A stretch of 64,000 bases of DNA from Methanobacteriota archaeon (GTDB lineage: Archaea > Thermoplasmatota > Poseidoniia > Poseidoniales > Poseidoniaceae). Under the pieces are notes generated by a model. That model saw only the letters and a program-made list of their open reading frames with translations. It was not told the origin of the DNA and searched no databases. How positions within the stretch are numbered: position 1 is the stretch's first letter; the number at the start of each line of letters is the position of its first letter. This document shows, in pieces, positions 1 through 64,000 of the stretch. Location: NCBI GenBank assembly GCA_002718195.1, contig PBDU01000017.1:53818-117817 (forward strand). The letters run 5' to 3'. A program made the position numbers and the translations under genes.

Positions 1-1755
1 GTCAACCCTCACGCAGACATCACATTCATCGATCCTGATGGAGAGGTATCACACTGGCCTAGGGTAACTGAAAGGTTGCCAAGAAAAGTTGATTCCATTA
101 AGCCACATCCAAGAGGAATAGAATTGGGGCAACTTCGAAGGATGCTTGAGATTACCAAACAACCGAGCTTGAGCTCGTTTTTACGTTTCGAATTCTCCGG
201 AGTTTCAACTCGCGCTGCAAAAGAGATGTGTGAGGTAGCAGAGTTAGCAGAATCTCCTAAGATTCATTTGCATAAGAGAAAGCCTAGTGGAATCAAAAAG
301 GAAGAAATAAGGTCCTTAGTAGAGGTTTTCCAAGGACAGAAAGGATTCATCAAAGGCTATCGAGGCTCAAAGGAAAAACACACATATGTTGAGGGGGCAA
401 AGAAGCCTGGAATGCCAGGAGAGAAAGTTTCTGACCTGATGCATAAGACGATTATGAGCGAATTAACAGGCAAAGGAATCGATGATGCGATTGCATATGT
501 CAAAAATCATACAGATTTTTATTGGGAAGAATCAATACAAGAATTGGAAGAAAAAATCCTGTCTAAGGTCGGGGAAGGACCATGGGATGAAAACCAAACA
601 GACCTGGTCAGCAAGTACATGAGAAGAGAATGGGACCCTAGAGTAACTTTCCAAGAGGTAAAACTACTCAACCCTCCTACAGATTGTCTTTCGCCAATAG
701 AGGAGATGTTGATCAAGAAAGGACTGAGTAAAGCCATAGACAGTAGATTTGTATCAACTATTACTAGATCGCCAAATGTATCTCACGGAAATCCTTTCCA
801 GATTGAAGTTGGTTTAATCTTTGGAAAGGGAATGCCGGCTGATTCCCATGTCGAAGTATTGAGATTTGCTAACCGTGTGCCTTTGATGTATCAGCAGGGA
901 GGTTGTTTGCTTACCAAAGCCATCGAAGAAGTTTCTTGGAAACAATATGGACTCGAGCAACCTGGAGGAAAGGGACTGCCAAAGGGTCCAGCAGCAGTAT
1001 TAGTGCATCTAGCAAGTACGAATGTACAGTTTACATCAGAAGCAAAAGAGGCTCTTGCAGATAATGAGGTAGTATTCGAGGAAGCAAAGAAAGCAATGCA
1101 AGAGATGGGCAGGAATCTCAAGAAACACCTTGCCAAGCGCAAGAAACTTGAGAAAACCAGAGAAAAGTTTGAGCTGATAAATGACATTTTACCCGCTATT
1201 GCAGAAAAGTCAGCAGGAATTTTAGAAAGACCAATCCCCGATTTGAGCAAGTCGATTACAAGTATAATGTCTGCAGTCATCGCAGAGTGTGATACTACCT
1301 GGAATAAGGAAACAAAGAATACCGATGTAGAAATCAGAATATTCAACTACACAAGTAGGTCTCGCGCTTATTCAATTCTAGCAAAGTGGCCTGAAAAGGA
1401 GGGTGCTACTTTAGAGAATAATGAAGTAGGCGGAAGGAAAGAAGTAACAGGAGTTTGGACTTGGAAATTACCGACTCTAGAGCCCGGTCAGCAATACAAA
1501 ATCACTTACTCCCTTGGGGGCTTGGAAAAAGGAGATTGGACGGAGACTGAAATATTCTATCGTGGTAGTGGCGACATCATCGGTGCTATGGAGATGGATG
1601 AGAAGTTGGTAAAACAAATCAGAGATCAAGAAAAAGCAGAATCTGAACCAGTGGTAAATGAAGAGAATGAAACTAGCCAAGAAGTAGAACATTCAGAGCC
1701 TGCATCTCCACCAAAAGAAAAGGGGCAAATGACACTTACCGGAGGTGACTTTTGA
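1..1755 (+). CDS. top6B: DNA topoisomerase VI subunit B (5' partial; reading frame is open from window position 1, ORF track start at 76 is an internal TTG)
   Basis: Transducer-domain motif ANRVPLMYQQGGC, H2TH-like region, acidic C-terminal tail; 4-nt ATGA overlap with downstream Top6A; GHKL ATPase N-terminus is missing, consistent with truncation at the window edge. Confidence 0.85.
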   Translation, partial: VNPHADITFIDPDGEVSHWPRVTERLPRKVDSIKPHPRGIELGQLRRMLEITKQPSLSSFLRFEFSGVSTRAAKEMCEVAELAESPKIHLHKRKPSGIKKEEIRSLVEVFQGQKGFIKGYRGSKEKHTYVEGAKKPGMPGEKVSDLMHKTIMSELTGKGIDDAIAYVKNHTDFYWEESIQELEEKILSKVGEGPWDENQTDLVSKYMRREWDPRVTFQEVKLLNPPTDCLSPIEEMLIKKGLSKAIDSRFVSTITRSPNVSHGNPFQIEVGLIFGKGMPADSHVEVLRFANRVPLMYQQGGCLLTKAIEEVSWKQYGLEQPGGKGLPKGPAAVLVHLASTNVQFTSEAKEALADNEVVFEEAKKAMQEMGRNLKKHLAKRKKLEKTREKFELINDILPAIAEKSAGILERPIPDLSKSITSIMSAVIAECDTTWNKETKNTDVEIRIFNYTSRSRAYSILAKWPEKEGATLENNEVGGRKEVTGVWTWKLPTLEPGQQYKITYSLGGLEKGDWTETEIFYRGSGDIIGAMEMDEKLVKQIRDQEKAESEPVVNEENETSQEVEHSEPASPPKEKGQMTLTGGDF

Positions 1756-2852
1756 TGTCTAGGGTTAGATCTAATGAGCAGACTAAGGAACATTTGCACA
1801 AAGTTGTAGCAGAAATGTATGACAAAATGGTCAAAGGTGAAGCACCGACGATGACATTACCAGTTCGTACAAAAAACAACATAACTTTTGATAGCAAGCT
1901 AGGGGTTTACAAGTACGGAAAAAGAAAATCGGTGAGAGATGCAACATCATTAGGTTCAGCCAAACAATTACTGAGGGCTTTGCATGTTGTTGAGTTCATT
2001 GAGGATATGATAGATTCGGGTAAGTCGAGCACTCTCAGAGAAATGTACTACATATCTGAGGGCTGGGGTTATGGAAAGTTCGGTTCACAAAATGACAGCA
2101 ATAACTTAGCCGAAGATCTGGAAGTAATCACCAAGTGTATGAGAGAAGATTTCAAGTTGAGGCCTGAGGAAGATGGCTCGAGAATCATTGGTAATCTTAC
2201 AATTAACGAACTGAACAGGCGTGGAGAGTGGATGAGGATTAATGCAAGGGACGATGTTGGAGATTCAGGCTATGGGGTTCCATACAATGTGGAGTCCGAA
2301 AAACTCGAACTTCTTGAACATGATATTGATTTCATAATGGCAATTGAAACCGGTGGTATGTTTGACCGATTGATTGAGAACGGTTTTGATGAGGATTACA
2401 GATGCGGTTTGGTTCACCTGAAAGGTCAGCCTGCCAGGTCTACTAGGAGAATAATCAAGAGGATGAGTGAAGAGTGGGATTTACCAGTTGTAGTATTTAC
2501 TGACGCAGATCCATGGTCATTCAGAATTTTTGCATCGATTGCATTTGGCGCTATCAAAACCGCACACATTTCAGAGTATCTTGCAACCCCTAGTGCGACC
2601 TATCTGGGTGTAACAAGCGATGATATTCTTGCATACGATCTCCCAAGTGACGAGTTATCTAAACAAGATATTCAAGCGCTTGAATCACAAAAGAGCGACC
2701 CTAGATTTACCGATGGTTGGTGGAGAGAACAAATTGAAATGATGCTTGAGATAGGAAAGAAATCCGAGCAACAATCACTTGCAAAATATGGTTTAGATTT
2801 CGTTACCGATACTTATCTACCTGAAAAATTGGGTGAGTTGGGACTTGCCTGA
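1752..2852 (+). CDS. top6A: DNA topoisomerase VI subunit A (Spo11 homolog)
   Basis: Toprim acidic motif VVVFTDADPWSF and IETGGMFDRL; translationally coupled to top6B (ATGA overlap); length 366 aa typical. Confidence 0.9.
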   Translation: MMSRVRSNEQTKEHLHKVVAEMYDKMVKGEAPTMTLPVRTKNNITFDSKLGVYKYGKRKSVRDATSLGSAKQLLRALHVVEFIEDMIDSGKSSTLREMYYISEGWGYGKFGSQNDSNNLAEDLEVITKCMREDFKLRPEEDGSRIIGNLTINELNRRGEWMRINARDDVGDSGYGVPYNVESEKLELLEHDIDFIMAIETGGMFDRLIENGFDEDYRCGLVHLKGQPARSTRRIIKRMSEEWDLPVVVFTDADPWSFRIFASIAFGAIKTAHISEYLATPSATYLGVTSDDILAYDLPSDELSKQDIQALESQKSDPRFTDGWWREQIEMMLEIGKKSEQQSLAKYGLDFVTDTYLPEKLGELGLA

Positions 2853-2896
2853 TAAGAATACGAGAGTAAAAAAGAGTAGAAATGTGAGATATAAGT

Positions 2897-3958
2897 ATGC
2901 AGGAGAAGCCAGTAAAGTCCAATCCATGGCCTAAGAGGTTACTCATTGCAGGGGGCATCATGCTGCTAATTGGTACCCTTGTTGTGTTTTCAAACTCAAA
3001 TAATCTTTTGGCTTCGTCTTCGCCTTTGACAAATAATATCCATAATCAAGTTGGCACATCCTCGTTCACAATTGAAGTAGATGAAACCAATTGCTACAAG
3101 TTAGTTTCAATTTATGATGACCCAGTGGTATCGGCTACAGTTAACGATCCTTTATCAGATTCTGGTGAAATCACTGCGGATAATTGTTTACCGGATTTCC
3201 GTCCCCAAGACAACGAATATGCATATGTCGTAATCGATGCATGGCAACTTGAAAACGGTAGTTACGAGGTTAGTATCCAGTGTCAAGAAGATGACTGTAG
3301 CACCACCTCGATTTACATGATAAATGCAAATTTAATTGCTCAATCATTCTTTTCTCTTCCTACTATTATCGGGTGTACATTGTGTTCTCTGGCTGCTTTC
3401 ATAATTCCCTTATCTGGAATTCTGATTTCGATTGATAACAGAAATAAAAAAGTTGTAATGCTAAACACTGACGGTTCTCAGATGCAATTCCAATCAATTG
3501 ATGAGATGAATAGAATGATTTTGGACGGCAGGTTCCAGCAAACTGAAGGAAATAATCAACAAGCCTCTCAAAATACTGTCCCTGATCCATTTGCTCCTGA
3601 ACAGCCCTCAAATCCACAGCAACAAGGATTTGCTGAAAATGATGCAGAAAACGATGCAGAAAATGGATACAATCAAGTCAGGGCCGGTCAACTTTTGACA
3701 ACCAACCAAATTTATGCGTTGATGCAAGGGGATTTAGAGAAAGCCAAGGACATCACGATGAAAAATATTGGAATTCAGCAGCCTAAACAAACCAAGCCTG
3801 ATGCAAATTACGCCTCCAAGGATACAATAGAAGCCTGGGATTCAGGAGGTGCGGTATCCAAACTGTCTCAAAAGAGCAATAATATCACAAAAACATCGTA
3901 TCCTAAACGAACTGAGCAAACCAAACCAGATAAGTGGAAAGAATGGGATGATAGTTAA
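2897..3958 (+). CDS. hypothetical membrane/secreted protein with N-terminal TM helix, central TM segment and AENDAENDAENG tandem repeat
   Basis: Long ORF; hydrophobic N-terminal segment LLIAGGIMLLIGTLVVF; second hydrophobic stretch around aa 150-175; no recognisable catalytic motif. Confidence 0.45.
   Translation: MQEKPVKSNPWPKRLLIAGGIMLLIGTLVVFSNSNNLLASSSPLTNNIHNQVGTSSFTIEVDETNCYKLVSIYDDPVVSATVNDPLSDSGEITADNCLPDFRPQDNEYAYVVIDAWQLENGSYEVSIQCQEDDCSTTSIYMINANLIAQSFFSLPTIIGCTLCSLAAFIIPLSGILISIDNRNKKVVMLNTDGSQMQFQSIDEMNRMILDGRFQQTEGNNQQASQNTVPDPFAPEQPSNPQQQGFAENDAENDAENGYNQVRAGQLLTTNQIYALMQGDLEKAKDITMKNIGIQQPKQTKPDANYASKDTIEAWDSGGAVSKLSQKSNNITKTSYPKRTEQTKPDKWKEWDDS
3636..3671 (+). repeat. 12-nt tandem repeat x3 encoding AEND-AEND-AENG
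   Basis: gctgaaaatgat gcagaaaacgat gcagaaaatgga within ORF 2897..3958. Confidence 0.7.
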
Positions 3959-4024
3959 ATTTCAAACGATTCGTGTCGCTTGGTTCAATAAGGAGGGCAT
4001 TCTAGGTAACCATGGGTTGTATAG

Positions 4025-4771
4025 ATGTCTGATATGGATACAGCACTTTCCCTGCTCCAAAATAAGCTTAGAAGACAAATTCTAGAGAGGTTGGTAAGAG
4101 AGCCTCACTACCCAATGCACCTAGCAGATTTAACTGGTGTATCTCAACAAGCCATAGTCAAACATCTAAGGGCGTTAGAACGAGGTGGCTTAGTTCAAAA
4201 AGAACAGGTCCCATCTGAGAAGGGCGGACCTCCAAAAACAGTTTATTCTGTTAATGATTCATTTTCATTAAGAATTGATCTAGGGCCAGATCTATTCAAT
4301 TGTGAACAACGAAAACTACCATCCGGCGGGCCAATGAGGCTTAGCAATAGATTGCCACAATCAGTAATTCCAATCGTAGATTCTGTATCAGGAAGAAAGA
4401 AGATTGCTGTTGGAGAAGGAATGGGATATCTTGGCGAATTAAACGAAGCCATTGAATCCCTAGATAGGCAACGAGACGCTCTTATTGCACTGCACCAACA
4501 AATAAGGGGCAGAATTGGAGCTGCTGTAGAAGCTGACTTCGATGTGTATGAAGAAAGGTCGATAGTTCATTCAATCGTAGAATCGAAGGGACAACTTGCT
4601 GATTTTTCCCGCTTAGCAGATGAGTTAAGATTAGAGACACCCGAATTCAATCAATTGATGAATCAAGTGAGCAAGAGATTAGAACACCAATTTGCCAAAA
4701 GAGCAGGACATGTTGTAGCTGTCAGCCCTACTAGCAGTTTGAAATGGTGGATTAATCCGAGTAAGGAATGA
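4025..4771 (+). CDS. winged helix-turn-helix (ArsR-like) transcriptional regulator with C-terminal coiled-coil extension
   Basis: N-terminal LADLTGVSQQAIVKHLRALERGGLV is a classic ArsR/SmtB-type recognition helix plus wing. Confidence 0.6.
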   Translation: MSDMDTALSLLQNKLRRQILERLVREPHYPMHLADLTGVSQQAIVKHLRALERGGLVQKEQVPSEKGGPPKTVYSVNDSFSLRIDLGPDLFNCEQRKLPSGGPMRLSNRLPQSVIPIVDSVSGRKKIAVGEGMGYLGELNEAIESLDRQRDALIALHQQIRGRIGAAVEADFDVYEERSIVHSIVESKGQLADFSRLADELRLETPEFNQLMNQVSKRLEHQFAKRAGHVVAVSPTSSLKWWINPSKE

Positions 4772-4775
4772 TTAA

Positions 4776-6326
4776 TCAATTAAATTCCCAATCTTCTGAA
4801 ACCCTGGCCCTGACTCTTCTATTTCTAAAACGTCTATTGGATATTTCTTGAGCTAAATCATTTGCAATTTCAACTGGGACCTCGATTACAGCCATTCTAG
4901 CAAGCAAATTGACCTTGCCTATCTGCTCTCCATCCACGACTCTGTTCGAAGTTGCGAGTTTCAAGACATCCCTCACGTTAGCTCCCTCACTCTTACCAAT
5001 GTTGATGATTATTGCACAAGTTCCTTGATTCTCTTCTTTTTGGGAACTTGAATATGCATTGGATATTGCCCTAAGTGCAATTTCATGGAGATCTAAACCA
5101 TTCGATAGAAGTGCATCTAATATGTCCTCTGATAGCGGGTTTGGTTTTGCTTCCATTAATTCATCTACAGAGTCATACAGCATTGCAGAATCTACATCTT
5201 CTTTTGTTGGCGCCTGGATATCATAAATTTCATTTCCGGATTTTCTAAGTTGTTTTAGACGATTCTTAGCCCTGGAGCCTGCAAAAATAATGCTTGTACC
5301 GTTCCTTCCCGCTCTTCCAGTTCTTCCAGTTCTATGGACATAAACTTCCTTTGTCATAGGCAGGTCGTCGTGTATAATCAAATCAACATGATCAACGTCT
5401 AGCCCGCGTGAAGCAACATCTGTTGCAATCAATAACTCTAGTTTACCTTCTCTAAATTGATTCATGCACCTTGACCTTTCATTCTGTGTGAATCCGCCGT
5501 GCAATACGCCTGCTCTAACTCCTTTGACGGCTTTCTGCAACTCCTCGACTCTTGCTCTTGTCTTACAGAAAACAATGGTTGCTCTTGGCTTCATTACTTT
5601 CAGCAAGTCTTCAATGACCTTTGGTCTCCTACCTTTATTGATTTGAATTACAAATTGTTCAATTGATGAAGGCGGAGATTGTTTGCCATCCATTCCTATT
5701 CTTACAGGATCTTGCATGGATTTTTCAGCAAATTTTCTTACGTGCTTGGGAAATGTAGCGGAGAAAAGAAGCACCTGTAATTCTTGATTCATATGGCTTC
5801 GAATGAAATTCAAATCCTCTGCAAATCCCATTGACATCATTTCATCCGCTTCATCAAGAATGAGCATTCCAAATTTGTCTAAGGATATCGTTTTCCTTTC
5901 TAGATGGTCTCTCATCCTTCCAGGAGTTGCGATAACTATCAGTTTTCCCTTCTTAGAAAGGTCTTTTTTCTGTGTTGAATATGATGCTCCACCAATGATT
6001 ACAGCAATACCGCTTTTATTGAAAGCATCTATCATCTGAAGTTCGGTACCAACCTGTTGAGCAAGCTCCCTTGTTGGGCACAAAACTAGAGCATTATCTG
6101 GAGAGAGTAAAGCAGGAATTCCAAATGCAAGTGTCTTTCCGGATCCAGTAGGAGAAGTAGCGAGTATATCTGCGCCGTTTTGAGCAATCGGTATTGCTTC
6201 TGCTTGGATAGGTGTCATTTCCTTAAATCCAGCTTTTGTGATACCTGTTTGAATCGATTTATTCAATTCTAGGTTTTCAAACGAATTGTTGCTCATGCTG
6301 AACCACCACCGAGTGGTGCCCGGCAA
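4776..6326 (-). CDS. DEAD-box ATP-dependent RNA helicase
   Basis: Q-motif (TPIQAEAIP), motif I ATSPTGSGKTLAF, motif II ILDEADEMM, motif III FSATF, motif VI HRTGRTGRAG; likely true start at the MSNNSFENLEL Met (about 6296). Confidence 0.92.
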   Translation of the reverse strand: MPGTTRWWFSMSNNSFENLELNKSIQTGITKAGFKEMTPIQAEAIPIAQNGADILATSPTGSGKTLAFGIPALLSPDNALVLCPTRELAQQVGTELQMIDAFNKSGIAVIIGGASYSTQKKDLSKKGKLIVIATPGRMRDHLERKTISLDKFGMLILDEADEMMSMGFAEDLNFIRSHMNQELQVLLFSATFPKHVRKFAEKSMQDPVRIGMDGKQSPPSSIEQFVIQINKGRRPKVIEDLLKVMKPRATIVFCKTRARVEELQKAVKGVRAGVLHGGFTQNERSRCMNQFREGKLELLIATDVASRGLDVDHVDLIIHDDLPMTKEVYVHRTGRTGRAGRNGTSIIFAGSRAKNRLKQLRKSGNEIYDIQAPTKEDVDSAMLYDSVDELMEAKPNPLSEDILDALLSNGLDLHEIALRAISNAYSSSQKEENQGTCAIIINIGKSEGANVRDVLKLATSNRVVDGEQIGKVNLLARMAVIEVPVEIANDLAQEISNRRFRNRRVRARVSEDWEFN

Positions 6327-6415
6327 TTGAGCGCCTGCCCTGCTCCATATAAACCCCCAATAGGGGATTTTGCATTATGATGGAGGTATTCAGTCTCCTT
6401 ACATTAGCCGAGTAA

Positions 6416-9400
6416 TCAATTCTCATCGCCGAGAACTGAAATCAAAGAGGATTGCTCCTCTATTCTGGATTTGACTTCAGCTCTTCTTGACTTTCCAACC
6501 ATGAACGCAACTGCGGTTAGGGCTATGGTTAGCAGAATAACCAATCCAGGCAATGCTGCTGCACCTACAACAACACTTGCTTGATCTAGAACTGGATTAT
6601 TCGATGACAAGTCTTGGTTGACAGCTATGATGTTGTCTCCTTCTCTAGTCTCAACAATTTCGTTACTTGGATCAACTATGACGAAAACACCGTGTTTACC
6701 AGCGCTTACTGGGTAGAGAAGGTATATTTCTACAACTTTCTCGTCTTCAGCATCCGTTGGCTCAAGAATTGCTCCAACGACTTGTCTCATAACAACGTCT
6801 TCTTCTGCACAACCTTCCTTCTTTAGGTCAGCTAATGTGCCAGACTTGCTGTTTCTTGCTTCACAAAGAATGACTTCGATATCTGTGGCATGTGTGTTAC
6901 CATCATTTGCAATGACTACTTGGATCGGTATAGTTTCATCAACGCTTGCAGAATTTTCAACAACTGTTGCCTCCTTAACAACCAAGTTAGGTGCTCTTAA
7001 TCTCAGCGTAACTACTAACTCGTTTGTATCCAGCAAATCTCCTTCCCAAGATGGTGAATCATCGTAATCACCATCATCTTCCATGTTACCGAACTCAGAT
7101 ACTACCTTGAGCCCGATATCTGTTGTGATAAGAGGAGTATTTGGTGCAACTGTTACGATTGCGACCATCTCAATGGTTTCATACGCATCCATTCTTGGTA
7201 GTTGGTATCTGCCATCAGGGAAGACCACGCATATATCATCTGGGAATATGGTTTCATCTGCATCGACTTCTGTACAAGGTGCTTCTTGTGTTATCTCGGT
7301 ATTTAGTGCTACCAATTGTCTCCACTCAACACTTGAGCCAGCAAGTGCTCCCATTCCTGGTGTTTCACTCATGAAGTCATCATCACCAATTTCTTGTGTA
7401 GTGTGATTATTCAATGATGGTGTGTCTGGAACGTTACCGTTGTTGGTAATGTTGACCGTGAACTTGACATTTCTTCCTGGGGAAGTGGTCTTAATCGCAT
7501 TGTCAACGTTTGAATCCATGATAATTTGCATATCATGGAATTCGTTGACTTGGACATTGAATATCATCTGATCTCTTAGTCTGGTGTCTCTTCCGGACGA
7601 ATCAGGATATGCCTCTTCAGAGAATGCTTGGAATACTACTGTGTATTCTCCCGCTTCAACTCTATCTGGTATCTGCATTTCAATATCAAACTCCTGGAAA
7701 GTATCTCTGCTCAGTTCGGTGAGAACATCTCTAGGAACGTCGATTTCCCACAAGACGTCAACTCCATCTGCGTCTGTTACTCTCGCCAATCTGAAATCGT
7801 ACCTATCAGGGCCATTTCCATCGTTGACGACGGTAATTGGTAGTATGATATCCTCTCCTGGATTCACGCTCAAGTCTGTGCCAACTTCTGGGTCAACGCC
7901 TGCATTCAGAGAATATACGTGAATTACATTCGTGGATAAAATCACAGAATCAGAAATTCTTGGATATCCCTCTAAGTTGGCTTTTAGAGTTACAGCAGGA
8001 CCTAGACCAGAACTTGCATTAGTTGGTGCACAAACCTCGACTCTTACTTCATATGCGACCATATCTGCTCCGCCTGGTAATTCCCACAATCTTGGTTCAC
8101 TCATTGGCAGGGAGTTGCCTCCAGGTGCATCTGAGAAATCAACATCGACAGTCCAGTGTTCCTGCCTCCATGTGCTCATTTCCATGCCATCGGGCTTAGC
8201 CTCTGGAGCTCCTGGAGTTGTGAATACCAAGTTTCCAGAATCAAAGTTCTTGGTGACTTCAATCGGGTAGGTTGCACACTCGCCCGGCAGGACATATTCG
8301 TTCGTGTCAAAGATTTCGAAAACAATGTTTCCAGTTGATCTAATCGATACGAATACTTGCAATTCCAAAATATCGTATGTACCTTGTTGTACAGATTTAA
8401 CCGGCTCTCCTTCAGACCATCCCTTCAGATATATTACGAATAATCCAGGGTCCTCAGTAGTTGGAACGCTTACCTCTAGATTCTTGGTAATCGACTGTCC
8501 AGGGTCAAGTGATACCGATGTAGGGAAGTTTACTTGCCAACCGAATGGAAGAACCCACTCTGTTTGTCCCTCAAGGGTATTTGGATCCCAGAATATGAAA
8601 CTATCATACACGTTACCAGTGTTGGTTATTGTGATTGAAAATATAGCGGACTGTCCTTGTTCGATATCTGCCATGCTGTGAGATGTATCAAGATTGATTC
8701 CATGGACAACATCCATCTTTGTTAGAGTGGTTAGAACAGATTGTATGGCAGGATCGCTTGTTGATTTCGCTTCGACTTCAATCTGTGCAAATTCATCTCC
8801 GTTTGCCTGATAAATCGACGGGGCTCTTACACGCATGTAGAATCTGATATCTTCTCCACCCATCAAGAAAATATCCGTGTCAGGGAAGATAGCAGTGTGG
8901 TTGCTTGCAAAGAACAGTGTCGCAGTCCAGTTTTGTGGTACACCAGATGAAATGTTGAGGTTGTAAGTGTCGGCAACAAGATCAGTTGGTCCCGGAGTTG
9001 AGTTGTTAACGGTTAAGTTGTACAAGGTCTGCTCTCCTGGCTCAATAACGTGATAGTATGTTTCTCCAGCGTCAAATTCAACGTCAACCTGCCCGGTCAA
9101 GATGTGAGAGTAACAAATTGTAAATCTGTTATTATTTGGATTCTGATCACACAGGTTGGTATCGGACCAACCTACGTGAGCACCGCTTCCCAAATCGTTA
9201 GCGAATGCAGGCGGCATACCTATGGAAGGTTGCCTTCCGTTGTCAGGCCCTAGTTTGTTTGAATTCCACGATGTGACCGTGTATGTTTCCCATGGGTCAA
9301 GTGCTGTTTCGCCAGGTCCAGTGTTGCTAGTTGAATTTAATCTGGTGTAAACAATTTCTTCACTAGCGGAAAGGTTTCCAGAGTCAACCCATGCAACGTG

Positions 9401-11458
9401 GATATTGTTTTGATTATCTGTAAGCAATGCTGGGAATACGGAATTTCCTCCATATGGTGAGTTTGAAGGCAGACCACTGTTACCTTCTACGTTAGAGAGT
9501 GGAGTATCTTCAATTTGCTTGATAGCGTAGGTGGATAATCCCTCTTCTGCACCATCCCAAGCACCTGCCCCTTGCATTCTTAGCTTGGTGTAGTACACTT
9601 CGTAGTTGACATCCTTTTCAAACCCATAATCACGCCCGTCCATCCAAGCAATGTGTGTATTTCCTTGGTTATCAACGCCGATAGATGGGTGGAAGGAATA
9701 TGCATCGTCTATGGTTACACGGGTATCGTTTACAACGACTAGGTGACCATCAGCTGCAGCACCAGTATCTTCTGAATAAGTTCCTCCAGATGAATCGTGT
9801 CCGGGGTTTCCAGGAGTCCATGTTGGGTCATTGTTCATCTTAGCATATGGGTCGAGAATTGTGGTGTAAATCTCACGAGAGTTATTTGTAGAGATGTAAA
9901 CCATTGCTTCTACAAGCAAGTCCATGTTGTTTGAAGTTCCAGATGGGAATTCATAGACTTGACCGCCAGCATCAGTGTTTCTGATGGTGGATCCAGGACA
10001 ATTTCTGGATGACTGTGAAACTACTCCGTTTGGACATTGTGCAAGGTCCATGAAGTGAGACTCAACCGTGTTTGCGCCACCGTATGTTTGTCCATACATT
10101 CCTACTGGAACAACACCTGCTCTTACGCAGGAATCGTGTGCCTCTTCGATAGAGGCAGTATCATCAGCGCCAGTGGCAGGATCTCCGTCCTTTGGTCCTT
10201 CGTCAGAAATTGGCAGAACAATCTTTGTTGCGTTAGGGTTCCACTTGTGATCAGCACTGGTTGGAGGGTTTCCAGGAACATTTCCTGCAGCATCCTTCCA
10301 TGATAGACATGCCCAGTTTGTTCCTGGACCCCAGTTCTCAACGTGGTTGGATGGGTTGCCATTGTAGACTTCATTTGGAAGCTTTCTTAGTCCACCAGAG
10401 TCATCTCCAGGAGTTTGTCCCAATGGGTTAGTTCTTGGTCCGGAATTTTGGTTGTATGCAGCACAGTTTCCTTGGCTAGCAGCGCCAGGTAATGCGTTCC
10501 CCAAACCGTAAATAGTCTCATAAACAGTCATGTTTGCTTCACTCAGCATAGGCTTGATACCTTGGAAGTAACCACCACTAGCGAAATTACCTCCGTAAAT
10601 AACGGTACAAACATCAGCCCATTCGGAATACATGGAACCAGACGTGTCAACGATGAAAACAAGCTCTACCTTACCTCCTCTTGTGTCGTCCCATGCAATC
10701 TGAACATTGTCGTTAGCATCAACAACGATGTCAGGGTGTCCCTTGTGACCGATAATAGGAGTCAACAATGTGTCATCGAATAGGGTGATGACAGATGAGG
10801 AAGCAATGTCGGGTTGGAGCATTGAATAATAGATTTGAGGCTGGTTGAAGAACCTGTTAAGGTCATCGTAGTTGTCTTGCCATACTATGTGTAAGTTGCC
10901 TTGACTATCAACGTCAATTGCGGGCCAGTCTCTGTTTTGCGCTCTTTGAGAGATCACGGTATCGTCAATCGCAGTAATCGTTCCATCTGTTGTGGCTAGG
11001 CCATCTAGAGGTGCGTTGAATGGCGATAGAGCAGTGTACATGATCTTGTGCTGTCCGGATTTATCAGCCCAAACGATGTGAACCTTGTCATTCTCATCGA
11101 CGACCATGTCAGGATGTGCAATTTTGTGCAATCCTGAATTGGTAATTTGAGTAGCATCAATTAGTGTTTCGCCTCTTGGTGATAGCATAGAATAGTACAG
11201 GTGCTGAGAGTTTCTAGACCACGCAATGTGTACGTTTCCTTCAGAGTCTGAGTGGACTGCTGCTTGCATATCTGAAGAAGTTCCGCCGTTCACAACTTGA
11301 ACAGCTTCAGTAATTACAACTTGGCTTGCTTCAACGTTTTCGGTGTATACTGCCATTGCAGAAAAATAGGATAGCAGTAGAATCATTACAAGGGATACAG
11401 ATTTCGTAGTTTGTCTCATGTTGCGGACCTCCGGTAGTCTAACACCGTAAAGGCTCAA
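6416..11458 (-). CDS. very large secreted surface protein: signal peptide, repeated HIAW propeller-like modules with embedded vWA (MIDAS DTSGS) domain, CARDB-like NxG domains, C-terminal TM anchor
   Basis: N-term MRQTTKSVSLVMILLLSYFSAMAVY signal-like; seven copies of x-H-[IV]-[AVG]-W-x-D module; VELVFIVDTSGSMYSEW vWA MIDAS; ITITNTGNV / NITNNGNV / VIANDGNTHATDIEV / VVNDGNGPDRYDF CARDB-like motifs; C-term ALPGLVILLTIALTAVAFMVGKSRR anchor. Probable start at internal Met around 11419. Confidence 0.75.
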   Translation of the reverse strand: MSLYGVRLPEVRNMRQTTKSVSLVMILLLSYFSAMAVYTENVEASQVVITEAVQVVNGGTSSDMQAAVHSDSEGNVHIAWSRNSQHLYYSMLSPRGETLIDATQITNSGLHKIAHPDMVVDENDKVHIVWADKSGQHKIMYTALSPFNAPLDGLATTDGTITAIDDTVISQRAQNRDWPAIDVDSQGNLHIVWQDNYDDLNRFFNQPQIYYSMLQPDIASSSVITLFDDTLLTPIIGHKGHPDIVVDANDNVQIAWDDTRGGKVELVFIVDTSGSMYSEWADVCTVIYGGNFASGGYFQGIKPMLSEANMTVYETIYGLGNALPGAASQGNCAAYNQNSGPRTNPLGQTPGDDSGGLRKLPNEVYNGNPSNHVENWGPGTNWACLSWKDAAGNVPGNPPTSADHKWNPNATKIVLPISDEGPKDGDPATGADDTASIEEAHDSCVRAGVVPVGMYGQTYGGANTVESHFMDLAQCPNGVVSQSSRNCPGSTIRNTDAGGQVYEFPSGTSNNMDLLVEAMVYISTNNSREIYTTILDPYAKMNNDPTWTPGNPGHDSSGGTYSEDTGAAADGHLVVVNDTRVTIDDAYSFHPSIGVDNQGNTHIAWMDGRDYGFEKDVNYEVYYTKLRMQGAGAWDGAEEGLSTYAIKQIEDTPLSNVEGNSGLPSNSPYGGNSVFPALLTDNQNNIHVAWVDSGNLSASEEIVYTRLNSTSNTGPGETALDPWETYTVTSWNSNKLGPDNGRQPSIGMPPAFANDLGSGAHVGWSDTNLCDQNPNNNRFTICYSHILTGQVDVEFDAGETYYHVIEPGEQTLYNLTVNNSTPGPTDLVADTYNLNISSGVPQNWTATLFFASNHTAIFPDTDIFLMGGEDIRFYMRVRAPSIYQANGDEFAQIEVEAKSTSDPAIQSVLTTLTKMDVVHGINLDTSHSMADIEQGQSAIFSITITNTGNVYDSFIFWDPNTLEGQTEWVLPFGWQVNFPTSVSLDPGQSITKNLEVSVPTTEDPGLFVIYLKGWSEGEPVKSVQQGTYDILELQVFVSIRSTGNIVFEIFDTNEYVLPGECATYPIEVTKNFDSGNLVFTTPGAPEAKPDGMEMSTWRQEHWTVDVDFSDAPGGNSLPMSEPRLWELPGGADMVAYEVRVEVCAPTNASSGLGPAVTLKANLEGYPRISDSVILSTNVIHVYSLNAGVDPEVGTDLSVNPGEDIILPITVVNDGNGPDRYDFRLARVTDADGVDVLWEIDVPRDVLTELSRDTFQEFDIEMQIPDRVEAGEYTVVFQAFSEEAYPDSSGRDTRLRDQMIFNVQVNEFHDMQIIMDSNVDNAIKTTSPGRNVKFTVNITNNGNVPDTPSLNNHTTQEIGDDDFMSETPGMGALAGSSVEWRQLVALNTEITQEAPCTEVDADETIFPDDICVVFPDGRYQLPRMDAYETIEMVAIVTVAPNTPLITTDIGLKVVSEFGNMEDDGDYDDSPSWEGDLLDTNELVVTLRLRAPNLVVKEATVVENSASVDETIPIQVVIANDGNTHATDIEVILCEARNSKSGTLADLKKEGCAEEDVVMRQVVGAILEPTDAEDEKVVEIYLLYPVSAGKHGVFVIVDPSNEIVETREGDNIIAVNQDLSSNNPVLDQASVVVGAAALPGLVILLTIALTAVAFMVGKSRRAEVKSRIEEQSSLISVLGDEN

Positions 11459-11539
11459 CTCATCATACTTAACCGCGACCCCTTCGCGTCATTTTACAAT
11501 TAAATGTAAATCATATGGATTAGGCGCATTGTTTAGTGA

Positions 11540-12172
11540 TTAAGCCCATTCGCTAGGGTCGAAACTTGCCCCAAAAGACATCGTTTCATCAACCTCAATT
11601 TCATGTGTTTCAACCTCATCTTTTGCAGGGCTTTGTTTTGTTTGAACTTTTCTTGCTTTGTTCTCCCAATCATCTACAGGACCCGGTTTTCCTTTACCCG
11701 GGCCATATGAGAATTTGATTTCATGAATTAATGTTAATTTAGCAAGCCATAATTTTCTTAATGAATGCATTAATTCGTTTTTGCTTAATCCATCAAACCA
11801 AATCGGTAGGCTAACATTGAATGCCTGGAGTGATTCTTTTCCGGGTTTCTTGCCCATGTGAATCCCCCAATCAACTCCGCTTTTGATTAGGTTTAATCTC
11901 ATCTCATGCATCCATTCTTTCCAATCTTCTGTAGATTCTTTGATGTGAGTTTCCATCTCTTCTTGCTGCCCAATATCCACTCTGGTCATTGAACTGATAG
12001 CGACTAAATCTCGTCCTTTGGGAACCACGACTGCAAACATGTGACCTTGTTTTCCTCCGGGGTACTTTACAAGAAAGTGTGCTTCTGCCCTTTGATCAGG
12101 TTGCATCTTATAACTTAGATTCTCTTGTTTGAACCATTTTTTTAGCAAATCCACTGCATCGATGGGTCCCAT
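11540..12172 (-). CDS. hypothetical cytoplasmic protein (possibly DUF2299/YbjN-like)
   Basis: Clean 210-aa ORF, no TM; weak resemblance only. Confidence 0.4.
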   Translation of the reverse strand: MGPIDAVDLLKKWFKQENLSYKMQPDQRAEAHFLVKYPGGKQGHMFAVVVPKGRDLVAISSMTRVDIGQQEEMETHIKESTEDWKEWMHEMRLNLIKSGVDWGIHMGKKPGKESLQAFNVSLPIWFDGLSKNELMHSLRKLWLAKLTLIHEIKFSYGPGKGKPGPVDDWENKARKVQTKQSPAKDEVETHEIEVDETMSFGASFDPSEWA

Positions 12173-12235
12173 TACTACAACCCAATACTACAACCCCTTT
12201 GAACCAAACTAATCCGGACTGTCAAGGAATTACTC

Positions 12236-13930
12236 TCAGTACGCTGCTAACTCGTCTTTGATTTCTTTAGAAATCAATAAAATCTCTTCAGAGTATTTTC
12301 TTGCACATTTTAGTCTTCTTAATGCTCTAAAGAAGTCCATGCAAATATCCCAAGACCTTACTGCTAATGAGCAACTTAATCTGAATAACAAAATGATTGT
12401 GACAAAGATCGGGATTGAGGAAAAATAAATTCCAAATCCTTGACCGAAGACCTCATCTAAACCTAGCAATTCACCGTTTAACAAGACCATGGTAGTCAGT
12501 AAACAAGCCATAACAGGCCAGATTATTGTAGAGCCAAATAGTGCAGTTAAAAGATGAAAAGTAGTTCTTGCATCTAGTCCTTCATCGGTATTGTTCCCAA
12601 GAATCTGTCCAAAGAATATTTGAATCCCCATAGACAAAACGAACAGAGGAGAGAAAGCCAAAAACGAGAGCAGAATTATGAAATTGAAAGGTATTTTACT
12701 AGGTTTAAATCTTGATAATTTCTCTCCCGAGTCATCCAAATCTCTGCCATTTAGTTTGTGACTTGACAAGATTGATTCCAACTTTGTTGCACTTTCAATC
12801 ACCGGACATTCCATTTTGTTTGGTCTGGCGCCAGGTTCCCGATTAGCATAATCCCATTGTTCCTTTTCCCTTAGGAACTCCCTGATGGTTCGAGTATTCC
12901 TAACTTCATGATCCCATTGATTGTACGGATTTCCTTCCATTCTTGCTTTGTAGTGTCCGATTAAATTAGCAACACCATGCTCATCATGGGATTCAAAATC
13001 AGGTGTCATTGGGCGTAGCACCTCATGTAGTCTATCTCTTAGGTCAACCACGTTTTCTCGACCGGGTTCAACCCAGTCATTTTGCGAAACAGCCTCAACC
13101 AATTCATTTGGTATGTCTTCTTGCAGTATTTCGATTGGCTTTCCAAATTCAACGTAAGCATCAGTTCTGAAAATATGTCTTTTTCTGAAATGAAGCCCAC
13201 ATGGGACAACCACGGGTATTTGTTTTCCTTGACTTTTTGCAAGGGCAGCAGCAGCCAATACGGTTCTCATTGGTCCGGTTCTAAATTTCATCATCCATGC
13301 ATCTGAATGTGAAGTTCCCTCAGGGAATAATACAACTGAATGACTGGATGCGATTCCTTGAGCCAGTTTTAGCAATGATCTACCATTGAGATAATCTGCT
13401 TCTTCTTGGGTACAACCTCCTCTTAGGAGCTCAGCCTTTCTTAAAACTGGCTGGAATGCCATTCTTTTCGTCCAAAATCTGAGAATCGGTCTAGTAACTA
13501 AATCATGTCTACCAGCTAAAACAAAGTAATGCGGATGGGAGACATAAATGCACATTGGATCGACAAGACCATTGGTGTGCCATGCACAAACCATATTCCC
13601 TCTGTCGATTGGGATGTTTTCAATTCCTGATACATGGTCTTCTCTGAATAAGCCATACCTTACCTGTTGTAGTAGAAACATCCCAAACTTCGTCCAAAAT
13701 GGTGACCCTGGGGTTTCCTTAGAAAAATCTGGAAGTGGCGCATCTAATAATTTTTGAATGTTAACATTGGATGAAGACTTTGACAAAATAGGCAAAAGAT
13801 CACCATTTTGATCCACAGCCCCGTCATCCAAAGTCTCGATTTTTGCCAAGATCAAACCTCCATCAATTTTGAACTTAGATTGGATAATGAAGCATGGTCG
13901 GGGGATAGTCCAGTAGGCGAATTGGGCCAC
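12236..13930 (-). CDS. lysophospholipid/glycerol-3-phosphate acyltransferase family (PlsC-like) protein with C-terminal multi-TM domain
   Basis: Acyltransferase block I-like AWHTNGLVD (H-x5-D variant) and block III FPEGTSHSD; C-terminal about 150 aa contains 4-5 hydrophobic helices. ORF-track start overlaps HIT gene by 79 nt so true start is probably downstream or uses an alternative codon. Confidence 0.7.
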   Translation of the reverse strand: MAQFAYWTIPRPCFIIQSKFKIDGGLILAKIETLDDGAVDQNGDLLPILSKSSSNVNIQKLLDAPLPDFSKETPGSPFWTKFGMFLLQQVRYGLFREDHVSGIENIPIDRGNMVCAWHTNGLVDPMCIYVSHPHYFVLAGRHDLVTRPILRFWTKRMAFQPVLRKAELLRGGCTQEEADYLNGRSLLKLAQGIASSHSVVLFPEGTSHSDAWMMKFRTGPMRTVLAAAALAKSQGKQIPVVVPCGLHFRKRHIFRTDAYVEFGKPIEILQEDIPNELVEAVSQNDWVEPGRENVVDLRDRLHEVLRPMTPDFESHDEHGVANLIGHYKARMEGNPYNQWDHEVRNTRTIREFLREKEQWDYANREPGARPNKMECPVIESATKLESILSSHKLNGRDLDDSGEKLSRFKPSKIPFNFIILLSFLAFSPLFVLSMGIQIFFGQILGNNTDEGLDARTTFHLLTALFGSTIIWPVMACLLTTMVLLNGELLGLDEVFGQGFGIYFSSIPIFVTIILLFRLSCSLAVRSWDICMDFFRALRRLKCARKYSEEILLISKEIKDELAAY

Positions 13931-14283
13931 ATTGCCATCATAGACTTCCCCCCGTCGTCAGCATTTCTTGGAATAACATGGAAGTGCACGTGGGGAACTT
14001 CTTGTCCTGCCAACCTACCGTCATGTAGGACCACTGAAAAATCAGTCGTTTTGAAAACGATTCCCAATTTTCTTTGCACCTCTTGGACTCCTTGGATTAA
14101 ACAACCGGCTTCGTTTGCTGAAAGCTTGGCTAAGTGTGAGACACCTTTGTGTGGTACAACAAGAGTATGACCTGGTCTTCTTGGGTTGATGTCGAGGAAA
14201 GCATACCATCCTTCACCCTTGGCAACGCCATGCGAAGGGATTTCGCCTGAAATTATCCTTTCGAACAAGGTTTCATCTGCCAT
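13852..14283 (-). CDS. HIT-family (histidine triad) nucleotide hydrolase
   Basis: Histidine triad HVHFHVIPR; size 143 aa. Confidence 0.88.
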   Translation of the reverse strand: MADETLFERIISGEIPSHGVAKGEGWYAFLDINPRRPGHTLVVPHKGVSHLAKLSANEAGCLIQGVQEVQRKLGIVFKTTDFSVVLHDGRLAGQEVPHVHFHVIPRNADDGGKSMMAMWPNSPTGLSPDHASLSNLSSKLMEV

Positions 14284-14320
14284 GATTGCTGTAGTCTGGA
14301 TTTATTTTCAAATCTGCCTA

Positions 14321-15967
14321 TCAAGCAGGAGGTAAAACCCAGTTTCCAGAACTTCCTTTTCGGATAGCCAATTTGTCAGTGTTGGAATCTTTGTCAGCTA
14401 AACTATGATGCATCAGATCAGCATTAGTTTCCGGGAAGTCAATTCTTCTAAATGCGCCACGAGATTCCTCTCTGCTAATTGCTGAGGCAACCACAATAGT
14501 TGCTAATTTGACCGCTGTCTTCAGTTGTTGGTTCATCAAGAAGTTCGTATTTAGAACAAATGATTTGTTGTCCAAGTGAAGATTTGATGCCTTTTCATTC
14601 AAAGCATGTAAGTCCGTTTTTGCAGATTCCAAAGAGGCTGATGACCAACCAGAATCAACAACTGCGTTCATGATTGAATTTAACTTAGAAGAAATAACTC
14701 CTGAACGGATAACTAGTCCTTCTGAGTCCTCAAGTTGTGCTTTCAGATTGTCTTCTGCATTTTTGAATGCCTCATTCATGCTAGAAACAGCACCGAAACC
14801 TTGCTCCTTGCTCCATTCAGCAGCGGATTTTCCAGCAGCGTAACCGCTTGCTACTGAGTCAAGGAATGAATTTCCTGGTAGAGCAGAGGCGCCATGAAGA
14901 CCTGTGTTTGCTGCTTGTCCTGCTGCATATAATCCAGTAAACCAACGGGACCACTTGCCTACGACTGCCCTAGACTGCTCATCTACCGCTATTCCTCCGA
15001 TACTCATGTTAATTCGATTTTCAATAGCAATGGTTTGTTTGGATAAATCAATTCCACATCTAGATTTGACTCTTTCAAATTCTGTCGTCCACCATACAGA
15101 TTCAGCACCAAGATTTCTTGCATCCAAAATTGGATTTTTAGCGTTAGAAATAGCATCACATAGCGCTCCGATTCCTCCCGCTGTATCATATTCAATAGAC
15201 GAACCGTCTGATTCCAGAATTTCAGCTCCGTCTGCGAGTAACGTGGTTGGAAGAATCAGATTTGTATCTTTTATTCCAAGCGGACTTGAAGAAAAGAATT
15301 CCATATCGCACAACGGCAAACCAGCATCAGCAACTAAGCCTAAACCTAGACCTACTGAACCATCTGTGAAAATGTTTTGAGCGCCTTGGTCGGCTATGAT
15401 CAGAGCTTTACATTGTATAGAAATCAAATTACCGTTTATCATATCCATAACGATGATGCCGTTGACCCTTTGCTCGTCATGAACCAGTGAAATAGGCACC
15501 TGGTCGCCTCTTCTAACAACTCCGTGGCGCATTACTTGCTCCTCAAAAATCAACTGAGATTCTCTTTTGTTAGCGTCTCCAGCACCGCTTACTCTAGGTT
15601 TATTGTGACCTGGCAATTTCACGCTTGCGGGGATTCCTTTTTGATCTCTCTTCCAAGTAAAGCCCCACCTTTCCATCAAATCGAGTTGTCTAATCGCTTG
15701 ATTTGTGTAATGAACTACAATATCTTGGTTATTTAGGAATTCCCCGTTGCGAATGGTATCATTTCTGTGGTCTCTGCTTGTTTCCTCGTTAACATGTGCA
15801 GCAAACCCATCAACCGCTGAAGAATCTCCTGCGCCTAAGCTGCTTGAATTAATCAACAAAACATTCGCTCCGTTGCTTGCAGCCTCGCCTGCTGCTCTGA
15901 GACCTGCAATACTATCGCCGATGACTATGATGTCCCAAGCTTCCATGATACTATCTCCGCATGCCAA
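14321..15967 (-). CDS. FAD-dependent flavoprotein of the succinate dehydrogenase/fumarate reductase/L-aspartate oxidase family (orphan, non-canonical)
   Basis: N-terminal dinucleotide fold DIIVIGDSIAGLRAAGEAASNG (SdhA-like GLRAA), HGASALPGNSFLDSVASG resembling HGANRLGGNSL; covalent-FAD His position appears substituted; no SdhB/C/D neighbours. Confidence 0.7.
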   Translation of the reverse strand: MACGDSIMEAWDIIVIGDSIAGLRAAGEAASNGANVLLINSSSLGAGDSSAVDGFAAHVNEETSRDHRNDTIRNGEFLNNQDIVVHYTNQAIRQLDLMERWGFTWKRDQKGIPASVKLPGHNKPRVSGAGDANKRESQLIFEEQVMRHGVVRRGDQVPISLVHDEQRVNGIIVMDMINGNLISIQCKALIIADQGAQNIFTDGSVGLGLGLVADAGLPLCDMEFFSSSPLGIKDTNLILPTTLLADGAEILESDGSSIEYDTAGGIGALCDAISNAKNPILDARNLGAESVWWTTEFERVKSRCGIDLSKQTIAIENRINMSIGGIAVDEQSRAVVGKWSRWFTGLYAAGQAANTGLHGASALPGNSFLDSVASGYAAGKSAAEWSKEQGFGAVSSMNEAFKNAEDNLKAQLEDSEGLVIRSGVISSKLNSIMNAVVDSGWSSASLESAKTDLHALNEKASNLHLDNKSFVLNTNFLMNQQLKTAVKLATIVVASAISREESRGAFRRIDFPETNADLMHHSLADKDSNTDKLAIRKGSSGNWVLPPA

Positions 15968-16048
15968 GCGAAGAGCAATCCCTCAATAAGATGCGCGCTC
16001 TAACCACTTCTAAGCCGATTAGTTAATTATGCGCTATAATCAGTAAAA

Positions 16049-17659
16049 TCACACCTTTGGAAGGGGCAAATCCCCGAATTTTCTTGCCTTTAGGATGCGA
16101 CGCAGTCTCTTCTTGAAAGGGTTGAAGGAAAATCTTCGAATTCTCGTAGTCCAAACCAATGAAGAAATAATTTCTTCATCCATATTACTTACGTTAAGTA
16201 TTACAAGATTTTCACCAAAAACATCTTTCGGCCAGGATAATCTTAGCCACATTATCGCACTGTTTTCCATAAAGTGAGGTAACTTCTCAACCACGTCAAT
16301 TTCTGTATTTGAGAATAATTCCAGTGGTTCAGAAATTTTTCCGCATGGTTTCAAACTGATCCTATGTTCTCGCGTCTTTGGCTCTCCTGATGGTGTCACG
16401 ATTTCCAAAATAAGATCTTGCCTTTTGTTGGTGTGATTGGTTAGTGCAATGAAAAGGTGGCCAATTCCAAATTCTGAGTATTCATCTAATGACCCATCCA
16501 CTCTCAGTCCACCGTATGCTGGCAATTTTCCTCTAATTAAATCGTCTTGAAGCCGACCGATTAGTTTCGAGGAACTGGGTTGCCATGCTCTTGCGTGCAG
16601 GATCAATCTTTGGATAGTTCTCCAATTCAGTGGGGCTTTGTCATTCATCAACAAAGAATCAATTCCCTCTTGTGTAAGGATTGATTTGACCTCTTTCATG
16701 GCAACCTCATCTGAAATTGTTTCATTAGCATTCAAAAATAAAATGTATAATAGCCTCTCTCTAACATGGTTTAGAGAAAACTCTGGTTTGATGACCTCGG
16801 ATAACTTTTCAATCCACTCGTCCCAGTCAATCTTCAAATCTGGATCTAGATGCGCCTCAATGATAGCTCCGAACATTGTATCAAATTGAGTTGAATGATG
16901 GGTTGGTGCATAGGATGAAAGAACGGGAAATTTATCTCCCATCTGTTGGATTAGCTTTGACGTAAGCGACGCATGGATTGATTGTATAACTCCTAAAATC
17001 GCACTAAATAGCAGAGTAATTAACCAGGGTTTGCTACCCACATCCACGACTGTCGATGCACACAATAGTGCAATCGAAGACAATACCAAAATTGTTTGAA
17101 TAGCATTTGTTTTCAGCATATTCAAATGGTCATCAGTAACTAAATCCATACCTGGACTACTGTCTAAGTCGTATTGTAATCCAAAGCCACCATCTTTCCT
17201 TAGACCCTTTTTTGAGTCGCTGGCAAGTCTAGAATATTCTCCGCACGCCCAAGCAGGACCTAAACAAAGTAGGACTACAGGGGTCCAGAAAGCAATAATG
17301 AATAGCGTGTAGGTTGTAAAATCTTCAGCAAGAACGTAGGTTAGGAACACATTGGAAAATATAAGCAAACCAAGTGCTGTTCGAAGGTATATCGATATTC
17401 TATTTCTTGCTAAGTTGCCCCAAAGTATCCTATTTTTTTCATACCTCTCCCAGTCCAATTTACTGGAATTCATAGCATCATCTGCTTTTGAGTAATCATC
17501 TCCATATGGTTGCGGCATCTCCAAGGGTTGACGCAGGTTTGAGATGCCAGAACCCGAGGACATTTGACTCAACGCTCCTAATACCTGTTGTCTTATGTGG
17601 GCTTCGCCATTTTTTCGAAGTTTTTTCAACATTCGATATAATCCGGGCCAATCCCGCAT
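16049..17659 (-). CDS. hypothetical membrane protein (about 4 TM helices plus approximately 300-aa C-terminal cytoplasmic domain)
   Basis: Hydrophobic helices between aa 95-230; no recognised motif. Confidence 0.45.
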   Translation of the reverse strand: MRDWPGLYRMLKKLRKNGEAHIRQQVLGALSQMSSGSGISNLRQPLEMPQPYGDDYSKADDAMNSSKLDWERYEKNRILWGNLARNRISIYLRTALGLLIFSNVFLTYVLAEDFTTYTLFIIAFWTPVVLLCLGPAWACGEYSRLASDSKKGLRKDGGFGLQYDLDSSPGMDLVTDDHLNMLKTNAIQTILVLSSIALLCASTVVDVGSKPWLITLLFSAILGVIQSIHASLTSKLIQQMGDKFPVLSSYAPTHHSTQFDTMFGAIIEAHLDPDLKIDWDEWIEKLSEVIKPEFSLNHVRERLLYILFLNANETISDEVAMKEVKSILTQEGIDSLLMNDKAPLNWRTIQRLILHARAWQPSSSKLIGRLQDDLIRGKLPAYGGLRVDGSLDEYSEFGIGHLFIALTNHTNKRQDLILEIVTPSGEPKTREHRISLKPCGKISEPLELFSNTEIDVVEKLPHFMENSAIMWLRLSWPKDVFGENLVILNVSNMDEEIISSLVWTTRIRRFSFNPFKKRLRRILKARKFGDLPLPKV

Positions 17660-18615
17660 TCAATTTTGCCCGATTTCCAATAGCCTCTGTACATTAATGT
17701 AGTTTGGAATGGTAAAATCAACTCTCCATCTCTAGAAACTGCGATTAACCCGCCTCTACCGTTCAAGGGTTTTACAAGTTCGAGGACATCAATGCCGGCT
17801 TTTTCTAGAGGATATTTTTCAGTTGGGAAATAATTTTTGTATCTATTTGCAACTTCATGGGCAGCACAAACTCGTATGAATGCCTCCCCAACTCCAGTAC
17901 AGGAAACAGCGACTGATTGATCTGCCCATGTGCCAGCACCAATTATTGGAGTATCACCAATTCTTCCATCAGGCTTTCCCGTCATTCCGCCAGTAGAAGT
18001 TGCTGCGGCAAGTCTGCCCTCATTATCCAAAACAACAGCGCCAACTGTTCCGGTTTGCTTGTCCTCTTCTATGTCCAAATCGTGGTCTAAAGCTGCATTA
18101 TCGTCTTCATCAGTAGAACCAGGTCTTGCATTTGCAGTTTTCCATTTTTGCCATTGTGCTTTTCTTAGATTTGTAATCAAATCTGAATTTTTCACTTCCT
18201 TACATCCATTTTCTATAGCCCAAGAGTCTGCAGGCTCAGAATTTAACATTACAGGCCAGCCTTTCTGCAGTATTTTTTCAGCGGCATTTATCGGGTTTTT
18301 CAAGCGCCTTGAGTTGACTATCGACCCAGCAGCACCATCACAACCCCGCATTATCGAAGCATCCATTGTTACAGAACCGTCAGCAGCGATGACACTACCC
18401 TTGCCTGCGTTGTATAATTCTTCATCTTCCATCATTGAGACAGCTATTCTAGATGCTTCTAAAGCATTGATATCTCCAGATTCTAGGGCGCTTCCGACCG
18501 TCTGTAATACATTCCTTAGGCACTCAAGTCGCTGAGGATCTAAATCGGTCAATCCTTTCCAGGGACCGTCTCCACCGGCTCCTCCATGGATGGCGATAAT
18601 CGCCATTAGTATCAC
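17626..18615 (-). CDS. isoaspartyl peptidase / plant-type L-asparaginase (Ntn hydrolase)
   Basis: IAIHGGAGG N-terminus, autoproteolytic/nucleophile region GTVGAVVLDNEGRLAAATSTGGMTGKPDGRIGDTPIIGAGTWAD. Confidence 0.88.
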   Translation of the reverse strand: MILMAIIAIHGGAGGDGPWKGLTDLDPQRLECLRNVLQTVGSALESGDINALEASRIAVSMMEDEELYNAGKGSVIAADGSVTMDASIMRGCDGAAGSIVNSRRLKNPINAAEKILQKGWPVMLNSEPADSWAIENGCKEVKNSDLITNLRKAQWQKWKTANARPGSTDEDDNAALDHDLDIEEDKQTGTVGAVVLDNEGRLAAATSTGGMTGKPDGRIGDTPIIGAGTWADQSVAVSCTGVGEAFIRVCAAHEVANRYKNYFPTEKYPLEKAGIDVLELVKPLNGRGGLIAVSRDGELILPFQTTLMYRGYWKSGKIECGIGPDYIEC

Positions 18616-19091
18616 TCCATTCTTACAGAGATAATCTTCTGGGGTTGTTTTGGTTTATCTCGCATGTTAGTTGGGGTATTTTCAATCGTTTTGACAACTG
18701 CCATGCCTCCAACAACCTCTCCGAATACTGCATGCCCTCCGTTTAACCATGGTGTTGGAACTGTAGTGATGAAGAATTGAGACCCACCAGAATCCCTTCC
18801 AGCATTGGCCATCGATAGGATTCCAGGCTTGTCGTGTGCGATTTTTAGTGCGGACTCTTCACATCTAATGCTCCAACCAGGTCCTCCGCTTCCTGCCCTG
18901 TTAGAGTCTGGGTCTGCAGAATGTGGGCATCCTCCTTGGAGCATAAAGTTAGGAATTACTCTGTGGAAATGCAAGCCATCATAATATCCCTTTTCCACCA
19001 GTTTGACAAAATTCGCAACAGTATCTGGTGCTCTGTCATTGTATAATTTCAAATTTATAGTTCCTGCTGAGGTCTCCATTATTGCTCGCAT
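18612..19091 (-). CDS. peptidyl-prolyl cis-trans isomerase, cyclophilin type
   Basis: FHRVIPNFMLQGG, ENTPTN; ORF track extends to 19193 but cyclophilin homology begins at METSAGTINLKLY so start placed at the MRAIMETS Met. Confidence 0.88.
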   Translation of the reverse strand: MRAIMETSAGTINLKLYNDRAPDTVANFVKLVEKGYYDGLHFHRVIPNFMLQGGCPHSADPDSNRAGSGGPGWSIRCEESALKIAHDKPGILSMANAGRDSGGSQFFITTVPTPWLNGGHAVFGEVVGGMAVVKTIENTPTNMRDKPKQPQKIISVRME

Positions 19092-19169
19092 GTTGATGTC
19101 TATTTGCTGGTACTTCATGAGTATTTTCTTATTCCAAATATTCAAAATCAAATTGGGCCAGCCCGAAAC
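19092..19169. promoter_or_regulatory. short AT-rich divergent intergenic region between cyclophilin (-) and glutathione peroxidase (+), presumed bidirectional promoter
   Basis: 78 bp AT-rich spacer (tatttgctggtacttcatgagtattttcttattccaaatattcaaaatc) between refined starts; no transcript data. Confidence 0.3.
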
Positions 19170-19616
19170 ATGGCAAATATAAGAGACATTCAATTTGAGG
19201 ATTCAGAAGGGAATAAAACATCATTAAACCAAATAACAGATAAAAAAATCGTTGTCGTAAATGTGGCAAGCGCTTGCGGCTTGACCCGACATTATTCCGG
19301 CTTGCAAGAACTTGCAGACAGTGGACATCAAGTGGTAGCCTTCCCTTGTAATCAATTCGGGGGTCAAGAGCCGGGCACAATTCAGGAGATTTGTGAATTT
19401 GCATCTTCCAAATATTCTGTAACATTTCCTATAATGGCAAAAATCGAGGTAAATGGGGATTCACAAATTCCTTTGTACACCGAATTAAACAAAGCAACCG
19501 ATTCAGAAGGGCACACAGGCGAAATACGCTGGAATTTTGAGAAATTCATCGTAGATGTTGATGGAAATGTTTCCAGATTCGCACCAGCGACATCACCCTC
19601 AGATTTACCTCTGTGA
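19170..19616 (+). CDS. glutathione peroxidase (Cys-type)
   Basis: VVVNVASACGLT peroxidatic Cys motif, WNFEKFIV; ORF-track TTG start at 19104 overlaps cyclophilin; ATG at 19170 (MANIRDIQF) fits GPx N-terminus. Confidence 0.88.
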   Translation: MANIRDIQFEDSEGNKTSLNQITDKKIVVVNVASACGLTRHYSGLQELADSGHQVVAFPCNQFGGQEPGTIQEICEFASSKYSVTFPIMAKIEVNGDSQIPLYTELNKATDSEGHTGEIRWNFEKFIVDVDGNVSRFAPATSPSDLPL

Positions 19617-20471
19617 TTGTAGTCCCTTGATTCGATTTTCCCTGTGAGTTTGGGCAATCCATGCTTTACCCATCTCGATTCCGAGAAGATAATCTCTGGT
19701 TAGTTCAATATCAGTACCACCTAGTCTAGAACATGACAGACTCTGCACAGGTTGTATTTGTTGAATTTTCAAACCCTCAGGAGGGTTTTCTATTAGATCC
19801 ACAGTATCATTGTAAACATCTGCTCTACTCAGAAGTGCCTTTGATAATTCTGGCATACTTCTCTTAAGTAATCTAGACATTAGTTTTGATGATTTACCAT
19901 CGTTTCGGTAACCTGTGGGTCTTGACCGAATTACTAGAATCTCAGTGGCTCCTAAATCAATTGCAGTTTGCAGAGGAATGGGCATTGTAATACCGCCATC
20001 AAGGAATCTTTTTCCATCGATTTCTATTGGATTTCTAACTACCAAAGGTAATGCAGAGGTTGCCATAATAACATGCTTCAGGTCTTTTTTGGTTGGTTTA
20101 TTCACCTCTAATTTTCCAGAGTCAACATTTGAAAGAGTTGCGTAAAACTCCTTTTTTGGGTTTGAGAAAATTTGTTCAATATCAAGCGGCTGAATTTCCT
20201 CCCCTATCTCGAAGAGCAAATCTAAATCTAGGAAATCACCACCTTTCAAGAAGTCTGAGAAACGTTTGAATGCACTTTTTGTTCTTGGGTCTTTCAGAAT
20301 TGTAATAGATCTCATAGGCTGTTTTGCTAAATAACTTGACAGCAGAATTGCTCCTGCAGATGTGCCTAGATGTAGGTCGAAGTTGACATCATTATCGGCC
20401 ATAAAGGCATCTAAGACTCCGGCTGCAAATGCTCCTCTTAGGCCACCACCCTCGACAATTATCGCTTTCAC
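19605..20471 (-). CDS. patatin-like phospholipase
   Basis: Oxyanion GGGLRGAFAAG, nucleophile elbow GTSAGA (GxSxG), catalytic DGG in RFLDGGITMPIP. Confidence 0.85.
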   Translation of the reverse strand: MKAIIVEGGGLRGAFAAGVLDAFMADNDVNFDLHLGTSAGAILLSSYLAKQPMRSITILKDPRTKSAFKRFSDFLKGGDFLDLDLLFEIGEEIQPLDIEQIFSNPKKEFYATLSNVDSGKLEVNKPTKKDLKHVIMATSALPLVVRNPIEIDGKRFLDGGITMPIPLQTAIDLGATEILVIRSRPTGYRNDGKSSKLMSRLLKRSMPELSKALLSRADVYNDTVDLIENPPEGLKIQQIQPVQSLSCSRLGGTDIELTRDYLLGIEMGKAWIAQTHRENRIKGLQSQR

Positions 20472-20576
20472 GGTTTAATTATTACACCGGCTGTATATCA
20501 AACTCTTCCTTAATTGTCTAACTTTATTGGTAAAAATCTAGGATGATAATATAAGCAAATAAGAACACATTAGAGC

Positions 20577-22343
20577 ATGAGCGAGAACCAAGCAATGACT
20601 GAGGAGCAAAAGAAGAAAGCTCATTTTGGCTATCAGATGTATGACTGGGCAAGGTCAGCGTTTGAAACATCAGTAGTTGTTGCTATTCTCCCAGTTTGGT
20701 TCGTATACCTATTTATGCAAGCAAATGGACAAGAAGTCTCAATTGCTGGTATGACACAAACCGCAGATGGATTATTTGCTTTCATAACGGGTTTGGCTGC
20801 TATTTCAGTAGCCATTCTCAGCCCTGGTTTAGGAGTAATTGCTGATAGGATTCCAGTAAAACAAGTGATGTTGCGTTGGTTCACCATAGTTGGAGCAGGA
20901 GCAACTATCCTACTGGGTGGGGCAATTATACTGCCAATGGAAGCAAAATGGGTTTGGCTTGCAGTAATGTTCTTTTTATCAAATGTAGGAGCTAATGCAG
21001 CAGGCGTATTCTACAATTCACTGCTTCCTCATATTTGTGAGACCGATGAGGAACTTGATAGAGTTTCGACAAAGGCTTTCATGTATGGATACGTAGGCGG
21101 TGGTCTACTATTGGCCGTTCATCTTGGTCTAGTTTTAGGAGTAACAGGGGATTGGGTAGTACCGTTTTGCTTGTCTTCATCCGGTGTTTGGTGGTTTGGA
21201 TTTGCAATTTACACCTTCAAAGGAATTCCAGAACCTGAAATTGTGAACCCAATTGAAAATTTATCATTAGGCAGCGCGACCAAATTAGCACTATCTGAGA
21301 TAGCAAAAACAATCAAAGATTTCCGCAGTACCTACAAGGTTCTTGGTTTGTATCTCATCTCCTACCTATTATTCATAGATGGAATAATTAGTGTTACGGC
21401 CTTAGGAGGAATCTATGGAGCATCAGTTTTAGGAGTTCCAGAAATATCGAACATGGCAGTCATTCTTCTAATTCAATTCGTAGCCTTTCCATCTGCTGCA
21501 TTTTTCATTTGGTTCGCAAAGAAGACTTCAACCAAAACCACAATTATAGTCACATGTGCATTATGGTGTGTTGTTATTTTAGGGGCAGTAAGTTTCGCCC
21601 CCCTTGCTCTGGAAAATCATGAAGATCACGATTTCATGGTCGTGCAAAATGAGGACGGGATCTCATTTACAATTTCAGTTGATTACGAAAATTTCTCGAT
21701 AGCATCTGGTGAAGCCGGAAGTGATGCTGAATTTAGGAATGCAGTATCATATTTGTATCCTCCAGAAGAAGTAAATTCAACTACAGAATTGTATGAATTC
21801 ACGGGAGAAAGTAGGATTCTGAATCAATCTGAGTTGGATGAGTTACTACAATATTTGCCGAGTACAAGATTTTCCTTGTCAGTTTCTAATGGCGAAGAGT
21901 TTGAATCATTCCTTGGCGAAGATCATCCTGTAAGCCTTGGAGATGGTTACATAGACGCCATACCAATTTGGACTAGAGACAATATTTGGCAACCCATGAA
22001 TATTGGAATTTCAATTCAATGGTTATTGATTGGCTTAGGAGCTGGCTTTTTGTTAGGTGGTAGCCAAGGAATGGCGCGTTCATTATTCGCTCAAATGGTG
22101 CCTGAAAGCAGAAGTGCTGAATTCTTTGGATTCATCGGATTCTTTGGAAAGGTTGCAGCATTCATAGGTCCGTGGATGTACGTTGCAATTGGTAACGTAG
22201 CGGATTCAAGGACCGCTATCATGTCGATTTTGATGTTGATCGTAGCAGGTGTAATTCTGCTATTCTTTGTTGATGTAGAAGAAGGAGCAAGAGTTGCCGC
22301 AGAAGAGGATGCTAAGTATAGAGCGGCTCAATCCGAAGATTAA
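20577..22343 (+). CDS. MFS transporter, Atg22/UMF1-like family
   Basis: N-terminal YQMYDWARSAFETSVV signature typical of UMF1/Atg22 family, about 12 hydrophobic helices with a large central soluble insertion. Confidence 0.65.
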   Translation: MSENQAMTEEQKKKAHFGYQMYDWARSAFETSVVVAILPVWFVYLFMQANGQEVSIAGMTQTADGLFAFITGLAAISVAILSPGLGVIADRIPVKQVMLRWFTIVGAGATILLGGAIILPMEAKWVWLAVMFFLSNVGANAAGVFYNSLLPHICETDEELDRVSTKAFMYGYVGGGLLLAVHLGLVLGVTGDWVVPFCLSSSGVWWFGFAIYTFKGIPEPEIVNPIENLSLGSATKLALSEIAKTIKDFRSTYKVLGLYLISYLLFIDGIISVTALGGIYGASVLGVPEISNMAVILLIQFVAFPSAAFFIWFAKKTSTKTTIIVTCALWCVVILGAVSFAPLALENHEDHDFMVVQNEDGISFTISVDYENFSIASGEAGSDAEFRNAVSYLYPPEEVNSTTELYEFTGESRILNQSELDELLQYLPSTRFSLSVSNGEEFESFLGEDHPVSLGDGYIDAIPIWTRDNIWQPMNIGISIQWLLIGLGAGFLLGGSQGMARSLFAQMVPESRSAEFFGFIGFFGKVAAFIGPWMYVAIGNVADSRTAIMSILMLIVAGVILLFFVDVEEGARVAAEEDAKYRAAQSED

Positions 22344-23722
22344 CCCCAATAATACGTCCAATAGAGTATGTTTGCTACTACTATGACCACAATTCCCATT
22401 GGGATAGATACGATTGCTCCCCAGCCCTGTGGCTTTCTATTTGTTGTGAATCCCATTATGCCGGTTGCTAATATGCTAAAAACTGAAAAAATTGGCATTG
22501 CTACAGTAGCGACATCATACATAAGCCATTCATTGTCTGTAATTACTTCACTTTCGTCAAATACGAAAAATGAGACAGAGATTACATCCATCTCTTCTGG
22601 AATAGCTATCCAAGCGGTCTGGTTTTCAGAATAGATATTCCCAATTTGGACAGTAGTGTATTCAATTTCATAATTCGGGGCACACTGGAAAAATTGATTA
22701 TAAGAATAAGATTCGCAATTGTAATCTATCCAAACGGTTGAATTATTCTTTTGATAAGAAAAACCGCCGCTCAAACTAACTATGCTATGATATTCAGAAA
22801 GGTCGTAAAAAATACCGGTTGAATTATTCTCGATGCTTGGCATGATATCTTCTACTCTTTCCCAATTGCCGTTTTCGGTTCGATAACTAAGCATTAACAC
22901 TCCATCTACAGATAAGTTTTCACCAGGAATGGAAATAATTCCATCATCGAGAGTAATTCTGTTAAGGTCATAATCTATGTCTAGGTAATGGTAAAACACT
23001 CCTGTTACCGGAGTTTCGTAATAATATCCACCGTAATCGTAGTATGTCTCTTCGATATAATAATCTGTTGAATCCCAACAGTCGATGACATTTTGTTGGC
23101 GGTAATGAGAAATAGATGGATCATAGAAAGAACAAGAATATACGAATTGGTCTGAACTCAGTCCTAGTTCGAACATCTGCAGTTCACTGGTTGATTGATC
23201 AATTGGTAAATACACCTCGCTATATTCAGAATCCCAACTATTTCCAGCATACGGGTCTGTGCTTATGATGATGATCGCAGATAGAATAAAAACCGCAGTC
23301 GGGATTCCTACGCCTATCAAAAACTGTTTTGTCTTTTCTCCATTTTTTGGCTTCTCATTCTTATGATCCCACAAACCCTGACCAACTGAACCCGAGATAG
23401 TTCCGCCAAACATTTGTTGATTCTGCATCATAATCTGGTTTGGATCAATTGGATTCTGAACTGAACTTCGGGCTTGATTGTTCAGAAGATTTTGATTCGT
23501 TTGGATTTGTTGCTGCATATTATCTGTGTTGAATTGCGCAGGATCTGCAAATCCCATACTGATGCCATCAGCAAATATATTTCCAACACCCTTTGGATCA
23601 TCTCCACCATCAAGGGGGTGACCTGGACCCAGTGTCATGTAGCGACTTAGAGGAATTTTTGATTTGAATATTTCTCCAGTTCGCAGGTAACTGCATCTAG
23701 GAAATTCGGGGAGCACTGGCAT
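22340..23722 (-). CDS. hypothetical membrane protein with Q/N-rich N-terminal region, Tyr-rich extracellular domain and C-terminal TM helices
   Basis: QQQIQTNQNLLNNQARSSVQNPIDPNQIMMQNQQMF low complexity; TM FLIGVGIPTAVFILSAIIIIST; YYDYGGYYYETP; two C-terminal hydrophobic helices. ORF start overlaps pckA stop by 26 nt; internal Met likely. Confidence 0.45.
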   Translation of the reverse strand: MPVLPEFPRCSYLRTGEIFKSKIPLSRYMTLGPGHPLDGGDDPKGVGNIFADGISMGFADPAQFNTDNMQQQIQTNQNLLNNQARSSVQNPIDPNQIMMQNQQMFGGTISGSVGQGLWDHKNEKPKNGEKTKQFLIGVGIPTAVFILSAIIIISTDPYAGNSWDSEYSEVYLPIDQSTSELQMFELGLSSDQFVYSCSFYDPSISHYRQQNVIDCWDSTDYYIEETYYDYGGYYYETPVTGVFYHYLDIDYDLNRITLDDGIISIPGENLSVDGVLMLSYRTENGNWERVEDIMPSIENNSTGIFYDLSEYHSIVSLSGGFSYQKNNSTVWIDYNCESYSYNQFFQCAPNYEIEYTTVQIGNIYSENQTAWIAIPEEMDVISVSFFVFDESEVITDNEWLMYDVATVAMPIFSVFSILATGIMGFTTNRKPQGWGAIVSIPMGIVVIVVANILYWTYYWG

Positions 23723-25295
23723 TTACCGCATCAGAAACTCCATTTGCATATCTCTTGAAATTTTCATTGAACATATTTGCCAATTTATCTGCAGTAGCAT
23801 CATATTCCGAAGCATTAACCCAAGTGTTTTTGGGTATCAAAACCTCACTCGGGACATCTTTGCAAGATGTGGGAACTTCAAATCCAAACCTTTCATCGAC
23901 CACAAACTCGACGTCATCAAGGTCTCCATTAAGAGCAGCATTCAACATTGCTCTAGTGTACTTGATTTTCATTCTTGAACCAACTCCGTAAGCCCCTCCG
24001 GACCATCCTGTGTTGATTAGCCAAGCAGTTGCTCCATGCTCTGCCATTTTTTCGCTAAGAAGGTCAGCATATACACCTGGGTGCATTGGCATGAATGGCT
24101 CTCCAAAGCAGGCTGAGAAAGTAGCTTGTGGTTCTTTTACACCAACTTCTGTTCCTGCAACCTTTGCAGTATAGCCAGAAATGAAATGGTATGCTGCTTG
24201 CGCTGGTGTTAATTTTGAGATAGGAGGAAGCACTCCAAACGCATCACAGGTTAGGAAAATCACATTTTGAGGATGACCACCTTTAGAATCAGCGGTTCTG
24301 TTGTCAATGAATTCAATTGGGTAAGATCCTCTAGTGTTCTGAGTTTTAGAGGTGTCATGGAAATCTGGGACTCCGGCATCATCTAGGACAATATTTTCAA
24401 GCACAGTTCCGAATTTTCTAGTTGTGGCAAAAATCGCTGGTTCGTCTTCCTCGTTTAGGTCGATTAGTTTTGCATAGCATCCGCCCTCGAAGTTGAATAC
24501 TCCATTTGCTCCCCATCCGTGCTCATCGTCACCGATTAGGGCACGGTTAGGATCTGCTGATAGGGTAGTTTTTCCGGTTCCGGAAAGACCGAAGAAAATT
24601 GCAGTATTATCGCCGGTGGTGTTTGCAGAGCAGTGCATAGGCAGGATTCCCTTCTTTGGTAGAATCAAATTCATTACGCTGAAGATAGATTTCTTGATTT
24701 CTCCAGCATATCTTGTTCCACCAATGATTACTTCCTTTGCATCATAATTGACTATTACAAAGCAGTGAGAATTAACTCCATCCACCTCAGGGTTAGCCTC
24801 GAAATGCGGTGCGTGTAGAACCGTAAATTGCGGTTCATGTCTACTGAGTTGGTCTTCGGTGGGCCTGATGAACATGTTTCTTGCGAAAGCATTGTGCCAG
24901 GCATTGTGGTTTACCACTCTAATCGGGAGTGCCTCGGACTCTTCAGCACCGCAATATAGGTCTTGAACGAATAGTGCATCTCTTTTGCTTAGGAAATCAA
25001 CAACTTTTGCTCTGAGGTTGGTGAAAGTCTCTAAGTCGGTTGAAACGTTGACGTCTCCCCAATTTATATCACCTTCAGTTGTTGCTTCTTTGACTATAAA
25101 TTTGTCATTTGGAGATCTTCCGGTTCTTTCTCCGGTTTCAGTTACAAGAGCTTTGTGCGCAGAATATTTCCCTTCTCCCCTTTCGACTGCTAATTCAATA
25201 AGAGATTGGGCATCTAGGTTGTGATAAATATTCCCGGATGGGTTCACGCCTAACGATTTTAACTCTGAACGGACGGCTATGTCAGCGTCGGTCAT
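23697..25295 (-). CDS. pckA: phosphoenolpyruvate carboxykinase (ATP-dependent)
   Basis: Kinase-1a FFGLSGTGKTTLS, LIGDDEHGW, INTGWSGG; N-terminus MTDADIAVRSELKSLGV aligns to bacterial PckA start; ORF track extends 46 codons further to 25433. Confidence 0.93.
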   Translation of the reverse strand: MTDADIAVRSELKSLGVNPSGNIYHNLDAQSLIELAVERGEGKYSAHKALVTETGERTGRSPNDKFIVKEATTEGDINWGDVNVSTDLETFTNLRAKVVDFLSKRDALFVQDLYCGAEESEALPIRVVNHNAWHNAFARNMFIRPTEDQLSRHEPQFTVLHAPHFEANPEVDGVNSHCFVIVNYDAKEVIIGGTRYAGEIKKSIFSVMNLILPKKGILPMHCSANTTGDNTAIFFGLSGTGKTTLSADPNRALIGDDEHGWGANGVFNFEGGCYAKLIDLNEEDEPAIFATTRKFGTVLENIVLDDAGVPDFHDTSKTQNTRGSYPIEFIDNRTADSKGGHPQNVIFLTCDAFGVLPPISKLTPAQAAYHFISGYTAKVAGTEVGVKEPQATFSACFGEPFMPMHPGVYADLLSEKMAEHGATAWLINTGWSGGAYGVGSRMKIKYTRAMLNAALNGDLDDVEFVVDERFGFEVPTSCKDVPSEVLIPKNTWVNASEYDATADKLANMFNENFKRYANGVSDAVNASAPRIS

Positions 25296-25470
25296 GAACC
25301 CGCCTCTCGCGCCCCTTCTTAGTGCATTTCGGTTAGAAGTGATTACAAAATCCGGTGTAGCCAGTAACACCGCTTCTCCGAACCCTATAATCGGGAATCG
25401 CCTGAATAATGGAATCATTGAGGTTTTATTCACAAATAGGTTTCAATATTAAGTCCCCAAGGGCTCTTTC

Positions 25471-28400
25471 ATGAGCAAAGACTCGTCTGATAATTCAGAT
25501 GAGTTGATTCGAAAGAAAAATTTTGGTAGAGCAACAGGAATTGACCTATCAGCATTTAATCTAAATCAGGATGTTGTTGAGAATAAAGAACCAGAACCCA
25601 AGCAAGAAATTCAGGAGCCTGAAATGGACCAAGCGGTTGGTGAAGTATACGAATTTTTCACAGAGGGTAAACAGGTTACAGAGGATAATGTTGAACAATT
25701 CGATAGCGTGACGGATTTCGCAGTTCAAGGAGAGAGTAGAGTAAGCGGTGGCTTGCTTGTCATGATGATTCTAACATACTCCATATTCGCAACATTGATC
25801 GGAACTGTGGTTCCTCAATTTATTGCGGCACCTACATTAGTAGCTTTGATCGTTAGTGGATTATACCTTGGCGAGCGTTGGATTCCAAACCCAAACATGA
25901 GGCTACTCGGTGTTACTTGGGTTATCATTTCTATGAAAATATTCTATGGTTTAGCAATCGATGCTCATCATTGGGGTTGGTTAGATGGGTTTGGAGTGGA
26001 TGAGGATATTGTTCTTGGAATTTCATTACTAGCCATAGTTGCTGTAAATGTATTCATCGCCCAAAGGCACAATGAGGACGCAATTGCTGCTCAGGCAACG
26101 CTAGTTCTTCTTGCAGTAGGTAGTGCTGCAGGAGCGATTTATGGGGAAATGGGCGTTGCAGTTATGATTTGTCTAGGAGTGATCTTATTCCATGTGCTTG
26201 CCTTTTTGAGAAATTCAGGTAATCTTGCAAGCCTTGGCATAGCAACATCATATCTATGGGTCGGTTTACATGCAATCTCGCAAAATTGGAAAATTGCAGG
26301 CATTGATTTCGTACCGTTTGAGGATGATTTGCTATTGTTCATCTTAATGTTCTTTGTCACAGGTATAAATGCCACCGTTGCAACTAGATTTTCAAGCGAA
26401 AGAAATTGGTTCTCGGATGGCTTTGAGGCACTAGGTCTTGGTAAACCCGGTCTGTGGTCAGTTTCTGTTGGTCTGGGAATGATTGGGGCATTTTTGGCCT
26501 TAACTGCATTTAGGGACCAAACCGGTTACGCATTGGCGCAATTGAGCTTACTTGGGTCTGCGTTCAGCGCGTCTTATCTTGTTGTGAGAGGAGTTTCCTG
26601 GAATAAGGTGATTGCATTTGTAGGATATCCTGCACCGATCTTACTAGCAATTCTAATTTTGATGACAGGGAGGGATACTGAACTATTTGGAGTTCTTTCC
26701 GGTTATGATGTATATTCTGTACTAACAGTGGTTTTGACCGGCTTTATTTTACTTCAAAATCAGACCAATGTTTCTGATCAAGTCATTTGGGGAGTGGGCG
26801 TTTCAGCCGTGCTTATTTTGACGATTTTAATCCCAGCCGAGGATTATTCCGGGGCAAGAATGTTGCTATACTCCCAGGCAGTTGTTTGGATTGGCATGGG
26901 CGCGTTGGCGCTTTTGAGAAAGTCGGCTGGTATTGCTGGCTTTTCTGTATTAGGGCCTTGGATTTGGTTGCTAATGGTTGCAAGTGGAGCAGAGGATAGA
27001 ATCATCTCAGTGGAAATTCTTCCTACTAATTTCCCAGAATATGATATGACCGCTGTAATTATTCTCATGCTTGTTCAGCAATATACAGTCAACGCCAAAT
27101 TAGGATCTACTAACCTCAATTTAGCAGCCGCAGTACCGGGGTTGAGTGAATTCGGTGCAAGGCTAAGAGATTCTAACTTCATGAATCTCTGGAATATAGG
27201 ATTCATTGTAGCATTGATTTCAATAAGTGCAATAACTCAGCCAGAAAAAGTACCAGCAGTTGGATTAATTGTTGCATTGAATTTGTTAGTAGTAGCGCAT
27301 GCAGCTATGGCTTATTTCCAAATTCATAGGGGAAATCCAAGGACCTTACTGGGTATATGGGGGGCATTTACGATAGTAATTTCATGGGTTTTTGGATACT
27401 CTCCATTCTGGACTCTCGGCTTGTTTATTGCCGTTCTACTGTTACTTCTTGATTCGGATAGATTGTTGCGTACTGATATTGCAAAACTCGATTTGGAAGC
27501 AAAAGAAGCGATGCCAGCAAAATTACTTACCATGTCTATGGGTTTGGTGGCAGGATATCTAATCGTTCTAATTTTAGAGCCGCCCAAACAAATCTATCTT
27601 ACCGGATATGACCTAATTTCTGATCGCGCTCTAGAAGCACAGTATCTAGGGTTTATTTCAGTCGGAATGTTGCTTTTGTATCTCAGAAGAGCAGCGAAAT
27701 TGGAGAAATTATTACCTCCTACCATATCTGCAGTTGGAATGATAATCTGCATTGCTTTGGCTGGGGGAGTATATGATTCACAAGAACTTCAGACGCTTGC
27801 AGCGGTAGTCTTTGTCGGCTCTGGACTTTGGTTGATATCACAAGGAGAAATACGCTCTTCAATGCGGTCTTTGGCAACAATTAACGAAAGATTACAGAGG
27901 CACCAGCTAATGTCCGAAGTTAATTACATGGAGTCAACTGTTGATGTTAGGCAAGATTCAAATCAACCCCCTAAGAGTCAACCAGTTCCAGAAACAGTGT
28001 TGAATGCGTCTCAAATACAAACAGAAGAAGTATTCGCAGCACAGCCCGAGCCACCTGGCGACTTTGAAGTTAGCACACCTTCAATACAAGCATTTGATGT
28101 AAGAAGTATTGAACTACTTGAAAAGCAAAAGAAGCGCGCTAAGCGTAGGTCAGTTGAAAGTGAGTATGACCTAATAGTCGGTGACATAAGTTACAATCCG
28201 ACAATCGTTATCTTATTCTTAGCAGTGTTGCAGTTATTTGGAATACTTGTTGCTTACAGCGGAACTAGTACTACGTTTATTCCCATTCTCGTAGTAGGTA
28301 CAATATCCGTCATGCTAATATTTGTAGCAAAACAAAGGGCTAAGTCATTCAGTCTTCGTTTGCCGGATTTATTAGGTCTCGAAGCTCCAATCGCAGCCTC

Positions 28401-29385
28401 AATGATAGGGCTTTCAGTAATTCTGTTGGCTGGCAGGATTGGATTAAGCCCAGTCTATATTGACGATCAACTAGATAGTATGTTTCTATTAGTGTGTTTA
28501 TCTGGATTAGCAGCTATAAACCTGATCGGTTTTTCAGATAAGAACCTCAGGTTATTGAGCTCATTAGAAGGTGTTGTTGGCTTGTATGCATTTGTGAGAA
28601 TAATCGGTTTATTTGCAGGAGGAGAAATGCCAATTCCATTCCGCATTAATCCCTTTGAAAATCCAATTTCATGGTCTGTTCCAATGCTAACCACTGAGAT
28701 ATTTCTCATAGGTGCTGCTGTTCTGTTTTGGAGTATTGAATCAAAGCATTTTGCTGAAGGGAGAGAAGATGTTAGGGGCGCAGGCGGCAGAATTGGTTGG
28801 TTTGCTCTGATTTTCATTCTCTCTTCTGGAATTGCCTCTTTGATTGCCTTAGTTTGCGTACTGAATACAGGAATAAAATGGAAACAACCAGCAGTTGTTT
28901 TGTCCACCTTTGTTTGTGTGCCCGCTTCGGTTTCACAACTACTATTCTGGCTGGAAGAATATATCCAATTCATAGAACCACTAGATAGATGGCATGTCTC
29001 AATTGCTTTCGGAGCAATATCTATGATGTCTCTTGTATATGTTATCAAAGAAAAGCTATCATTATGGCTTTCAACTTCAATTTGGGCAACTCACCTTCTG
29101 CTTGCATTTGCATCTTTCACTGGATTTGGATACAGTGGAGTTGTGGTGGCAATGTTGGTTTTGTCAGCATGCGCTTGGATACCCGGAGTTCTTACAATGC
29201 GCCGTGGTTGGAGATTGTTTGGAATGGTGGATTTGGTAATTGCATGGACAGTTATGGCTTCCGAATTGATGAATGGAGCCAGTTCAATTCAGGCATTGGT
29301 CATGTTGACAGCGACGATAGTTCTGCTCAGTGTGATTACTTACCTGACCCAATCACGAGAACAAGATATCATGGAATCATCATGA
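25471..29385 (+). CDS. giant polytopic integral membrane protein (1304 aa, roughly 30+ predicted helices), function unknown
   Basis: Continuous ORF with periodic hydrophobic 20-aa segments throughout, acidic N-terminal cytoplasmic region and one approximately 130-aa basic/polar central loop; no catalytic motif recognised. Confidence 0.6.
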   Translation: MSKDSSDNSDELIRKKNFGRATGIDLSAFNLNQDVVENKEPEPKQEIQEPEMDQAVGEVYEFFTEGKQVTEDNVEQFDSVTDFAVQGESRVSGGLLVMMILTYSIFATLIGTVVPQFIAAPTLVALIVSGLYLGERWIPNPNMRLLGVTWVIISMKIFYGLAIDAHHWGWLDGFGVDEDIVLGISLLAIVAVNVFIAQRHNEDAIAAQATLVLLAVGSAAGAIYGEMGVAVMICLGVILFHVLAFLRNSGNLASLGIATSYLWVGLHAISQNWKIAGIDFVPFEDDLLLFILMFFVTGINATVATRFSSERNWFSDGFEALGLGKPGLWSVSVGLGMIGAFLALTAFRDQTGYALAQLSLLGSAFSASYLVVRGVSWNKVIAFVGYPAPILLAILILMTGRDTELFGVLSGYDVYSVLTVVLTGFILLQNQTNVSDQVIWGVGVSAVLILTILIPAEDYSGARMLLYSQAVVWIGMGALALLRKSAGIAGFSVLGPWIWLLMVASGAEDRIISVEILPTNFPEYDMTAVIILMLVQQYTVNAKLGSTNLNLAAAVPGLSEFGARLRDSNFMNLWNIGFIVALISISAITQPEKVPAVGLIVALNLLVVAHAAMAYFQIHRGNPRTLLGIWGAFTIVISWVFGYSPFWTLGLFIAVLLLLLDSDRLLRTDIAKLDLEAKEAMPAKLLTMSMGLVAGYLIVLILEPPKQIYLTGYDLISDRALEAQYLGFISVGMLLLYLRRAAKLEKLLPPTISAVGMIICIALAGGVYDSQELQTLAAVVFVGSGLWLISQGEIRSSMRSLATINERLQRHQLMSEVNYMESTVDVRQDSNQPPKSQPVPETVLNASQIQTEEVFAAQPEPPGDFEVSTPSIQAFDVRSIELLEKQKKRAKRRSVESEYDLIVGDISYNPTIVILFLAVLQLFGILVAYSGTSTTFIPILVVGTISVMLIFVAKQRAKSFSLRLPDLLGLEAPIAASMIGLSVILLAGRIGLSPVYIDDQLDSMFLLVCLSGLAAINLIGFSDKNLRLLSSLEGVVGLYAFVRIIGLFAGGEMPIPFRINPFENPISWSVPMLTTEIFLIGAAVLFWSIESKHFAEGREDVRGAGGRIGWFALIFILSSGIASLIALVCVLNTGIKWKQPAVVLSTFVCVPASVSQLLFWLEEYIQFIEPLDRWHVSIAFGAISMMSLVYVIKEKLSLWLSTSIWATHLLLAFASFTGFGYSGVVVAMLVLSACAWIPGVLTMRRGWRLFGMVDLVIAWTVMASELMNGASSIQALVMLTATIVLLSVITYLTQSREQDIMESS

Positions 29386-31041
29386 CATTCTAAGTTCTAA
29401 TAACTTTGAAACTTCGTCGATTAAGGAATCGATAGCATCCTTGTTATGGTAAGAATCCATTCTAATTGAAATAGAGATTTTTTCTTGAGTTCCAGAATTT
29501 CTTATTCCAATCGAAATGTCTCTAGAGTCTATTTTTGCCTTTATCCTCATTAGGTTTTTTTCTCCTTCAACTCGATCTCTTGCCCAATTTTCGACACTGA
29601 AATTTTCCTCTAAATACTGCCTGAGCAGTACTTCAACTTCATCGCTTAACTCATTCAATCCATCCCACTTAGATCTTTCAACGCCATTCACTGATTTTCG
29701 ATTTTTATATCCTCTTTCAAGAACCGGGAATGTTGAGGGTTGAGCTAGCGCAGAAAGGTATGCAATCAGGCTCGCAACCCCATCGCCAACCAAACTGAAT
29801 GTGTTTTCTTGTGAAGGATGTGGACTTGGCAGAACCAAGTGTCCAGAATCCTCAACTCCTATCATCATTGGATAATCATCACTAGATATTAATCCACCAG
29901 CATTTTTCAGTCCTAAGGCAAAAGCCAGCCATCTGTCTCCTACAGCCGTTTCGTCGGCTAAATATGTACAATTCAATCTTTCAAGATCAGTCAAAAGCGA
30001 AAGTTCTGATTCTATACTTGCAGCAACATGTAGGTGATTGGTTTTGGTTGCCATAGATCTCAGGATTACATCTGCCATTTCATCCCCATCAACAACTTTG
30101 ACACCAACGTCAGTTGATTTCAGAAGCAAGCATCTATCCCCATCTCCATCCAAAGCAGCAGCTAATACAATTCCAGGCGGAGCCTTATCGAGTAGCCGAA
30201 CAAGCGAATGTTGCGAGTTTTCAACCTCTTCCCAAGTCCAAGAGTCATTAGGAGACAACTCCCCAGCCCCGCAATTTTCATTCATAGCATTCGCAAAAGT
30301 CGAAATTTCATGATTCCTAATTCCTCTTTTTTCGAGAAATTGCGAGAGCCAATAATGTGCAGAACCTTTTGAAGAATCCAAAAGCAGTGGGGCTGCTACC
30401 AACCCATCACCTTGTAGGTTTGAGATTATTGAGCCGTAATTGATTTCAAAACCAGTAAGTCGCTTATTCATCCACTCTCTATGTGTTTCAGTAGCCCAAG
30501 AGTGCTCAATATCATTTCCTGAATAGTCCGTGTCAGGAATCATCATTTCCTCTTTGTGAGTCGCATCGATAGATCTCTCTTCGTTTGCAAGACCAAATGC
30601 GGTTTGGGTTAGTGTTTCTTCAATCTCAGGAAATGTCTTGTAACCATTTTCATCAAAAATTTTCACACCAGAGTCAGAAACTGGATTATGTGATGCAGTT
30701 ATCATACATCCTGCAGCGCAACCGAGTTTGAGAGTCGAGTAGTGCAACAGAGGAGTAGCACATATACCGATATGAATTACTTTAATCCCAACGGATTTTA
30801 GCCCAAGGGTTAGATGACAAGCCAACGTTGCATTATTTGGGCGCTCGTCCCATCCAATCACTACGGTTTCAGAGGTTTTTGAAAATAAGTTGATGCAATG
30901 ACCAAGGCTTTCTCCAACCAAACGCATCAAACCAGGTGTGACTTTTCTGTCATTACTGAAAGCGTGTAGGCAATCTAAGTCTTCTAAACCTGAAATTTCC
31001 ACTAGTCCTCTTATTCCATCAGTTCCGAATAAGTTCTGCAT
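29380..31041 (-). CDS. glmM: phosphoglucosamine mutase / phosphomannomutase family (alpha-D-phosphohexomutase)
   Basis: N-term FGTDGIRG, active-site Ser CMITASHNP, metal-binding ALDGDGDR, sugar-binding GVEDSGH; approximately 100-aa C-terminal extension. Confidence 0.85.
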   Translation of the reverse strand: MQNLFGTDGIRGLVEISGLEDLDCLHAFSNDRKVTPGLMRLVGESLGHCINLFSKTSETVVIGWDERPNNATLACHLTLGLKSVGIKVIHIGICATPLLHYSTLKLGCAAGCMITASHNPVSDSGVKIFDENGYKTFPEIEETLTQTAFGLANEERSIDATHKEEMMIPDTDYSGNDIEHSWATETHREWMNKRLTGFEINYGSIISNLQGDGLVAAPLLLDSSKGSAHYWLSQFLEKRGIRNHEISTFANAMNENCGAGELSPNDSWTWEEVENSQHSLVRLLDKAPPGIVLAAALDGDGDRCLLLKSTDVGVKVVDGDEMADVILRSMATKTNHLHVAASIESELSLLTDLERLNCTYLADETAVGDRWLAFALGLKNAGGLISSDDYPMMIGVEDSGHLVLPSPHPSQENTFSLVGDGVASLIAYLSALAQPSTFPVLERGYKNRKSVNGVERSKWDGLNELSDEVEVLLRQYLEENFSVENWARDRVEGEKNLMRIKAKIDSRDISIGIRNSGTQEKISISIRMDSYHNKDAIDSLIDEVSKLLELRMS

Positions 31042-31051
31042 TCAAACGACC

Positions 31052-31741
31052 TCAAGGAATTCTAGATGATGGCCCGAAAATACCTGTTACTGTAGCATTT
31101 GGATGTACAAAACCATCGCGACCAATAACTACTCCAGGATTTGTTACACTATTGCATCCTAGTTGACAATTTTCACCAAGTATTGCTCCAAATTTACGTA
31201 ATCCAGTGCCGTGCCGATTTCCATCAATTCTTACATTGACCTCTTTCCCGTCATTTCTGAGGTTACTCAATTTCGTTCCCGCACCAAGATTTACTCCAGT
31301 GCCGAGAATAGAGTCTCCAACATAATTGAAATGAGGTGCTTTTGCGCCGGGAAGCAATATGCTGTGCTTAATTTCTGTGCAGTGTCCAACTATGGAATCA
31401 TTACAAATCCAAGAGTATTCTCTAACAAACGCGCCATGCCTAATTTCTGCTCCATCACCTATGAAGCATGGACCTATTATATGCACTGAGGGACCTATTT
31501 TTGCTGTCCTTGAAATGTAGATTGGTCCCTTTGAGTCATCATAAGTGCAATCAAGGTCTTCGATAGCGACTCCTTCTGTAGATTGGGAGATAACATCCAG
31601 CAATTGACCTTTTAATCCAGATTTAGAATTAGGATCTAGAATTGCCCATGCTGGAGAATTTTCAGGAAATACCGGCAAAGCATAACCTTCACCAAGCGAT
31701 GGAAAAAGCTCCTTCGAGTAGGTAGAACTAGGCCACTGCAT
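31052..31741 (-). CDS. left-handed beta-helix (hexapeptide-repeat) acyltransferase, GlmU C-terminal-domain-like
   Basis: Hexapeptide periodicity IGPCFIGDGAEIRHGAFV...VGDSILGTGVNLGAGTKLSNL; immediately upstream of and co-oriented with glmM-like gene. Confidence 0.65.
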   Translation of the reverse strand: MQWPSSTYSKELFPSLGEGYALPVFPENSPAWAILDPNSKSGLKGQLLDVISQSTEGVAIEDLDCTYDDSKGPIYISRTAKIGPSVHIIGPCFIGDGAEIRHGAFVREYSWICNDSIVGHCTEIKHSILLPGAKAPHFNYVGDSILGTGVNLGAGTKLSNLRNDGKEVNVRIDGNRHGTGLRKFGAILGENCQLGCNSVTNPGVVIGRDGFVHPNATVTGIFGPSSRIP

Positions 31742-31785
31742 GAATCAGGCGAGAATGACAATTTTCATGAAACTATTCATCACAT

Positions 31786-32037
31786 TCATGCCGCAATACT
31801 GTAAATTCTCTTTCCAGTGGTGTTATCCAACCTGTAAGAAACACGATCAGCCAGATATCTAGGTATGAAAAATCCAACTTTTCTAGTTGTAAGTCCATGG
31901 TTTCTCATCTTTCTTTCATTGCTAAGATAATTCACGATATCCGCAGCACTACACGAAGGTTGTGAAGCTACGTATTCCTCAATTTCTTTCATCAGTCTCT
32001 CAAGTCTTGCTTGCTTCTGACTTCCTCTTCCGTTCAT
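31786..32037 (-). CDS. small hypothetical protein, possible winged-helix DNA-binding
   Basis: 83-aa ORF; AADIVNYLSNERKMRNHGLTTRKVGFFIPRYL helix-wing-like pattern; weak. Confidence 0.3.
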   Translation of the reverse strand: MNGRGSQKQARLERLMKEIEEYVASQPSCSAADIVNYLSNERKMRNHGLTTRKVGFFIPRYLADRVSYRLDNTTGKRIYSIAA

Positions 32038-32097
32038 GAATATACATTGGTTGTTGGAGAATATTAACTCTTCATGGGATGTCTCGGGGAGCCCACA

Positions 32098-32904
32098 TTA
32101 ATTCACATCTAGGACCTCATCAAAAACAAAGGATGAACCTCTCCGGAATAGGTCCTGATGAAAATTTCTCTGATTGATGTGTTGGACTCTTGCAAGTTTT
32201 CCTCTGTTGTTGTAGGAACCTCTTCTTGTGTGCAGTGGGACGAAAACATCATTCAAATCAAGAATACTGCCCTCAATTTCTGTTAATTCATTTGCTACGG
32301 TTTCTTTTTCACCATCATAAGTGACGGCAGAGGAGGAAATTTCTGGGATTTCGGCTTCGTGTAAACGTATGACTCCCTCGCCAATTTTTGCAGGTTTCCA
32401 AGAACCTTTCATTCCGTTATCCAACCATTCAAACATTTTTTTCATTTGTGGCTTTGTAGCAAAGCCAAGGTATGTGCTTTCTCTCCAATTTTCAGATCGT
32501 GCTAGTGTGACATGATGCACACCTGGATTAGAATGTCTAGAATCTAAGCCATCAGACCAAACCCTACACAATCCATCAATTACTACTCTAAAAATCGGCA
32601 TAGATCCAATTCTAAGGTTTGACAAAGCCCAAGGATTTGCAAGTTCTCCTAGTAACAGAATTGGAAATCTATCCTTCATGCCAAGCTCATTTTTCTCTTC
32701 AAGCATTGAATCAACTGATTTCTCACCAACAATAAATTGGGAAATTTTATGTCTTAAATCATCTAAACTTTGAGGGCCATTTTCCCAAATTTGTATGTTC
32801 ATATTCTGTATTTTTGAATCCGAGTAAAAGTAGGAAGAATCTGTCAAGGGGAGAGGGGATGTATTAGGATTGTATAGCCAAAGTCGTGGAGAAACTTCAT
32901 CCAT
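32098..32904 (-). CDS. hypothetical protein (268 aa)
   Basis: Clean ORF, soluble, no motif recognised. Confidence 0.4.
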   Translation of the reverse strand: MDEVSPRLWLYNPNTSPLPLTDSSYFYSDSKIQNMNIQIWENGPQSLDDLRHKISQFIVGEKSVDSMLEEKNELGMKDRFPILLLGELANPWALSNLRIGSMPIFRVVIDGLCRVWSDGLDSRHSNPGVHHVTLARSENWRESTYLGFATKPQMKKMFEWLDNGMKGSWKPAKIGEGVIRLHEAEIPEISSSAVTYDGEKETVANELTEIEGSILDLNDVFVPLHTRRGSYNNRGKLARVQHINQRNFHQDLFRRGSSFVFDEVLDVN

Positions 32905-32943
32905 AGCAATTCCAATCGATGGTTGAACATAATATGCTCGGAT

Positions 32944-33351
32944 TTAGTTATTGAAAATCGATTCACTACCACAAGCGGGGCAGGTTATCTTGATGGGTCG
33001 AATTGATGGAATTCCAAGAGGTGCGCTACAAGTAGGACAAAGAATTGCTTCCGTGACTTGTTGCCTATTTTGCACAGCGTCTTGAGATGGGTTGTAATCA
33101 AACCTCATTCCCGATTTGTCAATTCTTTGTGGAGTATTTGCTACTGTTCCAAAATTTGAATATTCCTTTTCTGATGATTGAATTGTATCTAAGGGTGAAT
33201 TTTGTCCTGCAAGATTCGGTAGCATTGCCTCAATTTGCTGCGTAGAAATACCATATATCCTAGATGCAGTATCAATCTCTAATACTCTGTCGTAGCCGGA
33301 CAATTTTGCAATCCTGGCTAACTCTTCCCTTGGGATTTCTGCCATAATCAA
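32944..33351 (-). CDS. small HTH plus C-terminal zinc-ribbon protein
   Basis: N-terminal REELARIAKLSGYDRVLEIDTASRIYGISTQQIEAML HTH-like; C-terminal CPTC-x17-CPAC. Confidence 0.4.
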   Translation of the reverse strand: MIMAEIPREELARIAKLSGYDRVLEIDTASRIYGISTQQIEAMLPNLAGQNSPLDTIQSSEKEYSNFGTVANTPQRIDKSGMRFDYNPSQDAVQNRQQVTEAILCPTCSAPLGIPSIRPIKITCPACGSESIFNN

Positions 33352-33485
33352 TGATGAAGGCAGGTAGTTTTCAGTTTTCCTTTTTGATGATCTGATTTTG
33401 ATTTAATTTCATATTCAAATAACCACATCGATTCGAAACCCTTGAAAAAGAGGCGCGATGGGGCGGGATTGAAGGGAGTGGAGTT

Positions 33486-33956
33486 ATGGCTAGGACTAAG
33501 AGGCGTTTTTCTTCTAAACAAACTAAATCCAAAACTGGGGATTTAGATGTTAGGTCGCTTACCTGCAAGGCTACAATGAGCGAAGCAAATTTAGTATTCG
33601 AAAATAAATCAATGGCTGATGTGTTACATCTCCTGACCACAAAGAACCTAGATCACGTTATCGTCATTAACAAGGATTATGTTCCTCTGGGAAGGCTTCA
33701 TGCAGTAGATGTTCTAAAACTGATTTCCAAGAAAACCGTCAACAGGTCAATTGCATGGATGCATGGGGTTCCTGCTGGACAAATCCTGACAAATCCACCA
33801 CTTACTGTCAAAGAAACAACTCCTTTGTTGAAGGCAGCTGTATTGATGTTGACACATGACTTGAATCAATTACCAGTAGTAGACGAAGACGGAGCCCTTG
33901 TAGGCGTAGTTGGATACAAGACCATCGCAAGGCACATTCCAAAATTCATTTTGTGA
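33486..33956 (+). CDS. CBS-domain pair protein
   Basis: Two CBS-like units (LDHVIVINKDYVPLGRLHAVDVL; LPVVDEDGALVGVVGYKTIARHI); true start probably at MSEANLVF (about 33576). Confidence 0.7.
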   Translation: MARTKRRFSSKQTKSKTGDLDVRSLTCKATMSEANLVFENKSMADVLHLLTTKNLDHVIVINKDYVPLGRLHAVDVLKLISKKTVNRSIAWMHGVPAGQILTNPPLTVKETTPLLKAAVLMLTHDLNQLPVVDEDGALVGVVGYKTIARHIPKFIL

Positions 33957-33960
33957 TTGC

Positions 33961-35079
33961 TCAAATACCCCAATATCTTTCGGTTTGAGTCTGTCTTTCC
34001 TTTAAGGAATTCTTCAACAAAATTGCCCCCCACAGTACAATGAACCAGATTACAGGAGCCGCAATTTCATTCAAGATAGCGGCTGGACTGAATGTGAAAC
34101 TACCTTCAACAACTGTTCTTGATATGTCTAAGGAGGTGTCAAAGAACGAGTATATCAGCATACCAAAGATAGAGAGAATTACAACACGCCCTGAAAACGC
34201 ACCTCTCTTGATTCTAAGCAGAGTAAAGCCGATAGTTGTGGATAAGAAAGCAATAACTATCCACATTAGAGATGCTTGGAATGTATCGATATAGACAATA
34301 GAATTATCTAAATTTAAGGCAATATCATTGGAGTAGGTTCTCCATCCTTCAGCGACTGCGAAAAATACACTGAATACAGAAACCCCCCAGAAAATCGATG
34401 AAATCATCGCCGCATCGGTGTTGTCTCTCATCTCTCCAATAACTTTCTGAACGCTGGATTCCACACCTGCTCCCTTAGCGAGTAAGAAAAGCCCTGTTAG
34501 CAAGGGTAGTGCTCCGATAACAATTCCACCGATTTCATTTGGAAGCATGATCCCAAGGCCGAGTATTGCAATAATCAGGCCGAATGGAATCATTACCTTG
34601 GATCTCCATTTTTCGTCTTCAAGAGCCTTTACAATGTAGTAATAGGTACCCTCAATTCCCTTTGATTGTTTTACGATGATTTTTTCGATGTGAGAAATTC
34701 TTACCTGCGATTGAATTATCGGCAGAACCGACTCATCCTCAGCCCCATCAGTGACTAAAATCGCTTGGTCTGGTTGGAAATTTCCAACAACTTCCTCGAG
34801 TTGGGCAGCGACAGCTCTGTCGGACCTCATTCCAACATTTTGATCTCCGGTTAAAATCGCAACTTCAACCAAGTCATCTTTTTCCTTCGACTCGTTAATT
34901 GCATCGTGCTGTGAAAGAGCACCGAGTATTGCATTTGTATCCGATTCTTCAGGGTCAGCCATTCCGAGTTTTAGGGCTGCTGCAAGAACATCTCTTCTTC
35001 CTACAACCGGCCCACGAATTGATGTTTTTACTCCGAGATCGTTGTCTCTGTCAACTGTTAGAACCAAAGTTCTGGTCAT
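33961..35079 (-). CDS. archaeal membrane protein, DUF373-like (cytoplasmic N-terminal domain plus C-terminal multi-TM)
   Basis: N-term LVLTVDRDNDLGVKTSIRGPVVGRRDVLAAALKLGMADPEESDTNAILGA resembles DUF373 signature; 6-7 hydrophobic helices in C-terminal half. Confidence 0.5.
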   Translation of the reverse strand: MTRTLVLTVDRDNDLGVKTSIRGPVVGRRDVLAAALKLGMADPEESDTNAILGALSQHDAINESKEKDDLVEVAILTGDQNVGMRSDRAVAAQLEEVVGNFQPDQAILVTDGAEDESVLPIIQSQVRISHIEKIIVKQSKGIEGTYYYIVKALEDEKWRSKVMIPFGLIIAILGLGIMLPNEIGGIVIGALPLLTGLFLLAKGAGVESSVQKVIGEMRDNTDAAMISSIFWGVSVFSVFFAVAEGWRTYSNDIALNLDNSIVYIDTFQASLMWIVIAFLSTTIGFTLLRIKRGAFSGRVVILSIFGMLIYSFFDTSLDISRTVVEGSFTFSPAAILNEIAAPVIWFIVLWGAILLKNSLKERQTQTERYWGI

Positions 35080-35142
35080 TCCTCATCCCCCCCTAGGACA
35101 TCCTAAGCAATACTAAGTGGAACTACTGATATAAAAATCCCA

Positions 35143-36399
35143 TTAATCATCTTGACTTTCACCATCACCGCTATCGCTGGTGGTTTTTTGCTCGACCTTT
35201 TGTCTCATTGAATTGCTTCTTTGTTTTGCTCGAATGTATTTCAGAGGATGATTCATCCATTCAATATCACAAATTCTATCGTCGCCAGGAAGAACTGGAC
35301 AATTGTGATTCACCTTTAGTTTTCCACATCCAGAAGGAGTATATTCTCTATCGTAAATGTGAGCTACTTGGTATGCAGTCGTCTGTTCGGAAAAGTCAGG
35401 AGCCCCTCTAAAGAAATCCACACATGCCTCCTGAGGGAGGGCTAATGTAGAAGCCATTGAAGCCATGAAAACCCTTCCGAAGTGGTTGACGTTGACTCCC
35501 TGGGTGAGTTGAGCCACAATATTCTTCATGCAGGGAGGCCATTCTTCTTGGCTTGCTCCAACCAACTCAATTGCATCCTTCTGTATCTTTGACATTTGAC
35601 TTCTCAGCATTCCTACTGGCTCAGCTAATCTTATGGCCAATTCCGTGGTTACATCATTAACCCTCGAAAGCGCATCCCTTTCGATTTCTTGCTTGAATCT
35701 CTCACGCATTAATCTTGCAAGTTTTTTCGAAGAGTTATACTCGCTTTCATGATGAAGTTTAATCCACCCATCCTTGATATCAGTATTAGGTAATCTCCAC
35801 CTGTGCCCAGTTATCTTTGGACAGACTTCAATATAGTCTGACAATCCTATATTCCATGTTTTACCTTGTTCAACTTGGTTCAAATTCATCATTAGCGAAC
35901 CGGTGCTTTTCATCGAGGAAAAACCGTGCTTTACTGAACCGGAGTTAACTGAATCCTCGCTCTTTATTTTTGTAAAATAACTCCTTGCGATCAAATCAAG
36001 ATGCTGTTCATCAAAAGCTACTCCTTTATGGCTAACCAACATTCTTTCTGCCCTTTCGGCCTCGGTTTGAGCCCATCTTGCAATCAATTTTTCATCCTCT
36101 GAAGCACAAATCACAAGCCGAGCATAATAGAAAGCGAAAGCCTCGATTATTTGACCATCCTCTGTCCAAACATCGTTATTTGATTGTGAAGATTTGTCTT
36201 TTTCAAGGCTTTCTAGAAGTCGTTGCCTTGCCCTTAATCGTGCCTTTTCCATACTCGGACCCTCGAGTAATGTATCCAAATCGATTCCATGTTTATTAGC
36301 GAGCCCAGCAATCCAAGGGCTCGCCTGGGGTAGGAAGGGAAACCTCGCAAGCAAGCGCCCTTCGGCAATTGCAGGTTTCGAATCCGGTATAGGCATCAA
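35143..36399 (-). CDS. priL: DNA primase large subunit PriL
   Basis: C-terminal Fe-S domain motifs EEWPPCMKNIVAQL, NHFGRVFMASMASTLAL, QTTAYQVAHIYDREYTPSGC, NCPVLPGDDRIC, HPLKYIRAK match archaeal/eukaryal primase large subunit. Confidence 0.75.
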   Translation of the reverse strand: MMPIPDSKPAIAEGRLLARFPFLPQASPWIAGLANKHGIDLDTLLEGPSMEKARLRARQRLLESLEKDKSSQSNNDVWTEDGQIIEAFAFYYARLVICASEDEKLIARWAQTEAERAERMLVSHKGVAFDEQHLDLIARSYFTKIKSEDSVNSGSVKHGFSSMKSTGSLMMNLNQVEQGKTWNIGLSDYIEVCPKITGHRWRLPNTDIKDGWIKLHHESEYNSSKKLARLMRERFKQEIERDALSRVNDVTTELAIRLAEPVGMLRSQMSKIQKDAIELVGASQEEWPPCMKNIVAQLTQGVNVNHFGRVFMASMASTLALPQEACVDFFRGAPDFSEQTTAYQVAHIYDREYTPSGCGKLKVNHNCPVLPGDDRICDIEWMNHPLKYIRAKQRSNSMRQKVEQKTTSDSGDGESQDD

Positions 36400-36480
36400 G
36401 CCCGCTACTATGTCGAGTAATTATAGATGTTTGATAGAATTCTGGCAACCAATTGAAGAACATCTCGTCGTGGGCACCAT

Positions 36481-37212
36481 ATGCTCAAACCAGCACATAC
36501 ATCCTTGCTGGAAGTTCAAAACCGCGTTAGGGAAGATTTTGCCTGGTCTGAAAAAGAAGATTTAGAATCCGCTACTAGTCTAGAGTCAGAATTTAGCAAA
36601 CCCAGCCCGTTCGGCGTCCAGAAATGGAATGATTCAAATTTTTTTACAAACATAATGTTGTTGAAAGATAAATTAATTCAAACCGAAAAAGTGATTCTTG
36701 TTGGGGCAGCGGCTACTGCGCAAGAAGTATCAAACGCGATTAGTCAAGATTGCGTGGTCCTAGCGGCAGACGGTGCCGTAGGCGCTGTTCAAGATTTTAG
36801 CAAACTTGGTGCCATTGTATCAGATTTTGATGGTGAGGAGCACCTAGATTATGCAGCCTCATTAGGGCATCTCATAATCGGTCATGCTCATGGAGACAAT
36901 CTTTCCCTCTGGAGACAGAAGTTACAAACGTGGTCTAAGTTTGAGAAACCACCCGAACTAATACTCACGCATCAAACAAATTCTGAATTTGATTTCATCG
37001 TAAACCCAGGAGGATTCACAGATGGAGATCGTGCTCTTGCATTCGTTTTATCCCTCGGAATTTCAAAACAAAAACTTGAATTTATCGGGTACAGCATGAC
37101 TCCATCTTCGAACTGGTCAAGTATGAAAAATCCATCACGGAAAGCAAAAAAACTCACTTGGATGAAAGAAGTTTTCAGATTATGCGGGCTTGAAAATGAA
37201 ATAGATGTATGA
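36481..37212 (+). CDS. MptE-like 6-hydroxymethyl-7,8-dihydropterin pyrophosphokinase (DUF115) candidate
   Basis: VILVGAAATAQEV...VVLAADGAVGAV...GAIVSDFDGEE matches DUF115/MptE pattern (ADGA ... DxDG). Confidence 0.5.
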   Translation: MLKPAHTSLLEVQNRVREDFAWSEKEDLESATSLESEFSKPSPFGVQKWNDSNFFTNIMLLKDKLIQTEKVILVGAAATAQEVSNAISQDCVVLAADGAVGAVQDFSKLGAIVSDFDGEEHLDYAASLGHLIIGHAHGDNLSLWRQKLQTWSKFEKPPELILTHQTNSEFDFIVNPGGFTDGDRALAFVLSLGISKQKLEFIGYSMTPSSNWSSMKNPSRKAKKLTWMKEVFRLCGLENEIDV

Positions 37213-37243
37213 AATTTTATAACATTACATTAAACACGGAGGG

Positions 37244-37891
37244 TTGCTAAAACTAAGCGTGGAAATCTCTGCCAAGCAAATAAGACTACTTTCCCTGTGG
37301 CTTGTGTCATTGATTGTTGTTAACTTAATATGGTCTAATGTGGCAAGCATGACAGCGATTCAGGAATTGAATGATTTTGATAGAGAAGTTGATGAGTTTG
37401 CGCAGATTGAACTATCACAATTTTTTGGTTCATCGAAACCAATGCCAGTAAGTATTGTTACTGAAACCAGTGGAGGAGAAAATTCTGGAGAATCTTTTAC
37501 TTGGAGTATAACCGATAAAACCGGCCAGGAATTGTATCGCTGGTCTGGAGACTACAACACATCAATACCTGAATGGAGTGCTGAATTGGAACCTGGCGTG
37601 TATTCGGTTCAGGTGCAGCATCCCGATTTTGTAAGTGTCAAACAATATGCTGAGATTTCACCACTCGCTGCACATGAGACAAATGTGAGGATTTTGCTAA
37701 ACCTAGGACTTTTTCTAATTGCTGTGATAGATTTTTTGATAAGGAATAGACTTTCGAAAATTGAATCCAAGCCTAAATCCAAATCAGACTACACCCCCCC
37801 ATCTTTCAAGAAGGTATCAAAATTTGATGATTCAGCGGAACTCGTAGATGATCAAAGTCCATGGCGAGATCCAATCATAGGAAATCAGTGA
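37244..37891 (+). CDS. hypothetical membrane protein (N- and C-terminal TM helices)
   Basis: LLSLWLVSLIVVNLIW and LLNLGLFLIAVIDFLI hydrophobic segments. Confidence 0.35.
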   Translation: MLKLSVEISAKQIRLLSLWLVSLIVVNLIWSNVASMTAIQELNDFDREVDEFAQIELSQFFGSSKPMPVSIVTETSGGENSGESFTWSITDKTGQELYRWSGDYNTSIPEWSAELEPGVYSVQVQHPDFVSVKQYAEISPLAAHETNVRILLNLGLFLIAVIDFLIRNRLSKIESKPKSKSDYTPPSFKKVSKFDDSAELVDDQSPWRDPIIGNQ

Positions 37892-40800
37892 GCGACATCT
37901 GTTTGGCTTTGTCGTTATTGAACAATGATTCAACACTTCCAGTCAACCATTCTACATTTTGCTCGGTGTAAGTGTCAACTCCATAAGTTGCCATTACGTG
38001 TTTTGTAACATCTATGTATTTTCTGACCGCGCCCTCGCTTACAGTTAGAGCAAGATTTCCTCCACATTGATCGCCCTCACTCCGCCTGACTCCATGTGAA
38101 GCCAAACCTCCCGGACCTGCCACTTTAACCTGAATACATTGTCCTGCAATAGGCATTCTTCTGTATGAATGCCCACATTTTAGGCATCTTACCTTTTGCC
38201 TGCCATAGGCATTCAGATTTCCTCTGAGGTCAGGAAGGAAGTGCGATCTAATCACGCTGCTGGCAACATTTCTCACGTTTACTCCTCTCAATTTCTGTCC
38301 AAGTTCGAGCTGACCATTCATCTTATCTTTCATGGTTTCGAGTGTTTTGTAAGCACTCAATCTCGGACCTGCGTCTATTGCAGCACAATCATGCGTGTAT
38401 CCATAGCCTCTTACTGCCGCTATTGTCCCTAGCCTTCTTTCTACGAAATCCATGTAATGAGACAATTCCTTTGGATGAGGCTGATTCAGAGTTGCTTCGT
38501 AAAATCTGGCCTCGTAATACCAGGCAGCGTCGACATTCAGCGCCTCTTTGTCAACCTCCGTTGGATTTAACCTCGTTGTTAGAACAAGAGGCGCGTCCAT
38601 CTGCCCTCCTCTATTAGCAGGTAGAATGTCTCTGCTGAAATTGAGCAACCCATCCATTAACAGCATGATTGCGTCTTCATCACCATCACAATTTCTCCTC
38701 TTAGCAGCGTGCATCAATGGATGCGCATATCCACCCGAGCAGTCAGCCCATCCGATTATCCGGGAGAGCACACCTCCCGAGGTGTGAGGAGCAAGAGCAC
38801 AGATTAGATGACCAACCAAGTCATCGGGTGTGTTTACGTTGTAGTAAGGTTCCATCTGGTAATATTTTGCTAGCAAATCATCGATGAATTGAGCTACTCG
38901 CACGAAGTAATCTCCCGCATCAAGAGCAACGATGAAATCTTGTGGGAAAATTTCCAGCACTTGATCATCATTTTCCAATTCATTACCTTCAATATCGTGC
39001 GAATACCCTAGATTTTTCAGTTTCTTCCATGAAACTCTAATTTCTTTGGGCCTGAAATGGGTTACGGGAACATCACTCATATCGTACCTGGTGGTTCCAT
39101 CTCTGAACACTGGAACATTATGCAGCGCTCGAAGTATTCCTTTTTCAATAGGTTCCGGAGTTTGGATTTTGCTTGTCAATTTCTTTACGCATTTGACTTG
39201 AGCTGGTAATCTTGCCATACCCATTCGAATTCTTACATCCTCAAGGACTGAATCGAGTGGAATTGATTGGATTTCTCCACGTCTTCTGCCATTATTACTC
39301 TTTGAGGGTGTCATTTCGGTCCTTCCGTGGCATGTTTCCCCAACTTTTGGCTCTCCATATTCATCTAATACTCTATGATGGCATCTGATAAATGGGGATT
39401 CTTTACCACATTTTTGACAAATTCTTCTTCCAACTTGAACCCTTATATTCCCTTTTTCAGATGCATTTGTGATTAGCCTTTGCACCCCACCAAACAATTC
39501 AATCGGCATCAATGCATGGCTCAAAGGATTCATTTTCCTTGCAGCCGCTTTTTCAGGCCTTCCCATTCTACATCCAACTCTAACAGGTGCTGAGTGCTCC
39601 CACCTCAAGTTGGATATTTTTCTCACAATCTCAAGGATTCCAATAACTCCGTAGTCGTCTTCATCCTTTAGAGCAGAATTGTAAGCATCCTGATTTTTTG
39701 GCCCCTTGTCTTCGACTTTATCTGCAGCAGTTTTCCCTATGGCATCGGTCTGGGAAATCGATTTTCCTTGCTGCCTTGCTTCTGTTTCAGCCGCGATTCT
39801 AACAGTTGCTTTTTGCCTATCAAGTTCCTTTTTCCTGATCCTTTCTTCCTCAAGTATGCTAAATGACTCTCGGAATTTAGAGATTTTCGAATTGAAGTGT
39901 TTTGATGCATCAACGATTTGAACTGGTGTTTGATTGTTGTAAGTGAAGCCCAACCCTTCCAGCAATGCTTCCCAGCCCGTTGTAATAACTAAATCATCTC
40001 CCTCATGATGATGTGCAAGACCAAGAATTAACGCAGAGCCCTTCACTAGACCATGCTGCATTAATGTCCACCACTCAGGAATTTCTTTTGCGAAAATTGG
40101 ATCTTGCGGCAATATTTGATTGCCTGGGATTTCTATTTCGTTGAAGTTTGGTTGTTTTTCAGGCATGAGCTGGCTCATAGTGGAAGGTTTCCAATCTTTG
40201 ACGGCACCTTCGAATCGTAACTGTCTTTTGCTCGGTTTTGGTTGAATGGAGATGTTTTCTCCCAAATCTGGTAAGTTGCCCATTTCCTCTATCTTTGCAC
40301 TTGAAATCTCATTGTAAAAAGTAGGCAACCATTCGTATGGTAAATCTAGGAACCAAGGGTTGTAAGGAGGCGGTAGTGAGCATCCAAATCTCTGTGCGAC
40401 ACCCTTTGCACCATCCCAACTCAAATCAAAATTTGACAGATACCTATGCCACTTTCTTCTTGTGTGGAATTTGACATCCTCGCTTGTTTCAGAAGCAGGA
40501 AATCCATTTGGCAAATCATTAGAGTTTACTCCTAATAATCCAGCCAGTTCATCGGCTTCATCTTGATTTGAGATGAATTCTAACAAATCACTTGCCCACC
40601 AATCCATCGTGTAGCCTGCCGGAACCAAATTCTTGTTATTCTCCATAAATTCTCCATAGCCGAGAACCAACTCTCCATTATCCCATATTGATTTCACGCC
40701 TTTTTTTACAGCCTGTAGGGATTTTGCATCGTCAAATCTCAAAAATTGGCCACTTTCCATGATCACCCAAGGTCCCTCGGTATCGTCGCAGGGGACAATT

Positions 40801-41978
40801 GCACACGCCTTGCCTGGGCGCTCGATTTTCATTTGTGTGCCCACCGTGATGAAATCATCCATTGCAGTCATGCAGGCTTCGTTGGCTCCTGCTGCTGCTA
40901 ATCCACTAGGTCTTGGGCGCCCATATCGAAGCCTAAATCCTCCAGGGGCGAGAGGGGCTCCAAAAACAGGTCTGCCCGCAATAATATCCTTCATGAATTT
41001 TGTAATTGGCTGGACCTTTTTCGACTTGAATTCTGTTTTCTTTTTTGCCTCGGAATCTTCTTTCCCTTTGTTTGCAAATTTAGAGATAAAATCCCAACCC
41101 GGGACCTTTAGTCGCTCTGTATGTTTCTGTATTTTCGGAGCCTTCAAACACAAACCTTCTCCGATAACAAGTAAGACACCACCTCTAATTCTTGACTCGT
41201 CAATATTCCTTACATTCCCATATCCCGCACACTCTATTGATTCGGTCGATTCGCCGTTTACCATAACAGGGCAAGCATTGACGATCATTTCTATCTCTTC
41301 GGGGCTTGGTCTGTACTGGAGATTGCCCCGATATAATCCGAATTCCTCCTTAACACGCTCGACCTCGCCTTCCGAGGGTTGATAATGACCAACATCCAAT
41401 TCCCTTCTTATCATATCTGCGATTAAAACAGCTAATGCCTGGGCAGTACCTCCGGCAGCTCTAATTGGACCAGCAAAATGCACGCTTACAAATTGAGAGC
41501 CATCCAAATTATTGAGCAACCGAACCTCACTTATTCCTTCCAAAGGAGCAACTAAAACGGCTTCGGTTAGAATTGCCAAACCTACTCTTAGTCCAACATC
41601 AATTGCAGTCTCCAACCCAGAACCCTTGTCGTTGAATGCCTTTGCAACTCTTTGAGCCATTAGAATCGATGTGGTTTCTCTGTCGTGTTCTGAAAGCATC
41701 TCTCGGATGCCATCTGCAACTTCAAATCCATCAAGATACTCAAATAGCAACTTTTCGGTTCTGCTGGCTAAATCCGAAGCTCTGGGTATCTCTACTGTTT
41801 CTTTCCAGTCAAGCCCTTTTTTTCTTGCTACTTCAGCGATTAAGTATGCTTCTTCTGTCTTGTCATCCAATAACTGATGATACCTGTTCATCTCGGCTTC
41901 CAAGCGTTCTAAATCAAGCCCAACACAAGGGTCCTCTCCCTTGGTTTTGCTCGAATCCGAGGCGGTGCTTGAGCCCAT
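37875..41978 (-). CDS. polC: DNA polymerase II (PolD) large subunit DP2
   Basis: Catalytic HAAKRRNCDGDEDAIMLLMD motif, Zn-binding Cys clusters CQKCGKESPFIRCHH and CLKCGHSYRRMPIAGQC, N-terminal YLIAEVARKKGLDWKETVEIPRASDLASRTE; 1367 aa with no intein-like insertion evident. Confidence 0.95.
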   Translation of the reverse strand: MGSSTASDSSKTKGEDPCVGLDLERLEAEMNRYHQLLDDKTEEAYLIAEVARKKGLDWKETVEIPRASDLASRTEKLLFEYLDGFEVADGIREMLSEHDRETTSILMAQRVAKAFNDKGSGLETAIDVGLRVGLAILTEAVLVAPLEGISEVRLLNNLDGSQFVSVHFAGPIRAAGGTAQALAVLIADMIRRELDVGHYQPSEGEVERVKEEFGLYRGNLQYRPSPEEIEMIVNACPVMVNGESTESIECAGYGNVRNIDESRIRGGVLLVIGEGLCLKAPKIQKHTERLKVPGWDFISKFANKGKEDSEAKKKTEFKSKKVQPITKFMKDIIAGRPVFGAPLAPGGFRLRYGRPRPSGLAAAGANEACMTAMDDFITVGTQMKIERPGKACAIVPCDDTEGPWVIMESGQFLRFDDAKSLQAVKKGVKSIWDNGELVLGYGEFMENNKNLVPAGYTMDWWASDLLEFISNQDEADELAGLLGVNSNDLPNGFPASETSEDVKFHTRRKWHRYLSNFDLSWDGAKGVAQRFGCSLPPPYNPWFLDLPYEWLPTFYNEISSAKIEEMGNLPDLGENISIQPKPSKRQLRFEGAVKDWKPSTMSQLMPEKQPNFNEIEIPGNQILPQDPIFAKEIPEWWTLMQHGLVKGSALILGLAHHHEGDDLVITTGWEALLEGLGFTYNNQTPVQIVDASKHFNSKISKFRESFSILEEERIRKKELDRQKATVRIAAETEARQQGKSISQTDAIGKTAADKVEDKGPKNQDAYNSALKDEDDYGVIGILEIVRKISNLRWEHSAPVRVGCRMGRPEKAAARKMNPLSHALMPIELFGGVQRLITNASEKGNIRVQVGRRICQKCGKESPFIRCHHRVLDEYGEPKVGETCHGRTEMTPSKSNNGRRRGEIQSIPLDSVLEDVRIRMGMARLPAQVKCVKKLTSKIQTPEPIEKGILRALHNVPVFRDGTTRYDMSDVPVTHFRPKEIRVSWKKLKNLGYSHDIEGNELENDDQVLEIFPQDFIVALDAGDYFVRVAQFIDDLLAKYYQMEPYYNVNTPDDLVGHLICALAPHTSGGVLSRIIGWADCSGGYAHPLMHAAKRRNCDGDEDAIMLLMDGLLNFSRDILPANRGGQMDAPLVLTTRLNPTEVDKEALNVDAAWYYEARFYEATLNQPHPKELSHYMDFVERRLGTIAAVRGYGYTHDCAAIDAGPRLSAYKTLETMKDKMNGQLELGQKLRGVNVRNVASSVIRSHFLPDLRGNLNAYGRQKVRCLKCGHSYRRMPIAGQCIQVKVAGPGGLASHGVRRSEGDQCGGNLALTVSEGAVRKYIDVTKHVMATYGVDTYTEQNVEWLTGSVESLFNNDKAKQMSLTDFL

Positions 41979-42102
41979 CTTTGGTAGTTCATCGGCAGGG
42001 CTTTATGATTACATCGCTGGATATTTCTGAACAAAATATTAGCAATCATACTTGATGTGACATCGAGGTAACGTATTTGCGTCTTGTCCGCTTGGCTAAT
42101 TT
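41979..42102. promoter_or_regulatory. divergent intergenic region between PolD DP2 (-) and pyrE (+)
   Basis: 124 bp non-coding AT-rich spacer flanked by two divergently oriented start codons. Confidence 0.3.
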
Positions 42103-42699
42103 ATGTCGGTTTACCCAGAACTGAGAAACCTCGAAAGTTGGTCTAGGTTGAGAGATTTGGTGCATGAACTTGCATTTCTGGATGGTGGCAGTGACACAGC
42201 ATTCACTCTCGCAAGTGGAAAAACATCAAGATGGTTTTTCGATATGAAACCAGTTATGATGCACCCTGAATGTACGAAACTTCTTGGTGAGTTGATAAAT
42301 CTCAGACTTGATTCAATGGATTGTCGTTTCGTCGGTGGGCTTGAATTAGGAGCTGTCCCGTTGACAGCCCTGGTTATAGCAACCTCAGAGGAGGATTGCA
42401 AAAGAAGGGGTATAATGGTAAGAAAAGAACCCAAAGGCAGAGGCGGCAGAAAAACAAACAACCCTCCAGGTATTGAAGGAACTTCCTTAGCAGGAGGCGG
42501 CAATATCGTTGTGCTTGAAGATGTCACGACCACGGGCGGATCAGCAATAAAGGCAGTTCAGATGCTTGAGTCTGAAACCTCTTGTAAAGTGGTAGCAGTG
42601 ATTTCAATTTTAGATCGTGAAGAAGGCGGCGTTGAAGCCTTTGAAAAAGCCGGAATTAACTTCGAATCAATTTTTACGAGAAGCGATATTTCGGAGTGA
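42103..42699 (+). CDS. pyrE: orotate phosphoribosyltransferase
   Basis: PRPP-binding VVLEDVTTTGGSA, type I PRTase length. Confidence 0.75.
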   Translation: MSVYPELRNLESWSRLRDLVHELAFLDGGSDTAFTLASGKTSRWFFDMKPVMMHPECTKLLGELINLRLDSMDCRFVGGLELGAVPLTALVIATSEEDCKRRGIMVRKEPKGRGGRKTNNPPGIEGTSLAGGGNIVVLEDVTTTGGSAIKAVQMLESETSCKVVAVISILDREEGGVEAFEKAGINFESIFTRSDISE

Positions 42700-42704
42700 A
42701 TTAG

Positions 42705-44024
42705 ATGTATGATTTAATCCGGCCTGCAAAAATCGAGCAAATCGATTCAGAAGAGCCCGTGGTCGATAAAACATCAACTAATAATTTGGCATTTTATCAT
42801 GGTAGCACTGCAAAACCATTGTCAACGCCCTGGCAGGTATCTCTTGAAAGGGCTAAGAAACTCATTACCTATGAGTTGCCTGAAGGCTACATTGTTGATT
42901 GTGCCTGTGGCTCTGGGGTTCAATTGGCAGCCTATGCCTCGCTTGCAAGAAAACCGGCAGTTGGTATCGAGTTGGATGCATCCAGGGCATTTGCAAGTGC
43001 GAAAAATTTGGAAGTTGTAGCAAATCTTAGGAAAAATTTAGACCACAATTGGTTCAATGAATCAATTTTTCTGGTTGGAGATGGCAGAAAAGGAAGGGAA
43101 GTATTACAAACAATTCATCAACAAAATGAACAAGAATCCGAGCCAAAAGTTGGACTTTTGATATTAGACCCAGCACGTCCAAGAAACAGTCGAACACATG
43201 GTCTTGAGGAGATGTCACCACAACTCCCTGAGGTGTTCTCTGGCTGGAAGGATTTCCTTAGTCATGGAAAAAACGGTCCAGCAATAATTCTCGATTTATC
43301 CCCTAGGCTCGTCCATGAACAACGTCTAGAGGTCGAGTCAATTGTTGATGAGTACTGGCCTGGAATAGGGAAAACTTGGGAATGGGTTAGTCGCGGTGGA
43401 GGAAGAGTAGATCGTTTGACCTTGTGGTTAGGGGCGGTGGCAGATCAAAAATTCAAACGCAGATTTGTCAGACTCCCATCCAATCCGAAAAATAAGCCAA
43501 CGGTAATTCAAGACGAAAAACCGCTATCTGCTGGAGAAAATACCCCCGCAGTCGCAAGAAGACTACCCCGGAAAGGAGATTATCTCAGCATCATAGATTC
43601 AGCACTAGTGGAATCTGGATTAGCCCAAGAGTGGCTGGAATCTTGTTTGGATGAGAATGCCCTCTCCAAAATAACCGACCCAGACCACGCAAAGCCTTAC
43701 TGGTCTGATGTTAGGACTAGGAGGCCGCTATTTCATCATCCCGTTGAACTCAAACTCCCCTACGGAGGAGAAAATTTCATTCAAGCAGGCGGGAAGATAG
43801 TTGCAATCTTCCACGAAGAATTTAGTTTAGAAAATTCAGACAAAATAGTTGCCTTTGCGCGCAAACACGAAATCGGGAATTTGAAAATTCGCCTCCCAAT
43901 CGACCCATCAATACAACCAAAGCTTCAGGGTGCAATTGATAGACAATTATCTTCAACTGGTGGAAAAAGGAAGGGATTTATGGTTAAATCGGGCTCAGAT
44001 AGCATGTCTCTTTTGGTGGTTTAA
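42705..44024 (+). CDS. class I SAM-dependent methyltransferase, probable RNA methyltransferase
   Basis: Motif I YIVDCACGSGVQLAAYAS, post-I acidic VGIELD, LLILDPARP motif IV-like. Confidence 0.55.
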   Translation: MYDLIRPAKIEQIDSEEPVVDKTSTNNLAFYHGSTAKPLSTPWQVSLERAKKLITYELPEGYIVDCACGSGVQLAAYASLARKPAVGIELDASRAFASAKNLEVVANLRKNLDHNWFNESIFLVGDGRKGREVLQTIHQQNEQESEPKVGLLILDPARPRNSRTHGLEEMSPQLPEVFSGWKDFLSHGKNGPAIILDLSPRLVHEQRLEVESIVDEYWPGIGKTWEWVSRGGGRVDRLTLWLGAVADQKFKRRFVRLPSNPKNKPTVIQDEKPLSAGENTPAVARRLPRKGDYLSIIDSALVESGLAQEWLESCLDENALSKITDPDHAKPYWSDVRTRRPLFHHPVELKLPYGGENFIQAGGKIVAIFHEEFSLENSDKIVAFARKHEIGNLKIRLPIDPSIQPKLQGAIDRQLSSTGGKRKGFMVKSGSDSMSLLVV

Positions 44025-44170
44025 CGAACCACGATTCAGCCACTCCCAATGTCGCGATATGCTCCGATTTTTAGGATGAGCGGCGAGTTACTTAAATCGC
44101 GGTCTTGATATAGGGGAGGTTGGTCGGCAACTTGCTCGACAGTATGTTTGAGCATAGGGTGCGTAAAATG

Positions 44171-44632
44171 GCAAGACCAACAGAAGAAGAACTAGGCGAC
44201 GATTTCTCCTACATCATTCGTATGGCTGATGCGGACGTTGACGGGCTTAAGCCACTGGCAACCGCATTGACATCTATCAAAGGAATAGGGCACAGGACCG
44301 CACATCAAATCTGCAAACTAGGCGGATTTGATGCAGAAAGAGCCGCAGGTTTCCTCGACAAAGACCAACAAGCAAAGTTGGTAGAAATGGTGGAATCCTA
44401 CGCTGAAAATGTTCCGCTATGGATGCTAAACAGGCAGAGAGACATCGAAACCGGAGATGAACTTCACCTAACCGGGCAAGCTGTGAAATTCACACATCAA
44501 GACGACATTCAAAGACACAGGACAATGAAATCTTACAGAGGTGTAAGACACGCAAGTGGTCACAAGGTCCGTGGACAAAGAGGCAAGTCCAATGGAAGAT
44601 TTGGACTTACAATGGGTGTTAAGAGGAAGTGA
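44171..44632 (+). CDS. rps13: 30S ribosomal protein S13 (uS13)
   Basis: C-terminal SYRGVRHASGHKVRGQRGKSNGR, IKGIGHRTAHQI; ORF-track start 44120 is upstream, MARPTEEE Met chosen. Confidence 0.9.
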   Translation, partial: ARPTEEELGDDFSYIIRMADADVDGLKPLATALTSIKGIGHRTAHQICKLGGFDAERAAGFLDKDQQAKLVEMVESYAENVPLWMLNRQRDIETGDELHLTGQAVKFTHQDDIQRHRTMKSYRGVRHASGHKVRGQRGKSNGRFGLTMGVKRK

Positions 44633-44642
44633 GGGATAAATC

Positions 44643-45290
44643 ATGGGTGAGCCAAAATTTTCCAGACCAAAGTACGACACACCTTCCCATCCTTGGAAGG
44701 CTGACAGAATCGAAGAAGAGCATGCTCTGAAAGCAAACCACGGTTTGAAAAGCATGAAAGAGATTTGGAAAGCCAAATCACAGTTGAGAAGACACCGAAG
44801 ACAAGCAATGCGCTTGATTGGTAGCGTTGACACAACATCGGGACACGGTGCAAGAGAACAATCTGATCTTCTTGCTTCACTATACAACAAGGGCTTGGTA
44901 GGACAAGATGCCTCTCTCGACGACATTCTGGTCATTGGCGTAGAGGAAATTTTGAACCGCAGACTTCAAGCGCAAGTGTACTACAAGGGACTTGCTGCAA
45001 CAATGCGCCAAGCAAGACAACTAATCACTCACGGTCAAATATGTGTTGGTGAGCAAAAAATCACCATTCCGTCCTATCCTGTTTCAAGGGATGAGGAAGA
45101 AGAAATTCAATACCACTACTCCAGTGCTCTGAACAACGCAGAACACCCTATCAGAAAAGCGATAGAGGGTAGAATCGCAGAAGCTGGATATGACTCAGAA
45201 GAAGTAGATCCGGAAGCAAGCGAACAATTCGCACAAGAAGTAATCGAAGGTGCTCAAGACGCACCTTCTGCTGATGGAGGCGATGAATGA
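44643..45290 (+). CDS. rps4: 30S ribosomal protein S4 (uS4)
   Basis: [18 protein letters not shown] archaeal S4 N-terminus, S4 RNA-binding domain, acidic C-terminal tail. Confidence 0.9.
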
Positions 45291-45673
45291 TGACTCACAA
45301 AGCAATCGTAAACATCTTCTCCTCTTACAATAACATTGTAATGACAGCAACAGATCTTACTGGTGCTGAGACAATTTCCACCTGCTCCGGCGGGCAAGTC
45401 GTCAAGGCAAGTAAGGACACAGGGAGTCAATTTGCAGGAACTAGAGCAGCAGAGAGAATGGCTGATGAGCTGAAGGAGAGAGAATTCACTCAATTGATCA
45501 TCAAGTATCGTGCTCCTGGCGGAAACAAAGCAAACAACACTGGTCCAAGTGCACAAGCAGCAATCCGTGCATTCACTCGTGCTGGTATGACAATAACAAG
45601 AATCGAAGACGTTACTCCTATTGCTCATGATGGAACAAAATCCAAAGGTGGGCGCAGAGGAAGAAGAGTCTGA
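45287..45673 (+). CDS. rps11: 30S ribosomal protein S11 (uS11)
   Basis: [32 protein letters not shown]-term GGRRGRRV; ATGA overlap with rps4. Confidence 0.9.
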
Positions 45674-45676
45674 ATT

Positions 45677-46621
45677 TTGAGGTTGAGTAAAATGGATATA
45701 GAATTCGTGGAAGGCTGGCCAAAAGAAAACAAGGTAAGACTGTTGATTAAAAACACCGACAGCGCCCAAGTTAACGCACTGCGTAGAACCATCATTGCAG
45801 ACGTACCAAAGTTAGCAATTTCCAGAGTAGACTATTCCCAAGGAGTCACTCAAGACAACAAGGGCGAGGTTTATGAATCAGTTAATGCCTTACCTGATGA
45901 GGTACTAGCACACAGGCTTGCAATGGTCCCAGTACCAACAAACCCAGAAGAAAAATTGTATTTCCCAGATGAATGTCCAAATTGCATGGACCTTGCGCCA
46001 AAGGACAAAGGCTGCCCATCCTGTCAGGTACTTTACACTCTGAGTGCAAGAGGTCCAAGTTCAGAATCTGAAGAACAGTTCAAGACCGTCTACACAGGCG
46101 ACTTGACAACAATCTCCGACCCTATATTCGATGTTAGAGAGGAACACAGAAGAATCCCTCTTACAATCTTGGCTCAAGGGCAATACTTGGAATTCTATGC
46201 TTTCGCTGTATTGGGTAGAGGGAGAGAACATGCTAAGTTCACCCCTGCTTCTGCAATCACTTTCAGACCTAACAGAAAAGCAATCCTGAATGACGCAAAG
46301 GCTGCTGAAACCTTATTCTCTCTAAATTTGACTACAAATGATGGTACAAAAATCGACAAGAGCTTGTTCACCAAGAAAGTTTGCTCAGATGTAGACAAAG
46401 TATTGGACTTAGAGAAAGCAATGCACCAAGTTGGAGCAGGTACTGGCAGAGAGGAGGCATTTGGCGATGCGATTACCTTCGAGACCATTCCGAATGAATT
46501 TGTCTTCATGTTTGAGTCCGATGGATCTCTTACTCCTGAGCAAATCATTAATTCTGCTATGGACGAATTGCAGGGAAGATTCAGCAGAATCACAGAAGAA
46601 CTTGACTTCGCTCTTGCTTGA
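45677..46621 (+). CDS. rpoD: DNA-directed RNA polymerase subunit D (Rpo3) with Cys-cluster domain
   Basis: NALRRTIIADVPKLAI, DEVLAHRLAMVPV, CPNCMDLAPKDKGCPSCQ; conserved position after S13-S4-S11. Confidence 0.85.
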   Translation: MRLSKMDIEFVEGWPKENKVRLLIKNTDSAQVNALRRTIIADVPKLAISRVDYSQGVTQDNKGEVYESVNALPDEVLAHRLAMVPVPTNPEEKLYFPDECPNCMDLAPKDKGCPSCQVLYTLSARGPSSESEEQFKTVYTGDLTTISDPIFDVREEHRRIPLTILAQGQYLEFYAFAVLGRGREHAKFTPASAITFRPNRKAILNDAKAAETLFSLNLTTNDGTKIDKSLFTKKVCSDVDKVLDLEKAMHQVGAGTGREEAFGDAITFETIPNEFVFMFESDGSLTPEQIINSAMDELQGRFSRITEELDFALA

Positions 46622-46645
46622 TTCTTTCGTATAATATTTGCAATA

Positions 46646-47725
46646 GTGAAAATCTTTCACTATATTGATTTATTAAGCACAATTGGCTTGTTTAGAGGAA
46701 TCTCAGTGATACAGAGTAAATGCTCAGGCCATATTACTCTCATTTTTTCTATCCATGATAGTTCCTTACTTCCAAGAGCTCAAGGGTCGCGCGGCGTAGG
46801 TATTTGTTTAGAGGATGGGGTTAGAGTTGAACTTGTACATGCAGGAAAAGTCTCTCCGGATTCAGATGCAAGGACCAGTCATGGGCAATCAGTTGACATT
46901 CCTGCCGTCTATTCAAAGAAAGGTGATTTAATCGTCAATATTTATTCGATGAATGGCGAGAAATTTAGCGGTAGCGATTCAATGTACCATGACTTAGTGT
47001 CCGAGTTAAGAGAGATGTATCTTCTTTCAGAGTACGATTCCTTTGAATTAAACATATTTCTTGAATTACCGGTCTCACAAGGTTTCGGGATGTCTGCATC
47101 CGGTTTACTTTCGGCATCTCTAGCGTTTTTTGAATTTAGCAAAAAAGGGCGGCTAGATCAGTATGTAAGACTTGCACATAGGCTGGAACGGAAATACCAC
47201 GGAGGACTTGGAGACGTATTGGGAATATATCTCGGCGGAGTGGAGATGCGTACTATCGCAGGCAGCCCAGGTGCTGGAGGATTTGGTGTAAGTTTTGGTT
47301 CCAAAACTGATGTACTATTGGTTTGGGAAGACGAAGGAAAAAGGCATACATCGACGTATATAGACGACCCAAAATGGAAACTTTCCATTTCCGAAGCAGG
47401 AGATAAGTGCGTCGATGAGTTAAGTTCAGGAGCGTGGAATGAGGATAAATGGGAAAGCATTCTTGAAAATTCTATGAAATTTTCAAATGATTCAGGGATG
47501 CTTGAAGAAGATGTTAGAGCAAGTTTCCTTGCAAAGGTAAACTCTTCGATCGAAGCAATGGGTTTGTCAAACAAAGTTCAAGCATGTTTGTGCATGCTTG
47601 GTATATCAGCGGTGATTTTGCCAAAATCCTTAGATCAAGAGATTGCAACTGATCAATTACAAAATCTAGGAAAGGAGGTCCAAAGATTGGGTCTCGAGTA
47701 CAAAGTGTCTAGGATTGAGGGTTAG
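46646..47725 (+). CDS. GHMP-family kinase (pantoate kinase-like candidate)
   Basis: GHMP motif LPVSQGFGMSASGLLSASLA; N-terminal GHITLIF resembles archaeal pantoate kinase HITGFF; assignment within family uncertain. Confidence 0.55.
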   Translation: MKIFHYIDLLSTIGLFRGISVIQSKCSGHITLIFSIHDSSLLPRAQGSRGVGICLEDGVRVELVHAGKVSPDSDARTSHGQSVDIPAVYSKKGDLIVNIYSMNGEKFSGSDSMYHDLVSELREMYLLSEYDSFELNIFLELPVSQGFGMSASGLLSASLAFFEFSKKGRLDQYVRLAHRLERKYHGGLGDVLGIYLGGVEMRTIAGSPGAGGFGVSFGSKTDVLLVWEDEGKRHTSTYIDDPKWKLSISEAGDKCVDELSSGAWNEDKWESILENSMKFSNDSGMLEEDVRASFLAKVNSSIEAMGLSNKVQACLCMLGISAVILPKSLDQEIATDQLQNLGKEVQRLGLEYKVSRIEG

Positions 47726-48779
47726 CCTCTAATCTAGTTAAGTCAAGTTGTTCCGCATCCAATAAGATGCAACCGGGAATGTACATGTTTTCTGAGAAAC
47801 CATGTCTGTAGACTACGGCTCCAGAACCCCATTCATCTATGTAACGTGTCATTTGTTTAACCATTTTTTTCCTTTGGAATTCCACATCTGCGCCATAATA
47901 ATGTTTTGCGTCTATCCAAGCGATTGGTTCTCCATTAATTTCAACATGGTCTAAAAACAGTAGATCTGGAGTCCTAATTGGTCTTCCATGTTCTTGATTT
48001 TGTTCAGCAACCATTTCCGGTTGTCTGCGTAACCTAACTCCCTTCTGTTCGAACCAATCTGCTAACACTTCTTCGAACAAATCAGCCTTTTCGTGAGTTT
48101 CAGATTGATCCACATTACTCACTCTGTCAGCAGCCTCGGCTTTCTCAAATTCCTCACGCTCTCTTTTTTTGAATTTTGAGGGTTCTTTGAAGTGGGTTTT
48201 TATTCTTGCTTTAGACCATCCCTTCTCTGATAAAATTGTTCTAAAAATATTCATTGGGGGAAAATCAAATTTCCTCGATAAATCTACTACGCTGACGCCC
48301 TCTTCGTATAATCTTCGAAGCTGCTTCCCTTTTGACCTCATTCTATGATGGGAGTAAACTGTTTTTTGTTGAAGAAGAGCGCTTCGTAATGAAAGTGATT
48401 GGTCAAGGTTAATTTTCAAGTCTTGAATTTGGTCTCCGATTTCGTCAACTCTTTGCTCACTTAACCAACCAAATTCTCCTCTCTGAATTACTATTTTCGA
48501 TGCAGCCTCCTCATCACGAAGTGGAACAGGATTGGTTACCCACTCAAAAGAAAATGACTTCGCTTCTTCCAAATCTTCCGGAAACCCCATTTTTCTCGGT
48601 TCCACCTCGAATCTTTCCTCAGCCCGAGTTTTTGCCTCCTCTATGAAAGCCTCATTTCGGGTGTATATTGCCTCTGGGCTCGGTCCGCCGTATTTCTTAG
48701 GGCGTCGATTTTTATTGTTAGAGCGATTTCTCTGTTGCCGGGAATTATTTCTCCCAGTCGCACGATTCTTTTCACCCAT
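47709..48779 (-). CDS. TPD-motif / PD-(D/E)XK nuclease-fold protein (CDIN1/C15orf41-like) with polybasic N-terminal tail
   Basis: RTPDLLFLDHVEINGEPIAWIDAKHYYG (TPD ... IDAK = D...(D/E)xK core); N-terminus NRATGRNNSRQQRNRSNNKNRRPKKYGG. Confidence 0.55.
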   Translation of the reverse strand: MGEKNRATGRNNSRQQRNRSNNKNRRPKKYGGPSPEAIYTRNEAFIEEAKTRAEERFEVEPRKMGFPEDLEEAKSFSFEWVTNPVPLRDEEAASKIVIQRGEFGWLSEQRVDEIGDQIQDLKINLDQSLSLRSALLQQKTVYSHHRMRSKGKQLRRLYEEGVSVVDLSRKFDFPPMNIFRTILSEKGWSKARIKTHFKEPSKFKKREREEFEKAEAADRVSNVDQSETHEKADLFEEVLADWFEQKGVRLRRQPEMVAEQNQEHGRPIRTPDLLFLDHVEINGEPIAWIDAKHYYGADVEFQRKKMVKQMTRYIDEWGSGAVVYRHGFSENMYIPGCILLDAEQLDLTRLEANPQS

Positions 48780-48829
48780 AAATCAGTCGATATGAAGGAG
48801 GAGTATGAACCCTGCCCATTGTTTGCATT

Positions 48830-49366
48830 TTAATTCAATATTGCAATGACGTCTTTCATCCATGTCTTGGCCATGCTCTCAACACTCGTTCTAACCCATC
48901 TAGAAGCCAATGAGTAAATCTTATTCAAACTGTAATCAATATAAATTTCAATACCAGATTGGTCTTTGTCAGAAAGGATGGTAATTGTCATCTGCAGCGA
49001 CTTAATTGCGCCTCCGACATTTTTACCAAGTCTGGTTTGCCCATCCAACGAGATTTCCAATTCGTAAAATAATGGCTTTGAATCTGAACCCCTTGTGCTT
49101 TTGACAGTCCACTTTTCTTGGACTAAGGCCCCCTTTACTATTCTCTGAAGTTCAAATTCATCTCCCTGAACCAACGTATTCTGGGTTGAAGAAATGATAT
49201 GAGTAGTGGATTTCATCCAAGATGTCCAAGTCGTAATATCTGGCAGAATACCTACAATCCTGGCTGCTTCATCTTGCAAGAGTGTCTCGCGTACAAGAAC
49301 GCGCTTACCCTGCATGTACTTTCCTCGAAGGTGCTTCTCATCATCTTGTCGAATCATCTTAGCCAT
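48830..49366 (-). CDS. hypothetical protein (178 aa)
   Basis: Clean ORF, soluble; no motif. Confidence 0.4.
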   Translation of the reverse strand: MAKMIRQDDEKHLRGKYMQGKRVLVRETLLQDEAARIVGILPDITTWTSWMKSTTHIISSTQNTLVQGDEFELQRIVKGALVQEKWTVKSTRGSDSKPLFYELEISLDGQTRLGKNVGGAIKSLQMTITILSDKDQSGIEIYIDYSLNKIYSLASRWVRTSVESMAKTWMKDVIAILN

Positions 49367-49398
49367 TAATTCATAATTAAGAAGAGATTCCTCGGGAT

Positions 49399-52062
49399 AT
49401 GCATAGAAGGCAAATCGCTATTTTGAGCGTTTCAGCCTTGTTGCTATTTTCGTTATCTAATTTGCTAGCAGTCCATCAAATTACGGACCAAGACTATCTC
49501 GATTTTCCTCAAAAAATAGTATCAAACTCCGAGACCAACGCGGAATTACTTGGCTGGGCAAATTCTGCAGCTGGTTTTGGCCAGGATAACGTATACGATG
49601 CCCACGTGGACATAGAGGGTTTCACCTACCTAGTTGGATCTTATACAGATTGGATGGGCTTCAATGAACAAGTCGATGGCATTACTTCTGAAGGTGCGCT
49701 AGGGGATGTGGACATGTTCCTTGGGAAAATTGACAAGAATGGAGTTTGGCTAAATGCCACCACTGAAGGGAGTTCATCAGGTAAAGATACTATTCAAGCA
49801 ATCGACAGCTTCGAAAATGGAGACTTATTGTTGGCTGGAACATTTTGTGAAGGAACTGCCGGAATCTCTTGTAACCTAACATTAGGGGATATGCCGTCTC
49901 TTGAAAAAATATCCAACAACGATGAAGGTAACATATTCGTTGGCAGATACACAACCACAGGGGCCTGGCAGTGGGTTCAAAATATTGGAAACCAATATCC
50001 AGTTGAGATTATCGGAGCGGCTGTGAATTCAGTCCAAAATTCCGTTATTGCATTTACTCACTCGGAAGATATACCAATTAATGAGGCAGTCATCAATGGA
50101 ACACCCAATTATTCCCTTAGCATCTTAGAACTAGATTTCGCGGGTAATTATTCACAACACAGCACATTGGATGCATCACAGGGTTTTGAATCTCAAGGGG
50201 ATCTATGTCCGGGGAACGATGGTGAAACCTTTACTTTGTTTGGTTTTTCAGGAGTCCTCACCTCTCAAGAACTTTCAATTTCTAGTAATGGATGGAGCGA
50301 TATCGGTCTTACAAAATTCAGTTCAGGCTCAATTGAATGGATAAGCACAGGTGGCAGTGAAGAATCGGATATGCCGGCTTCCTGCTCCTATTCACCACTA
50401 GGAAAAATTGCGATGAGTTCGACAATAAGCGGTGATTCATTATTTGGATCTTTGGAGATTACCAATATCTCAAGTCGAGCAATGTCTGTAGTTGTAGCCG
50501 ATATGAGTGGTGAGTGGAAAGAATCGGCTTCACTGGATTCAGTTAACTATGAATCAATATCGGATATTGAATTTGATGTTCAGGGTGGATTAACAGTCCT
50601 CGGCTCAATTTCGTCAACTCTGACCATCGGTGATGATGTTCTAGATGATTTGGATTCGAGTAATGACATATACAGTAATGACGTTTTCTTGGGCTATCTC
50701 TCGAATAGCATGGAGTGGGAATGGGCACTCAATGCTGGTGGAGAAGGAAATGATGTAGGACGCTCCTTATCCAAAGGCCCAGATGGCTCTTGGGTCATCA
50801 CCTACATCTTCACCGATGAGAATACTATGGCAGGTCATGATGTAATTCACCAAGGATCAGAAGATGTTGGAATTTGGAGGTATGATACAGACATCGATGG
50901 TGATGGAATTCTAGATGGGGCTGATGTTTGCCCCAGAATACCGAATCCAGACCAAGCCAACCTGGACATGGACGAGTATGGGGATTTATGTGACCTGGAC
51001 GATGATGGAGATAGGATTCCAGATGAATTAGACGATTGTCCACTTGGTGAAACAGGCTGGGTGAGCCTTCAAAGCACTGACCATGATTCAGATGGTTGTA
51101 GAGATGCAGGTGAAGATCTTGATGATGATGAAGACAGAATTTTTGACCATAATGATGCTTGTCCATTGGGCCCTGTTGGCTGGATATCTACTCCCGAGGT
51201 AGATAGGGAAGGAGATGGTTGTGCAGATTTTGATACCGATGAGGATGGTTTTGTAGACCAAGCAGACAATTGCCCAAACCTACCCAATCCAACACAAACA
51301 GACCTAGATAATGATGGTAAAGGAGATCCATGTGATGAAGACGCAGATGGAGACACAATCAATTTGCCCCAAGACAACTGTCCTATGGATTTTGAACCCT
51401 GGATTAGTACAGAATTAATCGACCATGACAGAGATGGCTGCAGGGATTCAACAAATGATTTGGACGATGATGGCGATAATATCCTTGATGGCTTTGATGC
51501 CTGTCCAGTTGGTCAGACAGGATGGCTCTCAAACGATTCAACCGATTTAGATTCAGATGGATGCAATAATGAAGAAGATCTAGATGATGATAATGATGGT
51601 TTCAATGATGATGTGGATAACTGTCCTTTGGGGATTACCGGGGTTGCTCCACTCGGACAAGATCGTGACAATGATGGTTGCATAGATTCTGTAGAGGATT
51701 TAGATGATGATGGGGATGGTGTAGAGAATGATGCCGATCAATGTCCAAGAACGCCACTGATAGGTTCTGAGATCACGGCATATGGGTGTGCTTGGATTCA
51801 ACTGGATGATGATGGGGATGGCGTGTCTAACCTCGATGACCTTTGCCCTTCGTCCTCACAAGGAGCCCTGGTGACTCTAAATGGCTGTGAGATAATCCAA
51901 GAAACTAATACAGAGGTCAGTCCATCTTCATCTAATTCAGCCCTATATGTTGTTATCGCACTATTGTCGGTGGTAACAGGGGCAATCATTTTGAAGATAA
52001 AATCAGACAATTCAACAGGTGTGGAAAAAACAGTTCAATCCATTCCTAAAGAAGAGGAATGA
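49399..52062 (+). CDS. secreted protein with thrombospondin type-3-like Ca-binding repeats and C-terminal TM anchor
   Basis: Signal-like MHRRQIAILSVSALLLFSLSNLLAV; over 12 D-x-D-x-D-G-x-x-D-x-x-D/C units (DTDIDGDGILDGADVCP, DLDDDGDRIPDELDDCP ...); C-term LYVVIALLSVVTGAIILKIKS. Confidence 0.8.
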   Translation: MHRRQIAILSVSALLLFSLSNLLAVHQITDQDYLDFPQKIVSNSETNAELLGWANSAAGFGQDNVYDAHVDIEGFTYLVGSYTDWMGFNEQVDGITSEGALGDVDMFLGKIDKNGVWLNATTEGSSSGKDTIQAIDSFENGDLLLAGTFCEGTAGISCNLTLGDMPSLEKISNNDEGNIFVGRYTTTGAWQWVQNIGNQYPVEIIGAAVNSVQNSVIAFTHSEDIPINEAVINGTPNYSLSILELDFAGNYSQHSTLDASQGFESQGDLCPGNDGETFTLFGFSGVLTSQELSISSNGWSDIGLTKFSSGSIEWISTGGSEESDMPASCSYSPLGKIAMSSTISGDSLFGSLEITNISSRAMSVVVADMSGEWKESASLDSVNYESISDIEFDVQGGLTVLGSISSTLTIGDDVLDDLDSSNDIYSNDVFLGYLSNSMEWEWALNAGGEGNDVGRSLSKGPDGSWVITYIFTDENTMAGHDVIHQGSEDVGIWRYDTDIDGDGILDGADVCPRIPNPDQANLDMDEYGDLCDLDDDGDRIPDELDDCPLGETGWVSLQSTDHDSDGCRDAGEDLDDDEDRIFDHNDACPLGPVGWISTPEVDREGDGCADFDTDEDGFVDQADNCPNLPNPTQTDLDNDGKGDPCDEDADGDTINLPQDNCPMDFEPWISTELIDHDRDGCRDSTNDLDDDGDNILDGFDACPVGQTGWLSNDSTDLDSDGCNNEEDLDDDNDGFNDDVDNCPLGITGVAPLGQDRDNDGCIDSVEDLDDDGDGVENDADQCPRTPLIGSEITAYGCAWIQLDDDGDGVSNLDDLCPSSSQGALVTLNGCEIIQETNTEVSPSSSNSALYVVIALLSVVTGAIILKIKSDNSTGVEKTVQSIPKEEE

Positions 52063-54888
52063 TTAGGAATACACAATTGCTGGAGATAGCGGCATTGCTG
52101 CGCCTGCTTTACCAGTATCGTCTTCTGGGCTTTCAGCCATAATTACCTCAACACGCACCAATCCCAATTCATTGGAAATAAACTCGGTTCTGTCCATGAA
52201 TACTTTGAATTCACTTAATTTACTGAGAATAATCTCTCTAGTATCATCGTCCCATTTGAAAACTTGTGGTAACATTCTCTTAGACCAGAAGCCCATTACC
52301 TGACCTTTATTTTCATCATTTACTAATTCACTATTTGCGAGAAGTCCGATAAATTGTTTCGGATTTCCTCCAGAAATTATGTGCGATAGAGCCATTTTTG
52401 CCAGGTCGCGCTTCCAATCAGGAGAGACAACAATTTTCGCTTGTTGAGCACTACCTTCGAGATGCCTTTCAGCGATTGATTTGACCTTTCTAGCATTTTC
52501 CAAGAATGACTTCAGCAATTCTTCAGAATCTAGTATAGCCTTTTCTTGCTCATTTAAATCCGAAACCTCATCCATCACTTGGCTTGCAAGCAGTCCAGAT
52601 TCTCCGATTTGTTTCCACCAATCTTCTGCCAGGTGAGGTGTAGCCAATGCGATCATAAATGACCAGGATTTCAAAACCTTGGAACCTACTGAGGAATTGT
52701 TTCCTCCTCTTCTAACATACCAATTGATGTCTTTAGGGAGCTCATAATGGGATAATTCTACGGCTCTTCTCAAATCATATTCATCCATTGCGTCTTTCCA
52801 ATCAATCACTCGTTGTTTTAGCCTTGCTAGTAACCAGGAGTCCATCTCGGTTTCTTCATTACCCCATCCGAGAATGTTATCTGGAATTTTCTCCATTTGT
52901 TGCATGACCTTGTAATTTGCTTGCAGCGCTTTATCAGACCAATCCATTCCAGCAGTGGGATTAGCTGCAAATAGGATGAACAGCCTTACCGTATCTGCTC
53001 CAAAATTATCCACCATGTCTTCAGGTGAAACCGTATTCCCAAGACTCTTCGACATCTTTGCACTTCGAAGGCTTAGCGGGGAGTCACAGTGCGGGCAGTT
53101 CTTGTCAATATGTTCTACTGGTAGAGTAACTCCACAAGGTTCACACCAAGGAGCGGCCTTGTTTACCATTCCTTGGCAGAGTAAAGATTGGAATGGCTCA
53201 TCAATGTCGTGTAAGCCCAAGTCTCTTAGTGCCTTGGTCCAAAATCTAGCATATATCAGATGCATTTGTGCATGCTCTATTCCTCCACAGTAGAAATCCA
53301 CATTCATCCAATGATTTGCAACATCTTTGTCAAAACAAATATCATGATTCATTGCGTCCGTATATCTCAAGAAGTACCAGGATGAATCGACAAATGTATC
53401 CATGGTGTCAGTTTCTCTGCGGGCGGGCTTTCCACATTTAGGACAATCAACATTGAGGAAACTTTCCGAAGTTTCCAGTGGATTTCCTTTTCCAGTAAAC
53501 TCAACATCTCTTGGGAGCTCTACGGGCAATTGTTCTTCCGGAACTGCCACAGGTCCACAATCCTTACAGTGGATGATTGGAATCGGTGTGCCCCAATATC
53601 TCTGCCTTGATATTAGCCAAGGTCTTATTTTCCATTGAACAATTTTTTTTCCCATTCCAATTTCATGCAATTTATCACTAATCGCTGACTTGGCATCCTC
53701 GCCATATAGTCCATCAAATCCGGCTACTGGGGAATTAACCATCCAACCAAGTTCTGTTTCTGCCTTTTTCAACTCAGAACTTGGTTCTTGGTCCTCTTTC
53801 GTAACCAAAACACGTTTTACTGGAATGTCATACCTCTTTGCAAATTCAAAGTCTCTTTCATCATGACCCGGAACAGCCATCACTGCACCAGTTCCGTAAG
53901 ATGCGATTACAAAATTACCAATCCAAATCGGTATCTTCTCTTTTGTTAGAGGATGAATTACAAATTTACCAGTTGGTACGCCCTTTTTTGCACCTAGATT
54001 TTTTATCCTGTCGAATTCAGACATTATGCTCGTTTCTTCGAATAAATCCCGCCAAGCAGATTCAAATTCAGTGTCTTTAACTAGCATTTCAGCCAGTGGA
54101 TGCTCTGGTGCTAGAGTGACAAAAGTCACACCAAAAAGAGTATCAGGGCGGGTTGTGAAGACTTCAATATCCTGTTCAAAGTTTTCAATTTCAAACTTAA
54201 TTTCACACCCTTCACTTCTACCTAACCAATCTTGTTGAAGCAATTTCACATTGTTCGGAAAATCAATTTGCTCTAAACCATCAAGCAACTCTTGAGTATA
54301 ATCTGTAATATTGAGGAACCATTGACTCATGTCCTTCTGTTTTACAGGCCCATTGCATCTCCAACATCTCCCTGCTTTTACTTGCTCATTTGCTAATACA
54401 GTTGAACAAGATTCACACCAATTAACAGGAGCGAATTTCTGAACGGCTAAGCCATTTTCAAAAAATTTCGTGAAAAAATATTGATTCCACTTGTAGTATT
54501 TTGGGTCATGGCTCTTGATCATCCTTCTCCAATCATATGAGAATCCCATTCTTTTGATTTGTTGGGTAATTGAGTTCATGTTCTTCTCAGTGATATCATG
54601 TGGATGGCCACCTTCTTTGATAGCAGCATTTTCTGCAGGCATTCCGAATGAATCATATCCCATTGGGTACAAAACTTCGAAGCCCGACATTCTTTTGTAA
54701 CGAGCAACAGCATCACCAATTGAGTAATTCCTTACGTGTCCCATGTGCATTTTGCCGCTTGGGTAGGGGTACATTTCCAAGCAATAGAATGGAGGTTTAT
54801 CTCCTGATATTTCCGTTTCGAAAACTCCTGATTTATTCCACTGTTCCTGCCAGTAGACTTCATCACTTATCGGGCCTTCAGTCGACAT
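52063..54888 (-). CDS. leuS: leucyl-tRNA synthetase (archaeal type)
   Basis: HIGH variant HMGHVRNYSIGD, KMSKS (AKMSKSLGN), FPYPSGKMHMGH, CP1 editing region; 941 aa. Confidence 0.85.
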   Translation of the reverse strand: MSTEGPISDEVYWQEQWNKSGVFETEISGDKPPFYCLEMYPYPSGKMHMGHVRNYSIGDAVARYKRMSGFEVLYPMGYDSFGMPAENAAIKEGGHPHDITEKNMNSITQQIKRMGFSYDWRRMIKSHDPKYYKWNQYFFTKFFENGLAVQKFAPVNWCESCSTVLANEQVKAGRCWRCNGPVKQKDMSQWFLNITDYTQELLDGLEQIDFPNNVKLLQQDWLGRSEGCEIKFEIENFEQDIEVFTTRPDTLFGVTFVTLAPEHPLAEMLVKDTEFESAWRDLFEETSIMSEFDRIKNLGAKKGVPTGKFVIHPLTKEKIPIWIGNFVIASYGTGAVMAVPGHDERDFEFAKRYDIPVKRVLVTKEDQEPSSELKKAETELGWMVNSPVAGFDGLYGEDAKSAISDKLHEIGMGKKIVQWKIRPWLISRQRYWGTPIPIIHCKDCGPVAVPEEQLPVELPRDVEFTGKGNPLETSESFLNVDCPKCGKPARRETDTMDTFVDSSWYFLRYTDAMNHDICFDKDVANHWMNVDFYCGGIEHAQMHLIYARFWTKALRDLGLHDIDEPFQSLLCQGMVNKAAPWCEPCGVTLPVEHIDKNCPHCDSPLSLRSAKMSKSLGNTVSPEDMVDNFGADTVRLFILFAANPTAGMDWSDKALQANYKVMQQMEKIPDNILGWGNEETEMDSWLLARLKQRVIDWKDAMDEYDLRRAVELSHYELPKDINWYVRRGGNNSSVGSKVLKSWSFMIALATPHLAEDWWKQIGESGLLASQVMDEVSDLNEQEKAILDSEELLKSFLENARKVKSIAERHLEGSAQQAKIVVSPDWKRDLAKMALSHIISGGNPKQFIGLLANSELVNDENKGQVMGFWSKRMLPQVFKWDDDTREIILSKLSEFKVFMDRTEFISNELGLVRVEVIMAESPEDDTGKAGAAMPLSPAIVYS

Positions 54889-54950
54889 ATCTATCGCTCA
54901 AAGCGGGCTAAAACGCAACTTATTTCAAATGAACCATTGAAATACCAGTT

Positions 54951-57512
54951 TTAGCGACCAAATTTTTCATCGGTCTCAAGTAAGAAAATTGCTTCCCTTG
55001 TGAGTTTGTAACAGTTCTTCATCCCCATTTTCCTCCTTTCTACTAAGCCATATTTCTGAAGTGTTCTCAAATGGTGTGATATCAATTGCTGGCTTTTATC
55101 TAATCTCTTAGCCAGTGCGGCTTGGGTTGGGAATTCCCCCAATAATCCATCATCATCGAGGATTGTGAGGATTTTTCCTTGCAGAGATTTTGGATCAGGG
55201 CTAAGTGGTGGGACTGGTAACTCCTGCTCCTCAGTATAAGGATTCATGTCGCTTGTAAGAGGATAGTATCTCACCAATCTTCCATCTTTCTTTCTCCAAA
55301 TCTTATCTTCTTTTTCAAGAATTCTGATGTGATGAGTACACTGTCCATTAGACATCTGCATGGCAGCCATTAGTGCTCTAAAGTGACACCCAGGGTTTGC
55401 TGTGAGATAACCCATAATCCTTCCACGCTGGTATTTTCCATCCGTGGTTTCACTGGTTTTTCCAACTAAGCCAACTAACCAGAGTCCCATTGCAGTACTT
55501 GGAATTCTCAAGCTCTCATTGCTTATTATCGCAGTGACGAGTAAGGATAGCAAAGTAGTGCTTGCAATTACAGAAATTACTGGAATTACATTGTTAGCGG
55601 GGACTATTTGTTCTTGAATTTCTACTGTTTGTTCAACGGTTTCTTCTTCAATTAGTTGGATTTCTTCTACGTCGTCATAGATATAGACAATCTCTGTAAC
55701 ATCAAAATTTTGTATTTGGTAGTTCGAACAAGCAAGGGATGTATCAGAAGTCAATGAGCCTGTGAAAATACCAGATTGACCTTGTTGCGGAGCCCAATCG
55801 GTAATTCCCAATGCGCTATTCAAACCAAACTGAGTTTCGTCTTCTTGAGTTAATACCCAGCAAGTACCTTGCTCAGTCAAAAATCCAGTCCAAGTACCTA
55901 TTAGTTCAATCTCATTGATTATCGATTGTTCAGGAGCATCAGCCTCTTCTTCTGTTTGATCCTCAAGTGGCCAATTAAATTCAATAACGTGCTCGTTTAT
56001 TGAACGGGTTGCGAGTTTAATCTCGATTATGTATGTTCCATCCTCTAGGGAGCCACCTTCCGAGTTTAACATGATTATTTCATCTGTTTTGAGTATAAAT
56101 TCTGCTCCATCTGAAAGAGAGAAAGATCTACCATCGTATGTATCACAAACTGTCTGTCTAATCTGTAACCTTTGATTTTCGAGATTCTTCAGGGTAAGTT
56201 CAATCGCACAAGGTCCTTGCCAAGTCAAGTATGAGTTGCTTTGACTACTAAGTATAATGTCCATGTTAAAGCCATTTTCTGTTTCAGATAAATCAGCCTC
56301 GAGAGATAGTAAACTTTCTTCTCCGCATGGTTCTGCAAAGTTACGCTCAAACTCGAATGTTTGAGATTTGGATATTCCCAACTCTGGAATGCTCGCAACT
56401 ATGATGTATTCGCCAGTGCCTACAGAGCATCCATTTACATCAGTGAAGAACCAATTTGGCATCTGGAGATTTAGTACGCCCTGTGTAGGCACAACCCTTT
56501 CTTGTAACATTTCATTGCAGCCGCTTAATTGCTGGCTATCAAAAACAAGATTCCCTATTGCATCATAAATCCAGTAAACTGCACGACAGGAATTAGTAAA
56601 TTCCAGTTCAATATCACTGTCAAGAATATTTTCTAAGAGAATACTTGGTGCAAATGTAGAGTCTGAAGTAAGGATCTGTCCCGATGTTATACCATTTAGG
56701 TTAGAGGTCATTCCGTCAATCACCGGTTTAGGTAATAATGAAAATGTTTCACTCCATTCACCATTTGGTGTGGAGATTATCATCTCGGATCTTGTCTCGA
56801 TGTCGAAACTTAAGTCGATAACGTGATGCAATCTAGTCTCCCATCCCTCTAGTCCAATTTCATCAAAACAACTTGGACCAATTCTTTCCTCTCCGCTAAC
56901 TGAAATTATCAATTTGCAGAATTGGTCATCTGGCATAGATACGGAATTTTCATCGTAATTCGTCCACGTAAGTCTAGCAATTTCAGCATTATGTTCTGAA
57001 AAACCAGCAGAGGAGGACACTACCTCAACCTCCAAATTCAGGCTTTCAGGCCATTCCATTGGAGCAAAGAACTGAACATCAAATGACTTTGACAAATCAG
57101 TTCCGGTGTGTAACGATTCTATTGTGTATATTCCGCTTTCAACCAGTTGTTCGTTGATTTCAAAGTTCCAAAATGTCGAGTATGATTCACTGGTTTCGCC
57201 AGAATCAAGTGTTTGTCCACGAATTTGACCTCTGCAATTTTCTTCACCATTTTGAATGAGATTGCTTTCAGAGTCGTAAATGTTGACCACTATTCCACAT
57301 GTGGGGTCGTCATCAAAGGAAATAGAGTCTCCTGAATTCATCAGCCAAGAATTGAAGTTGATGCTGTCTCCTGAGACATACCACTCTTCAGCCTCGAAAT
57401 CAGTCTCAATTGACAGATTTACTTCCTGTTGAGCAGATATCCCCATCGGATATATTGCAAGAAGTAAAACCACGCACAAAGAGAGAATTTGCATGGTTCT
57501 CACTCTGCCCAT
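54951..57512 (-). CDS. membrane-anchored protein: signal peptide, large extracellular Cys-paired repeat domains, TM helix, two cytoplasmic winged-helix domains
   Basis: MGRVRTMQILSLCVVLLLAIYPMGISA; repeated C-x-[IV]-x-x-IYD-x-x-x-NL-x(6-8)-C units; TM VIPVISVIASTTLLSLLVTAIIS; wHTH-like PGCHFRALMAAMQMSNGQCTHHIRILEKE and QAALAKRLDKSQQLISHHLRTLQKYGLVERRK. Confidence 0.65.
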   Translation of the reverse strand: MGRVRTMQILSLCVVLLLAIYPMGISAQQEVNLSIETDFEAEEWYVSGDSINFNSWLMNSGDSISFDDDPTCGIVVNIYDSESNLIQNGEENCRGQIRGQTLDSGETSESYSTFWNFEINEQLVESGIYTIESLHTGTDLSKSFDVQFFAPMEWPESLNLEVEVVSSSAGFSEHNAEIARLTWTNYDENSVSMPDDQFCKLIISVSGEERIGPSCFDEIGLEGWETRLHHVIDLSFDIETRSEMIISTPNGEWSETFSLLPKPVIDGMTSNLNGITSGQILTSDSTFAPSILLENILDSDIELEFTNSCRAVYWIYDAIGNLVFDSQQLSGCNEMLQERVVPTQGVLNLQMPNWFFTDVNGCSVGTGEYIIVASIPELGISKSQTFEFERNFAEPCGEESLLSLEADLSETENGFNMDIILSSQSNSYLTWQGPCAIELTLKNLENQRLQIRQTVCDTYDGRSFSLSDGAEFILKTDEIIMLNSEGGSLEDGTYIIEIKLATRSINEHVIEFNWPLEDQTEEEADAPEQSIINEIELIGTWTGFLTEQGTCWVLTQEDETQFGLNSALGITDWAPQQGQSGIFTGSLTSDTSLACSNYQIQNFDVTEIVYIYDDVEEIQLIEEETVEQTVEIQEQIVPANNVIPVISVIASTTLLSLLVTAIISNESLRIPSTAMGLWLVGLVGKTSETTDGKYQRGRIMGYLTANPGCHFRALMAAMQMSNGQCTHHIRILEKEDKIWRKKDGRLVRYYPLTSDMNPYTEEQELPVPPLSPDPKSLQGKILTILDDDGLLGEFPTQAALAKRLDKSQQLISHHLRTLQKYGLVERRKMGMKNCYKLTREAIFLLETDEKFGR

Positions 57513-57566
57513 GTGTTAACGCAGGTAACTCATCCCTTGAAAGGGAATTGGTGCATACAGTGTGTA

Positions 57567-58334
57567 ATGGCGAGTACATCACCAGTGGTTTCTGAGTTGA
57601 TTTCAAATGATGAAATCGTAGTGCTGCAAGCCCAGTTAGGAGAGTGGGATAACCTAAATCACCTCTTGGTTTGCGCGAAGAGTAAAAGCGCTGTAATAAT
57701 CGACCCATTTGACGCTAAATTTTGGTTTGATATTTGTCTGGAGAATGGTTGGGAATTAGAACAAGCATGGCTCACACACAGCCATTGGGATCATTCCAAA
57801 GGCATTGAGGAATGTTTGGAATTAGGTGGTCCAAATTTCCAAGTAATATTACACGAAAAAGAGCTTGAGAGGGGCTGGAATGGGCCTCATACTCATTTAT
57901 TGACAAACTCAGAACTTTCAAGTCACCCTCTTGGAATAGGGAAACTGACATTCCAGGCTCATTGCACTCCTGGGCACACTCCTGGGCATCTTACCTTCAC
58001 AGGAAATGGAGTAGTCATCTCTGGTGACTGTTTGTTCTTAGGGCGCTGTGGAAGGGCTGACCTCTATGGTGGAGATGAAAGCAAACTCAGACTAAGTCTT
58101 CGGTATTTGAGGGATGAAATCTCCCATATTCAAGACTGGATGGTTCTTCCTGGGCATCAGTATAAGCTCGAAGACGGCTCAAATCCCACCTCACTAACAG
58201 TCGCTGAATTGTTGATTAACAATCTTGCAATCAAAGCAGTTGATAATGATGAAGATTGGAATAGTCTTGATTTCCTCTCATTTGAGGATTCCTTGGCAGA
58301 AAAGGCAAGAAGACAGCGTGCAATGCAATCCTAA
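57567..58334 (+). CDS. MBL-fold metallo-hydrolase (glyoxalase II-like)
   Basis: THSHWDHSKG (HxHxDH), downstream His/Asp ligands HTPGH, D in SGDCLF; ORF-track start 57489 overlaps upstream gene, MASTSPVV Met chosen. Confidence 0.8.
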   Translation: MASTSPVVSELISNDEIVVLQAQLGEWDNLNHLLVCAKSKSAVIIDPFDAKFWFDICLENGWELEQAWLTHSHWDHSKGIEECLELGGPNFQVILHEKELERGWNGPHTHLLTNSELSSHPLGIGKLTFQAHCTPGHTPGHLTFTGNGVVISGDCLFLGRCGRADLYGGDESKLRLSLRYLRDEISHIQDWMVLPGHQYKLEDGSNPTSLTVAELLINNLAIKAVDNDEDWNSLDFLSFEDSLAEKARRQRAMQS

Positions 58335-61300
58335 TCATAGATTATCTAAGTCTATCATACCAGGCATGGACGCTCTTTCTTCCTCGACTCTCTGCTGTTC
58401 ATATTGTTGCCAAACCGGAACTTGTTCAGGTCCAGTCCAGCCCAATTCTCTAGCTTTTTCCAGGTCTCCCTGACCGACGTAATAGTCAATCCATTCCTGT
58501 CTTCGCAACTCTTCATCTTCCATGGCCATATTGACCATTCTTTCCTCTGCTCTTCTTTTAGCACTCTTTCTGCCGGCAATTTGTTTTGAAATCATAGCCA
58601 CGAATATGAGGGTAAGCATCAGTGCAGCAACTCCACCAAGAACTAACATTCCAGTATCGCTCCCGCCTGAGGTAGAATCTACTTCTCCATCTCCTGTATT
58701 CTGATTCAGAGTCGGGTCTTCAGTGATCAAGCAGGTTACTTGACCTCTGATTCCCGCACTAATTGAGGGGTCCCATTGGCAAGGGTCATTGATATTGGAA
58801 ACACCATCTCCATCATCATCTCTGCAACCGTACCTATCAATAGTTGAGTTGCCCCACTCATTCCTACAATCATCGTTCTGGTATCCAGTGAAGTTATCTC
58901 CGAAACCATCTCCATCCGCGTCTCTGCTTTGAGATGTCCTCAACGGGAAAGCGTCAGGAATTGCACCTTCGGGATTATCTCCAACTCCGTCTCCATCCAT
59001 GTCGGACCATTGCGATACGGTATCGGGGAATGCGTCTCCGTTTTGCTCTCTGATTGTAATTAGATTACCAGGATTTTCTTCATCCTCAATGGTTTTGTTA
59101 ACCCAAGTATAATTGTCACCATATCCATCGCCATCAGAATCTTCCCACTGTGTTCCATCGTTAGGGAATGTATCATCATCATCGGCATAACCGTCTCCAT
59201 CTGCATCTGGACAGCCTTGATAGTTATTCATGGTAGCTTCTCCGTATACGTCTGGACAATCATCACCACCAGGAATGTTTTCATCACCATATCCATCTCC
59301 GTCAGAATCAGCCCACTGGAACGGGTCGTTGGGGAATGCATCTAGCGGATCAGTGACTCCATCAGCATCTGTATCAGGGCAACCTCTTGTTAGAGGATTG
59401 TTGGATGTTCCATAGGATTCAGGGCAAACATCCGGCTCATTTCCGTCCTGATTGTCTCCATATCCGTCACCGTCCGTGTCATCCCACTGAGTAGGGTCTG
59501 CAGGGAATCTGTCTCCATTATTTCCACCAGGGTTGTCACCTCTGCCATCACCATCAGAGTCTTCCCATTGACTTGCATCATCAGGGAACTGATCAGGATT
59601 GTTTCCATCTGGGTTGTCCCCTCTGTTGTCTCCATCTCTATCTTCCCACTGGGTTGAGTCATCAGGGAAAGGGTCTCCAGCATTTGAGTAGCCGTCACCG
59701 TCTCTGTCAGGGCATCCTAATCTATCTTCAGTTGATGTTCCTGAATCACCAGGGCAATCGTCAGCATTATTTCCGGATTGATTGCTTCCAAAACCATCTC
59801 CGTCATCATCGCACCACTGTGTTGGGTCATTAGGGAATGCGTCTGCTCCGTCATTACAAGGGCTGAGAGTAGGCCAACCAGGGGTTGGGTCTGACCAGCC
59901 ATCGCCGTCAGAATCAGGGCAACCAAGTCTATCAAATTGTGAATCTCCCCATGCATTTGGACAACCATCGGGTCTGCTACTGGCTTGCTCATCACCAACC
60001 CAATCTCCGTCAGAATCAGCCCACTGGGTTCTGTCTAGAGGGAATACGTCAACATTAGTTGCGCCAGTAACTAATTCTCCTGGCCACTCCATTGGTCTAA
60101 TGTTAAGCCAAGAGTTGTTAGCAAAGTTGTCTCCATAGCCGTCTCCATCAGTATCGTTCCATTGAGTTGGGTCATTAGGGAATGCATCTCCTCTCTGATT
60201 TATGTGATATTGCTGATTATCCACGTCATACAGATAGTTGTCTCCATAGCCGTCCATGTCCATATCTGCCCATTGTTCGGGGTCAGATGGCCAAAGGTCC
60301 CCCTCGTCTGACCACCCGTCTCCATCTGCATCAGGGCAGCCGAACCTGTCTTCAGTTGAATTACCCCAAGTTAGGATGCAAGCATCTGGTTGGAAAGCGG
60401 GCTCAGGATTGTCACCAAAACCATCGTTATCAGTGTCATTCCACTGGGTTGGCTCATCAGGGAATTGATCTACCTTGCCATCTCCTTGGTCTGTAGTATT
60501 CCAACCATCTTGGTCCGGGTCAATGTTAGCAAACCAAATGTAGAAACCTTCATCATTTCTTCCAAAGGCTTGTGCGATATTCATTCCAGTTGGGGACCAT
60601 GAAACACCATTGTTTTGTCCGCAGTTGTTACCATTACCAGTGCTCGTGCAACCTCCCGGTCTTGGTTGGCTGAAAGAGTCGATAGATTGCCCGGACGCAA
60701 CATCAAAAATCAAAGCCGTTGCGCCATCGCTGTTATACCATCCCATACCGAATATTACTTGAGTGCTGTCTGGGGAAAAATCGGTTCCGTAGCAAGATGT
60801 AGATCCAATCTTAGTCCACGAATTTGTCCAAGTCGAAGTTTCATACATTCTTAGTTTGGAATTTCCAGAATTCTGGTCATATCCCTCACACACAGAAATG
60901 TATTCACCATCATGCGACCATGCTATAGAATTGACAGTACCAGTAGGAGATGATATTGATTGAATTGTTGACCAATCTGTTGTATCAACAACGTAAGCGT
61001 CACCAACTGTACCAATTGCTAGCTCTCCATTTGGTCCGAAGTCAACAGAATGGAATCTGTCTTCGCTTCCTGGATTTAGATTTTGCAATACATTAGCGTT
61101 TGAAGTATCAATTACTCTAACTACTCCGTTAGTACCGCCCCAACCGCTTCTGCCAATTGCAATTGCAGCCATGCTTCCGTCTTCTGATAGGTCGATGTCA
61201 TAAGTGAAATCACCTCCGCCGACATCTGCTGAAATTGACCCATGGATATCGGTTAGGTTGCTTGCATGGTATAATTTTACGGTGTCATCATCGCCAGTCA

Positions 61301-61775
61301 CTCCGATGTATCTTCCATCACCTGACCAAGAAACAGACCCAACATCCCCTCCACTGTAAGCAACAACAGACCTGTCATTTACTCCAGTGCTTGCATTCCA
61401 GACTCTTAGATATCCATTTTCATCTGCAGTCGCAACCCATTCGCCATCTGGCGAATAATCTGCATCATTGAAATCATAATTTTGCGGTATCGAAAATTCC
61501 TTTTGGAAATTTGGATTTGTGCTTGTCCATGAATCAGCCCAGTCGCTAGTCCCATCCCCGTCTCTGTCTGGACAACCTACTTTGTCTATGGTCGAAGTCC
61601 CAGCAGCATAAGGGCAATCATCACTTGCATCATCAGTTCCATCCCCATCAGTGTCAACAGCAGAAACAGTTGGAAGGATAACAGAAGCAACAAGGATTGC
61701 AACTAAAAAAGCAGGCAAAAAATGACCTTTTCTGTCTTCATGCGAAATAGCCATAAAACTCCGAGCATGCATCAT
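58335..61775 (-). CDS. giant surface protein: N-terminal signal/anchor, WD40-like beta-propeller region, long array of thrombospondin type-3-like Ca-binding repeats, C-terminal TM helix plus approximately 80-aa cytoplasmic tail
   Basis: AFLVAILVASVILPTVSAV; propeller-like repeats (SPDGEWVATADENGYLRVW, SWSGDGRYIGVTGDDDTVKLY, AWSHDGEYISVCEG); over 20 D-x-D-G-D-G units; C-term GMLVLGGVAALMLTLIFVAMISKQIAGRKSAKRR. Confidence 0.8.
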   Translation of the reverse strand: MMHARSFMAISHEDRKGHFLPAFLVAILVASVILPTVSAVDTDGDGTDDASDDCPYAAGTSTIDKVGCPDRDGDGTSDWADSWTSTNPNFQKEFSIPQNYDFNDADYSPDGEWVATADENGYLRVWNASTGVNDRSVVAYSGGDVGSVSWSGDGRYIGVTGDDDTVKLYHASNLTDIHGSISADVGGGDFTYDIDLSEDGSMAAIAIGRSGWGGTNGVVRVIDTSNANVLQNLNPGSEDRFHSVDFGPNGELAIGTVGDAYVVDTTDWSTIQSISSPTGTVNSIAWSHDGEYISVCEGYDQNSGNSKLRMYETSTWTNSWTKIGSTSCYGTDFSPDSTQVIFGMGWYNSDGATALIFDVASGQSIDSFSQPRPGGCTSTGNGNNCGQNNGVSWSPTGMNIAQAFGRNDEGFYIWFANIDPDQDGWNTTDQGDGKVDQFPDEPTQWNDTDNDGFGDNPEPAFQPDACILTWGNSTEDRFGCPDADGDGWSDEGDLWPSDPEQWADMDMDGYGDNYLYDVDNQQYHINQRGDAFPNDPTQWNDTDGDGYGDNFANNSWLNIRPMEWPGELVTGATNVDVFPLDRTQWADSDGDWVGDEQASSRPDGCPNAWGDSQFDRLGCPDSDGDGWSDPTPGWPTLSPCNDGADAFPNDPTQWCDDDGDGFGSNQSGNNADDCPGDSGTSTEDRLGCPDRDGDGYSNAGDPFPDDSTQWEDRDGDNRGDNPDGNNPDQFPDDASQWEDSDGDGRGDNPGGNNGDRFPADPTQWDDTDGDGYGDNQDGNEPDVCPESYGTSNNPLTRGCPDTDADGVTDPLDAFPNDPFQWADSDGDGYGDENIPGGDDCPDVYGEATMNNYQGCPDADGDGYADDDDTFPNDGTQWEDSDGDGYGDNYTWVNKTIEDEENPGNLITIREQNGDAFPDTVSQWSDMDGDGVGDNPEGAIPDAFPLRTSQSRDADGDGFGDNFTGYQNDDCRNEWGNSTIDRYGCRDDDGDGVSNINDPCQWDPSISAGIRGQVTCLITEDPTLNQNTGDGEVDSTSGGSDTGMLVLGGVAALMLTLIFVAMISKQIAGRKSAKRRAEERMVNMAMEDEELRRQEWIDYYVGQGDLEKARELGWTGPEQVPVWQQYEQQRVEEERASMPGMIDLDNL

Positions 61776-61878
61776 TAAAAGGAATATCGGTTAAATTGCT
61801 CAACAATAAAGAAACACTGGAGCGGAAAAATGCCCAATTTTCCGAAATGCTTGAACATATAATCTCTGTGAGGTAAGC

Positions 61879-63429
61879 GTGTCTGAGGGCAGTAAGGTCA
61901 ACATCGCGGTCGCAGACCGCGTTTTGCTTCACCTATTTGCTCACTATGAACAACTCGATCAATACATGGTCACATCCGATCTAACCAGGAACGGAATCGC
62001 TCAGGCATGTGCACAGCACCCTCCAAATGTTAGTCGAGCAATGAAAGATCTTCTTCTTGATGGCTTGGTCGAAGAGCATTCGAGAAGCATAATCAACGAG
62101 GATAGGAGGAAAAAAGCCTGGCAACTAACTCCAGCAGGGCATTCCACTGCAAAAAGACGCTACAATGACCTTGCAAAAGTGAAGGTCCTCCTTAGAGGTA
62201 AAGATGGTAAATTACTGGAAATAGAAGCGGGCGAAGCTGCTGACCGTTTATCTACTGATATCGGCTTACTTCAGATTCTACTTCATTCGCAGTATGAGGG
62301 TGCACTTACCTATGGCGACATCAGATTTGGATTAATTAAGAAAAAGAATGAGGGTAAAGATACGCCACAGCCAGGAAGATTGGTACCTTTCCTCGGAGCT
62401 CATGCTACCTACCACACAGAGGCTCCTCAGACGAGAGAAGTTCATGGCAGAGAATCTGAAAGGGAACTAATAGACTCTTGGATGGAGGAAAAAAGTCCTT
62501 GTCTGGTGGTTCATGGAATCGCAGGAATTGGAAAATCAACACTCGTTTCCCACTGGCTTTCAAAACATAAAATGGAGAATAAAAATCTCTCTGTGTGTTG
62601 GTATCCATGCCATCCATGGGACAAGGAATTGGGGCTTGCAACAAGCCTTCTTCACAGATTTGGCGTGGATGAAAACCATGATCCATACAATTTAATCGAG
62701 ACTTTACCCCTCAAACCCGGAGCAAAGATGGATGTTGAATTATGGTATAGGCGCTTGCTTGCATATCTAACCGATGCTAACGCAATCAGGGAGCGTTTCA
62801 GTCGACGAAAAGGCGGGCCTCCACCATATTGGCTGATTATTTTAGACGACGTACATCTGATCGAGAATGAGTGTAAAGAGTTGTTAACTGCTCTTTTGAC
62901 TTTGAGCACAAAAACCCCGCTAAGGCTTGTAATGATCTCCAGAGCAACTCTTTCCTTCTATGATAGGCGTGACGTTTTTACAAGAAAAATCGTGCAAGAA
63001 ATGCCTCTAAAAGGCCTGACATTGGATGAAGTCAAAATTTGGATTGAAGACTTTGATCCGGAATCAAACCTTGACATCGATGAATTATTTGCACAAATTG
63101 GAGGTCATCCATTGGCACTTGAGTTTTTGGAACTATACGGTACAAAAATTCACGGGGATTGGTTGAAGTTCTTAGATCAAGAGATTCTAGAAAGGCTACC
63201 GGAAATGGAGAGGAACTTACTCTCTACGCTTGCTGTTAGCGAGAAACCTGTGGTTTGGGAGAAACTTGCAAAAGCGGTTGGCTGGAATGGAAACCCCCCT
63301 GAAAATCTTCTATCTCATGGGCTGATTATAGAGCTAGAAGATGGCATGTGGTTGCATGAGGCACTCAGAGAACGCCTCCTACGGGAAGTCGGAGCAAAGA
63401 AGGAAGAAAGACGAGAATCTCTGATTTAA
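61879..63429 (+). CDS. winged-HTH plus P-loop NTPase (AAA/STAND-like) putative regulator
   Basis: N-terminal MarR-like wHTH (TRNGIAQACAQHPPNVSRAMKDLLLDGLVEE), Walker A CLVVHGIAGIGKSTLVSHWL, Walker B-like WLIILDDVHLIE; GTG start. Confidence 0.6.
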   Translation: MSEGSKVNIAVADRVLLHLFAHYEQLDQYMVTSDLTRNGIAQACAQHPPNVSRAMKDLLLDGLVEEHSRSIINEDRRKKAWQLTPAGHSTAKRRYNDLAKVKVLLRGKDGKLLEIEAGEAADRLSTDIGLLQILLHSQYEGALTYGDIRFGLIKKKNEGKDTPQPGRLVPFLGAHATYHTEAPQTREVHGRESERELIDSWMEEKSPCLVVHGIAGIGKSTLVSHWLSKHKMENKNLSVCWYPCHPWDKELGLATSLLHRFGVDENHDPYNLIETLPLKPGAKMDVELWYRRLLAYLTDANAIRERFSRRKGGPPPYWLIILDDVHLIENECKELLTALLTLSTKTPLRLVMISRATLSFYDRRDVFTRKIVQEMPLKGLTLDEVKIWIEDFDPESNLDIDELFAQIGGHPLALEFLELYGTKIHGDWLKFLDQEILERLPEMERNLLSTLAVSEKPVVWEKLAKAVGWNGNPPENLLSHGLIIELEDGMWLHEALRERLLREVGAKKEERRESLI

Positions 63430-63762
63430 TCAGAAGTCATCAGCAGTAACATGCTGGTCAATCCAATTTGAAAGCTGTGCCTTTGGTTGGGCACCGGATA
63501 GGTTGCCAACGACTTTTCCATTTTTGAACATGTAAAGGGCAGGGATGCCTCTTACGCCTAGTTTTGCGGCATTCATTGAGTCAGTGTCAGTGTTCACTTT
63601 TACGATTTGAACATCATCTCTTTCACCAGAAATTTGGTCAAGGACCGGTGCAATCATCTTGCATGGGCCACACCATGGTGCCCAGAAGTCAACCAAGACA
63701 AATTCGTGATTTGCTAAAGTTGAGTCAAACTCTGCATCTGTTATGTTGAGTATTTCTGCCAT
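63430..63762 (-). CDS. trxA: thioredoxin
   Basis: WAPWCGPCKMIAP active site, 110 aa. Confidence 0.93.
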   Translation of the reverse strand: MAEILNITDAEFDSTLANHEFVLVDFWAPWCGPCKMIAPVLDQISGERDDVQIVKVNTDTDSMNAAKLGVRGIPALYMFKNGKVVGNLSGAQPKAQLSNWIDQHVTADDF

Positions 63763-63878
63763 ATGATTCCCTAGCCTTCCGTGAGAGAAGGAGTGTTATA
63801 TGGCTTTGCACACATAACCTAACCAATTTTAGGTAATACTCATGACAGGGGACCGATTCAAGGGACATGAGGGGAACT

Positions 63879-64000
63879 ATGATTATCGCACCTAGCGTAC
63901 TAACTGCAGACCTTTCAAACCTTGCAGAATCTTGCAAAAAAGCAGTAGACGCAGGGCTTAATTGGATGCATTTAGATGTCATGGACGGTAACTTTGTTCC
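63879..64000 (+). CDS. rpe: ribulose-phosphate 3-epimerase (3' partial, runs off window end)
   Basis: [40 protein letters not shown] matches Rpe N-terminus (IAPSILSADF ... HVDVMDGHFVPN); GAGGGG Shine-Dalgarno-like 7-12 nt upstream. Confidence 0.75.

Follow-up and report, generated by a model that had tools for sequence, protein, structure and literature searches.

A candidate Marine Group II surface receptor or adhesin with a vWA-fold domain predicted inside a blade of a seven-bladed propeller

A long minus-strand gene in a 64,000-nucleotide stretch of DNA, hereafter the window (the whole stretch that was analysed), encodes a protein of a Poseidoniales (Marine Group II, MGII) archaeon that, on balance, we take to be a surface receptor or adhesin of the type I membrane glycoprotein-like kind. 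Its head is predicted to be a beta-propeller into which a divergent vWA-fold domain is spliced, and this head is followed by a stalk, a single transmembrane helix and a short conserved tail.

The maximal open reading frame covers positions 6416..11458 of the minus strand (1680 codons plus stop), and every motif quoted in an earlier note on this DNA was found in it. That note described a 1680-aa protein, which is correct for the open reading frame; the coding sequence itself, however, is probably 6416-11419 (minus strand). A ribosome-binding-like GGAGGT (11427..11432, minus strand), read directly, lies 7 nt upstream of the ATG at 11419-11417, and the orthologues start at, or just past, the Met equivalent to Met14, mostly with MRQ. 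Met14 is therefore probably the true start, giving a length of 1667 aa, not 1680. Residues 14-44 (11327..11419, minus strand) form a Sec-type signal peptide, with MRQTTK, a hydrophobic core whose hydropathy maximum lies at residues 19-39, and V-E-A followed by S. Cleavage would be expected, and the A-x-A-like site is kept in orthologues as VSA/ST, AEA/NT and AKA/SE. We considered a class III (pilin-type) signal peptide from the 'K-S' ahead of the hydrophobic core and rejected it, because the A-x-A site is conserved, the 'KS' is missing in orthologue P0121, and the protein is already anchored by its C-terminus. From the signal peptide, six invariant cysteines in the inserted domain, a strongly acidic composition (D+E = 238 vs K+R = 87) and 14 N-x-S/T sequons, the protein is predicted to be extracellular.

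The repeat cores reported in the earlier note were located at residues 76, 126, 189, 252, 601, 686 and 760. The protein contains 7 copies of the [HQ][IV][AVG]W core, whereas 20,000 shuffles gave 0.05 on average and never more than 3, and an HMM made from the seven repeat units matched those seven only when the whole protein was searched. The proposal of at least seven repeats of about 45 aa thus holds for the number, but the spacing is 50-85 aa. The beta-propeller suggested on that basis was recovered in an AF2 model spanning residues 40-830 and in fold searches, as a predicted closed ring of seven blades with four strands each, whose consensus sequences are, in order, 'hPDhhV', 'HIAWxD', 'xIYYxxL' and 'I.DDT'. 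Propeller part 1 (residues 45-260; 10679..11326, minus strand), modelled with pLDDT mostly 86-96, comprises an N-terminal strand, all of blades 1-3 and, from blade 4, strand A (HPDIVV) and strand B (VQIAWDD). Part 2 (residues 528-795; 9074..9877, minus strand) comprises, in the same model, strands C (REIYTTIL) and D of blade 4 and blades 5-7. The modelling thus supports a head that is a seven-bladed beta-propeller with BNR/sialidase-type blades. This blade type is shared with the BNR/sialidase-like propellers (BNR_4, BNR_2, SBBP and the 'PDIAV motif-containing lipoprotein'), and repeat-only relatives pass all three of the former models. In contrast, the window protein itself stays under the curated cut-offs, both for BNR_4 (E 0.011, 15.5 bits, cut-off 27.3) and for the NCBIfam PDIAV motif-containing lipoprotein (NF053835; 47.2 bits, cut-off 90). 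A classical Asp-box (S-x-D-x-G-x-T-W) is seen in none of its blades, its signal peptide lacks a cysteine lipobox, and it does not carry the catalytic signature of sialidases.

Between the two propeller parts lies a domain of residues ~261-527 (9878..10678, minus strand). The earlier note had put it after the fourth blade; it is instead within blade 4, between strands B and C, and in the AF2 model the displaced strand C resumes at residues 528-535, directly past the insert. The vWA fold (Rossmann-like alpha/beta) is read solely from the predicted structure, which supports it, and a MIDAS signature in the insert agrees with the vWA domain named in the earlier note. In sequence searches, Pfam VWA models (PF00092, PF13519, PF05762 and others) did not match the window protein at E<=10 and faintly matched 2/19 family members (E 0.09-0.15), while no VWA match came up in Pfam or NCBIfam when the whole protein and the excised insert were scanned. 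Likewise, a family profile of the insert found no vWA sequence among PDB sequences, and phmmer and profile hmmsearch with the head and the insert returned chance matches only (E>1) from the same set. Compared with extracellular MIDAS vWA domains (BatB, vWF A1/A3, collagen VI, CMG2/TEM8, TRAP), to which it is 10-15% identical, the insert is about 100 aa longer than a classical vWA, escapes Pfam, NCBIfam and PDB-sequence profiles, and carries its own motifs WGPGxxWAC, DHxWNP and EAHDxC together with the six invariant cysteines, which probably form three disulfides.

Within the insert, VELVFIVDTSGSMYSEW lies at residue 264 and ISDEG at residue 417. By position relative to the strands and by conservation, we assigned D271, S273, S275, T380 and D419 as the putative MIDAS set. 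Loop 1, D271-T-S273-G-S275 (10634..10648, minus strand), directly follows strand beta1 (VELVFIV). The family signature W376-GPGTNWAC-384 (10307..10333, minus strand), in which WGP and WAC are invariant across homologues, lies at a helix start, and its T380 is the putative MIDAS threonine, a likely counterpart of the classical vWA 'GGxT' motif. S418-D419-E-G (10196..10207, minus strand) is found at the end of strand beta4 (KIVLPI), with D419 as the putative third MIDAS loop; this residue is retained in 12/12 DxSxS-bearing lineages and missing in 5/6 lineages without DxSxS. Such a site would be expected to bind a divalent cation. Several homologous lineages without the MIDAS nevertheless retain the insert domain and the invariant WGPGxxWAC, DHxWNP and EAHDxC motifs, indicating that the core function of the family may not be metal-dependent binding.

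The stalk (residues 796-1622; 6593..9073, minus strand) is divided into about six segments, which from their sequence are probably beta-sandwiches. Four of them, residues 916-1040, 1181-1305, 1306-1485 and 1486-1620, bear an NxGN motif (N-x-G-N) of the CARDB kind, at residues 946, 1212, 1339 and 1518. Pfam NPCBM_assoc (33.5 bits, cut-off 24.4, residues 963-1009) and CARDB (23.5 bits, cut-off 22.7, residues 1490-1611) both matched above their thresholds, in line with the three or four CARDB-like domains described before. Segments 916-1040 and 1181-1305 aligned with each other in hhalign at 89% probability; the two NxGN segments other than those with the NPCBM_assoc and CARDB matches are related by motif and weak hhalign scores only. 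DUF7507 matched the stalk slightly under its cut-off, as did NCBIfam choice-of-anchor T (NF041740, choice_anch_T) at residues 858-1002 (64.5 bits, cut-off 70).

Hydropathy and the tails of orthologues placed a single transmembrane helix at residues ~1630-1655 (6494..6571, minus strand), with ALPGLVILLTIALTAVAFMVGKSRR at residue 1635, followed by a 25-aa cytoplasmic tail, KSRRAEVKSRIEEQSSLISVLGDEN (6419..6493, minus strand), that is conserved in orthologues. The protein does not end at GKSRR, as had been stated, since 21 more residues (AEVKSRIEEQSSLISVLGDEN) follow, also conserved in orthologues, and the motif R..EV..R[IL].EQSSL[IV]SVL is kept across Poseidoniaceae. One C-terminal helix with a cytoplasmic tail was found in 13/14 homologues examined; the tails of these 13 measure 23-175 aa, and those of the closest are conserved at 23-25 aa. 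Pfam gave no match to the cytoplasmic tails of seven homologues. The earlier note had read this C-terminus as a PGF-CTERM-like sorting signal, which would be cleaved by an archaeosortase and replaced by a lipid anchor. The window protein does resemble PGF-CTERM/archaeosortase A substrates, archaeal surface proteins in which basic residues come after a hydrophobic helix at the C-terminus, in that Pro-Gly-Leu opens its helix and a basic cluster (KSRR) stands just past it. However, the defining features of these substrates are not found in it. The NCBIfam PGF-CTERM model (TIGR04126) did not match the tail, scanned alone with and without the last 21 aa, even at E<=10. Moreover, the PGL gives way to PSA, PGA, PFA or PFM in orthologues, the helix is followed by a conserved tail rather than by a few terminal basic residues, and no Thr/Ser-rich linker precedes it. 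Exosortase and archaeosortase families had no match in the 40 window ORFs scanned (64 kb of genome), taken from 48 of at least 150 aa, the other eight of which overlap larger ORFs. We consider the sorting-signal reading very improbable.

At E<=1e-5 we retrieved 481 relatives, of which the best 120 are full-length with 70-93% identity; where these 120 carry a source name, it is a Poseidonia, Poseidoniaceae, Poseidoniales or Thermoplasmatota MAG. The full-length orthologues, at 71-93% identity, are all labelled 'hypothetical' or 'CARDB domain-containing'. A WGPGTNWAC-type pattern retrieved the insert domain from 468 stretches of GTDB species-representative genomes, and the best 80 of these are on Poseidoniales-type contigs. 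Within the window there is no paralogue. The search for a conserved partner gene or operon was negative; the gene has housekeeping genes around it, and its surroundings vary from lineage to lineage. In MGIIa the order is acyltransferase, DUF2299, the surface-protein gene, ArsR and topoisomerase VI, while the distant lineages L082 and L083 have their own synteny without the MGIIa context. Among the 40 window ORFs for which codon usage was computed, this gene has the lowest effective number of codons, 42.2, and the highest CAI against three reference genes only (ribosomal-protein/RNA-polymerase-subunit); this codon bias is a weak hint of high expression. The window also encodes a thrombospondin-repeat surface protein. 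A 1304-aa ORF at 25471-29385 was considered as a second stalked surface protein and rejected, as its product is a polytopic membrane protein. Neither the Rfam scan nor the tRNA scan of the window gave a match. In the literature on the MGII S-layer, on metaproteomes and on 'integrin-like' archaeal proteins, we found no account of this family.

Adhesion has been proposed as a Poseidoniales trait (PMC6461757). In the model that we favour, the Sec signal peptide would be removed and the mature chain would open with the seven-bladed propeller, with the vWA domain and its probable disulfides emerging from the B-C loop of blade 4, presumably on what is conventionally called the 'top' face of a propeller. 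Sea water would supply the Mg2+ or Ca2+ at the MIDAS, and a ligand carried by a particle, an algal surface or another cell would complete the metal coordination with a carboxylate or some other acidic group; the propeller face adjoining the MIDAS may provide further contacts. A stalk of about six Ig-like/CARDB-like beta-sandwich domains would raise this head some tens of nanometres off the membrane, where the single helix would anchor the protein and leave the short conserved cytoplasmic tail open to an intracellular partner. Both the kind of ligand and a role in adhesion are inferred here.

The main rival to this model is that the window protein is a major envelope (S-layer-type) protein, in which the helix and stalk would tether a lattice-forming head, and the vWA/MIDAS and propeller would form metal-bridged lattice contacts instead of binding an external ligand. 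The high conservation (71% identity across the family), the place in a syntenic part of the core genome and a codon bias that is the strongest of the window are no less expected of a structural envelope protein than of an adhesin. Several archaeal S-layer proteins are large and acidic, with Ig-like domains and a C-terminal helix, and the window protein has the same traits at ~1670 aa. Its group-wide occurrence in the 468 stretches, the lack of a paralogue in the window and the partial synteny with housekeeping neighbours also speak for this role, to which the codon statistics add their weak hint. On the other hand, we found no description of an MGII S-layer in the literature, the codon-bias comparison is based on only three reference genes, and fold searches with the propeller-plus-vWA head matched no S-layer protein. 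We regard an envelope role as possible, clearly behind a receptor or adhesin. A carbohydrate-active enzyme tethered to the surface (sialidase, glycoside hydrolase or lyase-like), with a catalytic propeller and the vWA and stalk as accessories, is by comparison quite unlikely. The Foldseek matches to the propeller do include the sialidases NanB and NanC, GH145, PL25 ulvan lyase and PL42, the repeat relatives match GH43 models besides BNR_2 and BNR_4, and MGII archaea are considered to break down high-molecular-weight organic matter. NanB and NanC, too, are propellers with an inserted domain; in the window protein, though, the inserted domain is a predicted vWA, and the sialidase hallmarks named above are missing.

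Among known systems, the closest parallel to a receptor of this layout is the integrin alpha-I subunit (e.g. alpha-M, alpha-L), which likewise has a seven-bladed propeller head with a vWA domain and its MIDAS (putative here) spliced in, stands on a leg of beta-sandwich domains, crosses the membrane in a single helix and ends in a cytoplasmic tail that is short and conserved. The adhesin or integrin-like layout seen in the earlier note is borne out in this domain order, but as an analogy only. Integrin blades are of the FG-GAP/Cage type and those of the window protein BNR-like ('HIAW'); an integrin alpha chain pairs with a beta subunit, whereas no candidate partner gene is conserved beside the window gene; and the one host is an animal, the other an archaeon. 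PilY1/PilC-type type IV pilus tip adhesins of bacteria also combine a vWA with a seven-bladed-type propeller in an adhesion protein. In PilY1, however, the N-terminal vWA and the C-terminal propeller stand in tandem, not one nested inside a blade of the other, and the protein sits on a pilus instead of being anchored by its own membrane helix. That the window protein is a true homologue of integrin alpha subunits is hardly credible: there was no FG-GAP or integrin-alpha Pfam match, many unrelated seven-bladed propellers outscored integrins in the fold search, and the blades belong to the BNR-like repeat class. In addition, the integrin I domain, through whose MIDAS ligand is bound, is inserted between blades 2 and 3 (PMC3192720) rather than in the B-C loop of blade 4, and alpha-I domains originated in chordates only (PMC3192720, PMC4237329). 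The likeness is best read as convergence.

If the predicted structure is right, the window protein would be a second, independent case of a seven-bladed propeller that encloses a vWA domain. To our knowledge, which is not exhaustive here, that arrangement is otherwise known from chordate integrins. It is a more speculative idea, and an improbable one, that MGII archaea arrived on their own at a functional counterpart of the integrin alpha-I receptor, with ligand binding at the MIDAS-vWA coupled through a rigid leg and the helix to motifs of the tail. The cytoplasmic tails do carry lineage-specific conserved motifs (AEQSSLxSVL, DGYEWL...W, IGDLxDDLL), which would then recruit intracellular partners. 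If true, this would mean transmembrane adhesion signalling in an archaeon, and the same protein could also be the dominant envelope protein of this group, one of the most abundant among the archaea of the surface ocean.

Marine Group II, which has never been cultured, ranks with the most abundant archaea of surface sea water. The family described here is order-wide, has no name in any source, and its first 800 residues are missed by domain databases, which makes it a concrete candidate for the main MGII adhesion or envelope protein. New family models made from the divergent vWA insert and from the 'HIAW' blade could improve the annotation of marine metagenomes, and the surface protein itself is a likely receptor for MGII viruses.

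The 1680-codon ORF at 6416-11458 (-) encoding the propeller-vWA protein was confirmed in the window, and all strings quoted in the earlier note were found in its translation, including VELVFIVDTSGSMYSEW at residue 264, ISDEG at residue 417 and the PGL-helix-KSRR stretch at residue 1635 (residues are counted from the first codon of the ORF). Since the orthologues examined start at the equivalent of Met14 or just after, with MRQ in most, and a GGAGGT lies 7 nt upstream of the Met14 ATG (11419-11417), the protein is most likely 1667 aa long. GKSRR, previously taken as its end, is followed by 21 more residues, AEVKSRIEEQSSLISVLGDEN, which are conserved in orthologues.

The seven proposed repeat cores were located at residues 76, 126, 189, 252, 601, 686 and 760, with a spacing of 50-85 aa rather than the suggested unit of about 45 aa. 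The core [HQ][IV][AVG]W occurred seven times in the protein, whereas 20,000 shuffles averaged 0.05 occurrences and never exceeded 3, and an HMM made from the seven repeats recovered exactly these and nothing else in the protein. An AlphaFold2 model of residues 40-830 from a 22-sequence alignment (mean pLDDT 82.4, pTM 0.83) showed seven blades of four strands in a common pattern, with the consensus 'hPDhhV' for strand A, 'HIAWxD' for B, 'xIYYxxL' for C and 'I.DDT' for D. By sequence, the blade is probably of the BNR/sialidase-like class. The window protein stayed below threshold with BNR_4 (E 0.011) and with NCBIfam PDIAV_lipo (47 bits, cut-off 90); relatives carrying the repeats alone passed the BNR_4, BNR_2 and SBBP thresholds and are joined to secreted modules (LamG, subtilase, CARDB, T9SS sorting domain). 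The modelled blades and this blade class together support the propeller.

In the model, strands A (residues 239-246) and B (VQIAWDD, 252-258) of blade 4 are followed by the alpha/beta insert (residues ~261-527), and strands C (REIYTTIL, 528-535, fitting the 'IYY' consensus) and D (574-580) come only after it, indicating that the insert is nested in the B-C loop. The predicted position is within blade 4 and not behind it, as the earlier note had it. Pfam and NCBIfam gave no vWA match for the insert at E<=10, the insert family profile matched no PDB sequence, and faint VWA matches (E about 0.1) appeared in just two of 19 family members. The sequence methods used do not detect the vWA relationship of this predicted fold. 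The insert exceeds a classical vWA domain by about 100 residues, and its six invariant cysteines (C284, C332, C384, C444, C475, C487) and own invariant motifs (WGPGxxWAC, DHxWNP, EAHDxC) are retained even in lineages lacking the putative metal site (MIDAS). In the window protein the MIDAS signature is complete, with loop 1 (D271-T-S-G-S275) after beta1, putative T380 within WGPGTNWAC, where a helix begins, and putative D419 in S-D-E-G after beta4. DxSxS and D419 are retained jointly in 12 lineages, and D419 is lost too in five of the six lineages without DxSxS. This pattern would be expected if the metal site is functional in the window's branch, although no more than one or two evolutionary events may account for the losses.

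The stalk (residues 796-1622) scored above the cut-offs of NPCBM_assoc (33.5 vs 24.4 bits) and CARDB (23.5 vs 22.7 bits), with DUF7507 and 'choice-of-anchor T' just under their cut-offs. Four segments carry an N-x-G-N motif (residues 916-1040, 1181-1305, 1306-1485 and 1486-1620), in agreement with the CARDB-like domains of the earlier note, and two further segments, at residues 800-915 and 1041-1180, received no domain assignment. Alignment of segment 916-1040 with 1181-1305 by hhalign reached 89% probability, and other pairings were weaker. One hydrophobic helix (residues about 1630-1655) precedes a 25-aa tail, and a single helix with a tail of 23-175 aa was found in 13 of the 14 homologues examined (C-termini compared include P0122-P0127, P0133, P0135, P0137 and P0139). 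These tails matched no Pfam family and end in conserved motifs that differ by lineage. The motif is AEQSSL[IV]SVL in MGIIa, the group containing the window's lineage, and DGYEWL..G..YYR....EW..W in some other lineages; IGDL[IL]DDLL forms the very last residues in MIDAS-less lineages. The C-terminus had been likened to a PGF-CTERM sorting end. However, the PGF-CTERM model (TIGR04126) did not match it, 'PGL' is replaced by PSA, PGA, PFA or PFM in orthologues, and no exosortase or archaeosortase was found among the 40 window ORFs scanned (chosen from 48 of at least 150 aa by setting aside eight that overlap larger ones). Together with the conserved tails after the helix, these results lead us to reject the archaeosortase reading, and the protein is predicted to be an ordinary type I membrane protein.

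At E<=1e-5 the protein has 481 relatives, the best 120 of them full-length proteins of 1654-1679 aa with 70-93% identity. Where a source is named, it is a Poseidonia, Poseidoniaceae, Poseidoniales or Thermoplasmatota MAG, and the product is called only 'hypothetical' or 'CARDB domain-containing'. A search of GTDB genomes, one for each species, with the profile of the insert domain confirmed 468 stretches, the best 80 of which all lie on Poseidoniales-type contigs; contig CAXAGT010000004.1 shares 99% identity with the query. Four contigs with the gene (L005, L012, L032, L056) come from public MAGs carrying bacterial labels (Salinimicrobium, Salipiger, Rhodobiaceae, Verrucomicrobiales), most likely through binning contamination. 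Used as query in an exhaustive HMMER search, residues 40-830 gave 1622 cluster representatives at E<=1e-3, of which hundreds match the repeats alone and about a dozen, at 31-59% identity, cover most or all of the propeller-plus-insert span; named members of the latter are 'hypothetical' proteins of Poseidoniales, Euryarchaeota or Thermoplasmatota MAGs. No description of the family was found in the literature, and it has neither a name nor a domain model over its first ~800 residues.

The window is of archaeal origin and contains genes for topoisomerase VI (A and B), the large primase subunit and the DP2 subunit of DNA polymerase II. Neighbours of the propeller-vWA gene are housekeeping genes (topoisomerase VI, ArsR-type regulator, DEAD/DbpA helicase, DUF2299, acyltransferase, SdhA-like flavoprotein). 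Acyltransferase, DUF2299, the propeller-vWA gene, ArsR and topoisomerase VI keep this order on a 1.59-Mb Poseidoniales contig (L001); distant homologues lie in another context, conserved among themselves. The 210-aa DUF2299 protein (11540-12172, -), directly upstream on the same strand, has the same position on L001 and is absent beside distant homologues. No partner gene could be inferred from the contexts compared, and the window holds no paralogue. Immediately upstream of MIDAS-less homologues, loci L082 (6448-7965) and L083 (1-783, overlapping the homologue by 8 nt) carry a gene without Pfam match whose 78% identity between loci is far above the surface protein's own conservation. This gene, missing from the window's context, may encode a partner in those lineages. 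Elsewhere in the window, an 887-aa protein (49399-52062, +) combines thrombospondin type 3 repeats (PF02412, E 4e-28) with a membrane helix at the C-terminus and a tail rich in acidic residues, and is a predicted second adhesin-like surface protein; such proteins have been cited as adhesion evidence in Poseidoniales (PMC6461757). A 1304-aa ORF without Pfam match (25471-29385, +) has many hydrophobic segments, which identify its product as a polytopic membrane protein, and a hydrophilic stretch of some 90 aa near residues 800-890. The 1146-aa ORF at 58335-61775 (-) has an N-terminal WD40-type propeller and no C-terminal membrane helix, and is followed on the opposite strand by an AAA_16/HTH protein (61879-63429).

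We favour, with moderate confidence, a surface adhesin or receptor. The protein would be exported by Sec to the cell surface, where the multi-domain stalk would project the head of propeller and insert, and the helix would anchor it. A cation held at the MIDAS would let the head bind a ligand, the adjacent propeller face may offer a second binding surface, and inside the cell the conserved tail may interact with a partner in the cytoplasm. The main, clearly less probable alternative is a major envelope or S-layer-type protein, supported by wide conservation across the order, the core-genome location, and the size and acidity of the protein (238 D+E vs 87 K+R). Its codon bias, the strongest of any window ORF analysed (ENC 42.2, lowest of 40; CAI 0.71, highest among non-reference genes, with S13, S4 and RNA polymerase subunit D (Rpb3-like) as reference), also points this way and hints at high expression, although this test is weak. 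Both readings could be true at once. A catalytic role of the propeller is unlikely, and a PGF-CTERM substrate, given the C-terminal results, is very improbable.

The integrin likeness proposed in the earlier note stands for architecture, since integrin alpha-I subunits also have a MIDAS-vWA nested in a propeller, followed in the same order by legs, a helix and a short tail. The integrin I domain binds ligand through its MIDAS (PMC3192720), and I domains originated in chordates (PMC3192720; PMC4237329). However, the archaeal blades are not FG-GAP, the host is not an animal but an archaeon, and the insertion sites differ (blades 2 and 3 flank the integrin I domain, PMC3192720, whereas the archaeal insert sits in the B-C loop of blade 4). 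The likeness is therefore best read as convergence, and a true integrin homologue is the least probable of the readings considered. Nesting also distinguishes the protein from bacterial PilY1, which has a vWA domain and a propeller in tandem. What is new is that known folds would be assembled here in an unreported arrangement, as a surface adhesin or receptor.

Follow-up and report, generated by a model that had tools for sequence, protein, structure and literature searches.

Which reaction would be catalyzed by the glycerolipid-type acyltransferase encoded in this archaeal DNA? The gene lies in a window of 64,000 nucleotides, by which we mean the whole stretch that was analyzed. A first-pass annotation had called its product PlsC-like, with a C-terminal membrane domain joined by fusion, and had stated that enzymes of acyl-ester lipid synthesis have been discussed for Marine Group II. 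The last point is correct, as such enzymes have been on record there since 2017 (Villanueva et al., cited in PMC6962369 and PMC7852524). Since an acyltransferase in this lineage was known before, the gene sharpens a known puzzle and does not open a new one. Field studies found no intact-polar-lipid-derived GDGTs (tetraether lipids) in Marine Group II-dominated waters (PMC6962369, PMC6461757), and field work has yet to establish the lipids of Marine Group II (PMC6962369).

The ORF listing gave a frame of 564 aa that starts with GTG (12236..13930, minus strand). This frame was rejected as the gene, because it runs 79 nt into the upstream HIT gene and disagrees with homologue lengths and with 76 related loci. 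The true start is most likely the TTG at 13849, 2 nt past the HIT stop codon (TGA, 13854..13852). We prefer this start because it is supported both by the homologues, which are 535–545 aa long, and by the 76 related loci, in all of which the distance from the HIT stop to the acyltransferase start is −14 to +2 nt. A Shine-Dalgarno-like motif precedes the TTG (Table 1), and purine-rich motifs resembling GGAGG were found at the equivalent position in related loci.

Both motifs from which the protein was first read as a glycerolipid acyltransferase, H-x5-D and FPEGTSHSD, are present, at residues 91–97 and 175–183. The Pfam Acyltransferase model PF01553 scored 34.6 bits (E=1.9e-8), where 23 bits are required, and it was matched by 14 of 14 aligned members. 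In the alignment of archaeal homologues, W-H-T-N-G..D is invariant at motif I and Q-P-V-x-R-K-A-E-L-L-R-G-G-C is invariant around motif II. By analogy with other GPAT studies, the conserved Arg137 of motif II is expected to bind the acceptor phosphate. The N-terminal helices of PlsC touch the membrane, and by that analogy helix 50–67 is possibly an interfacial membrane anchor that precedes the catalytic domain.

Table 1. Positions of the acyltransferase gene, its motifs and regions, and neighboring genes in the window.
Feature	Position	Strand	Basis or remark
Hint-type HIT hydrolase gene, 143 aa, HVHFHVIPR	13852..14283	(-)	PF01230 E=1.3e-25
GGAGG Shine-Dalgarno-like motif	13857..13861	(-)	within HIT gene 3′ end, 7 nt ahead of TTG 13849
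Acyltransferase gene, 537 aa	12236..13849	(-)	ORF list and inferred start; stop codon 12238..12236
N-terminal amphipathic/hydrophobic helix, residues 50–67, PFWTKFGMFLLQQVRYGL	13649..13702	(-)	AlphaFold2 helix
Motif I, H91-T-N-G-L-V-D97 (HxNxxxD = HX5D), predicted catalytic His/Asp pair	13559..13579	(-)	alignment
GRHDLVTRP block, invariant, between motifs I and II	13487..13513	(-)	alignment; aligns with 'ARHGLFRxP' of bacterial relatives
Motif II, Q133-P-V-L-R137-K	13436..13453	(-)	fits consensus phi-P-phi-x-R (PMC4207751)
Motif III, F175-P-E-G-T-S-H-S-D183	13301..13327	(-)	FPEGTSH invariant; fits fGPAT-B FPEG[T/G/I]S[H/Y]x
Motif IV, V214-V-P-C-G218	13196..13210	(-)	P216 and G218 invariant; fits phi-phi-P[V/C/T]-pi
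Catalytic-domain end and helical middle region, residues ~219–384	12698..13195	(-)	AlphaFold2 helices 248–363; hhalign
Invariant acidic loop, T421-D-E-G-x-D-A-R-T-T430	12589..12560	(-)	joins hydrophobic helices 1 and 2
C-terminal membrane region, three hydrophobic helices	12359..12697	(-)	hydropathy and AlphaFold2
DUF2299 gene, 210 aa, directly downstream, same strand	11540..12172	(-)	PF10061 E=6e-16
Patatin-like ORF	19605..20471		PF01734 E=4e-21, plus DUF6363

The term PlsC-like is right as to superfamily, fold and motif order, and wrong as to type. In a structure search with the AlphaFold2 model, which is of medium quality (pLDDT 75.5, poorest near motifs I and III), the fold agreed with the alpha/beta acyltransferase fold of PlsC, GPAT1 and plant GPAT. 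The best Foldseek hit was PlsC of T. maritima (5KYM), which shares the catalytic fold and has motifs I–IV in the same order. Aligning the protein sequence to 5KYM opens a gap of one residue between the His and the Asp of PlsC. PlsC has HX4D, about 240 aa and N-terminal helices as its sole anchor, whereas the archaeal protein has HX5D, 537 aa and C-terminal helices. The PlsC model TIGR00530 scored only 23.8 bits, about 80 bits short of its cut-off (102.95). In place of the HX4D of PlsC, H91-x5-D97 is found, and it is invariant in the archaeal family. The score and the absence of HX4D rule out membership in PlsC. Apart from two weak glycerophospholipid acyltransferase hits, no NCBIfam model was matched. 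A profile search against the sequences of solved structures gave no significant match; PlsC appeared in it with E=0.58 only.

The departure of H-x5-D from H-x4-D, remarked on in the first-pass annotation, is real. It is no oddity, as it marks a known branch that includes Sct1/Gpt2, SqdA, SalA and OlsF. The yeast and other fungal members of this branch are the Sct1/Gpt2-type GPATs, which are microsomal G3P/DHAP acyltransferases (PMC4207751, PMC7613133). Sct1 and Gpt2 have HX5D and 3–6 membrane helices and favor G3P over DHAP; Sct1 prefers palmitoyl-CoA (PMC7613133). For the fGPAT-B subgroup the consensus is HxNx-phi-phi-D / phi-P-phi-xR / FPEG[T/G/I]S[H/Y]x / phi-phi-P[V/C/T]-pi, with spacings of 36–40, 21–104 and 29–35 (Smart et al. 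2014, PMC4207751). The window protein has HTNGLVD / QPVLRK / FPEGTSHS / VVPCG with spacings of ∼35, 34 and 31. HTNGLVD meets the motif I consensus. The first spacing is one residue below the fGPAT-B range and the other two are within it, and motif II begins with Gln where the consensus has a hydrophobic residue. The protein thus belongs with the HX5D enzymes, and its motifs and spacing fit the Sct1/Gpt2 family, subgroup fGPAT-B.

Judged from published consensus and descriptions and from basidiomycete stand-ins for Sct1 and Gpt2, the archaeal protein resembles Sct1/Gat2 and Gpt2/Gat1 (fGPAT-A) and the fGPAT-B group of basidiomycetes and basal fungi. They have in common an HX5D whose third position is Asn, FPEGxSH, a motif IV of the form phi-phi-P-[V/C]-G and hydrophobic helices that follow the catalytic domain. 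The fGPAT-A and fGPAT-B proteins are ∼600–760 aa long and have a Ser-rich or acidic regulatory tail, whereas the archaeal protein has 537 aa and no such tail. It also differs in its archaeal host, in its own invariant blocks GRHDLVTRP and TDEGxDARTT, in the putative operon with HIT and in an identity of only ∼22%.

The nearest relatives outside the archaeal clade are bacterial HX5D proteins (E 1e-38 to 1e-20), many of which are named 'glycerol-3-phosphate O-acyltransferase / dihydroxyacetone phosphate acyltransferase' by JGI. Those of Myxococcota, Gemmatimonadota and Acidobacteriota (∼450–530 aa) belong to the length class of the archaeal proteins and share their motifs, middle region and membrane helices. 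They have WHPNG where the archaeal proteins have WHTNG, and their loop between helices 1 and 2 is basic whereas the archaeal one is acidic. When the archaeal profile was aligned to the bacterial family with hhalign, the probability was 100% (E=4e-40, 379 columns, 26% identity). Against the basidiomycete proteins P0534, P0536 and P0537, taken as fGPAT-B from taxonomy and motifs only, it was 99.2% (E=3e-19, 364 columns). Both alignments span the middle region, helix 1, the loop and helix 2. A homology search from the eukaryote-looking P0253 returned mostly bacterial proteins and three basidiomycete proteins, and Sct1 and Gpt2 were not among them. Distant as they are, Sct1 and Gpt2 are the only assayed relatives that share the build of the archaeal protein.

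By hydropathy, the C-terminal helices are at residues ∼385–414, 431–458 and 471–497, and in the AlphaFold2 model they are at 383–419, 425–457 and 474–536. The count is therefore three, not the 4–5 transmembrane helices first proposed. Positive segments flank the three helices on both sides, so no self-consistent topology could be assigned. The middle region holds an invariant L-x-G-R-D block and is common to bacterial and fungal relatives. Nor does the membrane domain look like a fusion, as first described: the region aligns profile-to-profile with bacterial and basidiomycete relatives. This alignment rules out a lineage-specific fusion, and the C-terminal domain is best read as part of the ancestral architecture of the family. 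The predicted build is an N-terminal amphipathic helix, a catalytic domain with motifs I–IV, a helical middle of ∼150 residues, and hydrophobic helices with an acidic loop, which is that of the Sct1/Gpt2 type and not that of PlsC.

The first homology search found 555 homologues, and H-x5-D and FPEGTSH are kept in all 120 of those listed. Motif I was found in every scanned relative that also has motif III. Motifs I–IV are invariant among proteins that are just 43–47% identical overall. Of two outcomes that would have spoken against a lipid acyltransferase, loss of the catalytic His or Asp in orthologs was not seen, both being invariant, and placement among non-lipid acyltransferases was not borne out, the relatives being lipid acyltransferases. 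In a neighbor-joining tree that covers the archaeal proteins and their retrieved HX5D relatives only, the archaeal clade is monophyletic in 100 of 100 bootstraps and separate from the bacterial relatives. A scan with a family-specific pattern based on GRHDLVTRP detected the family in 225 GTDB species representatives. The first-pass assignment to an archaeon of Marine Group II (Ca. Poseidoniales) stands; it agrees with topoisomerase VI A and B, both encoded in the window, and with the named hits among the 120 listed, all of which are Ca. Poseidoniales or unclassified Euryarchaeota MAGs. No second copy or paralogue was found in the window by tblastn.

The HIT hydrolase gene adjoins the acyltransferase gene directly upstream, as first noted, and the relatives of its product in the structure database are Hint/HIT proteins. 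HIT is upstream in 76 of 76 assessable loci, and DUF2299 is downstream in 74 of 74 and likewise in loci L001–L006. The order SdhA-like, HIT, acyltransferase, DUF2299 is kept in every assessable locus. The acyltransferase would be translated from a single transcript with the HIT gene. However, Poseidoniales share synteny across the wider region, so a conserved order by itself says little about whether the enzyme and HIT are functionally linked. DUF2299 has one solved structure, 3CXJ, of unknown function. The loci of bacterial relatives (L008 and L009) have no HIT or DUF2299 neighbors; an alkyl-DHAP synthase beside the myxobacterial homologues was sought there as a functional hint, and the two loci were uninformative. 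Among the 36 ORFs scanned in the window, the only other lipid genes were the patatin-like ORF, whose lipase annotation stands, and a GHMP kinase. No tRNA or Rfam features were found in the window.

These comparisons make it somewhat probable that the protein is a membrane-anchored O-acyltransferase of the Sct1/Gpt2 type, which uses acyl-CoA to esterify glycerol-3-phosphate. By analogy with studied enzymes, His91, polarized by Asp97, would remove the proton from the acceptor hydroxyl of the glycerol phosphate, and the deprotonated hydroxyl would attack the acyl-CoA thioester. Arg137 of motif II and Ser180/His181 of motif III would grip the acceptor phosphate. The C-terminal helices would hold the enzyme at the membrane, where lysophosphatidic acid would be released. 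Archaea are generally held to be without ACP. The most likely donor is acyl-CoA and the most likely acceptor in Poseidoniales is sn-glycerol-3-phosphate: 270 Poseidoniales genomes have no G1P dehydrogenase, and genes for G3P dehydrogenase and for fatty-acid degradation occur in the order (PMC6461757).

The acceptor could instead be a lyso-lipid. A PlsC-like sn-2 enzyme would take as its acceptor either lysophosphatidic acid or an ether lyso-lipid, for example sn-1-geranylgeranylglyceryl phosphate. With the ether acceptor the product would be the 'chimeric' ether/ester lipid that has already been suggested for Marine Group II in print (PMC6962369). NCBI and JGI label the family 1-acyl-sn-glycerol-3-phosphate acyltransferase, and the bacterial HX5D enzymes of proven function all carry out the second, lyso-lipid acylation (PMC8319176). 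The TIGR00530 score and the HX5D spacing argue against this possibility, as do the length and C-terminal architecture, which match GPAT-type relatives over ∼370 columns. In addition, PlsY went undetected in archaea except Loki- and Thorarchaeota in one study (PMC6737245); with no sn-1 acyltransferase, an sn-2 enzyme would be left without an acyl-lyso substrate, unless it used an ether lipid. We consider the sn-2 activity a real possibility, though an unlikely one.

SqdA, SalA and OlsF are bacterial HX5D acyltransferases; SqdA, SalA and the N-domain of OlsF acylate lyso-lipids with non-phosphate head groups, and the donor of SqdA is acyl-ACP (bioRxiv 10.1101/2022.08.18.504050; PMC8319176). The archaeal protein shares HX5D and FP[E/S]G with them, so HX5D does not discriminate among families and fixes neither acceptor nor donor. 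Because these enzymes acylate lyso-lipids, the archaeal acceptor may also be one, either a lyso-lipid other than a phospholipid (amino-, sulfo- or glycolipid) or a lyso-lipid scavenged from the environment and re-acylated. The common HX5D and FPEGxS, the heterotrophic life of Marine Group II, which degrades lipids and proteins (PMC6461757), and the patatin-like lipase 5 kb away all suit such a role. By the papers' descriptions, however, SqdA, SalA and OlsF have no long middle or C-terminal membrane regions (the papers' criterion for their kin is BLAST E<=1e-40), whereas the full-length archaeal architecture is common to GPAT-type proteins. Invariant R114, R120, R137, R143 and R157 suit a phosphate-bearing acceptor, without proving one. 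Genes for head-group biosynthesis do not adjoin it: sqdBDC-like and ols-like genes are absent from its surroundings, both in the window and in 80 related loci. NCBIfam matches are limited to the two glycerophospholipid models. An acceptor of this kind is improbable. It is far less probable still that the protein is non-catalytic or non-lipid and retains only the fold, given four motifs that stay invariant at such low overall identity across 225 species.

For the Sct1/Gpt2-type acyltransferase preferred here, a larger role can be proposed only tentatively, and we regard it as doubtful: the enzyme may be the missing sn-1 G3P acyltransferase of Marine Group II, an HX5D GPAT of eukaryotic/bacterial type that is core to the order, is co-translated with the Hint-type HIT protein and starts the synthesis of acyl-ester (phosphatidic-acid-type) lipids on G3P. 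The gene does not by itself show that Marine Group II produces ester lipids. The Marine Group II "PlsC", as usually cited, resembles by sequence the yeast class of first-acylation enzymes. Reading it as GPAT-type changes which reaction deserves testing, and on this reading there would no longer seem to be an sn-2 enzyme that lacks its sn-1 partner. For expression and assay the gene is a concrete candidate, as it is universally conserved and its catalytic residues are defined. If the proposal is true, at least part of the membrane of the most abundant planktonic Euryarchaeota would consist of fatty-acyl glycerolipids and not of canonical archaeal ether lipids.

Within window positions 12236-14283, the ORF listing gives two genes in the same orientation on the minus strand, a HIT protein gene and an acyltransferase gene. 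At their junction (...GGAGGT-TTGA-TC-TTG...), the HIT stop codon TGA occupies 13854..13852, and the TTG of the acyltransferase is preceded by GGAGG 7 nt upstream, inside HIT. A 564-aa version of the protein with a GTG start at 13930, taken from a mechanical ORF list, runs 79 nt into HIT and was rejected. In all 76 related loci, the nearest in-frame acyltransferase start fell -14 to +2 nt from the HIT stop; the commonest junctions were a 4-nt overlap (n=29) and a 2-nt gap (n=19), and the gap of the window is also found in the closest species (84% identity). Choosing the nearest start skews this measure to small gaps, but a start codon is nonetheless there in every locus. For this reason, and because GGAGG precedes the TTG, we used the shorter gene; its length fits that of the homologues (535-545 aa). 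The abutting stop and start codons and the Shine-Dalgarno-like motif in HIT point to co-translation of the two proteins.

Features of the window and of two other contigs (L007 and L090)
Feature	Position	Strand	Length (aa)	Matches and remarks
Probable surface protein	6416..11458	-	1680	
Acyltransferase	12236..13849	-	537	PF01553, E=1.9e-8 (Pfam); start TTG 13849
HIT protein	13852..14283	-	143	PF01230 HIT, E=1.3e-25 (Pfam)
SdhA/FrdA/NadB-like flavoprotein	14321..15967	-	548	FAD_binding_2 and Succ_DH_flav_C
Protein with hydrophobic segments	16049..17659	-	536	No Pfam or NCBIfam match
Patatin-like phospholipase	19605..20471	-		C-terminal DUF6363
Very long ORF	25471..29385	+	1304	No Pfam match
GHMP-kinase-family ORF	46646..47725	+		Downstream of genes for ribosomal proteins S13 and S4 and for a subunit of RNA polymerase
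Second HX5D acyltransferase family, L007	804..2405		533	P0219/P0292 family
Second HX5D acyltransferase family, L090	10001..11602		533	P0219/P0292 family

The PF01553 match lies above the gathering score, and the H-x5-D block (HTNGLVD) and FPEGTSHSD were located at residues 91-97 and 175-183. The first-pass annotation was thus right that an acyltransferase of this type with both motifs adjoins a HIT gene. When 14 members with 44-85% identity to the window protein were aligned, the blocks AWHTNGxxD, GRHDLVTRP, QPVxRKAELLRGGC, FPEGTSH, PxGLHFR and LxGRD were invariant, so the catalytic motif is kept in the orthologues. An acidic loop between hydrophobic helices 1 and 2, TDEGxDARTT, is likewise invariant in this alignment; its striking conservation suggests a functional site.

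The description of the protein as PlsC-like held only in part. It scored 23.8 bits against the PlsC model TIGR00530 (cut-off 102.95), and when the sequences of all solved structures were searched with a profile, T. maritima PlsC was reached only at E=0.58, in an alignment that separates the His and Asp of PlsC by a one-residue gap. The TIGR00530 score and HX5D rule out PlsC identity. The spacing, reported earlier as a departure from canonical H-x4-D, is present but is a known mark of fungal microsomal GPATs, which it sets apart from all other GPAT/DHAPAT groups analysed, these having HX4D (Smart et al. 2014, PMC4207751). Of the fungal subgroups, fGPAT-A includes yeast Sct1 and Gpt2, and fGPAT-B occurs in Basidiomycota and basal lineages, with the consensus HxNx-phi-phi-D / phi-P-phi-xR / FPEG[T/G/I]S[H/Y]x / phi-phi-P[V/C/T]-pi and spacings of 36-40, 21-104 and 29-35 (PMC4207751). 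The window protein has HTNGLVD / QPVLRK / FPEGTSHS / VVPCG, spaced by about 35, 34 and 31.

To find relatives outside the archaeal family, we searched 1.84 billion cluster representatives with a profile and obtained 2658 matches at E<=1e-3. After the archaeal family itself, the next tier consisted of proteins of ~450-530 aa (E 1e-38 to 1e-20) that match from the catalytic domain through the first membrane helices. A search with one of these (P0175) retrieved proteins from Myxococcota and Gemmatimonadota, some named 'glycerol-3-phosphate O-acyltransferase / dihydroxyacetone phosphate acyltransferase' by JGI, as KEGG names the orthologue group of yeast Sct1 and Gpt2. The relatives of P0253, a eukaryote-looking protein of 794 aa, were mostly bacterial (Acidobacteriota, Longimicrobium, Myxococcales), with three basidiomycete proteins of ~595 aa. 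Motif III was located in 390 of the 455 relatives of at least 400 aa, and HxNxxxD lies upstream of FPEGxSH in all but one of the 390.

Profile-profile comparison aligned the archaeal family with the bacterial proteins (probability 100%, E=4e-40, 379 columns) and with the basidiomycete proteins (99.2%, E=3e-19, 364 columns). Both alignments span the helical middle region and continue through hydrophobic helix 1 and the loop into helix 2. Since they run into the C-terminal membrane region, this belongs to the ancestral architecture of the branch and is not, as first thought, a fusion peculiar to this gene. Three C-terminal hydrophobic segments, rather than the 4-5 TM helices originally counted, occur in all ten archaeal members examined and match long helices in the AlphaFold2 model (pLDDT 75.5); these are predicted to anchor the protein in the membrane. 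Lys and Arg are abundant both ahead of helix 1 and in the C-terminal tail, a pattern that would suit an even number of spans, whereas three segments are seen.

When 115 non-redundant sequences were placed in a neighbour-joining tree, the archaeal family came out as a single long-branched clade (100/100 bootstraps) that lay within none of the bacterial clades; being made by a simple distance method without an outgroup, the tree cannot show which way a transfer, if any, went. The second HX5D family (SWHPSGLIDP / FPEGMTHTD), attributed to a 'Euryarchaeota archaeon' bin, adjoins CoxS/CoxL/CoxM-like molybdenum dehydrogenase genes. Its basal position in a bacterial clade of the tree could reflect either gene transfer or mis-binning.

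The Marine Group II origin of the window was borne out by its topoisomerase VI A and B genes and by the named matches among the 120 listed, all Ca. Poseidoniales or unclassified Euryarchaeota MAG. Scanning one genome per GTDB species with two family-specific peptide patterns, we found a relative in 225 genomes. The best 80, among them the original MG-II genome (CM001443.1), were metagenome-assembled genomes labelled Poseidoniales, Thermoplasmatota or "Methanobacteriota", with one exception: a 1826-nt contig (CALDQY010000281.1) with an MG-II-type gene (48% identity) in a Rhodobiaceae bin, most likely mis-binning rather than gene transfer. Among these 80 loci, HIT was directly upstream in 76/76 assessable cases, DUF2299 directly downstream in 74/74, and an SdhA/NadB-like flavoprotein farther upstream in 63/63. 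The order is the same on contigs whose members are 44-45% identical and on two with more divergent members. The wider region is also syntenic, so gene order alone is weak functional evidence.

HIT is a generic Hint-type protein; in mycobacteria the HIT gene Rv2613c sits beside pgsA1, patA and pimA, which would be a precedent for HIT next to lipid genes. One solved structure is on record for DUF2299. The flavoprotein falls under every NCBIfam cut-off, and no SdhB/C/D genes adjoin it. The slot of the 536-aa protein is filled in four related loci (L001-L004) by 506-516-aa ORFs without a Pfam match. Counterparts of the surface protein always lie downstream of DUF2299 in related contigs (1683-1714 aa; several ORFs in L001), with faint CARDB, NPCBM_assoc or CLIPPER matches. 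Pfam confirmed the patatin-like ORF of the first-pass annotation; it lies outside the acyltransferase operon and matches the CBASS cGAMP-activated phospholipase model weakly (35 bits, cut-off 200). The GHMP-kinase ORF could be mevalonate kinase of the isoprenoid pathway.

From its sequence, the window protein very probably belongs to the HX5D branch of acyltransferases, with its catalytic residues intact and a Sct1/Gpt2-like architecture. Sct1 and Gpt2, which have HX5D and 3-6 membrane helices, acylate G3P more readily than DHAP, and Sct1 prefers palmitoyl-CoA (PMC7613133). HX5D is also found in the bacterial enzymes SqdA and SalA and in the N-domain of OlsF; these add the second acyl group to sulfoquinovosyl, sulfonate-amino and ornithine lipids, SqdA with acyl-ACP (bioRxiv 10.1101/2022.08.18.504050; PMC8319176). 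The motif is therefore not exclusive to GPATs, and places the protein in a branch while leaving its substrate unfixed; a non-phospholipid lyso-lipid acceptor, as in those bacterial enzymes, seems improbable. Public databases already name the family 1-acyl-sn-glycerol-3-phosphate acyltransferase, and since Villanueva et al. 2017, as cited in PMC6962369, PMC7852524 and PMC6461757, published work has discussed both putative PlsC homologues of Marine Group II and the idea that its membranes are mixed or bacterial-type. Acylation at sn-2 of lysophosphatidic acid or an ether lyso-lipid, giving the chimeric lipid proposed by Villanueva et al., is the chief rival reading and a less likely one than sn-1 acylation.

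Acylation of G3P specifically at sn-1 is a tentative but quite plausible reading. Its metabolic context fits, because Poseidoniales have G3P dehydrogenase in almost all genera and fatty-acid degradation genes in all, and G1P dehydrogenase in 0/270 genomes (PMC6461757). Outside Loki- and Thorarchaeota, one study could detect PlsY in no archaea (PMC6737245). With G3P as acceptor, sn-glycerol-3-phosphate would be esterified by acyl-CoA through a His91/Asp97 charge relay, and Arg137 and Ser180/His181 would hold the phosphate.

Our literature search found no paper that puts the family in the HX5D/Sct1-Gpt2-like branch or notes the conserved HIT coupling, and both appear to be new but incremental. 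The acyltransferase belongs to the core genes of Poseidoniales and is probably expressed together with HIT. If of GPAT type, it would provide the sn-1 step left open by a "PlsC" alone.

Follow-up and report, generated by a model that had tools for sequence, protein, structure and literature searches.

In Piezo mechanosensitive channels, 38 helices with both termini inside (N-in/C-in) make an extended array within the membrane, and a long helix lies in the cytoplasm beyond an internal block. Transmembrane hairpins of many chains or of fused copies are joined into rings in the c-rings of ATP synthases, one example being the single-chain 13-hairpin rotor of Methanopyrus kandleri. Designed helical repeat proteins (THR/DHR and circular tandem-repeat proteins, and TMHC8_R, a de novo 16-helix transmembrane pore) are artificial, strictly repetitive in sequence and, except for TMHC8_R, soluble. 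The DUF2339 and DUF2070 families contain predicted membrane proteins of very large size, with hardly any loops and without assigned function, and GT-C proteins and Mrp/complex-I antiporter-like subunits have many helices and conserved polar residues in the membrane. The natural protein described here has points of likeness to these systems, and no known family or solved structure corresponds to it.

The protein is encoded in the window, i.e., the whole 64,000-nucleotide stretch of DNA analyzed, whose positions are used throughout. Its reading frame was previously described as single and uninterrupted; it begins with ATG, contains 0 internal stops and specifies 1304 aa. Compared with a relative in L056 (91% amino acid and 82% nucleotide identity over a gapless alignment of 1200 codons), dN/dS is 0.05. 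Full-length homologues number several hundred, of which at least 120 are listed, with full-length relatives ranging from 1199 to 1486 aa. The low dN/dS and these homologues indicate that the frame is a real gene. We are highly confident of the joint claim that the gene is real and that its product has the 38-helix identity and topology given here. The gene and its parts are as follows:

25471..29385, forward strand: gene for an orphan 38-TM membrane protein, 1304 codons plus stop (ORF list, homologues, dN/dS)
25471..25746, forward strand: acidic N-terminal tail, residues 1-92, predicted cytoplasmic (second AlphaFold2 (AF2) model, conserved columns, charge count)
25747..27849, forward strand: predicted N-terminal membrane block TM1-TM24, residues 93-793 (AF2 helices, positive-inside topology)
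25816..26589, forward strand: conserved core TM2-TM10, residues 116-373 (conservation across 28 diverse members)
27850..28200, forward strand: predicted cytoplasmic loop, residues 794-910, 117 aa (AF2 pLDDT and secondary structure, indel map)
28120..28149, forward strand: conserved polybasic patch EKQKKRAKRR, residues 884-893 (alignment consensus)
28201..29337, forward strand: predicted C-terminal membrane block TM25-TM38, residues 911-1289 (AF2 helices, topology)

A Kyte-Doolittle scan found 35 clear hydrophobic peaks and 2 weaker ones, while the boundaries predicted by AF2 define 38 helices of membrane length, 24 of which precede the big loop and 14 follow it; the earlier estimate of about 30 or more was thus right but low. 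With these 38 helices, short loops on the cytoplasmic side carry 17.7 K+R versus 5.0 on the opposite side. AF2 helices and the positive-inside rule together give an N-in/C-in orientation and place both the 92-aa tail and the 117-aa loop on the cytoplasmic side. Loops are mostly 2-20 residues long, and those on the outer side do not exceed 19 aa. The models and charge distribution show a protein predicted to be almost wholly membrane-buried, with both ends in the cytoplasm. Its acidic tail, first put at about 90 aa, is about 92 aa long and carries 9 K+R and 22 D+E. AF2 predicts disorder for residues 1-49 and a helix prolonging TM1 for residues 79-92; between them, residues 50-67 form a conserved motif with weak structure (D53, A55, G57, F63). 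The basic loop, initially described as about 130 aa, has 15.4 K+R per sequence and includes the polybasic patch, for which the family consensus is EKQRKRxKR. Within it, a helix continuing TM24 to about residue 828 is predicted, then a linker (828-874) that is variable and disordered, then a second helix; the helix that extends from TM24 into the cytoplasm is 58 residues long.

The preliminary description had recognized no domain, and our searches agree with it: the best Pfam and NCBIfam E-values were about 0.1, far below curated cut-offs. Scans of the protein, of 28 members and of the core alone against Pfam, NCBIfam, PADLOC and PHROGs returned nothing except one sub-threshold DUF2070 match (PF09843; 20.4 bits versus a cut-off of 30, residues 642-855). 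This match occurred in P0003 only, with none in the other 27 of the 28 members, and was treated as noise. DUF2339, named beforehand as a family that might account for the protein, was found neither at E <= 10 with the protein nor at E <= 1 with the 28 members. PDB sequence profiles gave no matches to the whole protein or the core, and no sub-block had a sequence match to the MFS, APC/LeuT, RND, MOP or antiporter-like superfamilies. Unlike GT-C proteins, the protein has no large extracytoplasmic loop or domain and no outer-face acidic motif, and its conserved residues do not make the Lys/Glu axis of antiporter-like subunits; neither group is matched by family (Pfam, NCBIfam) or fold. A search for internal duplication had also been proposed. 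Comparisons by hhalign of the N against the C half, of ten segments of roughly 110 aa and of nine four-helix units (78-sequence alignment) yielded nothing significant. The two halves have no detectable relationship to each other, and the best internal pair, U2 and U4, fell short of significance (hhalign probability 52%, P 1.4e-4).

The family is carried by 435 species-level GTDB genomes; the 80 of these that are listed are MGII-type MAGs, except for 2 labelled bacterial. When 1.84 billion (1.84e9) representative proteins were searched exhaustively with a profile, 205 matches were obtained, and the 150 listed are all members of the 38-TM family or fragments thereof. Halves encoded as separate genes were not seen among the matches listed. 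All named relatives seen belong to Candidatus Poseidoniales (Marine Group II), with members from Poseidoniaceae and Thalassarchaeaceae. The gene is a single-copy, vertically inherited signature gene of that archaeal order. The most divergent member, P0238, used as a query, retrieved 4 relatives only and gave no bridge to another family. The remaining carriers so far are a few metagenome contigs without a name. Carriers with 58% GC (L090) and 70% GC (L089) also occur. In the surface ocean, Marine Group II is one of the most abundant groups of archaea, and we know of no cultured representative. Many hypothetical membrane families specific to Poseidoniales have been reported in general (PMC9258230). 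Our literature search found no paper on the 38-TM protein or on natural transmembrane solenoids.

The gene is flanked by the following features:

23697..25295, reverse strand: ATP-dependent PEP carboxykinase (PEPCK) gene, divergent (Pfam PEPCK_ATP, E 2.8e-216)
25296..25470, no strand: divergent intergenic region common to the gene and PEPCK (sequence)
29380..31041, reverse strand: phosphohexomutase-like gene, convergent, context only (Pfam PGM_PMM_I/III; coordinates)

Of the family's neighbours, PEPCK is the most persistent, divergent in five of the six lineages examined; its adjacency is retained at the P0092, P0002, P0143, P0140 and P0133 loci. We placed the PEPCK start at 25295 because its homologues are 532 aa long. 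The intergenic region contains two A/T-rich TATA-like stretches, TTTTATTC (25424-25431) and AATATTAA (25445-25452), which are candidate promoter elements only. No conserved adjacent partner gene was found at the loci examined. The 249-aa genes beside P0143 and P0238, considered as such a partner, have no relationship with one another or with the gene beside P0133.

Conservation is strongest toward the N-terminus: 62 of 280 columns are at least 90% identical in TM1-10 versus 3 of 221 in TM17-24. Conserved residues of the core are E135, R136, W137, W150, K156, W168, N193, R199, H200, D203 and Q208, followed by H241, R247, S249, N251, W263, H267, N300, N312 and W313, and by W329, S332, S368, Y369 and R373. 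The core motifs are retained even in P0238, which is 20% identical. Invariant polar and Trp residues of TM2-TM10 lie mostly in the cytoplasmic leaflet, with a few polar ones at the outer ends, and K156 is a mid-membrane lysine. A rhomboid-like Ser/His arrangement (G-S218-A-A-G with H241) was rejected, since the topology puts S218 and H241 at opposite membrane depths. In TM1-24 the odd helix is more conserved than its even partner in 10 of 12 hairpins (Wilcoxon p 0.0024), with conservation scores of 0.79-0.81 for TM3/5/7/9 and 0.58-0.65 for TM2/4/6/8. The sole indel within the membrane blocks is a hydrophobic insertion of 45-55 aa, roughly the length of a hairpin, which three distant members carry at a single site.

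AF2 models of the protein are confident (pLDDT 84; pTM 0.65 and 0.76). Foldseek searches of solved structures with them, a check proposed in advance, matched no known transporter, GT-C or Piezo fold. The best matches were soluble or designed alpha-helical repeat proteins, including circular tandem-repeat designs; no natural membrane protein was near the top, and those present had E-values of 0.2-1 only and TM-scores of at most 0.15. Confident models whose best matches are helical repeats suggest that 19 transmembrane hairpins are arranged as a row in two layers, and the stronger conservation of odd helices supports the two layers. The helices would then make one continuous two-layer alpha/alpha solenoid of 19 hairpins in the membrane plane, without transporter-like bundles. 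We lean slightly toward this architecture. The protein differs from designed repeats in having no significant internal repeat, and no evolutionary relationship connects them. With c-rings it would have in common the idea of transmembrane hairpins forming a wall in two layers, with constraint differing between inner and outer helices; however, the obvious repeats, the one carboxylate per hairpin and the ATP-synt_C match of c-subunits are not seen here.

The clustering of invariant polar and Trp residues in TM2-TM10 leads us to infer a working site there, with a weaker extension to TM15. A belt in the cytoplasmic leaflet, made of invariant Asp, Asn, Gln, His, Arg, Ser and Tyr and about ten Trp, would bind a small polar or amphipathic ligand from the cytoplasmic side and then conduct it or handle it chemically; candidates are ions, lipid head groups and lipid-linked sugar phosphates. 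The 23-28 less conserved helices could serve as a rigid in-membrane scaffold, and the acidic N-tail and basic loop as cytoplasmic docking or regulatory elements. This mechanism is tentative and less likely than not. As a whole, the combination of a signature gene, a solenoid and an N-terminal working core is our best explanation, although we consider it somewhat less than an even prospect.

Another possibility, which we regard as rather unlikely, is that the entire protein is a passive scaffold or fence in the membrane. The hairpin row, perhaps curved or closed, would arrange or enclose lipid or partner proteins, or stiffen the envelope, with the conserved layer as a docking surface. Such a role is consistent with fold matches that are all scaffold-type helical repeats, circular tandem-repeat designs among them, with one conserved and one variable helix layer, and with a very large, single-copy protein of the order that has no soluble domain. 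However, the invariants are ionisable and polar residues buried close to the cytoplasmic leaflet, together with a lysine at mid-membrane, which is likelier for a binding or catalytic site than for a packing surface, and a conserved partner gene does not adjoin. Strong conservation of the core is in itself also compatible with a protein-protein docking surface.

The solenoid could also be an AlphaFold idealisation of several ordinary transporter-like or enzyme-like helix bundles fused in one chain, which seems unlikely to us. The alignment has little depth (Meff about 36-47), and mean-field direct-coupling analysis of 257-270 sequences did not recover even sequential helix contacts. An apparent enrichment of i+1/i+2 couplings proved to be a gap artefact; after gap filtering, top pairs followed the background distribution. 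Given the shallow alignment and the absence of a coupling signal, the AF2 packing depends in large part on learned priors, and the arrangement could be idealised. The 117-aa loop would provide a natural break between bundles. A fusion, suggested previously from the size of the protein, is not supported: the N-to-C architecture is constant in every full-length relative, down to 20% identity.

A cell-surface glycan role, offered earlier as a guess from the neighbouring genes, fares worse. It would make the protein a translocase or flippase for glycans or lipid-linked sugars, working with adjacent sugar-nucleotide genes. Its support is synteny: four lineages have PGM/PMM-like and LbH nucleotidyltransferase-like genes downstream, and P0143 has a PGM-like gene without LbH. 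At its cytoplasmic interface the core also has many invariant Trp, Arg, Asp, Asn and Gln, which are typical of residues that bind sugar phosphates. However, the genes are convergent and the PGM-like gene overlaps the stop codon of the 38-TM gene by 6 nt, so co-transcription is impossible, and PGM/LbH genes are absent next to P0140 and P0238. There is no family or fold match to GT-C, MOP or Wzx, extracellular loops are minimal, and the invariant residues are mainly on the cytoplasmic side. We consider this role distinctly improbable.

A Piezo-like tension sensor or channel, in which a long in-membrane helix array carries a beam-like cytoplasmic helix, is more improbable still. The protein has the helix count and N-in/C-in orientation of Piezo, though the count alone is not diagnostic. 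It also has the predicted extended array with the long TM24 helix entering the cytoplasm after an internal block, and the similarity of U2 and U4, although weak, is in register. In contrast to Piezo, it has no cap, its TM37-TM38 loop being only 4 residues, no blade fold match and no demonstrated four-helix-bundle units; it is half the size of Piezo and has the opposite conservation gradient. Piezo sequence similarity was found neither in Pfam nor in the PDB profile search at E <= 10.

An assembly or frameshift artefact uniting two genes, a caveat of the preliminary description, has a negligible chance, as hundreds of independent assemblies and 435 species genomes have the same 1200-1486-aa frame and purifying selection acts on the whole length of the protein.

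Returning to the solenoid with an N-terminal working core, its boldest form would make the protein the first natural single-chain transmembrane alpha-solenoid: 19 hairpins in a two-layer arc or ring, with one layer and an N-terminal polar site conserved, invented once, kept by every MGII lineage and having a membrane function outside known families. This full statement is doubtful. If the model is correct, the protein would enlarge the small set of membrane-protein folds by a new architecture and would be a natural counterpart of designed transmembrane repeat proteins. For cryo-EM and heterologous expression the family offers a well-defined target, and it can be used as a clean phylogenetic marker of the order. 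Its single copy, strong purifying selection and presence in 435 species genomes, with all named relatives in the order, suggest that it likely does something central to how Marine Group II archaea build or use their membrane.

The ORF list and a hydrophobicity scan bear out the preliminary description of a very large membrane protein gene, both in coordinates and in character:

25471..29385, + strand: membrane protein gene, ATG start, 1304 codons, no internal stop

In a 19-residue Kyte-Doolittle scan the protein is hydrophobic from end to end except for residues 1-92 and approximately 794-910. Alignment with the closest species-level genome (L056) is free of gaps over 1200 codons, with 91% amino-acid identity, 82% nucleotide identity and a dN/dS of 0.05; the gene is no statistical accident. 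Against 5.8 billion proteins, a word-indexed search gave 600 matches, and nearly all of the 120 listed are 1290-1335 aa long with 42-99% identity at 97-100% coverage; their source records, from Candidatus Poseidoniaceae or Poseidoniales, carry no annotation beyond 'hypothetical protein'. When 1.84 billion cluster representatives were searched exhaustively with an HMMER profile, only 205 proteins passed E <= 1e-3; roughly 25 of them span the full length (1200-1486 aa), the remaining listed matches are fragments of this family, and no protein of different build was present among the 150 listed. Since full-length relatives of the same build recur across these searches, the artefact that had been considered, a frameshift or fusion joining two genes, is excluded. 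The gene is real, and ancient within its order.

With each GTDB species represented by one genome, a scan found a relative in 435 genomes, and the 80 carriers listed are Marine Group II-type MAGs except for two labelled bacterial. These two, labelled Rhodobiaceae bacterium and Salipiger bermudensis (L072, L078), have copies of the typical Poseidoniaceae-like type (42-43% identity), most likely by contamination or mis-binning of archaeal contigs. Cluster look-ups place deeper branches in Poseidonia and Thalassarchaeaceae. The most divergent member, P0238, shares 20% identity and retains the core motifs; only four relatives were found when it was itself the query. By these search results and carrier taxonomy, the family is a signature gene of Marine Group II archaea, present in single copy. 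Two outlying homologues are located as follows:

L090 (jgi:3300022665), 2834-6457: P0238 gene, contig of 58% GC
L089 (ena:ERZ26167216 ctg495766), 8001-12461: 1486-aa homologue, 3.0 Mb contig of 70% GC

For a relative of Marine Group II, the GC content and genome size of L089 are out of the ordinary.

The earlier statement that the protein has no recognisable domain holds: Pfam, NCBIfam, PADLOC and PHROGs gave no family match, and 28 diverse members scanned against family libraries had no match in common. DUF2339 and DUF2070 membership was rejected, as DUF2339 was not matched and DUF2070 was matched only in homologue P0003, below threshold (20.4 bits against a cut-off of 30). Neither the whole-protein profile nor that of the conserved core matched a PDB chain at E <= 0.001; at E <= 10 the former had a single insignificant match (E 5.1) and the latter none. 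No significant internal sequence repeat was found in the protein.

Two AlphaFold2 models were built with 75-78 homologues in the alignment:

Residues 91-1290: mean pLDDT 83.8, pTM 0.65
Residues 1-810: mean pLDDT 83.0, pTM 0.76

Helix boundaries are the same in both, with 38 membrane-length helices, 24 ahead of the large loop (TM1-24) and 14 behind it (TM25-38). TM24 continues into the cytoplasm as a 58-residue helix, and disorder is predicted only at residues 1-49 of the tail and 828-874 in the centre of the loop. When loops are assigned alternately to the two sides of these helices, the side with the N-terminal tail, large loop and C-terminus carries 17.7 K+R per sequence versus 5.0 on the opposite, acidic side, so the protein is N-in/C-in with 38 crossings. 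Foldseek against the PDB returned only soluble alpha-solenoids (SKI3, importins, exportins, TPR proteins) with TM-scores of 0.1-0.29. Fold matches included a circular tandem-repeat protein (381 residues at 4.3 A) and THR2 (185/201 residues at 2.6 A), followed by HEAT, TOG and ARM proteins; the top 60 contained a de novo 16-helix pore as the sole membrane entry and no natural membrane protein. The predicted fold is thus a row of helix hairpins that follow one another in sequence and form two layers.

Independent checks of this architecture came from family conservation. Mean identity is 0.79-0.81 for TM3/5/7/9 versus 0.58-0.65 for TM2/4/6/8, and the odd helix is more conserved in 10 of the 12 hairpins of TM1-24 (paired Wilcoxon p 0.0024), an alternation expected from two layers in different environments; the difference is absent in TM25-38. 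Among members at 20-99% identity, the only indel inside membrane blocks is a hydrophobic insertion of 45-55 residues, about one hairpin, at a single site after residue 395-405 (window ~26653-26685), adjoining the short TM11. The homologues P0133, P0143 and P0238, which have this insertion, probably gain one transmembrane hairpin and thus reach 40 helices; all remaining indels lie in cytoplasmic loops. The alignment behind the model is shallow, and mean-field coupling analysis (Meff ~36) gave no signal even between sequential neighbours, so the model has no backing from detectable co-evolution.

The upstream neighbour, transcribed divergently, encodes an ATP-dependent PEP carboxykinase (PEPCK):

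23697-25433, - strand: PEPCK mechanical ORF, 578 aa, GTG start, over-extended

PEPCK homologues are 532 aa, and the conserved sequence begins at Met47 of this ORF (start 25295), so the divergent intergenic region is ~175 bp and not 37 bp. Downstream, a convergent phosphohexomutase-like (PGM-like) gene overlaps the stop of the membrane protein gene by 6 nt, followed by an LbH nucleotidyltransferase-like gene.

Neighbourhood of homologues (identity to the 1304-aa protein; divergent PEPCK; downstream PGM-like; LbH)
P0002: 74%; yes; yes; yes
P0092: 44%; yes; yes; yes
P0133: 37%; yes, 225-aa gene between; yes; yes
P0140: 28%; yes; no; no
P0143: 27%; yes, 249-aa gene between; yes; no
P0238: 20%; no; no; no

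The PEPCK/PGM context is lost around P0238, which has a HisKA_7TM-PAS histidine kinase on one side and, on the other, a Ser/Thr-kinase-like gene with an HRDLKPSN motif. The 1486-aa gene of L089 lies in nearly the same PEPCK / PGM / LbH / CBS / primase / DUF373 order. In the P0143 lineage (L086 3347-4096, L087 3198-3947) the intervening 249-aa gene is membrane-like and lies on the strand of the large gene; it bears no relation to the 225-aa gene that occupies the corresponding position in L089. The large gene is a lone transcription unit. Its sole persistent neighbour, PEPCK, shares the intergenic region 25296-25470 with it, and we read this adjacency as retained core-genome synteny, at most weak evidence of co-regulation. 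The initial guess of a role in glycan handling keeps its neighbourhood support and gained no other.

Further ORFs in the window are conserved hypothetical genes of the order:

22340-23722, - strand: 460 aa, no Pfam match
32098-32904, - strand: 268 aa, no Pfam match
32944-33351, - strand: 135 aa, no Pfam match

In the 74%-identical relative L004 these three positions are taken by genes of comparable length (446, 268 and 134 aa), and in the 44%-identical L001 this also holds for the two smaller ORFs. At 19605-22343, a patatin-like phospholipase with DUF6363 is divergent from an ATG22-like MFS transporter, a pair also found in L004. Across the whole window (1-64000), neither a tRNA gene nor an Rfam family reaching its gathering score was found.

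Conservation is concentrated in TM1-10 (mean identity 0.66; 62 of 280 columns at >= 90%), versus 0.42 in TM17-24 (3 of 221 columns) and 0.44-0.50 in TM25-38. Near-invariant residues are polar or Trp and, by predicted topology, most lie 0-7 residues from cytoplasmic helix ends:

E135-R136-W137, W150, N193, R199-H200-D203-Q208, H241-R247-S249-N251, N300
N312-W313-S315, W329-S332, S368-Y369-R373, Q431-S435-D436, R483-S485-S487

K156 is placed mid-membrane, and W168, H267 and W499 at or near outer helix ends. From the polar and Trp pattern near cytoplasmic ends we infer what it suggests, a site handling a ligand, ion or lipid head group and open to the cytoplasmic leaflet. The remaining helices would then act as scaffold, and our working mechanism, tentative and rather doubtful, is an active core that faces the cytoplasm and sits on this hairpin-solenoid scaffold.

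Piezo shares helix count and topology with this protein but differs from it in sequence, fold, cap and conservation gradient. The c-rings and other hairpin rings are conceptual analogues built from repeats, whereas this protein has none. GT-C enzymes and known transporter superfamilies failed both family and fold comparisons. The protein belongs to no known family, and for its predicted architecture the PDB offers no natural precedent.

Follow-up and report, generated by a model that had tools for sequence, protein, structure and literature searches.

The window, that is, the whole 64,000-nucleotide stretch of DNA analysed here, carries on its minus strand a CDIN1-like coding sequence of 356 aa (47709..48779), which in the ORF list has an ATG start and a stop codon at 47709-47711. 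The gene, its parts and its immediate neighbours are as follows.

46646..47725, plus strand: GHMP-family, pantoate-kinase-like gene (PF00288), the convergent downstream neighbour
47709..48779, minus strand: CDIN1-like gene, Poseidoniales CDIN1 orthologue of the TPD family, PF14811 (ORF list, Pfam, dN/dS)
48681..48779, minus strand: disordered polybasic tail, aa 1-33, ending RRPKKYGG (composition, pLDDT, in-frame conservation)
48528..48680, minus strand: extension without a human CDIN1 counterpart, aa 34-84 (AF2, pLDDT mostly 86-97)
48120..48527, minus strand: helical HTH/homeodomain-like N-domain, aa 85-220
47745..48119, minus strand: PD-(D/E)XK nuclease domain, aa 221-345
48072..48074, minus strand: motif I, catalytic Glu E236 (human E166; conservation, alignment)
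47964..47972, minus strand: motif II, T270-P271-D272 (D272 being human D196; conservation, alignment)
47904..47912, minus strand: motif III, D290-A291-K292 (human E214-S-K216; conservation, alignment)
47841..47855, minus strand: motif IV, QxxxY, Q309-M-T-R-Y313 (human Q232...Y236), in the helix after motif III
48830..49366, minus strand: 178-aa ORF upstream on the same strand, 50 bp from the CDIN1-like gene

Using Pfam, we found the TPD domain (PF14811) at residues 206-333 of the 356-aa protein, with 72.2 bits against a cut-off of 27 (E=4.9e-20), and the same domain was present in all the homologues listed (n=120). Regarding human CDIN1, its alignment to the family profile A2 with hhalign gave 98.65% (E=4.7e-16, 207 columns) and covered both domains, pairing archaeal residues 122-334 with human residues 34-257. 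The human sequence used in our comparisons has 276 aa and may miss around 5 C-terminal residues; it agrees with the published numbering at 17 positions. The first-pass annotation had assigned the protein to the TPD/CDIN1 (C15orf41) family and had proposed a profile match to PF14811 as a check. Both are borne out by these matches, which identify the protein, at the level of sequence, as the Poseidoniales orthologue of eukaryotic CDIN1/C15orf41. Two of the strings that it quoted lie at residues 269-278 (RTPDLLFLDH) and 286-296 (IAWIDAKHYYG), and the TPD / (D/E)xK motif is far above chance expectation. The family and its occurrence in Poseidoniales were previously on record, an identical (100%) protein is public as 'hypothetical protein CMB73_06445 [Euryarchaeota archaeon]', and the product is an ordinary member of a catalogued Pfam family. 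Its archaeal members had been described as poorly characterised, and the single mention of them that we found in the literature is indeed one paragraph in PMC7092493. A search of NCBIfam with the protein gave no informative match. The PDB sequences, searched with the protein by itself as well as with profile A1, yielded no CDIN1, because no experimental CDIN1 structure exists (PMC13463051), and only a borderline match of 41 residues to 3kdq (E=0.049).

To examine the active site we used 115 representatives with a pairwise identity of at most 50%, together with an AF2 model built from a 98-sequence alignment (pLDDT 92.8, pTM 0.88; a shallow alignment of Poseidoniaceae only gave an unusable model with pLDDT 58). 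The model shows an HTH-like N-domain and a PD-(D/E)XK domain, the latter in the order alpha(226-245)-beta(250-252)-alpha-beta(273-281)-beta(284-292)-alpha(300-317)-beta(320-324)-beta(337-341). This contains the canonical alpha-beta-beta-beta-alpha-beta core of the superfamily, with E on helix 1 (226-245), D starting strand 2 (273-281) and (D/E)xK on strand 3 (284-292). Among the representatives, E236, P271, D272 and K292 are each 100% conserved, T270 97% and D290 90%, while the QxxxY residues Q309 and Y313 reach 98% and 100%. The catalytic residues map one-to-one to those of human CDIN1 (E236 to E166, D272 to D196, D290 to E214 and K292 to K216), and the spacing of 18 residues from D272 to D290 is that of human D196 to E214. 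Hence both the alignment and the model bear out the claimed PD-(D/E)XK fold and the conservation of its catalytic residues, and the conservation of the D/E/K triad, put forward earlier as a check, holds as well. The N-domain is marked by LSLRSALLQQK, by DFPP and by D218 (human D147), which is 100% conserved. It also holds R180 (90% conserved) and K198, the counterparts of the human nucleic-acid-contact residues R101 and R126, basic in both proteins. At the CDA-I founder positions, human Y94 and L178, the archaeal protein has F173 (within DFPP) and V248, keeping the hydrophobic character.

Archaeal and human proteins thus share the same layout of two domains (HTH-like and helical at the N-terminus, PD-(D/E)XK at the C-terminus), the corresponding catalytic E/D/(D/E)xK residues, and the family-wide D218, QxxxY and GxG motifs. 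They differ in that their identity is only 21%, that motif III reads DxK in the archaeal protein and ExK in the human one, and that an archaeal extension of around 75-85 aa (polybasic tail, helix, MGFP linker and beta-strand) remains unaligned. Besides, human CDIN1 has Codanin-1 as a partner, whereas none has been reported for archaea (PMC7092493).

Within the tail, residues 5-32 read NRATGRNNSRQQRNRSNNKNRRPKKYGG, the string that the first-pass annotation had quoted. Residues 1-32 comprise 11 K/R, 1 D/E and 7 N, a K/R density that is not unique in the window, as 4 of its 44 long ORFs are comparable. The tail has a pLDDT of around 52-72 in the AF2 model, and its basic composition and a (K/R)(K/R)(Y/H)GG motif are kept in-frame across Poseidoniales loci. 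Since it is in-frame in essentially every Poseidoniales orthologue, including those at loci annotated from a downstream Met, we consider the tail a real, selected feature. The polybasic N-terminus noted by the first-pass annotation is therefore confirmed, and the conserved basic composition supports its suggestion that the tail probably binds nucleic acid. The extension that follows is made of helices 35-41 and 43-55, a M64-G65-x-P67 linker that is invariant in alignment A1, and a strand at 75-78 (FSFEW); this region (aa 34-84) was found in around 25% of divergent representatives.

The CDIN1-like gene is present in single copy, and in 85 loci it occupied a fixed syntenic slot with housekeeping genes on either side. 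The convergent pantoate-kinase-like gene, whose 3' end overlaps it by 17 bp, was its neighbour in 84 of these loci; the best NCBIfam matches of this gene are to pantoate kinase, well under the cut-off. Other neighbours are LeuRS and a TSP3-repeat surface protein, and these, like the pantoate kinase, carry no hint of RNA metabolism. Immediately upstream, the 178-aa ORF was found in 77 of the 85 loci, with identities of 22-36% (83% in the near-identical locus L006) and, in locus L001, a start/stop overlap with the CDIN1-like gene; it is missing in L009, L012, L073, L080 and L088, among others. This ORF had no Pfam match; a weak SRPBCC-type hit was obtained elsewhere (E=0.0086). We discarded it as an obligate Codanin-like partner because it is absent from around 10% of the loci and evolves very fast, and we regard it as a frequent, non-obligatory neighbour and a possible co-transcript. 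The adjacency to the r-protein/RNAP operon that had been pointed out is literally true in this window; nevertheless, the operon lies on the opposite strand with the pantoate-kinase-like gene in between, and a tblastn survey found the adjacency in only 28 of the 85 loci, as well as in the more divergent loci L088-L090, which lie outside that set. A functional link to the S13-S4-S11-RpoD operon was rejected on these grounds.

At least 217 species genomes carry the CDIN1-like gene, and the named ones among 80 listed are all Poseidoniales or unclassified euryarchaeal MAGs; the scan used alignment A3, with archaeal-subtype patterns, so that divergent homologues in other prokaryotes could escape it. 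Protein identity across genomes was 59-69% (96% for the near-identical L006), compared with around 40% for the pantoate-kinase-like gene and around 58% for RpoD in the same genomes. The dN/dS value against L006 was 0.021, and the GC content was 41.5%, versus 42.4% for the genome. Divergent orthologues with a higher GC also exist. According to these results, this is a core gene in a fixed genomic slot and under strong purifying selection.

The closest non-archaeal relatives are protist and giant-virus homologues, the nearest being 40-45% identical, among them Kipferlia bialata GIQ89291.1, the Powai lake megavirus TPD protein and the Acanthamoeba polyphaga mimivirus 'CDAN1-interacting nuclease 1'. 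The giant-virus homologues were found through contig context and BFVD; IMG/VR scans (A3, P0163) and tblastn of phage genomes gave no match. Some of these relatives share the helix and a FxFxW strand after a K-rich tract, and viral models match the archaeal protein in fold (E=9e-27, TM 0.72/0.84). In contrast, many protist forms bear a long N-terminal CxxC...FSxxQWK (Stc1-like) zinc-finger or PPR-repeat arrays, and the giant-virus forms, of around 270-310 aa, are devoid of the basic tail. The archaeal clade is nested among eukaryote and giant-virus homologues, and this topology suggests that the CDIN1-type gene was anciently acquired by horizontal transfer.

Human CDIN1 offers the biochemical reference for the family. 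It was reported in 2026 to be a Mg/Mn-dependent RNA 3' nuclease: the purified protein cleaves RNA at its 3' ends, both in dsRNA and within RNA:DNA hybrids, and is inactive on every DNA tested, including replication-fork-like structures (PMC13463051). On its own it is weak, making a single 2-nt cut at >250 nM, and its processivity needs Codanin-1, whose basic CC domain feeds it the substrate (PMC13463051); an earlier study had detected none whatsoever (PMC7261414). In the model of the human protein, E166 coordinates Mg2+, Q232 is predicted to touch the RNA strand, and the D196A/E214A double mutant is inactive (PMC13463051). Reports of Codanin-1 itself are confined to animals and a handful of protists (PMC7092493).

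The first-pass annotation saw the protein as kin to Hjc-type resolvases, and a DNA structure-specific endo- or exonuclease, Hjc/Mus81-like or RecB/Cas4-like and acting in recombination or repair, is a reading that we find rather unlikely while granting it several arguments. The fold resembles those of restriction enzymes, NucS, Vsr and Cas4, and HTH/homeodomain-like N-domains commonly bind dsDNA. RecB-like QxxxY nucleases are mostly DNA exonucleases. The archaeal protein has this motif (Q309-MTR-Y313), characteristic of the RecB family (PMC2475608), in common with the RecB nuclease domain, Cas4 and lambda-exonuclease-type enzymes, and the motif alone does not establish RecB membership. The human CDIN1-Codanin-1 complex, too, binds both DNA and RNA (PMC13463051). 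As for Hjc, this archaeal Holliday-junction resolvase shares the PD-(D/E)XK superfamily with our protein, and we detected no specific similarity beyond the generic fold, the only match being a non-significant one of 21 columns that pairs the catalytic Glu of the first helix (E236 with Hjc E9). Because human CDIN1 cuts RNA and is inert on DNA (PMC13463051), branched DNA, the substrate proposed for a nuclease assay, is the wrong one to begin with and the less likely target.

That the protein, with its HTH domain and basic tail, is mainly a nucleic-acid-binding regulator or chromatin-type protein, its nuclease fold serving for binding or dimerisation and not for catalysis, we hold to be improbable: all four catalytic residues and QxxxY are (near-)invariant over hundreds of lineages, unlike a decayed site, and the human activity is lost in D196A/E214A (PMC13463051). 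We give still less credit, indeed very little, to a defence, restriction or mobile-element nuclease of recent horizontal acquisition. A restriction-endonuclease-like fold, the homologues in giant viruses and a phyletic pattern implying horizontal transfer at some time would speak for it; yet there was no PADLOC match, the PHROG match was non-significant (E=0.015), and neither phage genomes nor IMG/VR contained a match. Moreover, no methyltransferase, integrase or repeat lies close by, the GC content is near that of the genome, dN/dS is 0.02, and the single-copy gene sits in the same housekeeping neighbourhood in 85 loci, a synteny by which such a recent origin is largely refuted.

We therefore favour, at slightly better than even confidence, a CDIN1 orthologue acting as a two-domain divalent-metal nuclease, most likely in RNA 3'-end hydrolysis, with the tail aiding in cis. 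The N-domain (aa 85-220) and the PD-(D/E)XK domain (aa 221-345) would form a cleft in which E236, D272 and D290 bind Mg2+ and K292 is the catalytic lysine, while Q309 and Y313 would touch the phosphate or the terminus of the substrate. Taking the human enzyme as a guide, we expect the protein most probably to hydrolyse RNA starting at a free 3' terminus; RNA duplexes, or the RNA strand within RNA:DNA hybrids, would be its likely substrates, and the activity would serve housekeeping RNA processing or hybrid removal. An RNA substrate appears likely because human CDIN1 is an RNA 3' nuclease inactive on DNA, and we also counted in its favour that PPR repeats, a type of module that binds RNA, are fused to some of the eukaryote-type relatives. 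At only 21% identity to human CDIN1, the archaeal protein may have come to differ in substrate specificity. In animals, Codanin-1 gives CDIN1 a positively charged 'feeder' surface. The lineage-specific N-terminal extension, a presumably disordered polybasic tail ending RRPKKYGG and then a putative docking helix, could provide extra nucleic-acid contacts in cis in place of Codanin-1. Catalysis by the archaeal protein, its RNA substrate and the function of its tail are thus all inferred, the last being purely conjectural.

Regarding its origin, we propose, as a possibility falling short of probable, that the ancestor of Poseidoniales acquired its CDIN1-type nuclease from a eukaryotic or giant-virus donor. 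The gene would then have been fixed as an essential, Codanin-independent nuclease for RNA 3' ends or RNA:DNA hybrids, with the polybasic tail replacing the feeding domain of Codanin-1. Its occurrence in eukaryotes, in giant viruses and in a single order of archaea makes the gene a clean candidate for inter-domain transfer and, if the proposal is true, this would be a rare eukaryote-to-archaeon transfer turned core informational gene.

CDIN1 is a human disease gene, mutated in hereditary anaemia. Its biochemical activity was first reported only in 2026 (PMC13463051). The archaeal orthologue is compact, has all the catalytic and family-invariant residues, and would not need the 1,200-residue Codanin-1 scaffold; it could be tractable for structure determination and for the RNA-versus-DNA question. 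Poseidoniales (Marine Group II archaea) are the most abundant archaea of the surface ocean, and in them it represents a strongly constrained core gene without an assigned function.

The sole Pfam match of the window protein is PF14811, ‘TPD’ (E=4.9e-20; 72 bits, with the gathering cut-off at 27); NCBIfam, PADLOC and PHROGs gave no significant match. It is encoded by the following ORF, taken from a six-frame list:

47709-48779, minus strand: CDIN1-like ORF, 356 codons, ATG start

We searched 1.84 billion cluster representatives exhaustively with a profile and found 1356 relatives at E<=1e-3, mostly of about 270-310 aa and covering window-protein residues about 70-350, so homology reaches well past the Pfam domain. 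A profile built from 98 family sequences matched human CDIN1 (C15orf41) with 98.65% probability (E=4.7e-16, 207 columns), pairing window residues 122-334 with human residues 34-257. The human sequence used fits the residue numbering of PMC13463051 at all 17 positions quoted there. With the PF14811 match and a human match across both domains, the TPD/CDIN1 family proposed in the first-pass annotation proved right; the family is known, and the protein had already been catalogued in it. Its 100% identical public counterpart is a ‘hypothetical protein CMB73_06445 [Euryarchaeota archaeon]’ and its close relatives carry the name ‘TPD domain-containing protein [Candidatus Poseidoniaceae archaeon]’; the window therefore belongs to a Marine Group II (MGII, Poseidoniales) archaeon. 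The gene has a GC content of 41.5%, close to the 42.4% of the window, and a dN/dS of 0.021 against its 96% identical orthologue in L006, a related locus. We conclude that the ORF is a genuine gene and that purifying selection on it is strong. Public labels are noisy: in the JGI clusters of homologues P0382 and P0389 some orthologues are called ‘Mor family transcriptional regulator’ and one goes by ‘transposase-like protein’. One NCBI MAG in which the gene occurs (MAF93350.1) bears the label Candidatus Woesearchaeota, but is probably a Poseidoniales bin under the wrong name.

A structure model from a shallow alignment was poor (pLDDT 58), while the 98-sequence alignment gave a pLDDT of 92.8 and a pTM of 0.88, with this predicted layout:

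Residues 1-33: disordered tail
Residues 35-55 (helices) and 75-78 (short strand): N-terminal extension
Residues 85-220: all-helical domain
Residues 221-345: alpha-beta-alpha-beta-beta-alpha-beta-beta domain

As modelled, the last domain has the canonical PD-(D/E)XK layout, with E236 on its first helix, D272 just before strand 273-281, and strand 284-292 ending in D290/K292. The motifs that had drawn attention to the protein are indeed present, RTPDLLFLDH at residues 269-278 and IAWIDAKHYYG at 286-296. The alignment pairs E236, D272, D290 and K292 with E166, D196, E214 and K216, which form the human active site; the D196A/E214A double mutation abolishes human activity (PMC13463051). Among 115 full-length representatives sharing at most 50% pairwise identity, D218, E236, P271, D272, W288, K292, Y313, G318 and G320 are 100% conserved, and Q309 (98%), T270 (97%) and D290 (90%) nearly invariant. 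D218, equivalent to human D147, is a family-invariant Asp besides the catalytic residues. The most conserved motif of the N-domain, MTLDQALSLRSALLQQKTVYSH (residues 118-158, about 48306-48428), gave a marginal match to an uncharacterised conserved protein, PDB 3kdq (E=0.049), which may be due to chance.

The window protein would be a Mg2+-dependent nuclease, like human CDIN1, and would most likely attack the 3' ends of RNA, either in RNA duplexes or in RNA:DNA hybrids. This reading draws on the orthology over both domains, the intact active site, the conservation of basic N-domain residues R180 and K198, the PPR fusions found in relatives and the biochemistry of the human enzyme. Human CDIN1 is metal-dependent, acts on RNA only, needs a free 3' end and is inert on replication-fork-like and other DNA substrates (PMC13463051). 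The earlier emphasis on Hjc and on a branched-DNA test is outdated. One could argue that the window protein is instead a DNA nuclease, the main rival, given a DNA-type HTH domain and a RecB-like QxxxY motif: the helix that follows motif III contains Q309-x3-Y313, and QxxxY is characteristic of RecB-family PD-(D/E)XK nucleases (PMC2475608). Q309 aligns with human Q232, for which a contact with the RNA strand is predicted (PMC13463051).

Regarding the N-terminus, residues 1-32 contain 11 K/R and a single D/E, and the Arg/Asn/Lys-rich stretch noted previously spans residues 5-32. Such basic density is not unique within the window, being reached by four of its 44 long ORFs. A comparably basic N-terminus is found in every Poseidoniales orthologue examined, ending in (K/R)(K/R)(Y/H)GG(P/T/S); a conserved helix comes next, then an invariant MGxP linker. 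Public calls of many Poseidoniales orthologues omit this conserved tail. In divergent, higher-GC lineages they begin at a downstream internal Met (316/319 aa); the basic tail is encoded in-frame upstream of the called starts (5914-6000 in locus L088, 5908-6000 in L090), and the NCBI entries for these clusters have 347 aa. The tail is thus selected and translated, and it belongs to a lineage-specific N-terminal extension. Animal CDIN1 has its substrate ‘fed’ to it by Codanin-1, through a basic coiled-coil domain (PMC13463051), and no Codanin-1 has been reported in archaea (PMC7092493). By analogy, the polybasic tail would take over this substrate-feeding job in cis.

We then surveyed the gene neighbourhood in 85 related loci, with L088-L090 fetched afterwards and counted separately. 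The window neighbours are:

46646-47725, plus strand: GHMP-family gene, best matches archaeal pantoate kinases, far under NCBIfam cut-offs (68 bits vs 500)
48830-49366, minus strand: 178-aa ORF, same strand as the CDIN1-like gene and 50 bp upstream of it
49399-52062, plus strand: 887-aa protein with many thrombospondin type-3 (calcium-binding) repeats and two hydrophobic segments, one signal-like at the N-terminus and one C-terminal anchor
42705-44024, plus strand: 439-aa ORF upstream of the S13 operon, faint SAM-methyltransferase-like matches only

In 84 loci the next gene downstream is the pantoate-kinase-like one, in convergent orientation; here its 3' end overlaps the CDIN1-like gene by 17 bp, and in L004 it adjoins a phosphopantothenate synthetase gene (PF02006). 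Of the 85 loci, 77 carry a fast-evolving ORF of about 178 aa directly upstream and in the same orientation, with a start/stop overlap in L001; about 8 lack it. The window copy is 22-36% identical to its counterparts, except the near-identical one of L006, and has no Pfam match; its one hint of a family is the SRPBCC-type Rv0910 toxin family, matched below threshold (E=0.0086). LeuRS is found close by in 69 loci and the thrombospondin-repeat protein in 57. The 439-aa ORF, with no significant family match, is kept in at least 23, and a 412-424-aa gene occupies its position in L088-L090. The adjacent S13-S4-S11-RpoD operon highlighted in the first-pass annotation is present, but it is encoded on the opposite strand with a gene in between, and it adjoins in 28 of the 85 loci (also in the divergent L088-L090); this adjacency is incidental, without evident functional meaning. 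Across the same genomes, identity is 59-69% for the CDIN1-like protein, up to about 69% for LeuRS, about 58% for RpoD, about 40% for the pantoate-kinase-like protein and about 28% for the upstream ORF. These are stable, housekeeping surroundings, in which no marker of defence or of mobile elements was seen.

We scanned one genome for each GTDB species with patterns that were specific to the archaeal subtype and do not formally exclude other prokaryotes. This identified a relative in 217 species genomes; the labels of the 80 listed are Poseidoniales, Poseidoniaceae or unclassified MAGs of euryarchaeotes/Methanobacteriota. The archaeal occurrence of the family was already published in 2020, with C15orf41 orthologues in Euryarchaeota and in no other archaeal phylum (PMC7092493); in the literature we found no paper linking CDIN1/TPD to MGII by name. 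The nearest non-archaeal relatives, one from the metamonad Kipferlia bialata, are 40-45% identical and show eukaryote-type architectures (Stc1-like zinc-finger arrays, PPR repeats). Among eukaryote-type relatives, P0157 and P0171 fuse the CDIN1 module to RNA-binding PPR repeats (matches below Pfam cut-offs), and P0135 and P0141 to CxxC...FSxxQWK zinc-finger arrays, which pass the Stc1 cut-off in P0135 but stay under it in P0141. Both fusion types appear undescribed in the CDIN1 literature consulted. Homologues of 270-294 aa also occur on two gene-dense metagenomic contigs of 183 kb and 53 kb (L086 8001-8813 and L087 8001-8885; GC 37-39%), whose genes (photolyase, FtsJ, XPG/FEN1-like, thymidine kinase, zf-MYND, Sel1) look like those of giant viruses. 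The structure model matches megavirus and mimivirus proteins annotated TPD/CDIN1 in BFVD (E=9e-27 to 1e-9). In a neighbour-joining tree, crude, without support values and with most leaves unlabelled, a tight Poseidoniales clade nests among eukaryote-type sequences, which suggests one ancient, still unproven transfer from a eukaryote or virus to an archaeon, followed by fixation. The main value of the window protein is as a tractable, Codanin-free model for the human disease nuclease.
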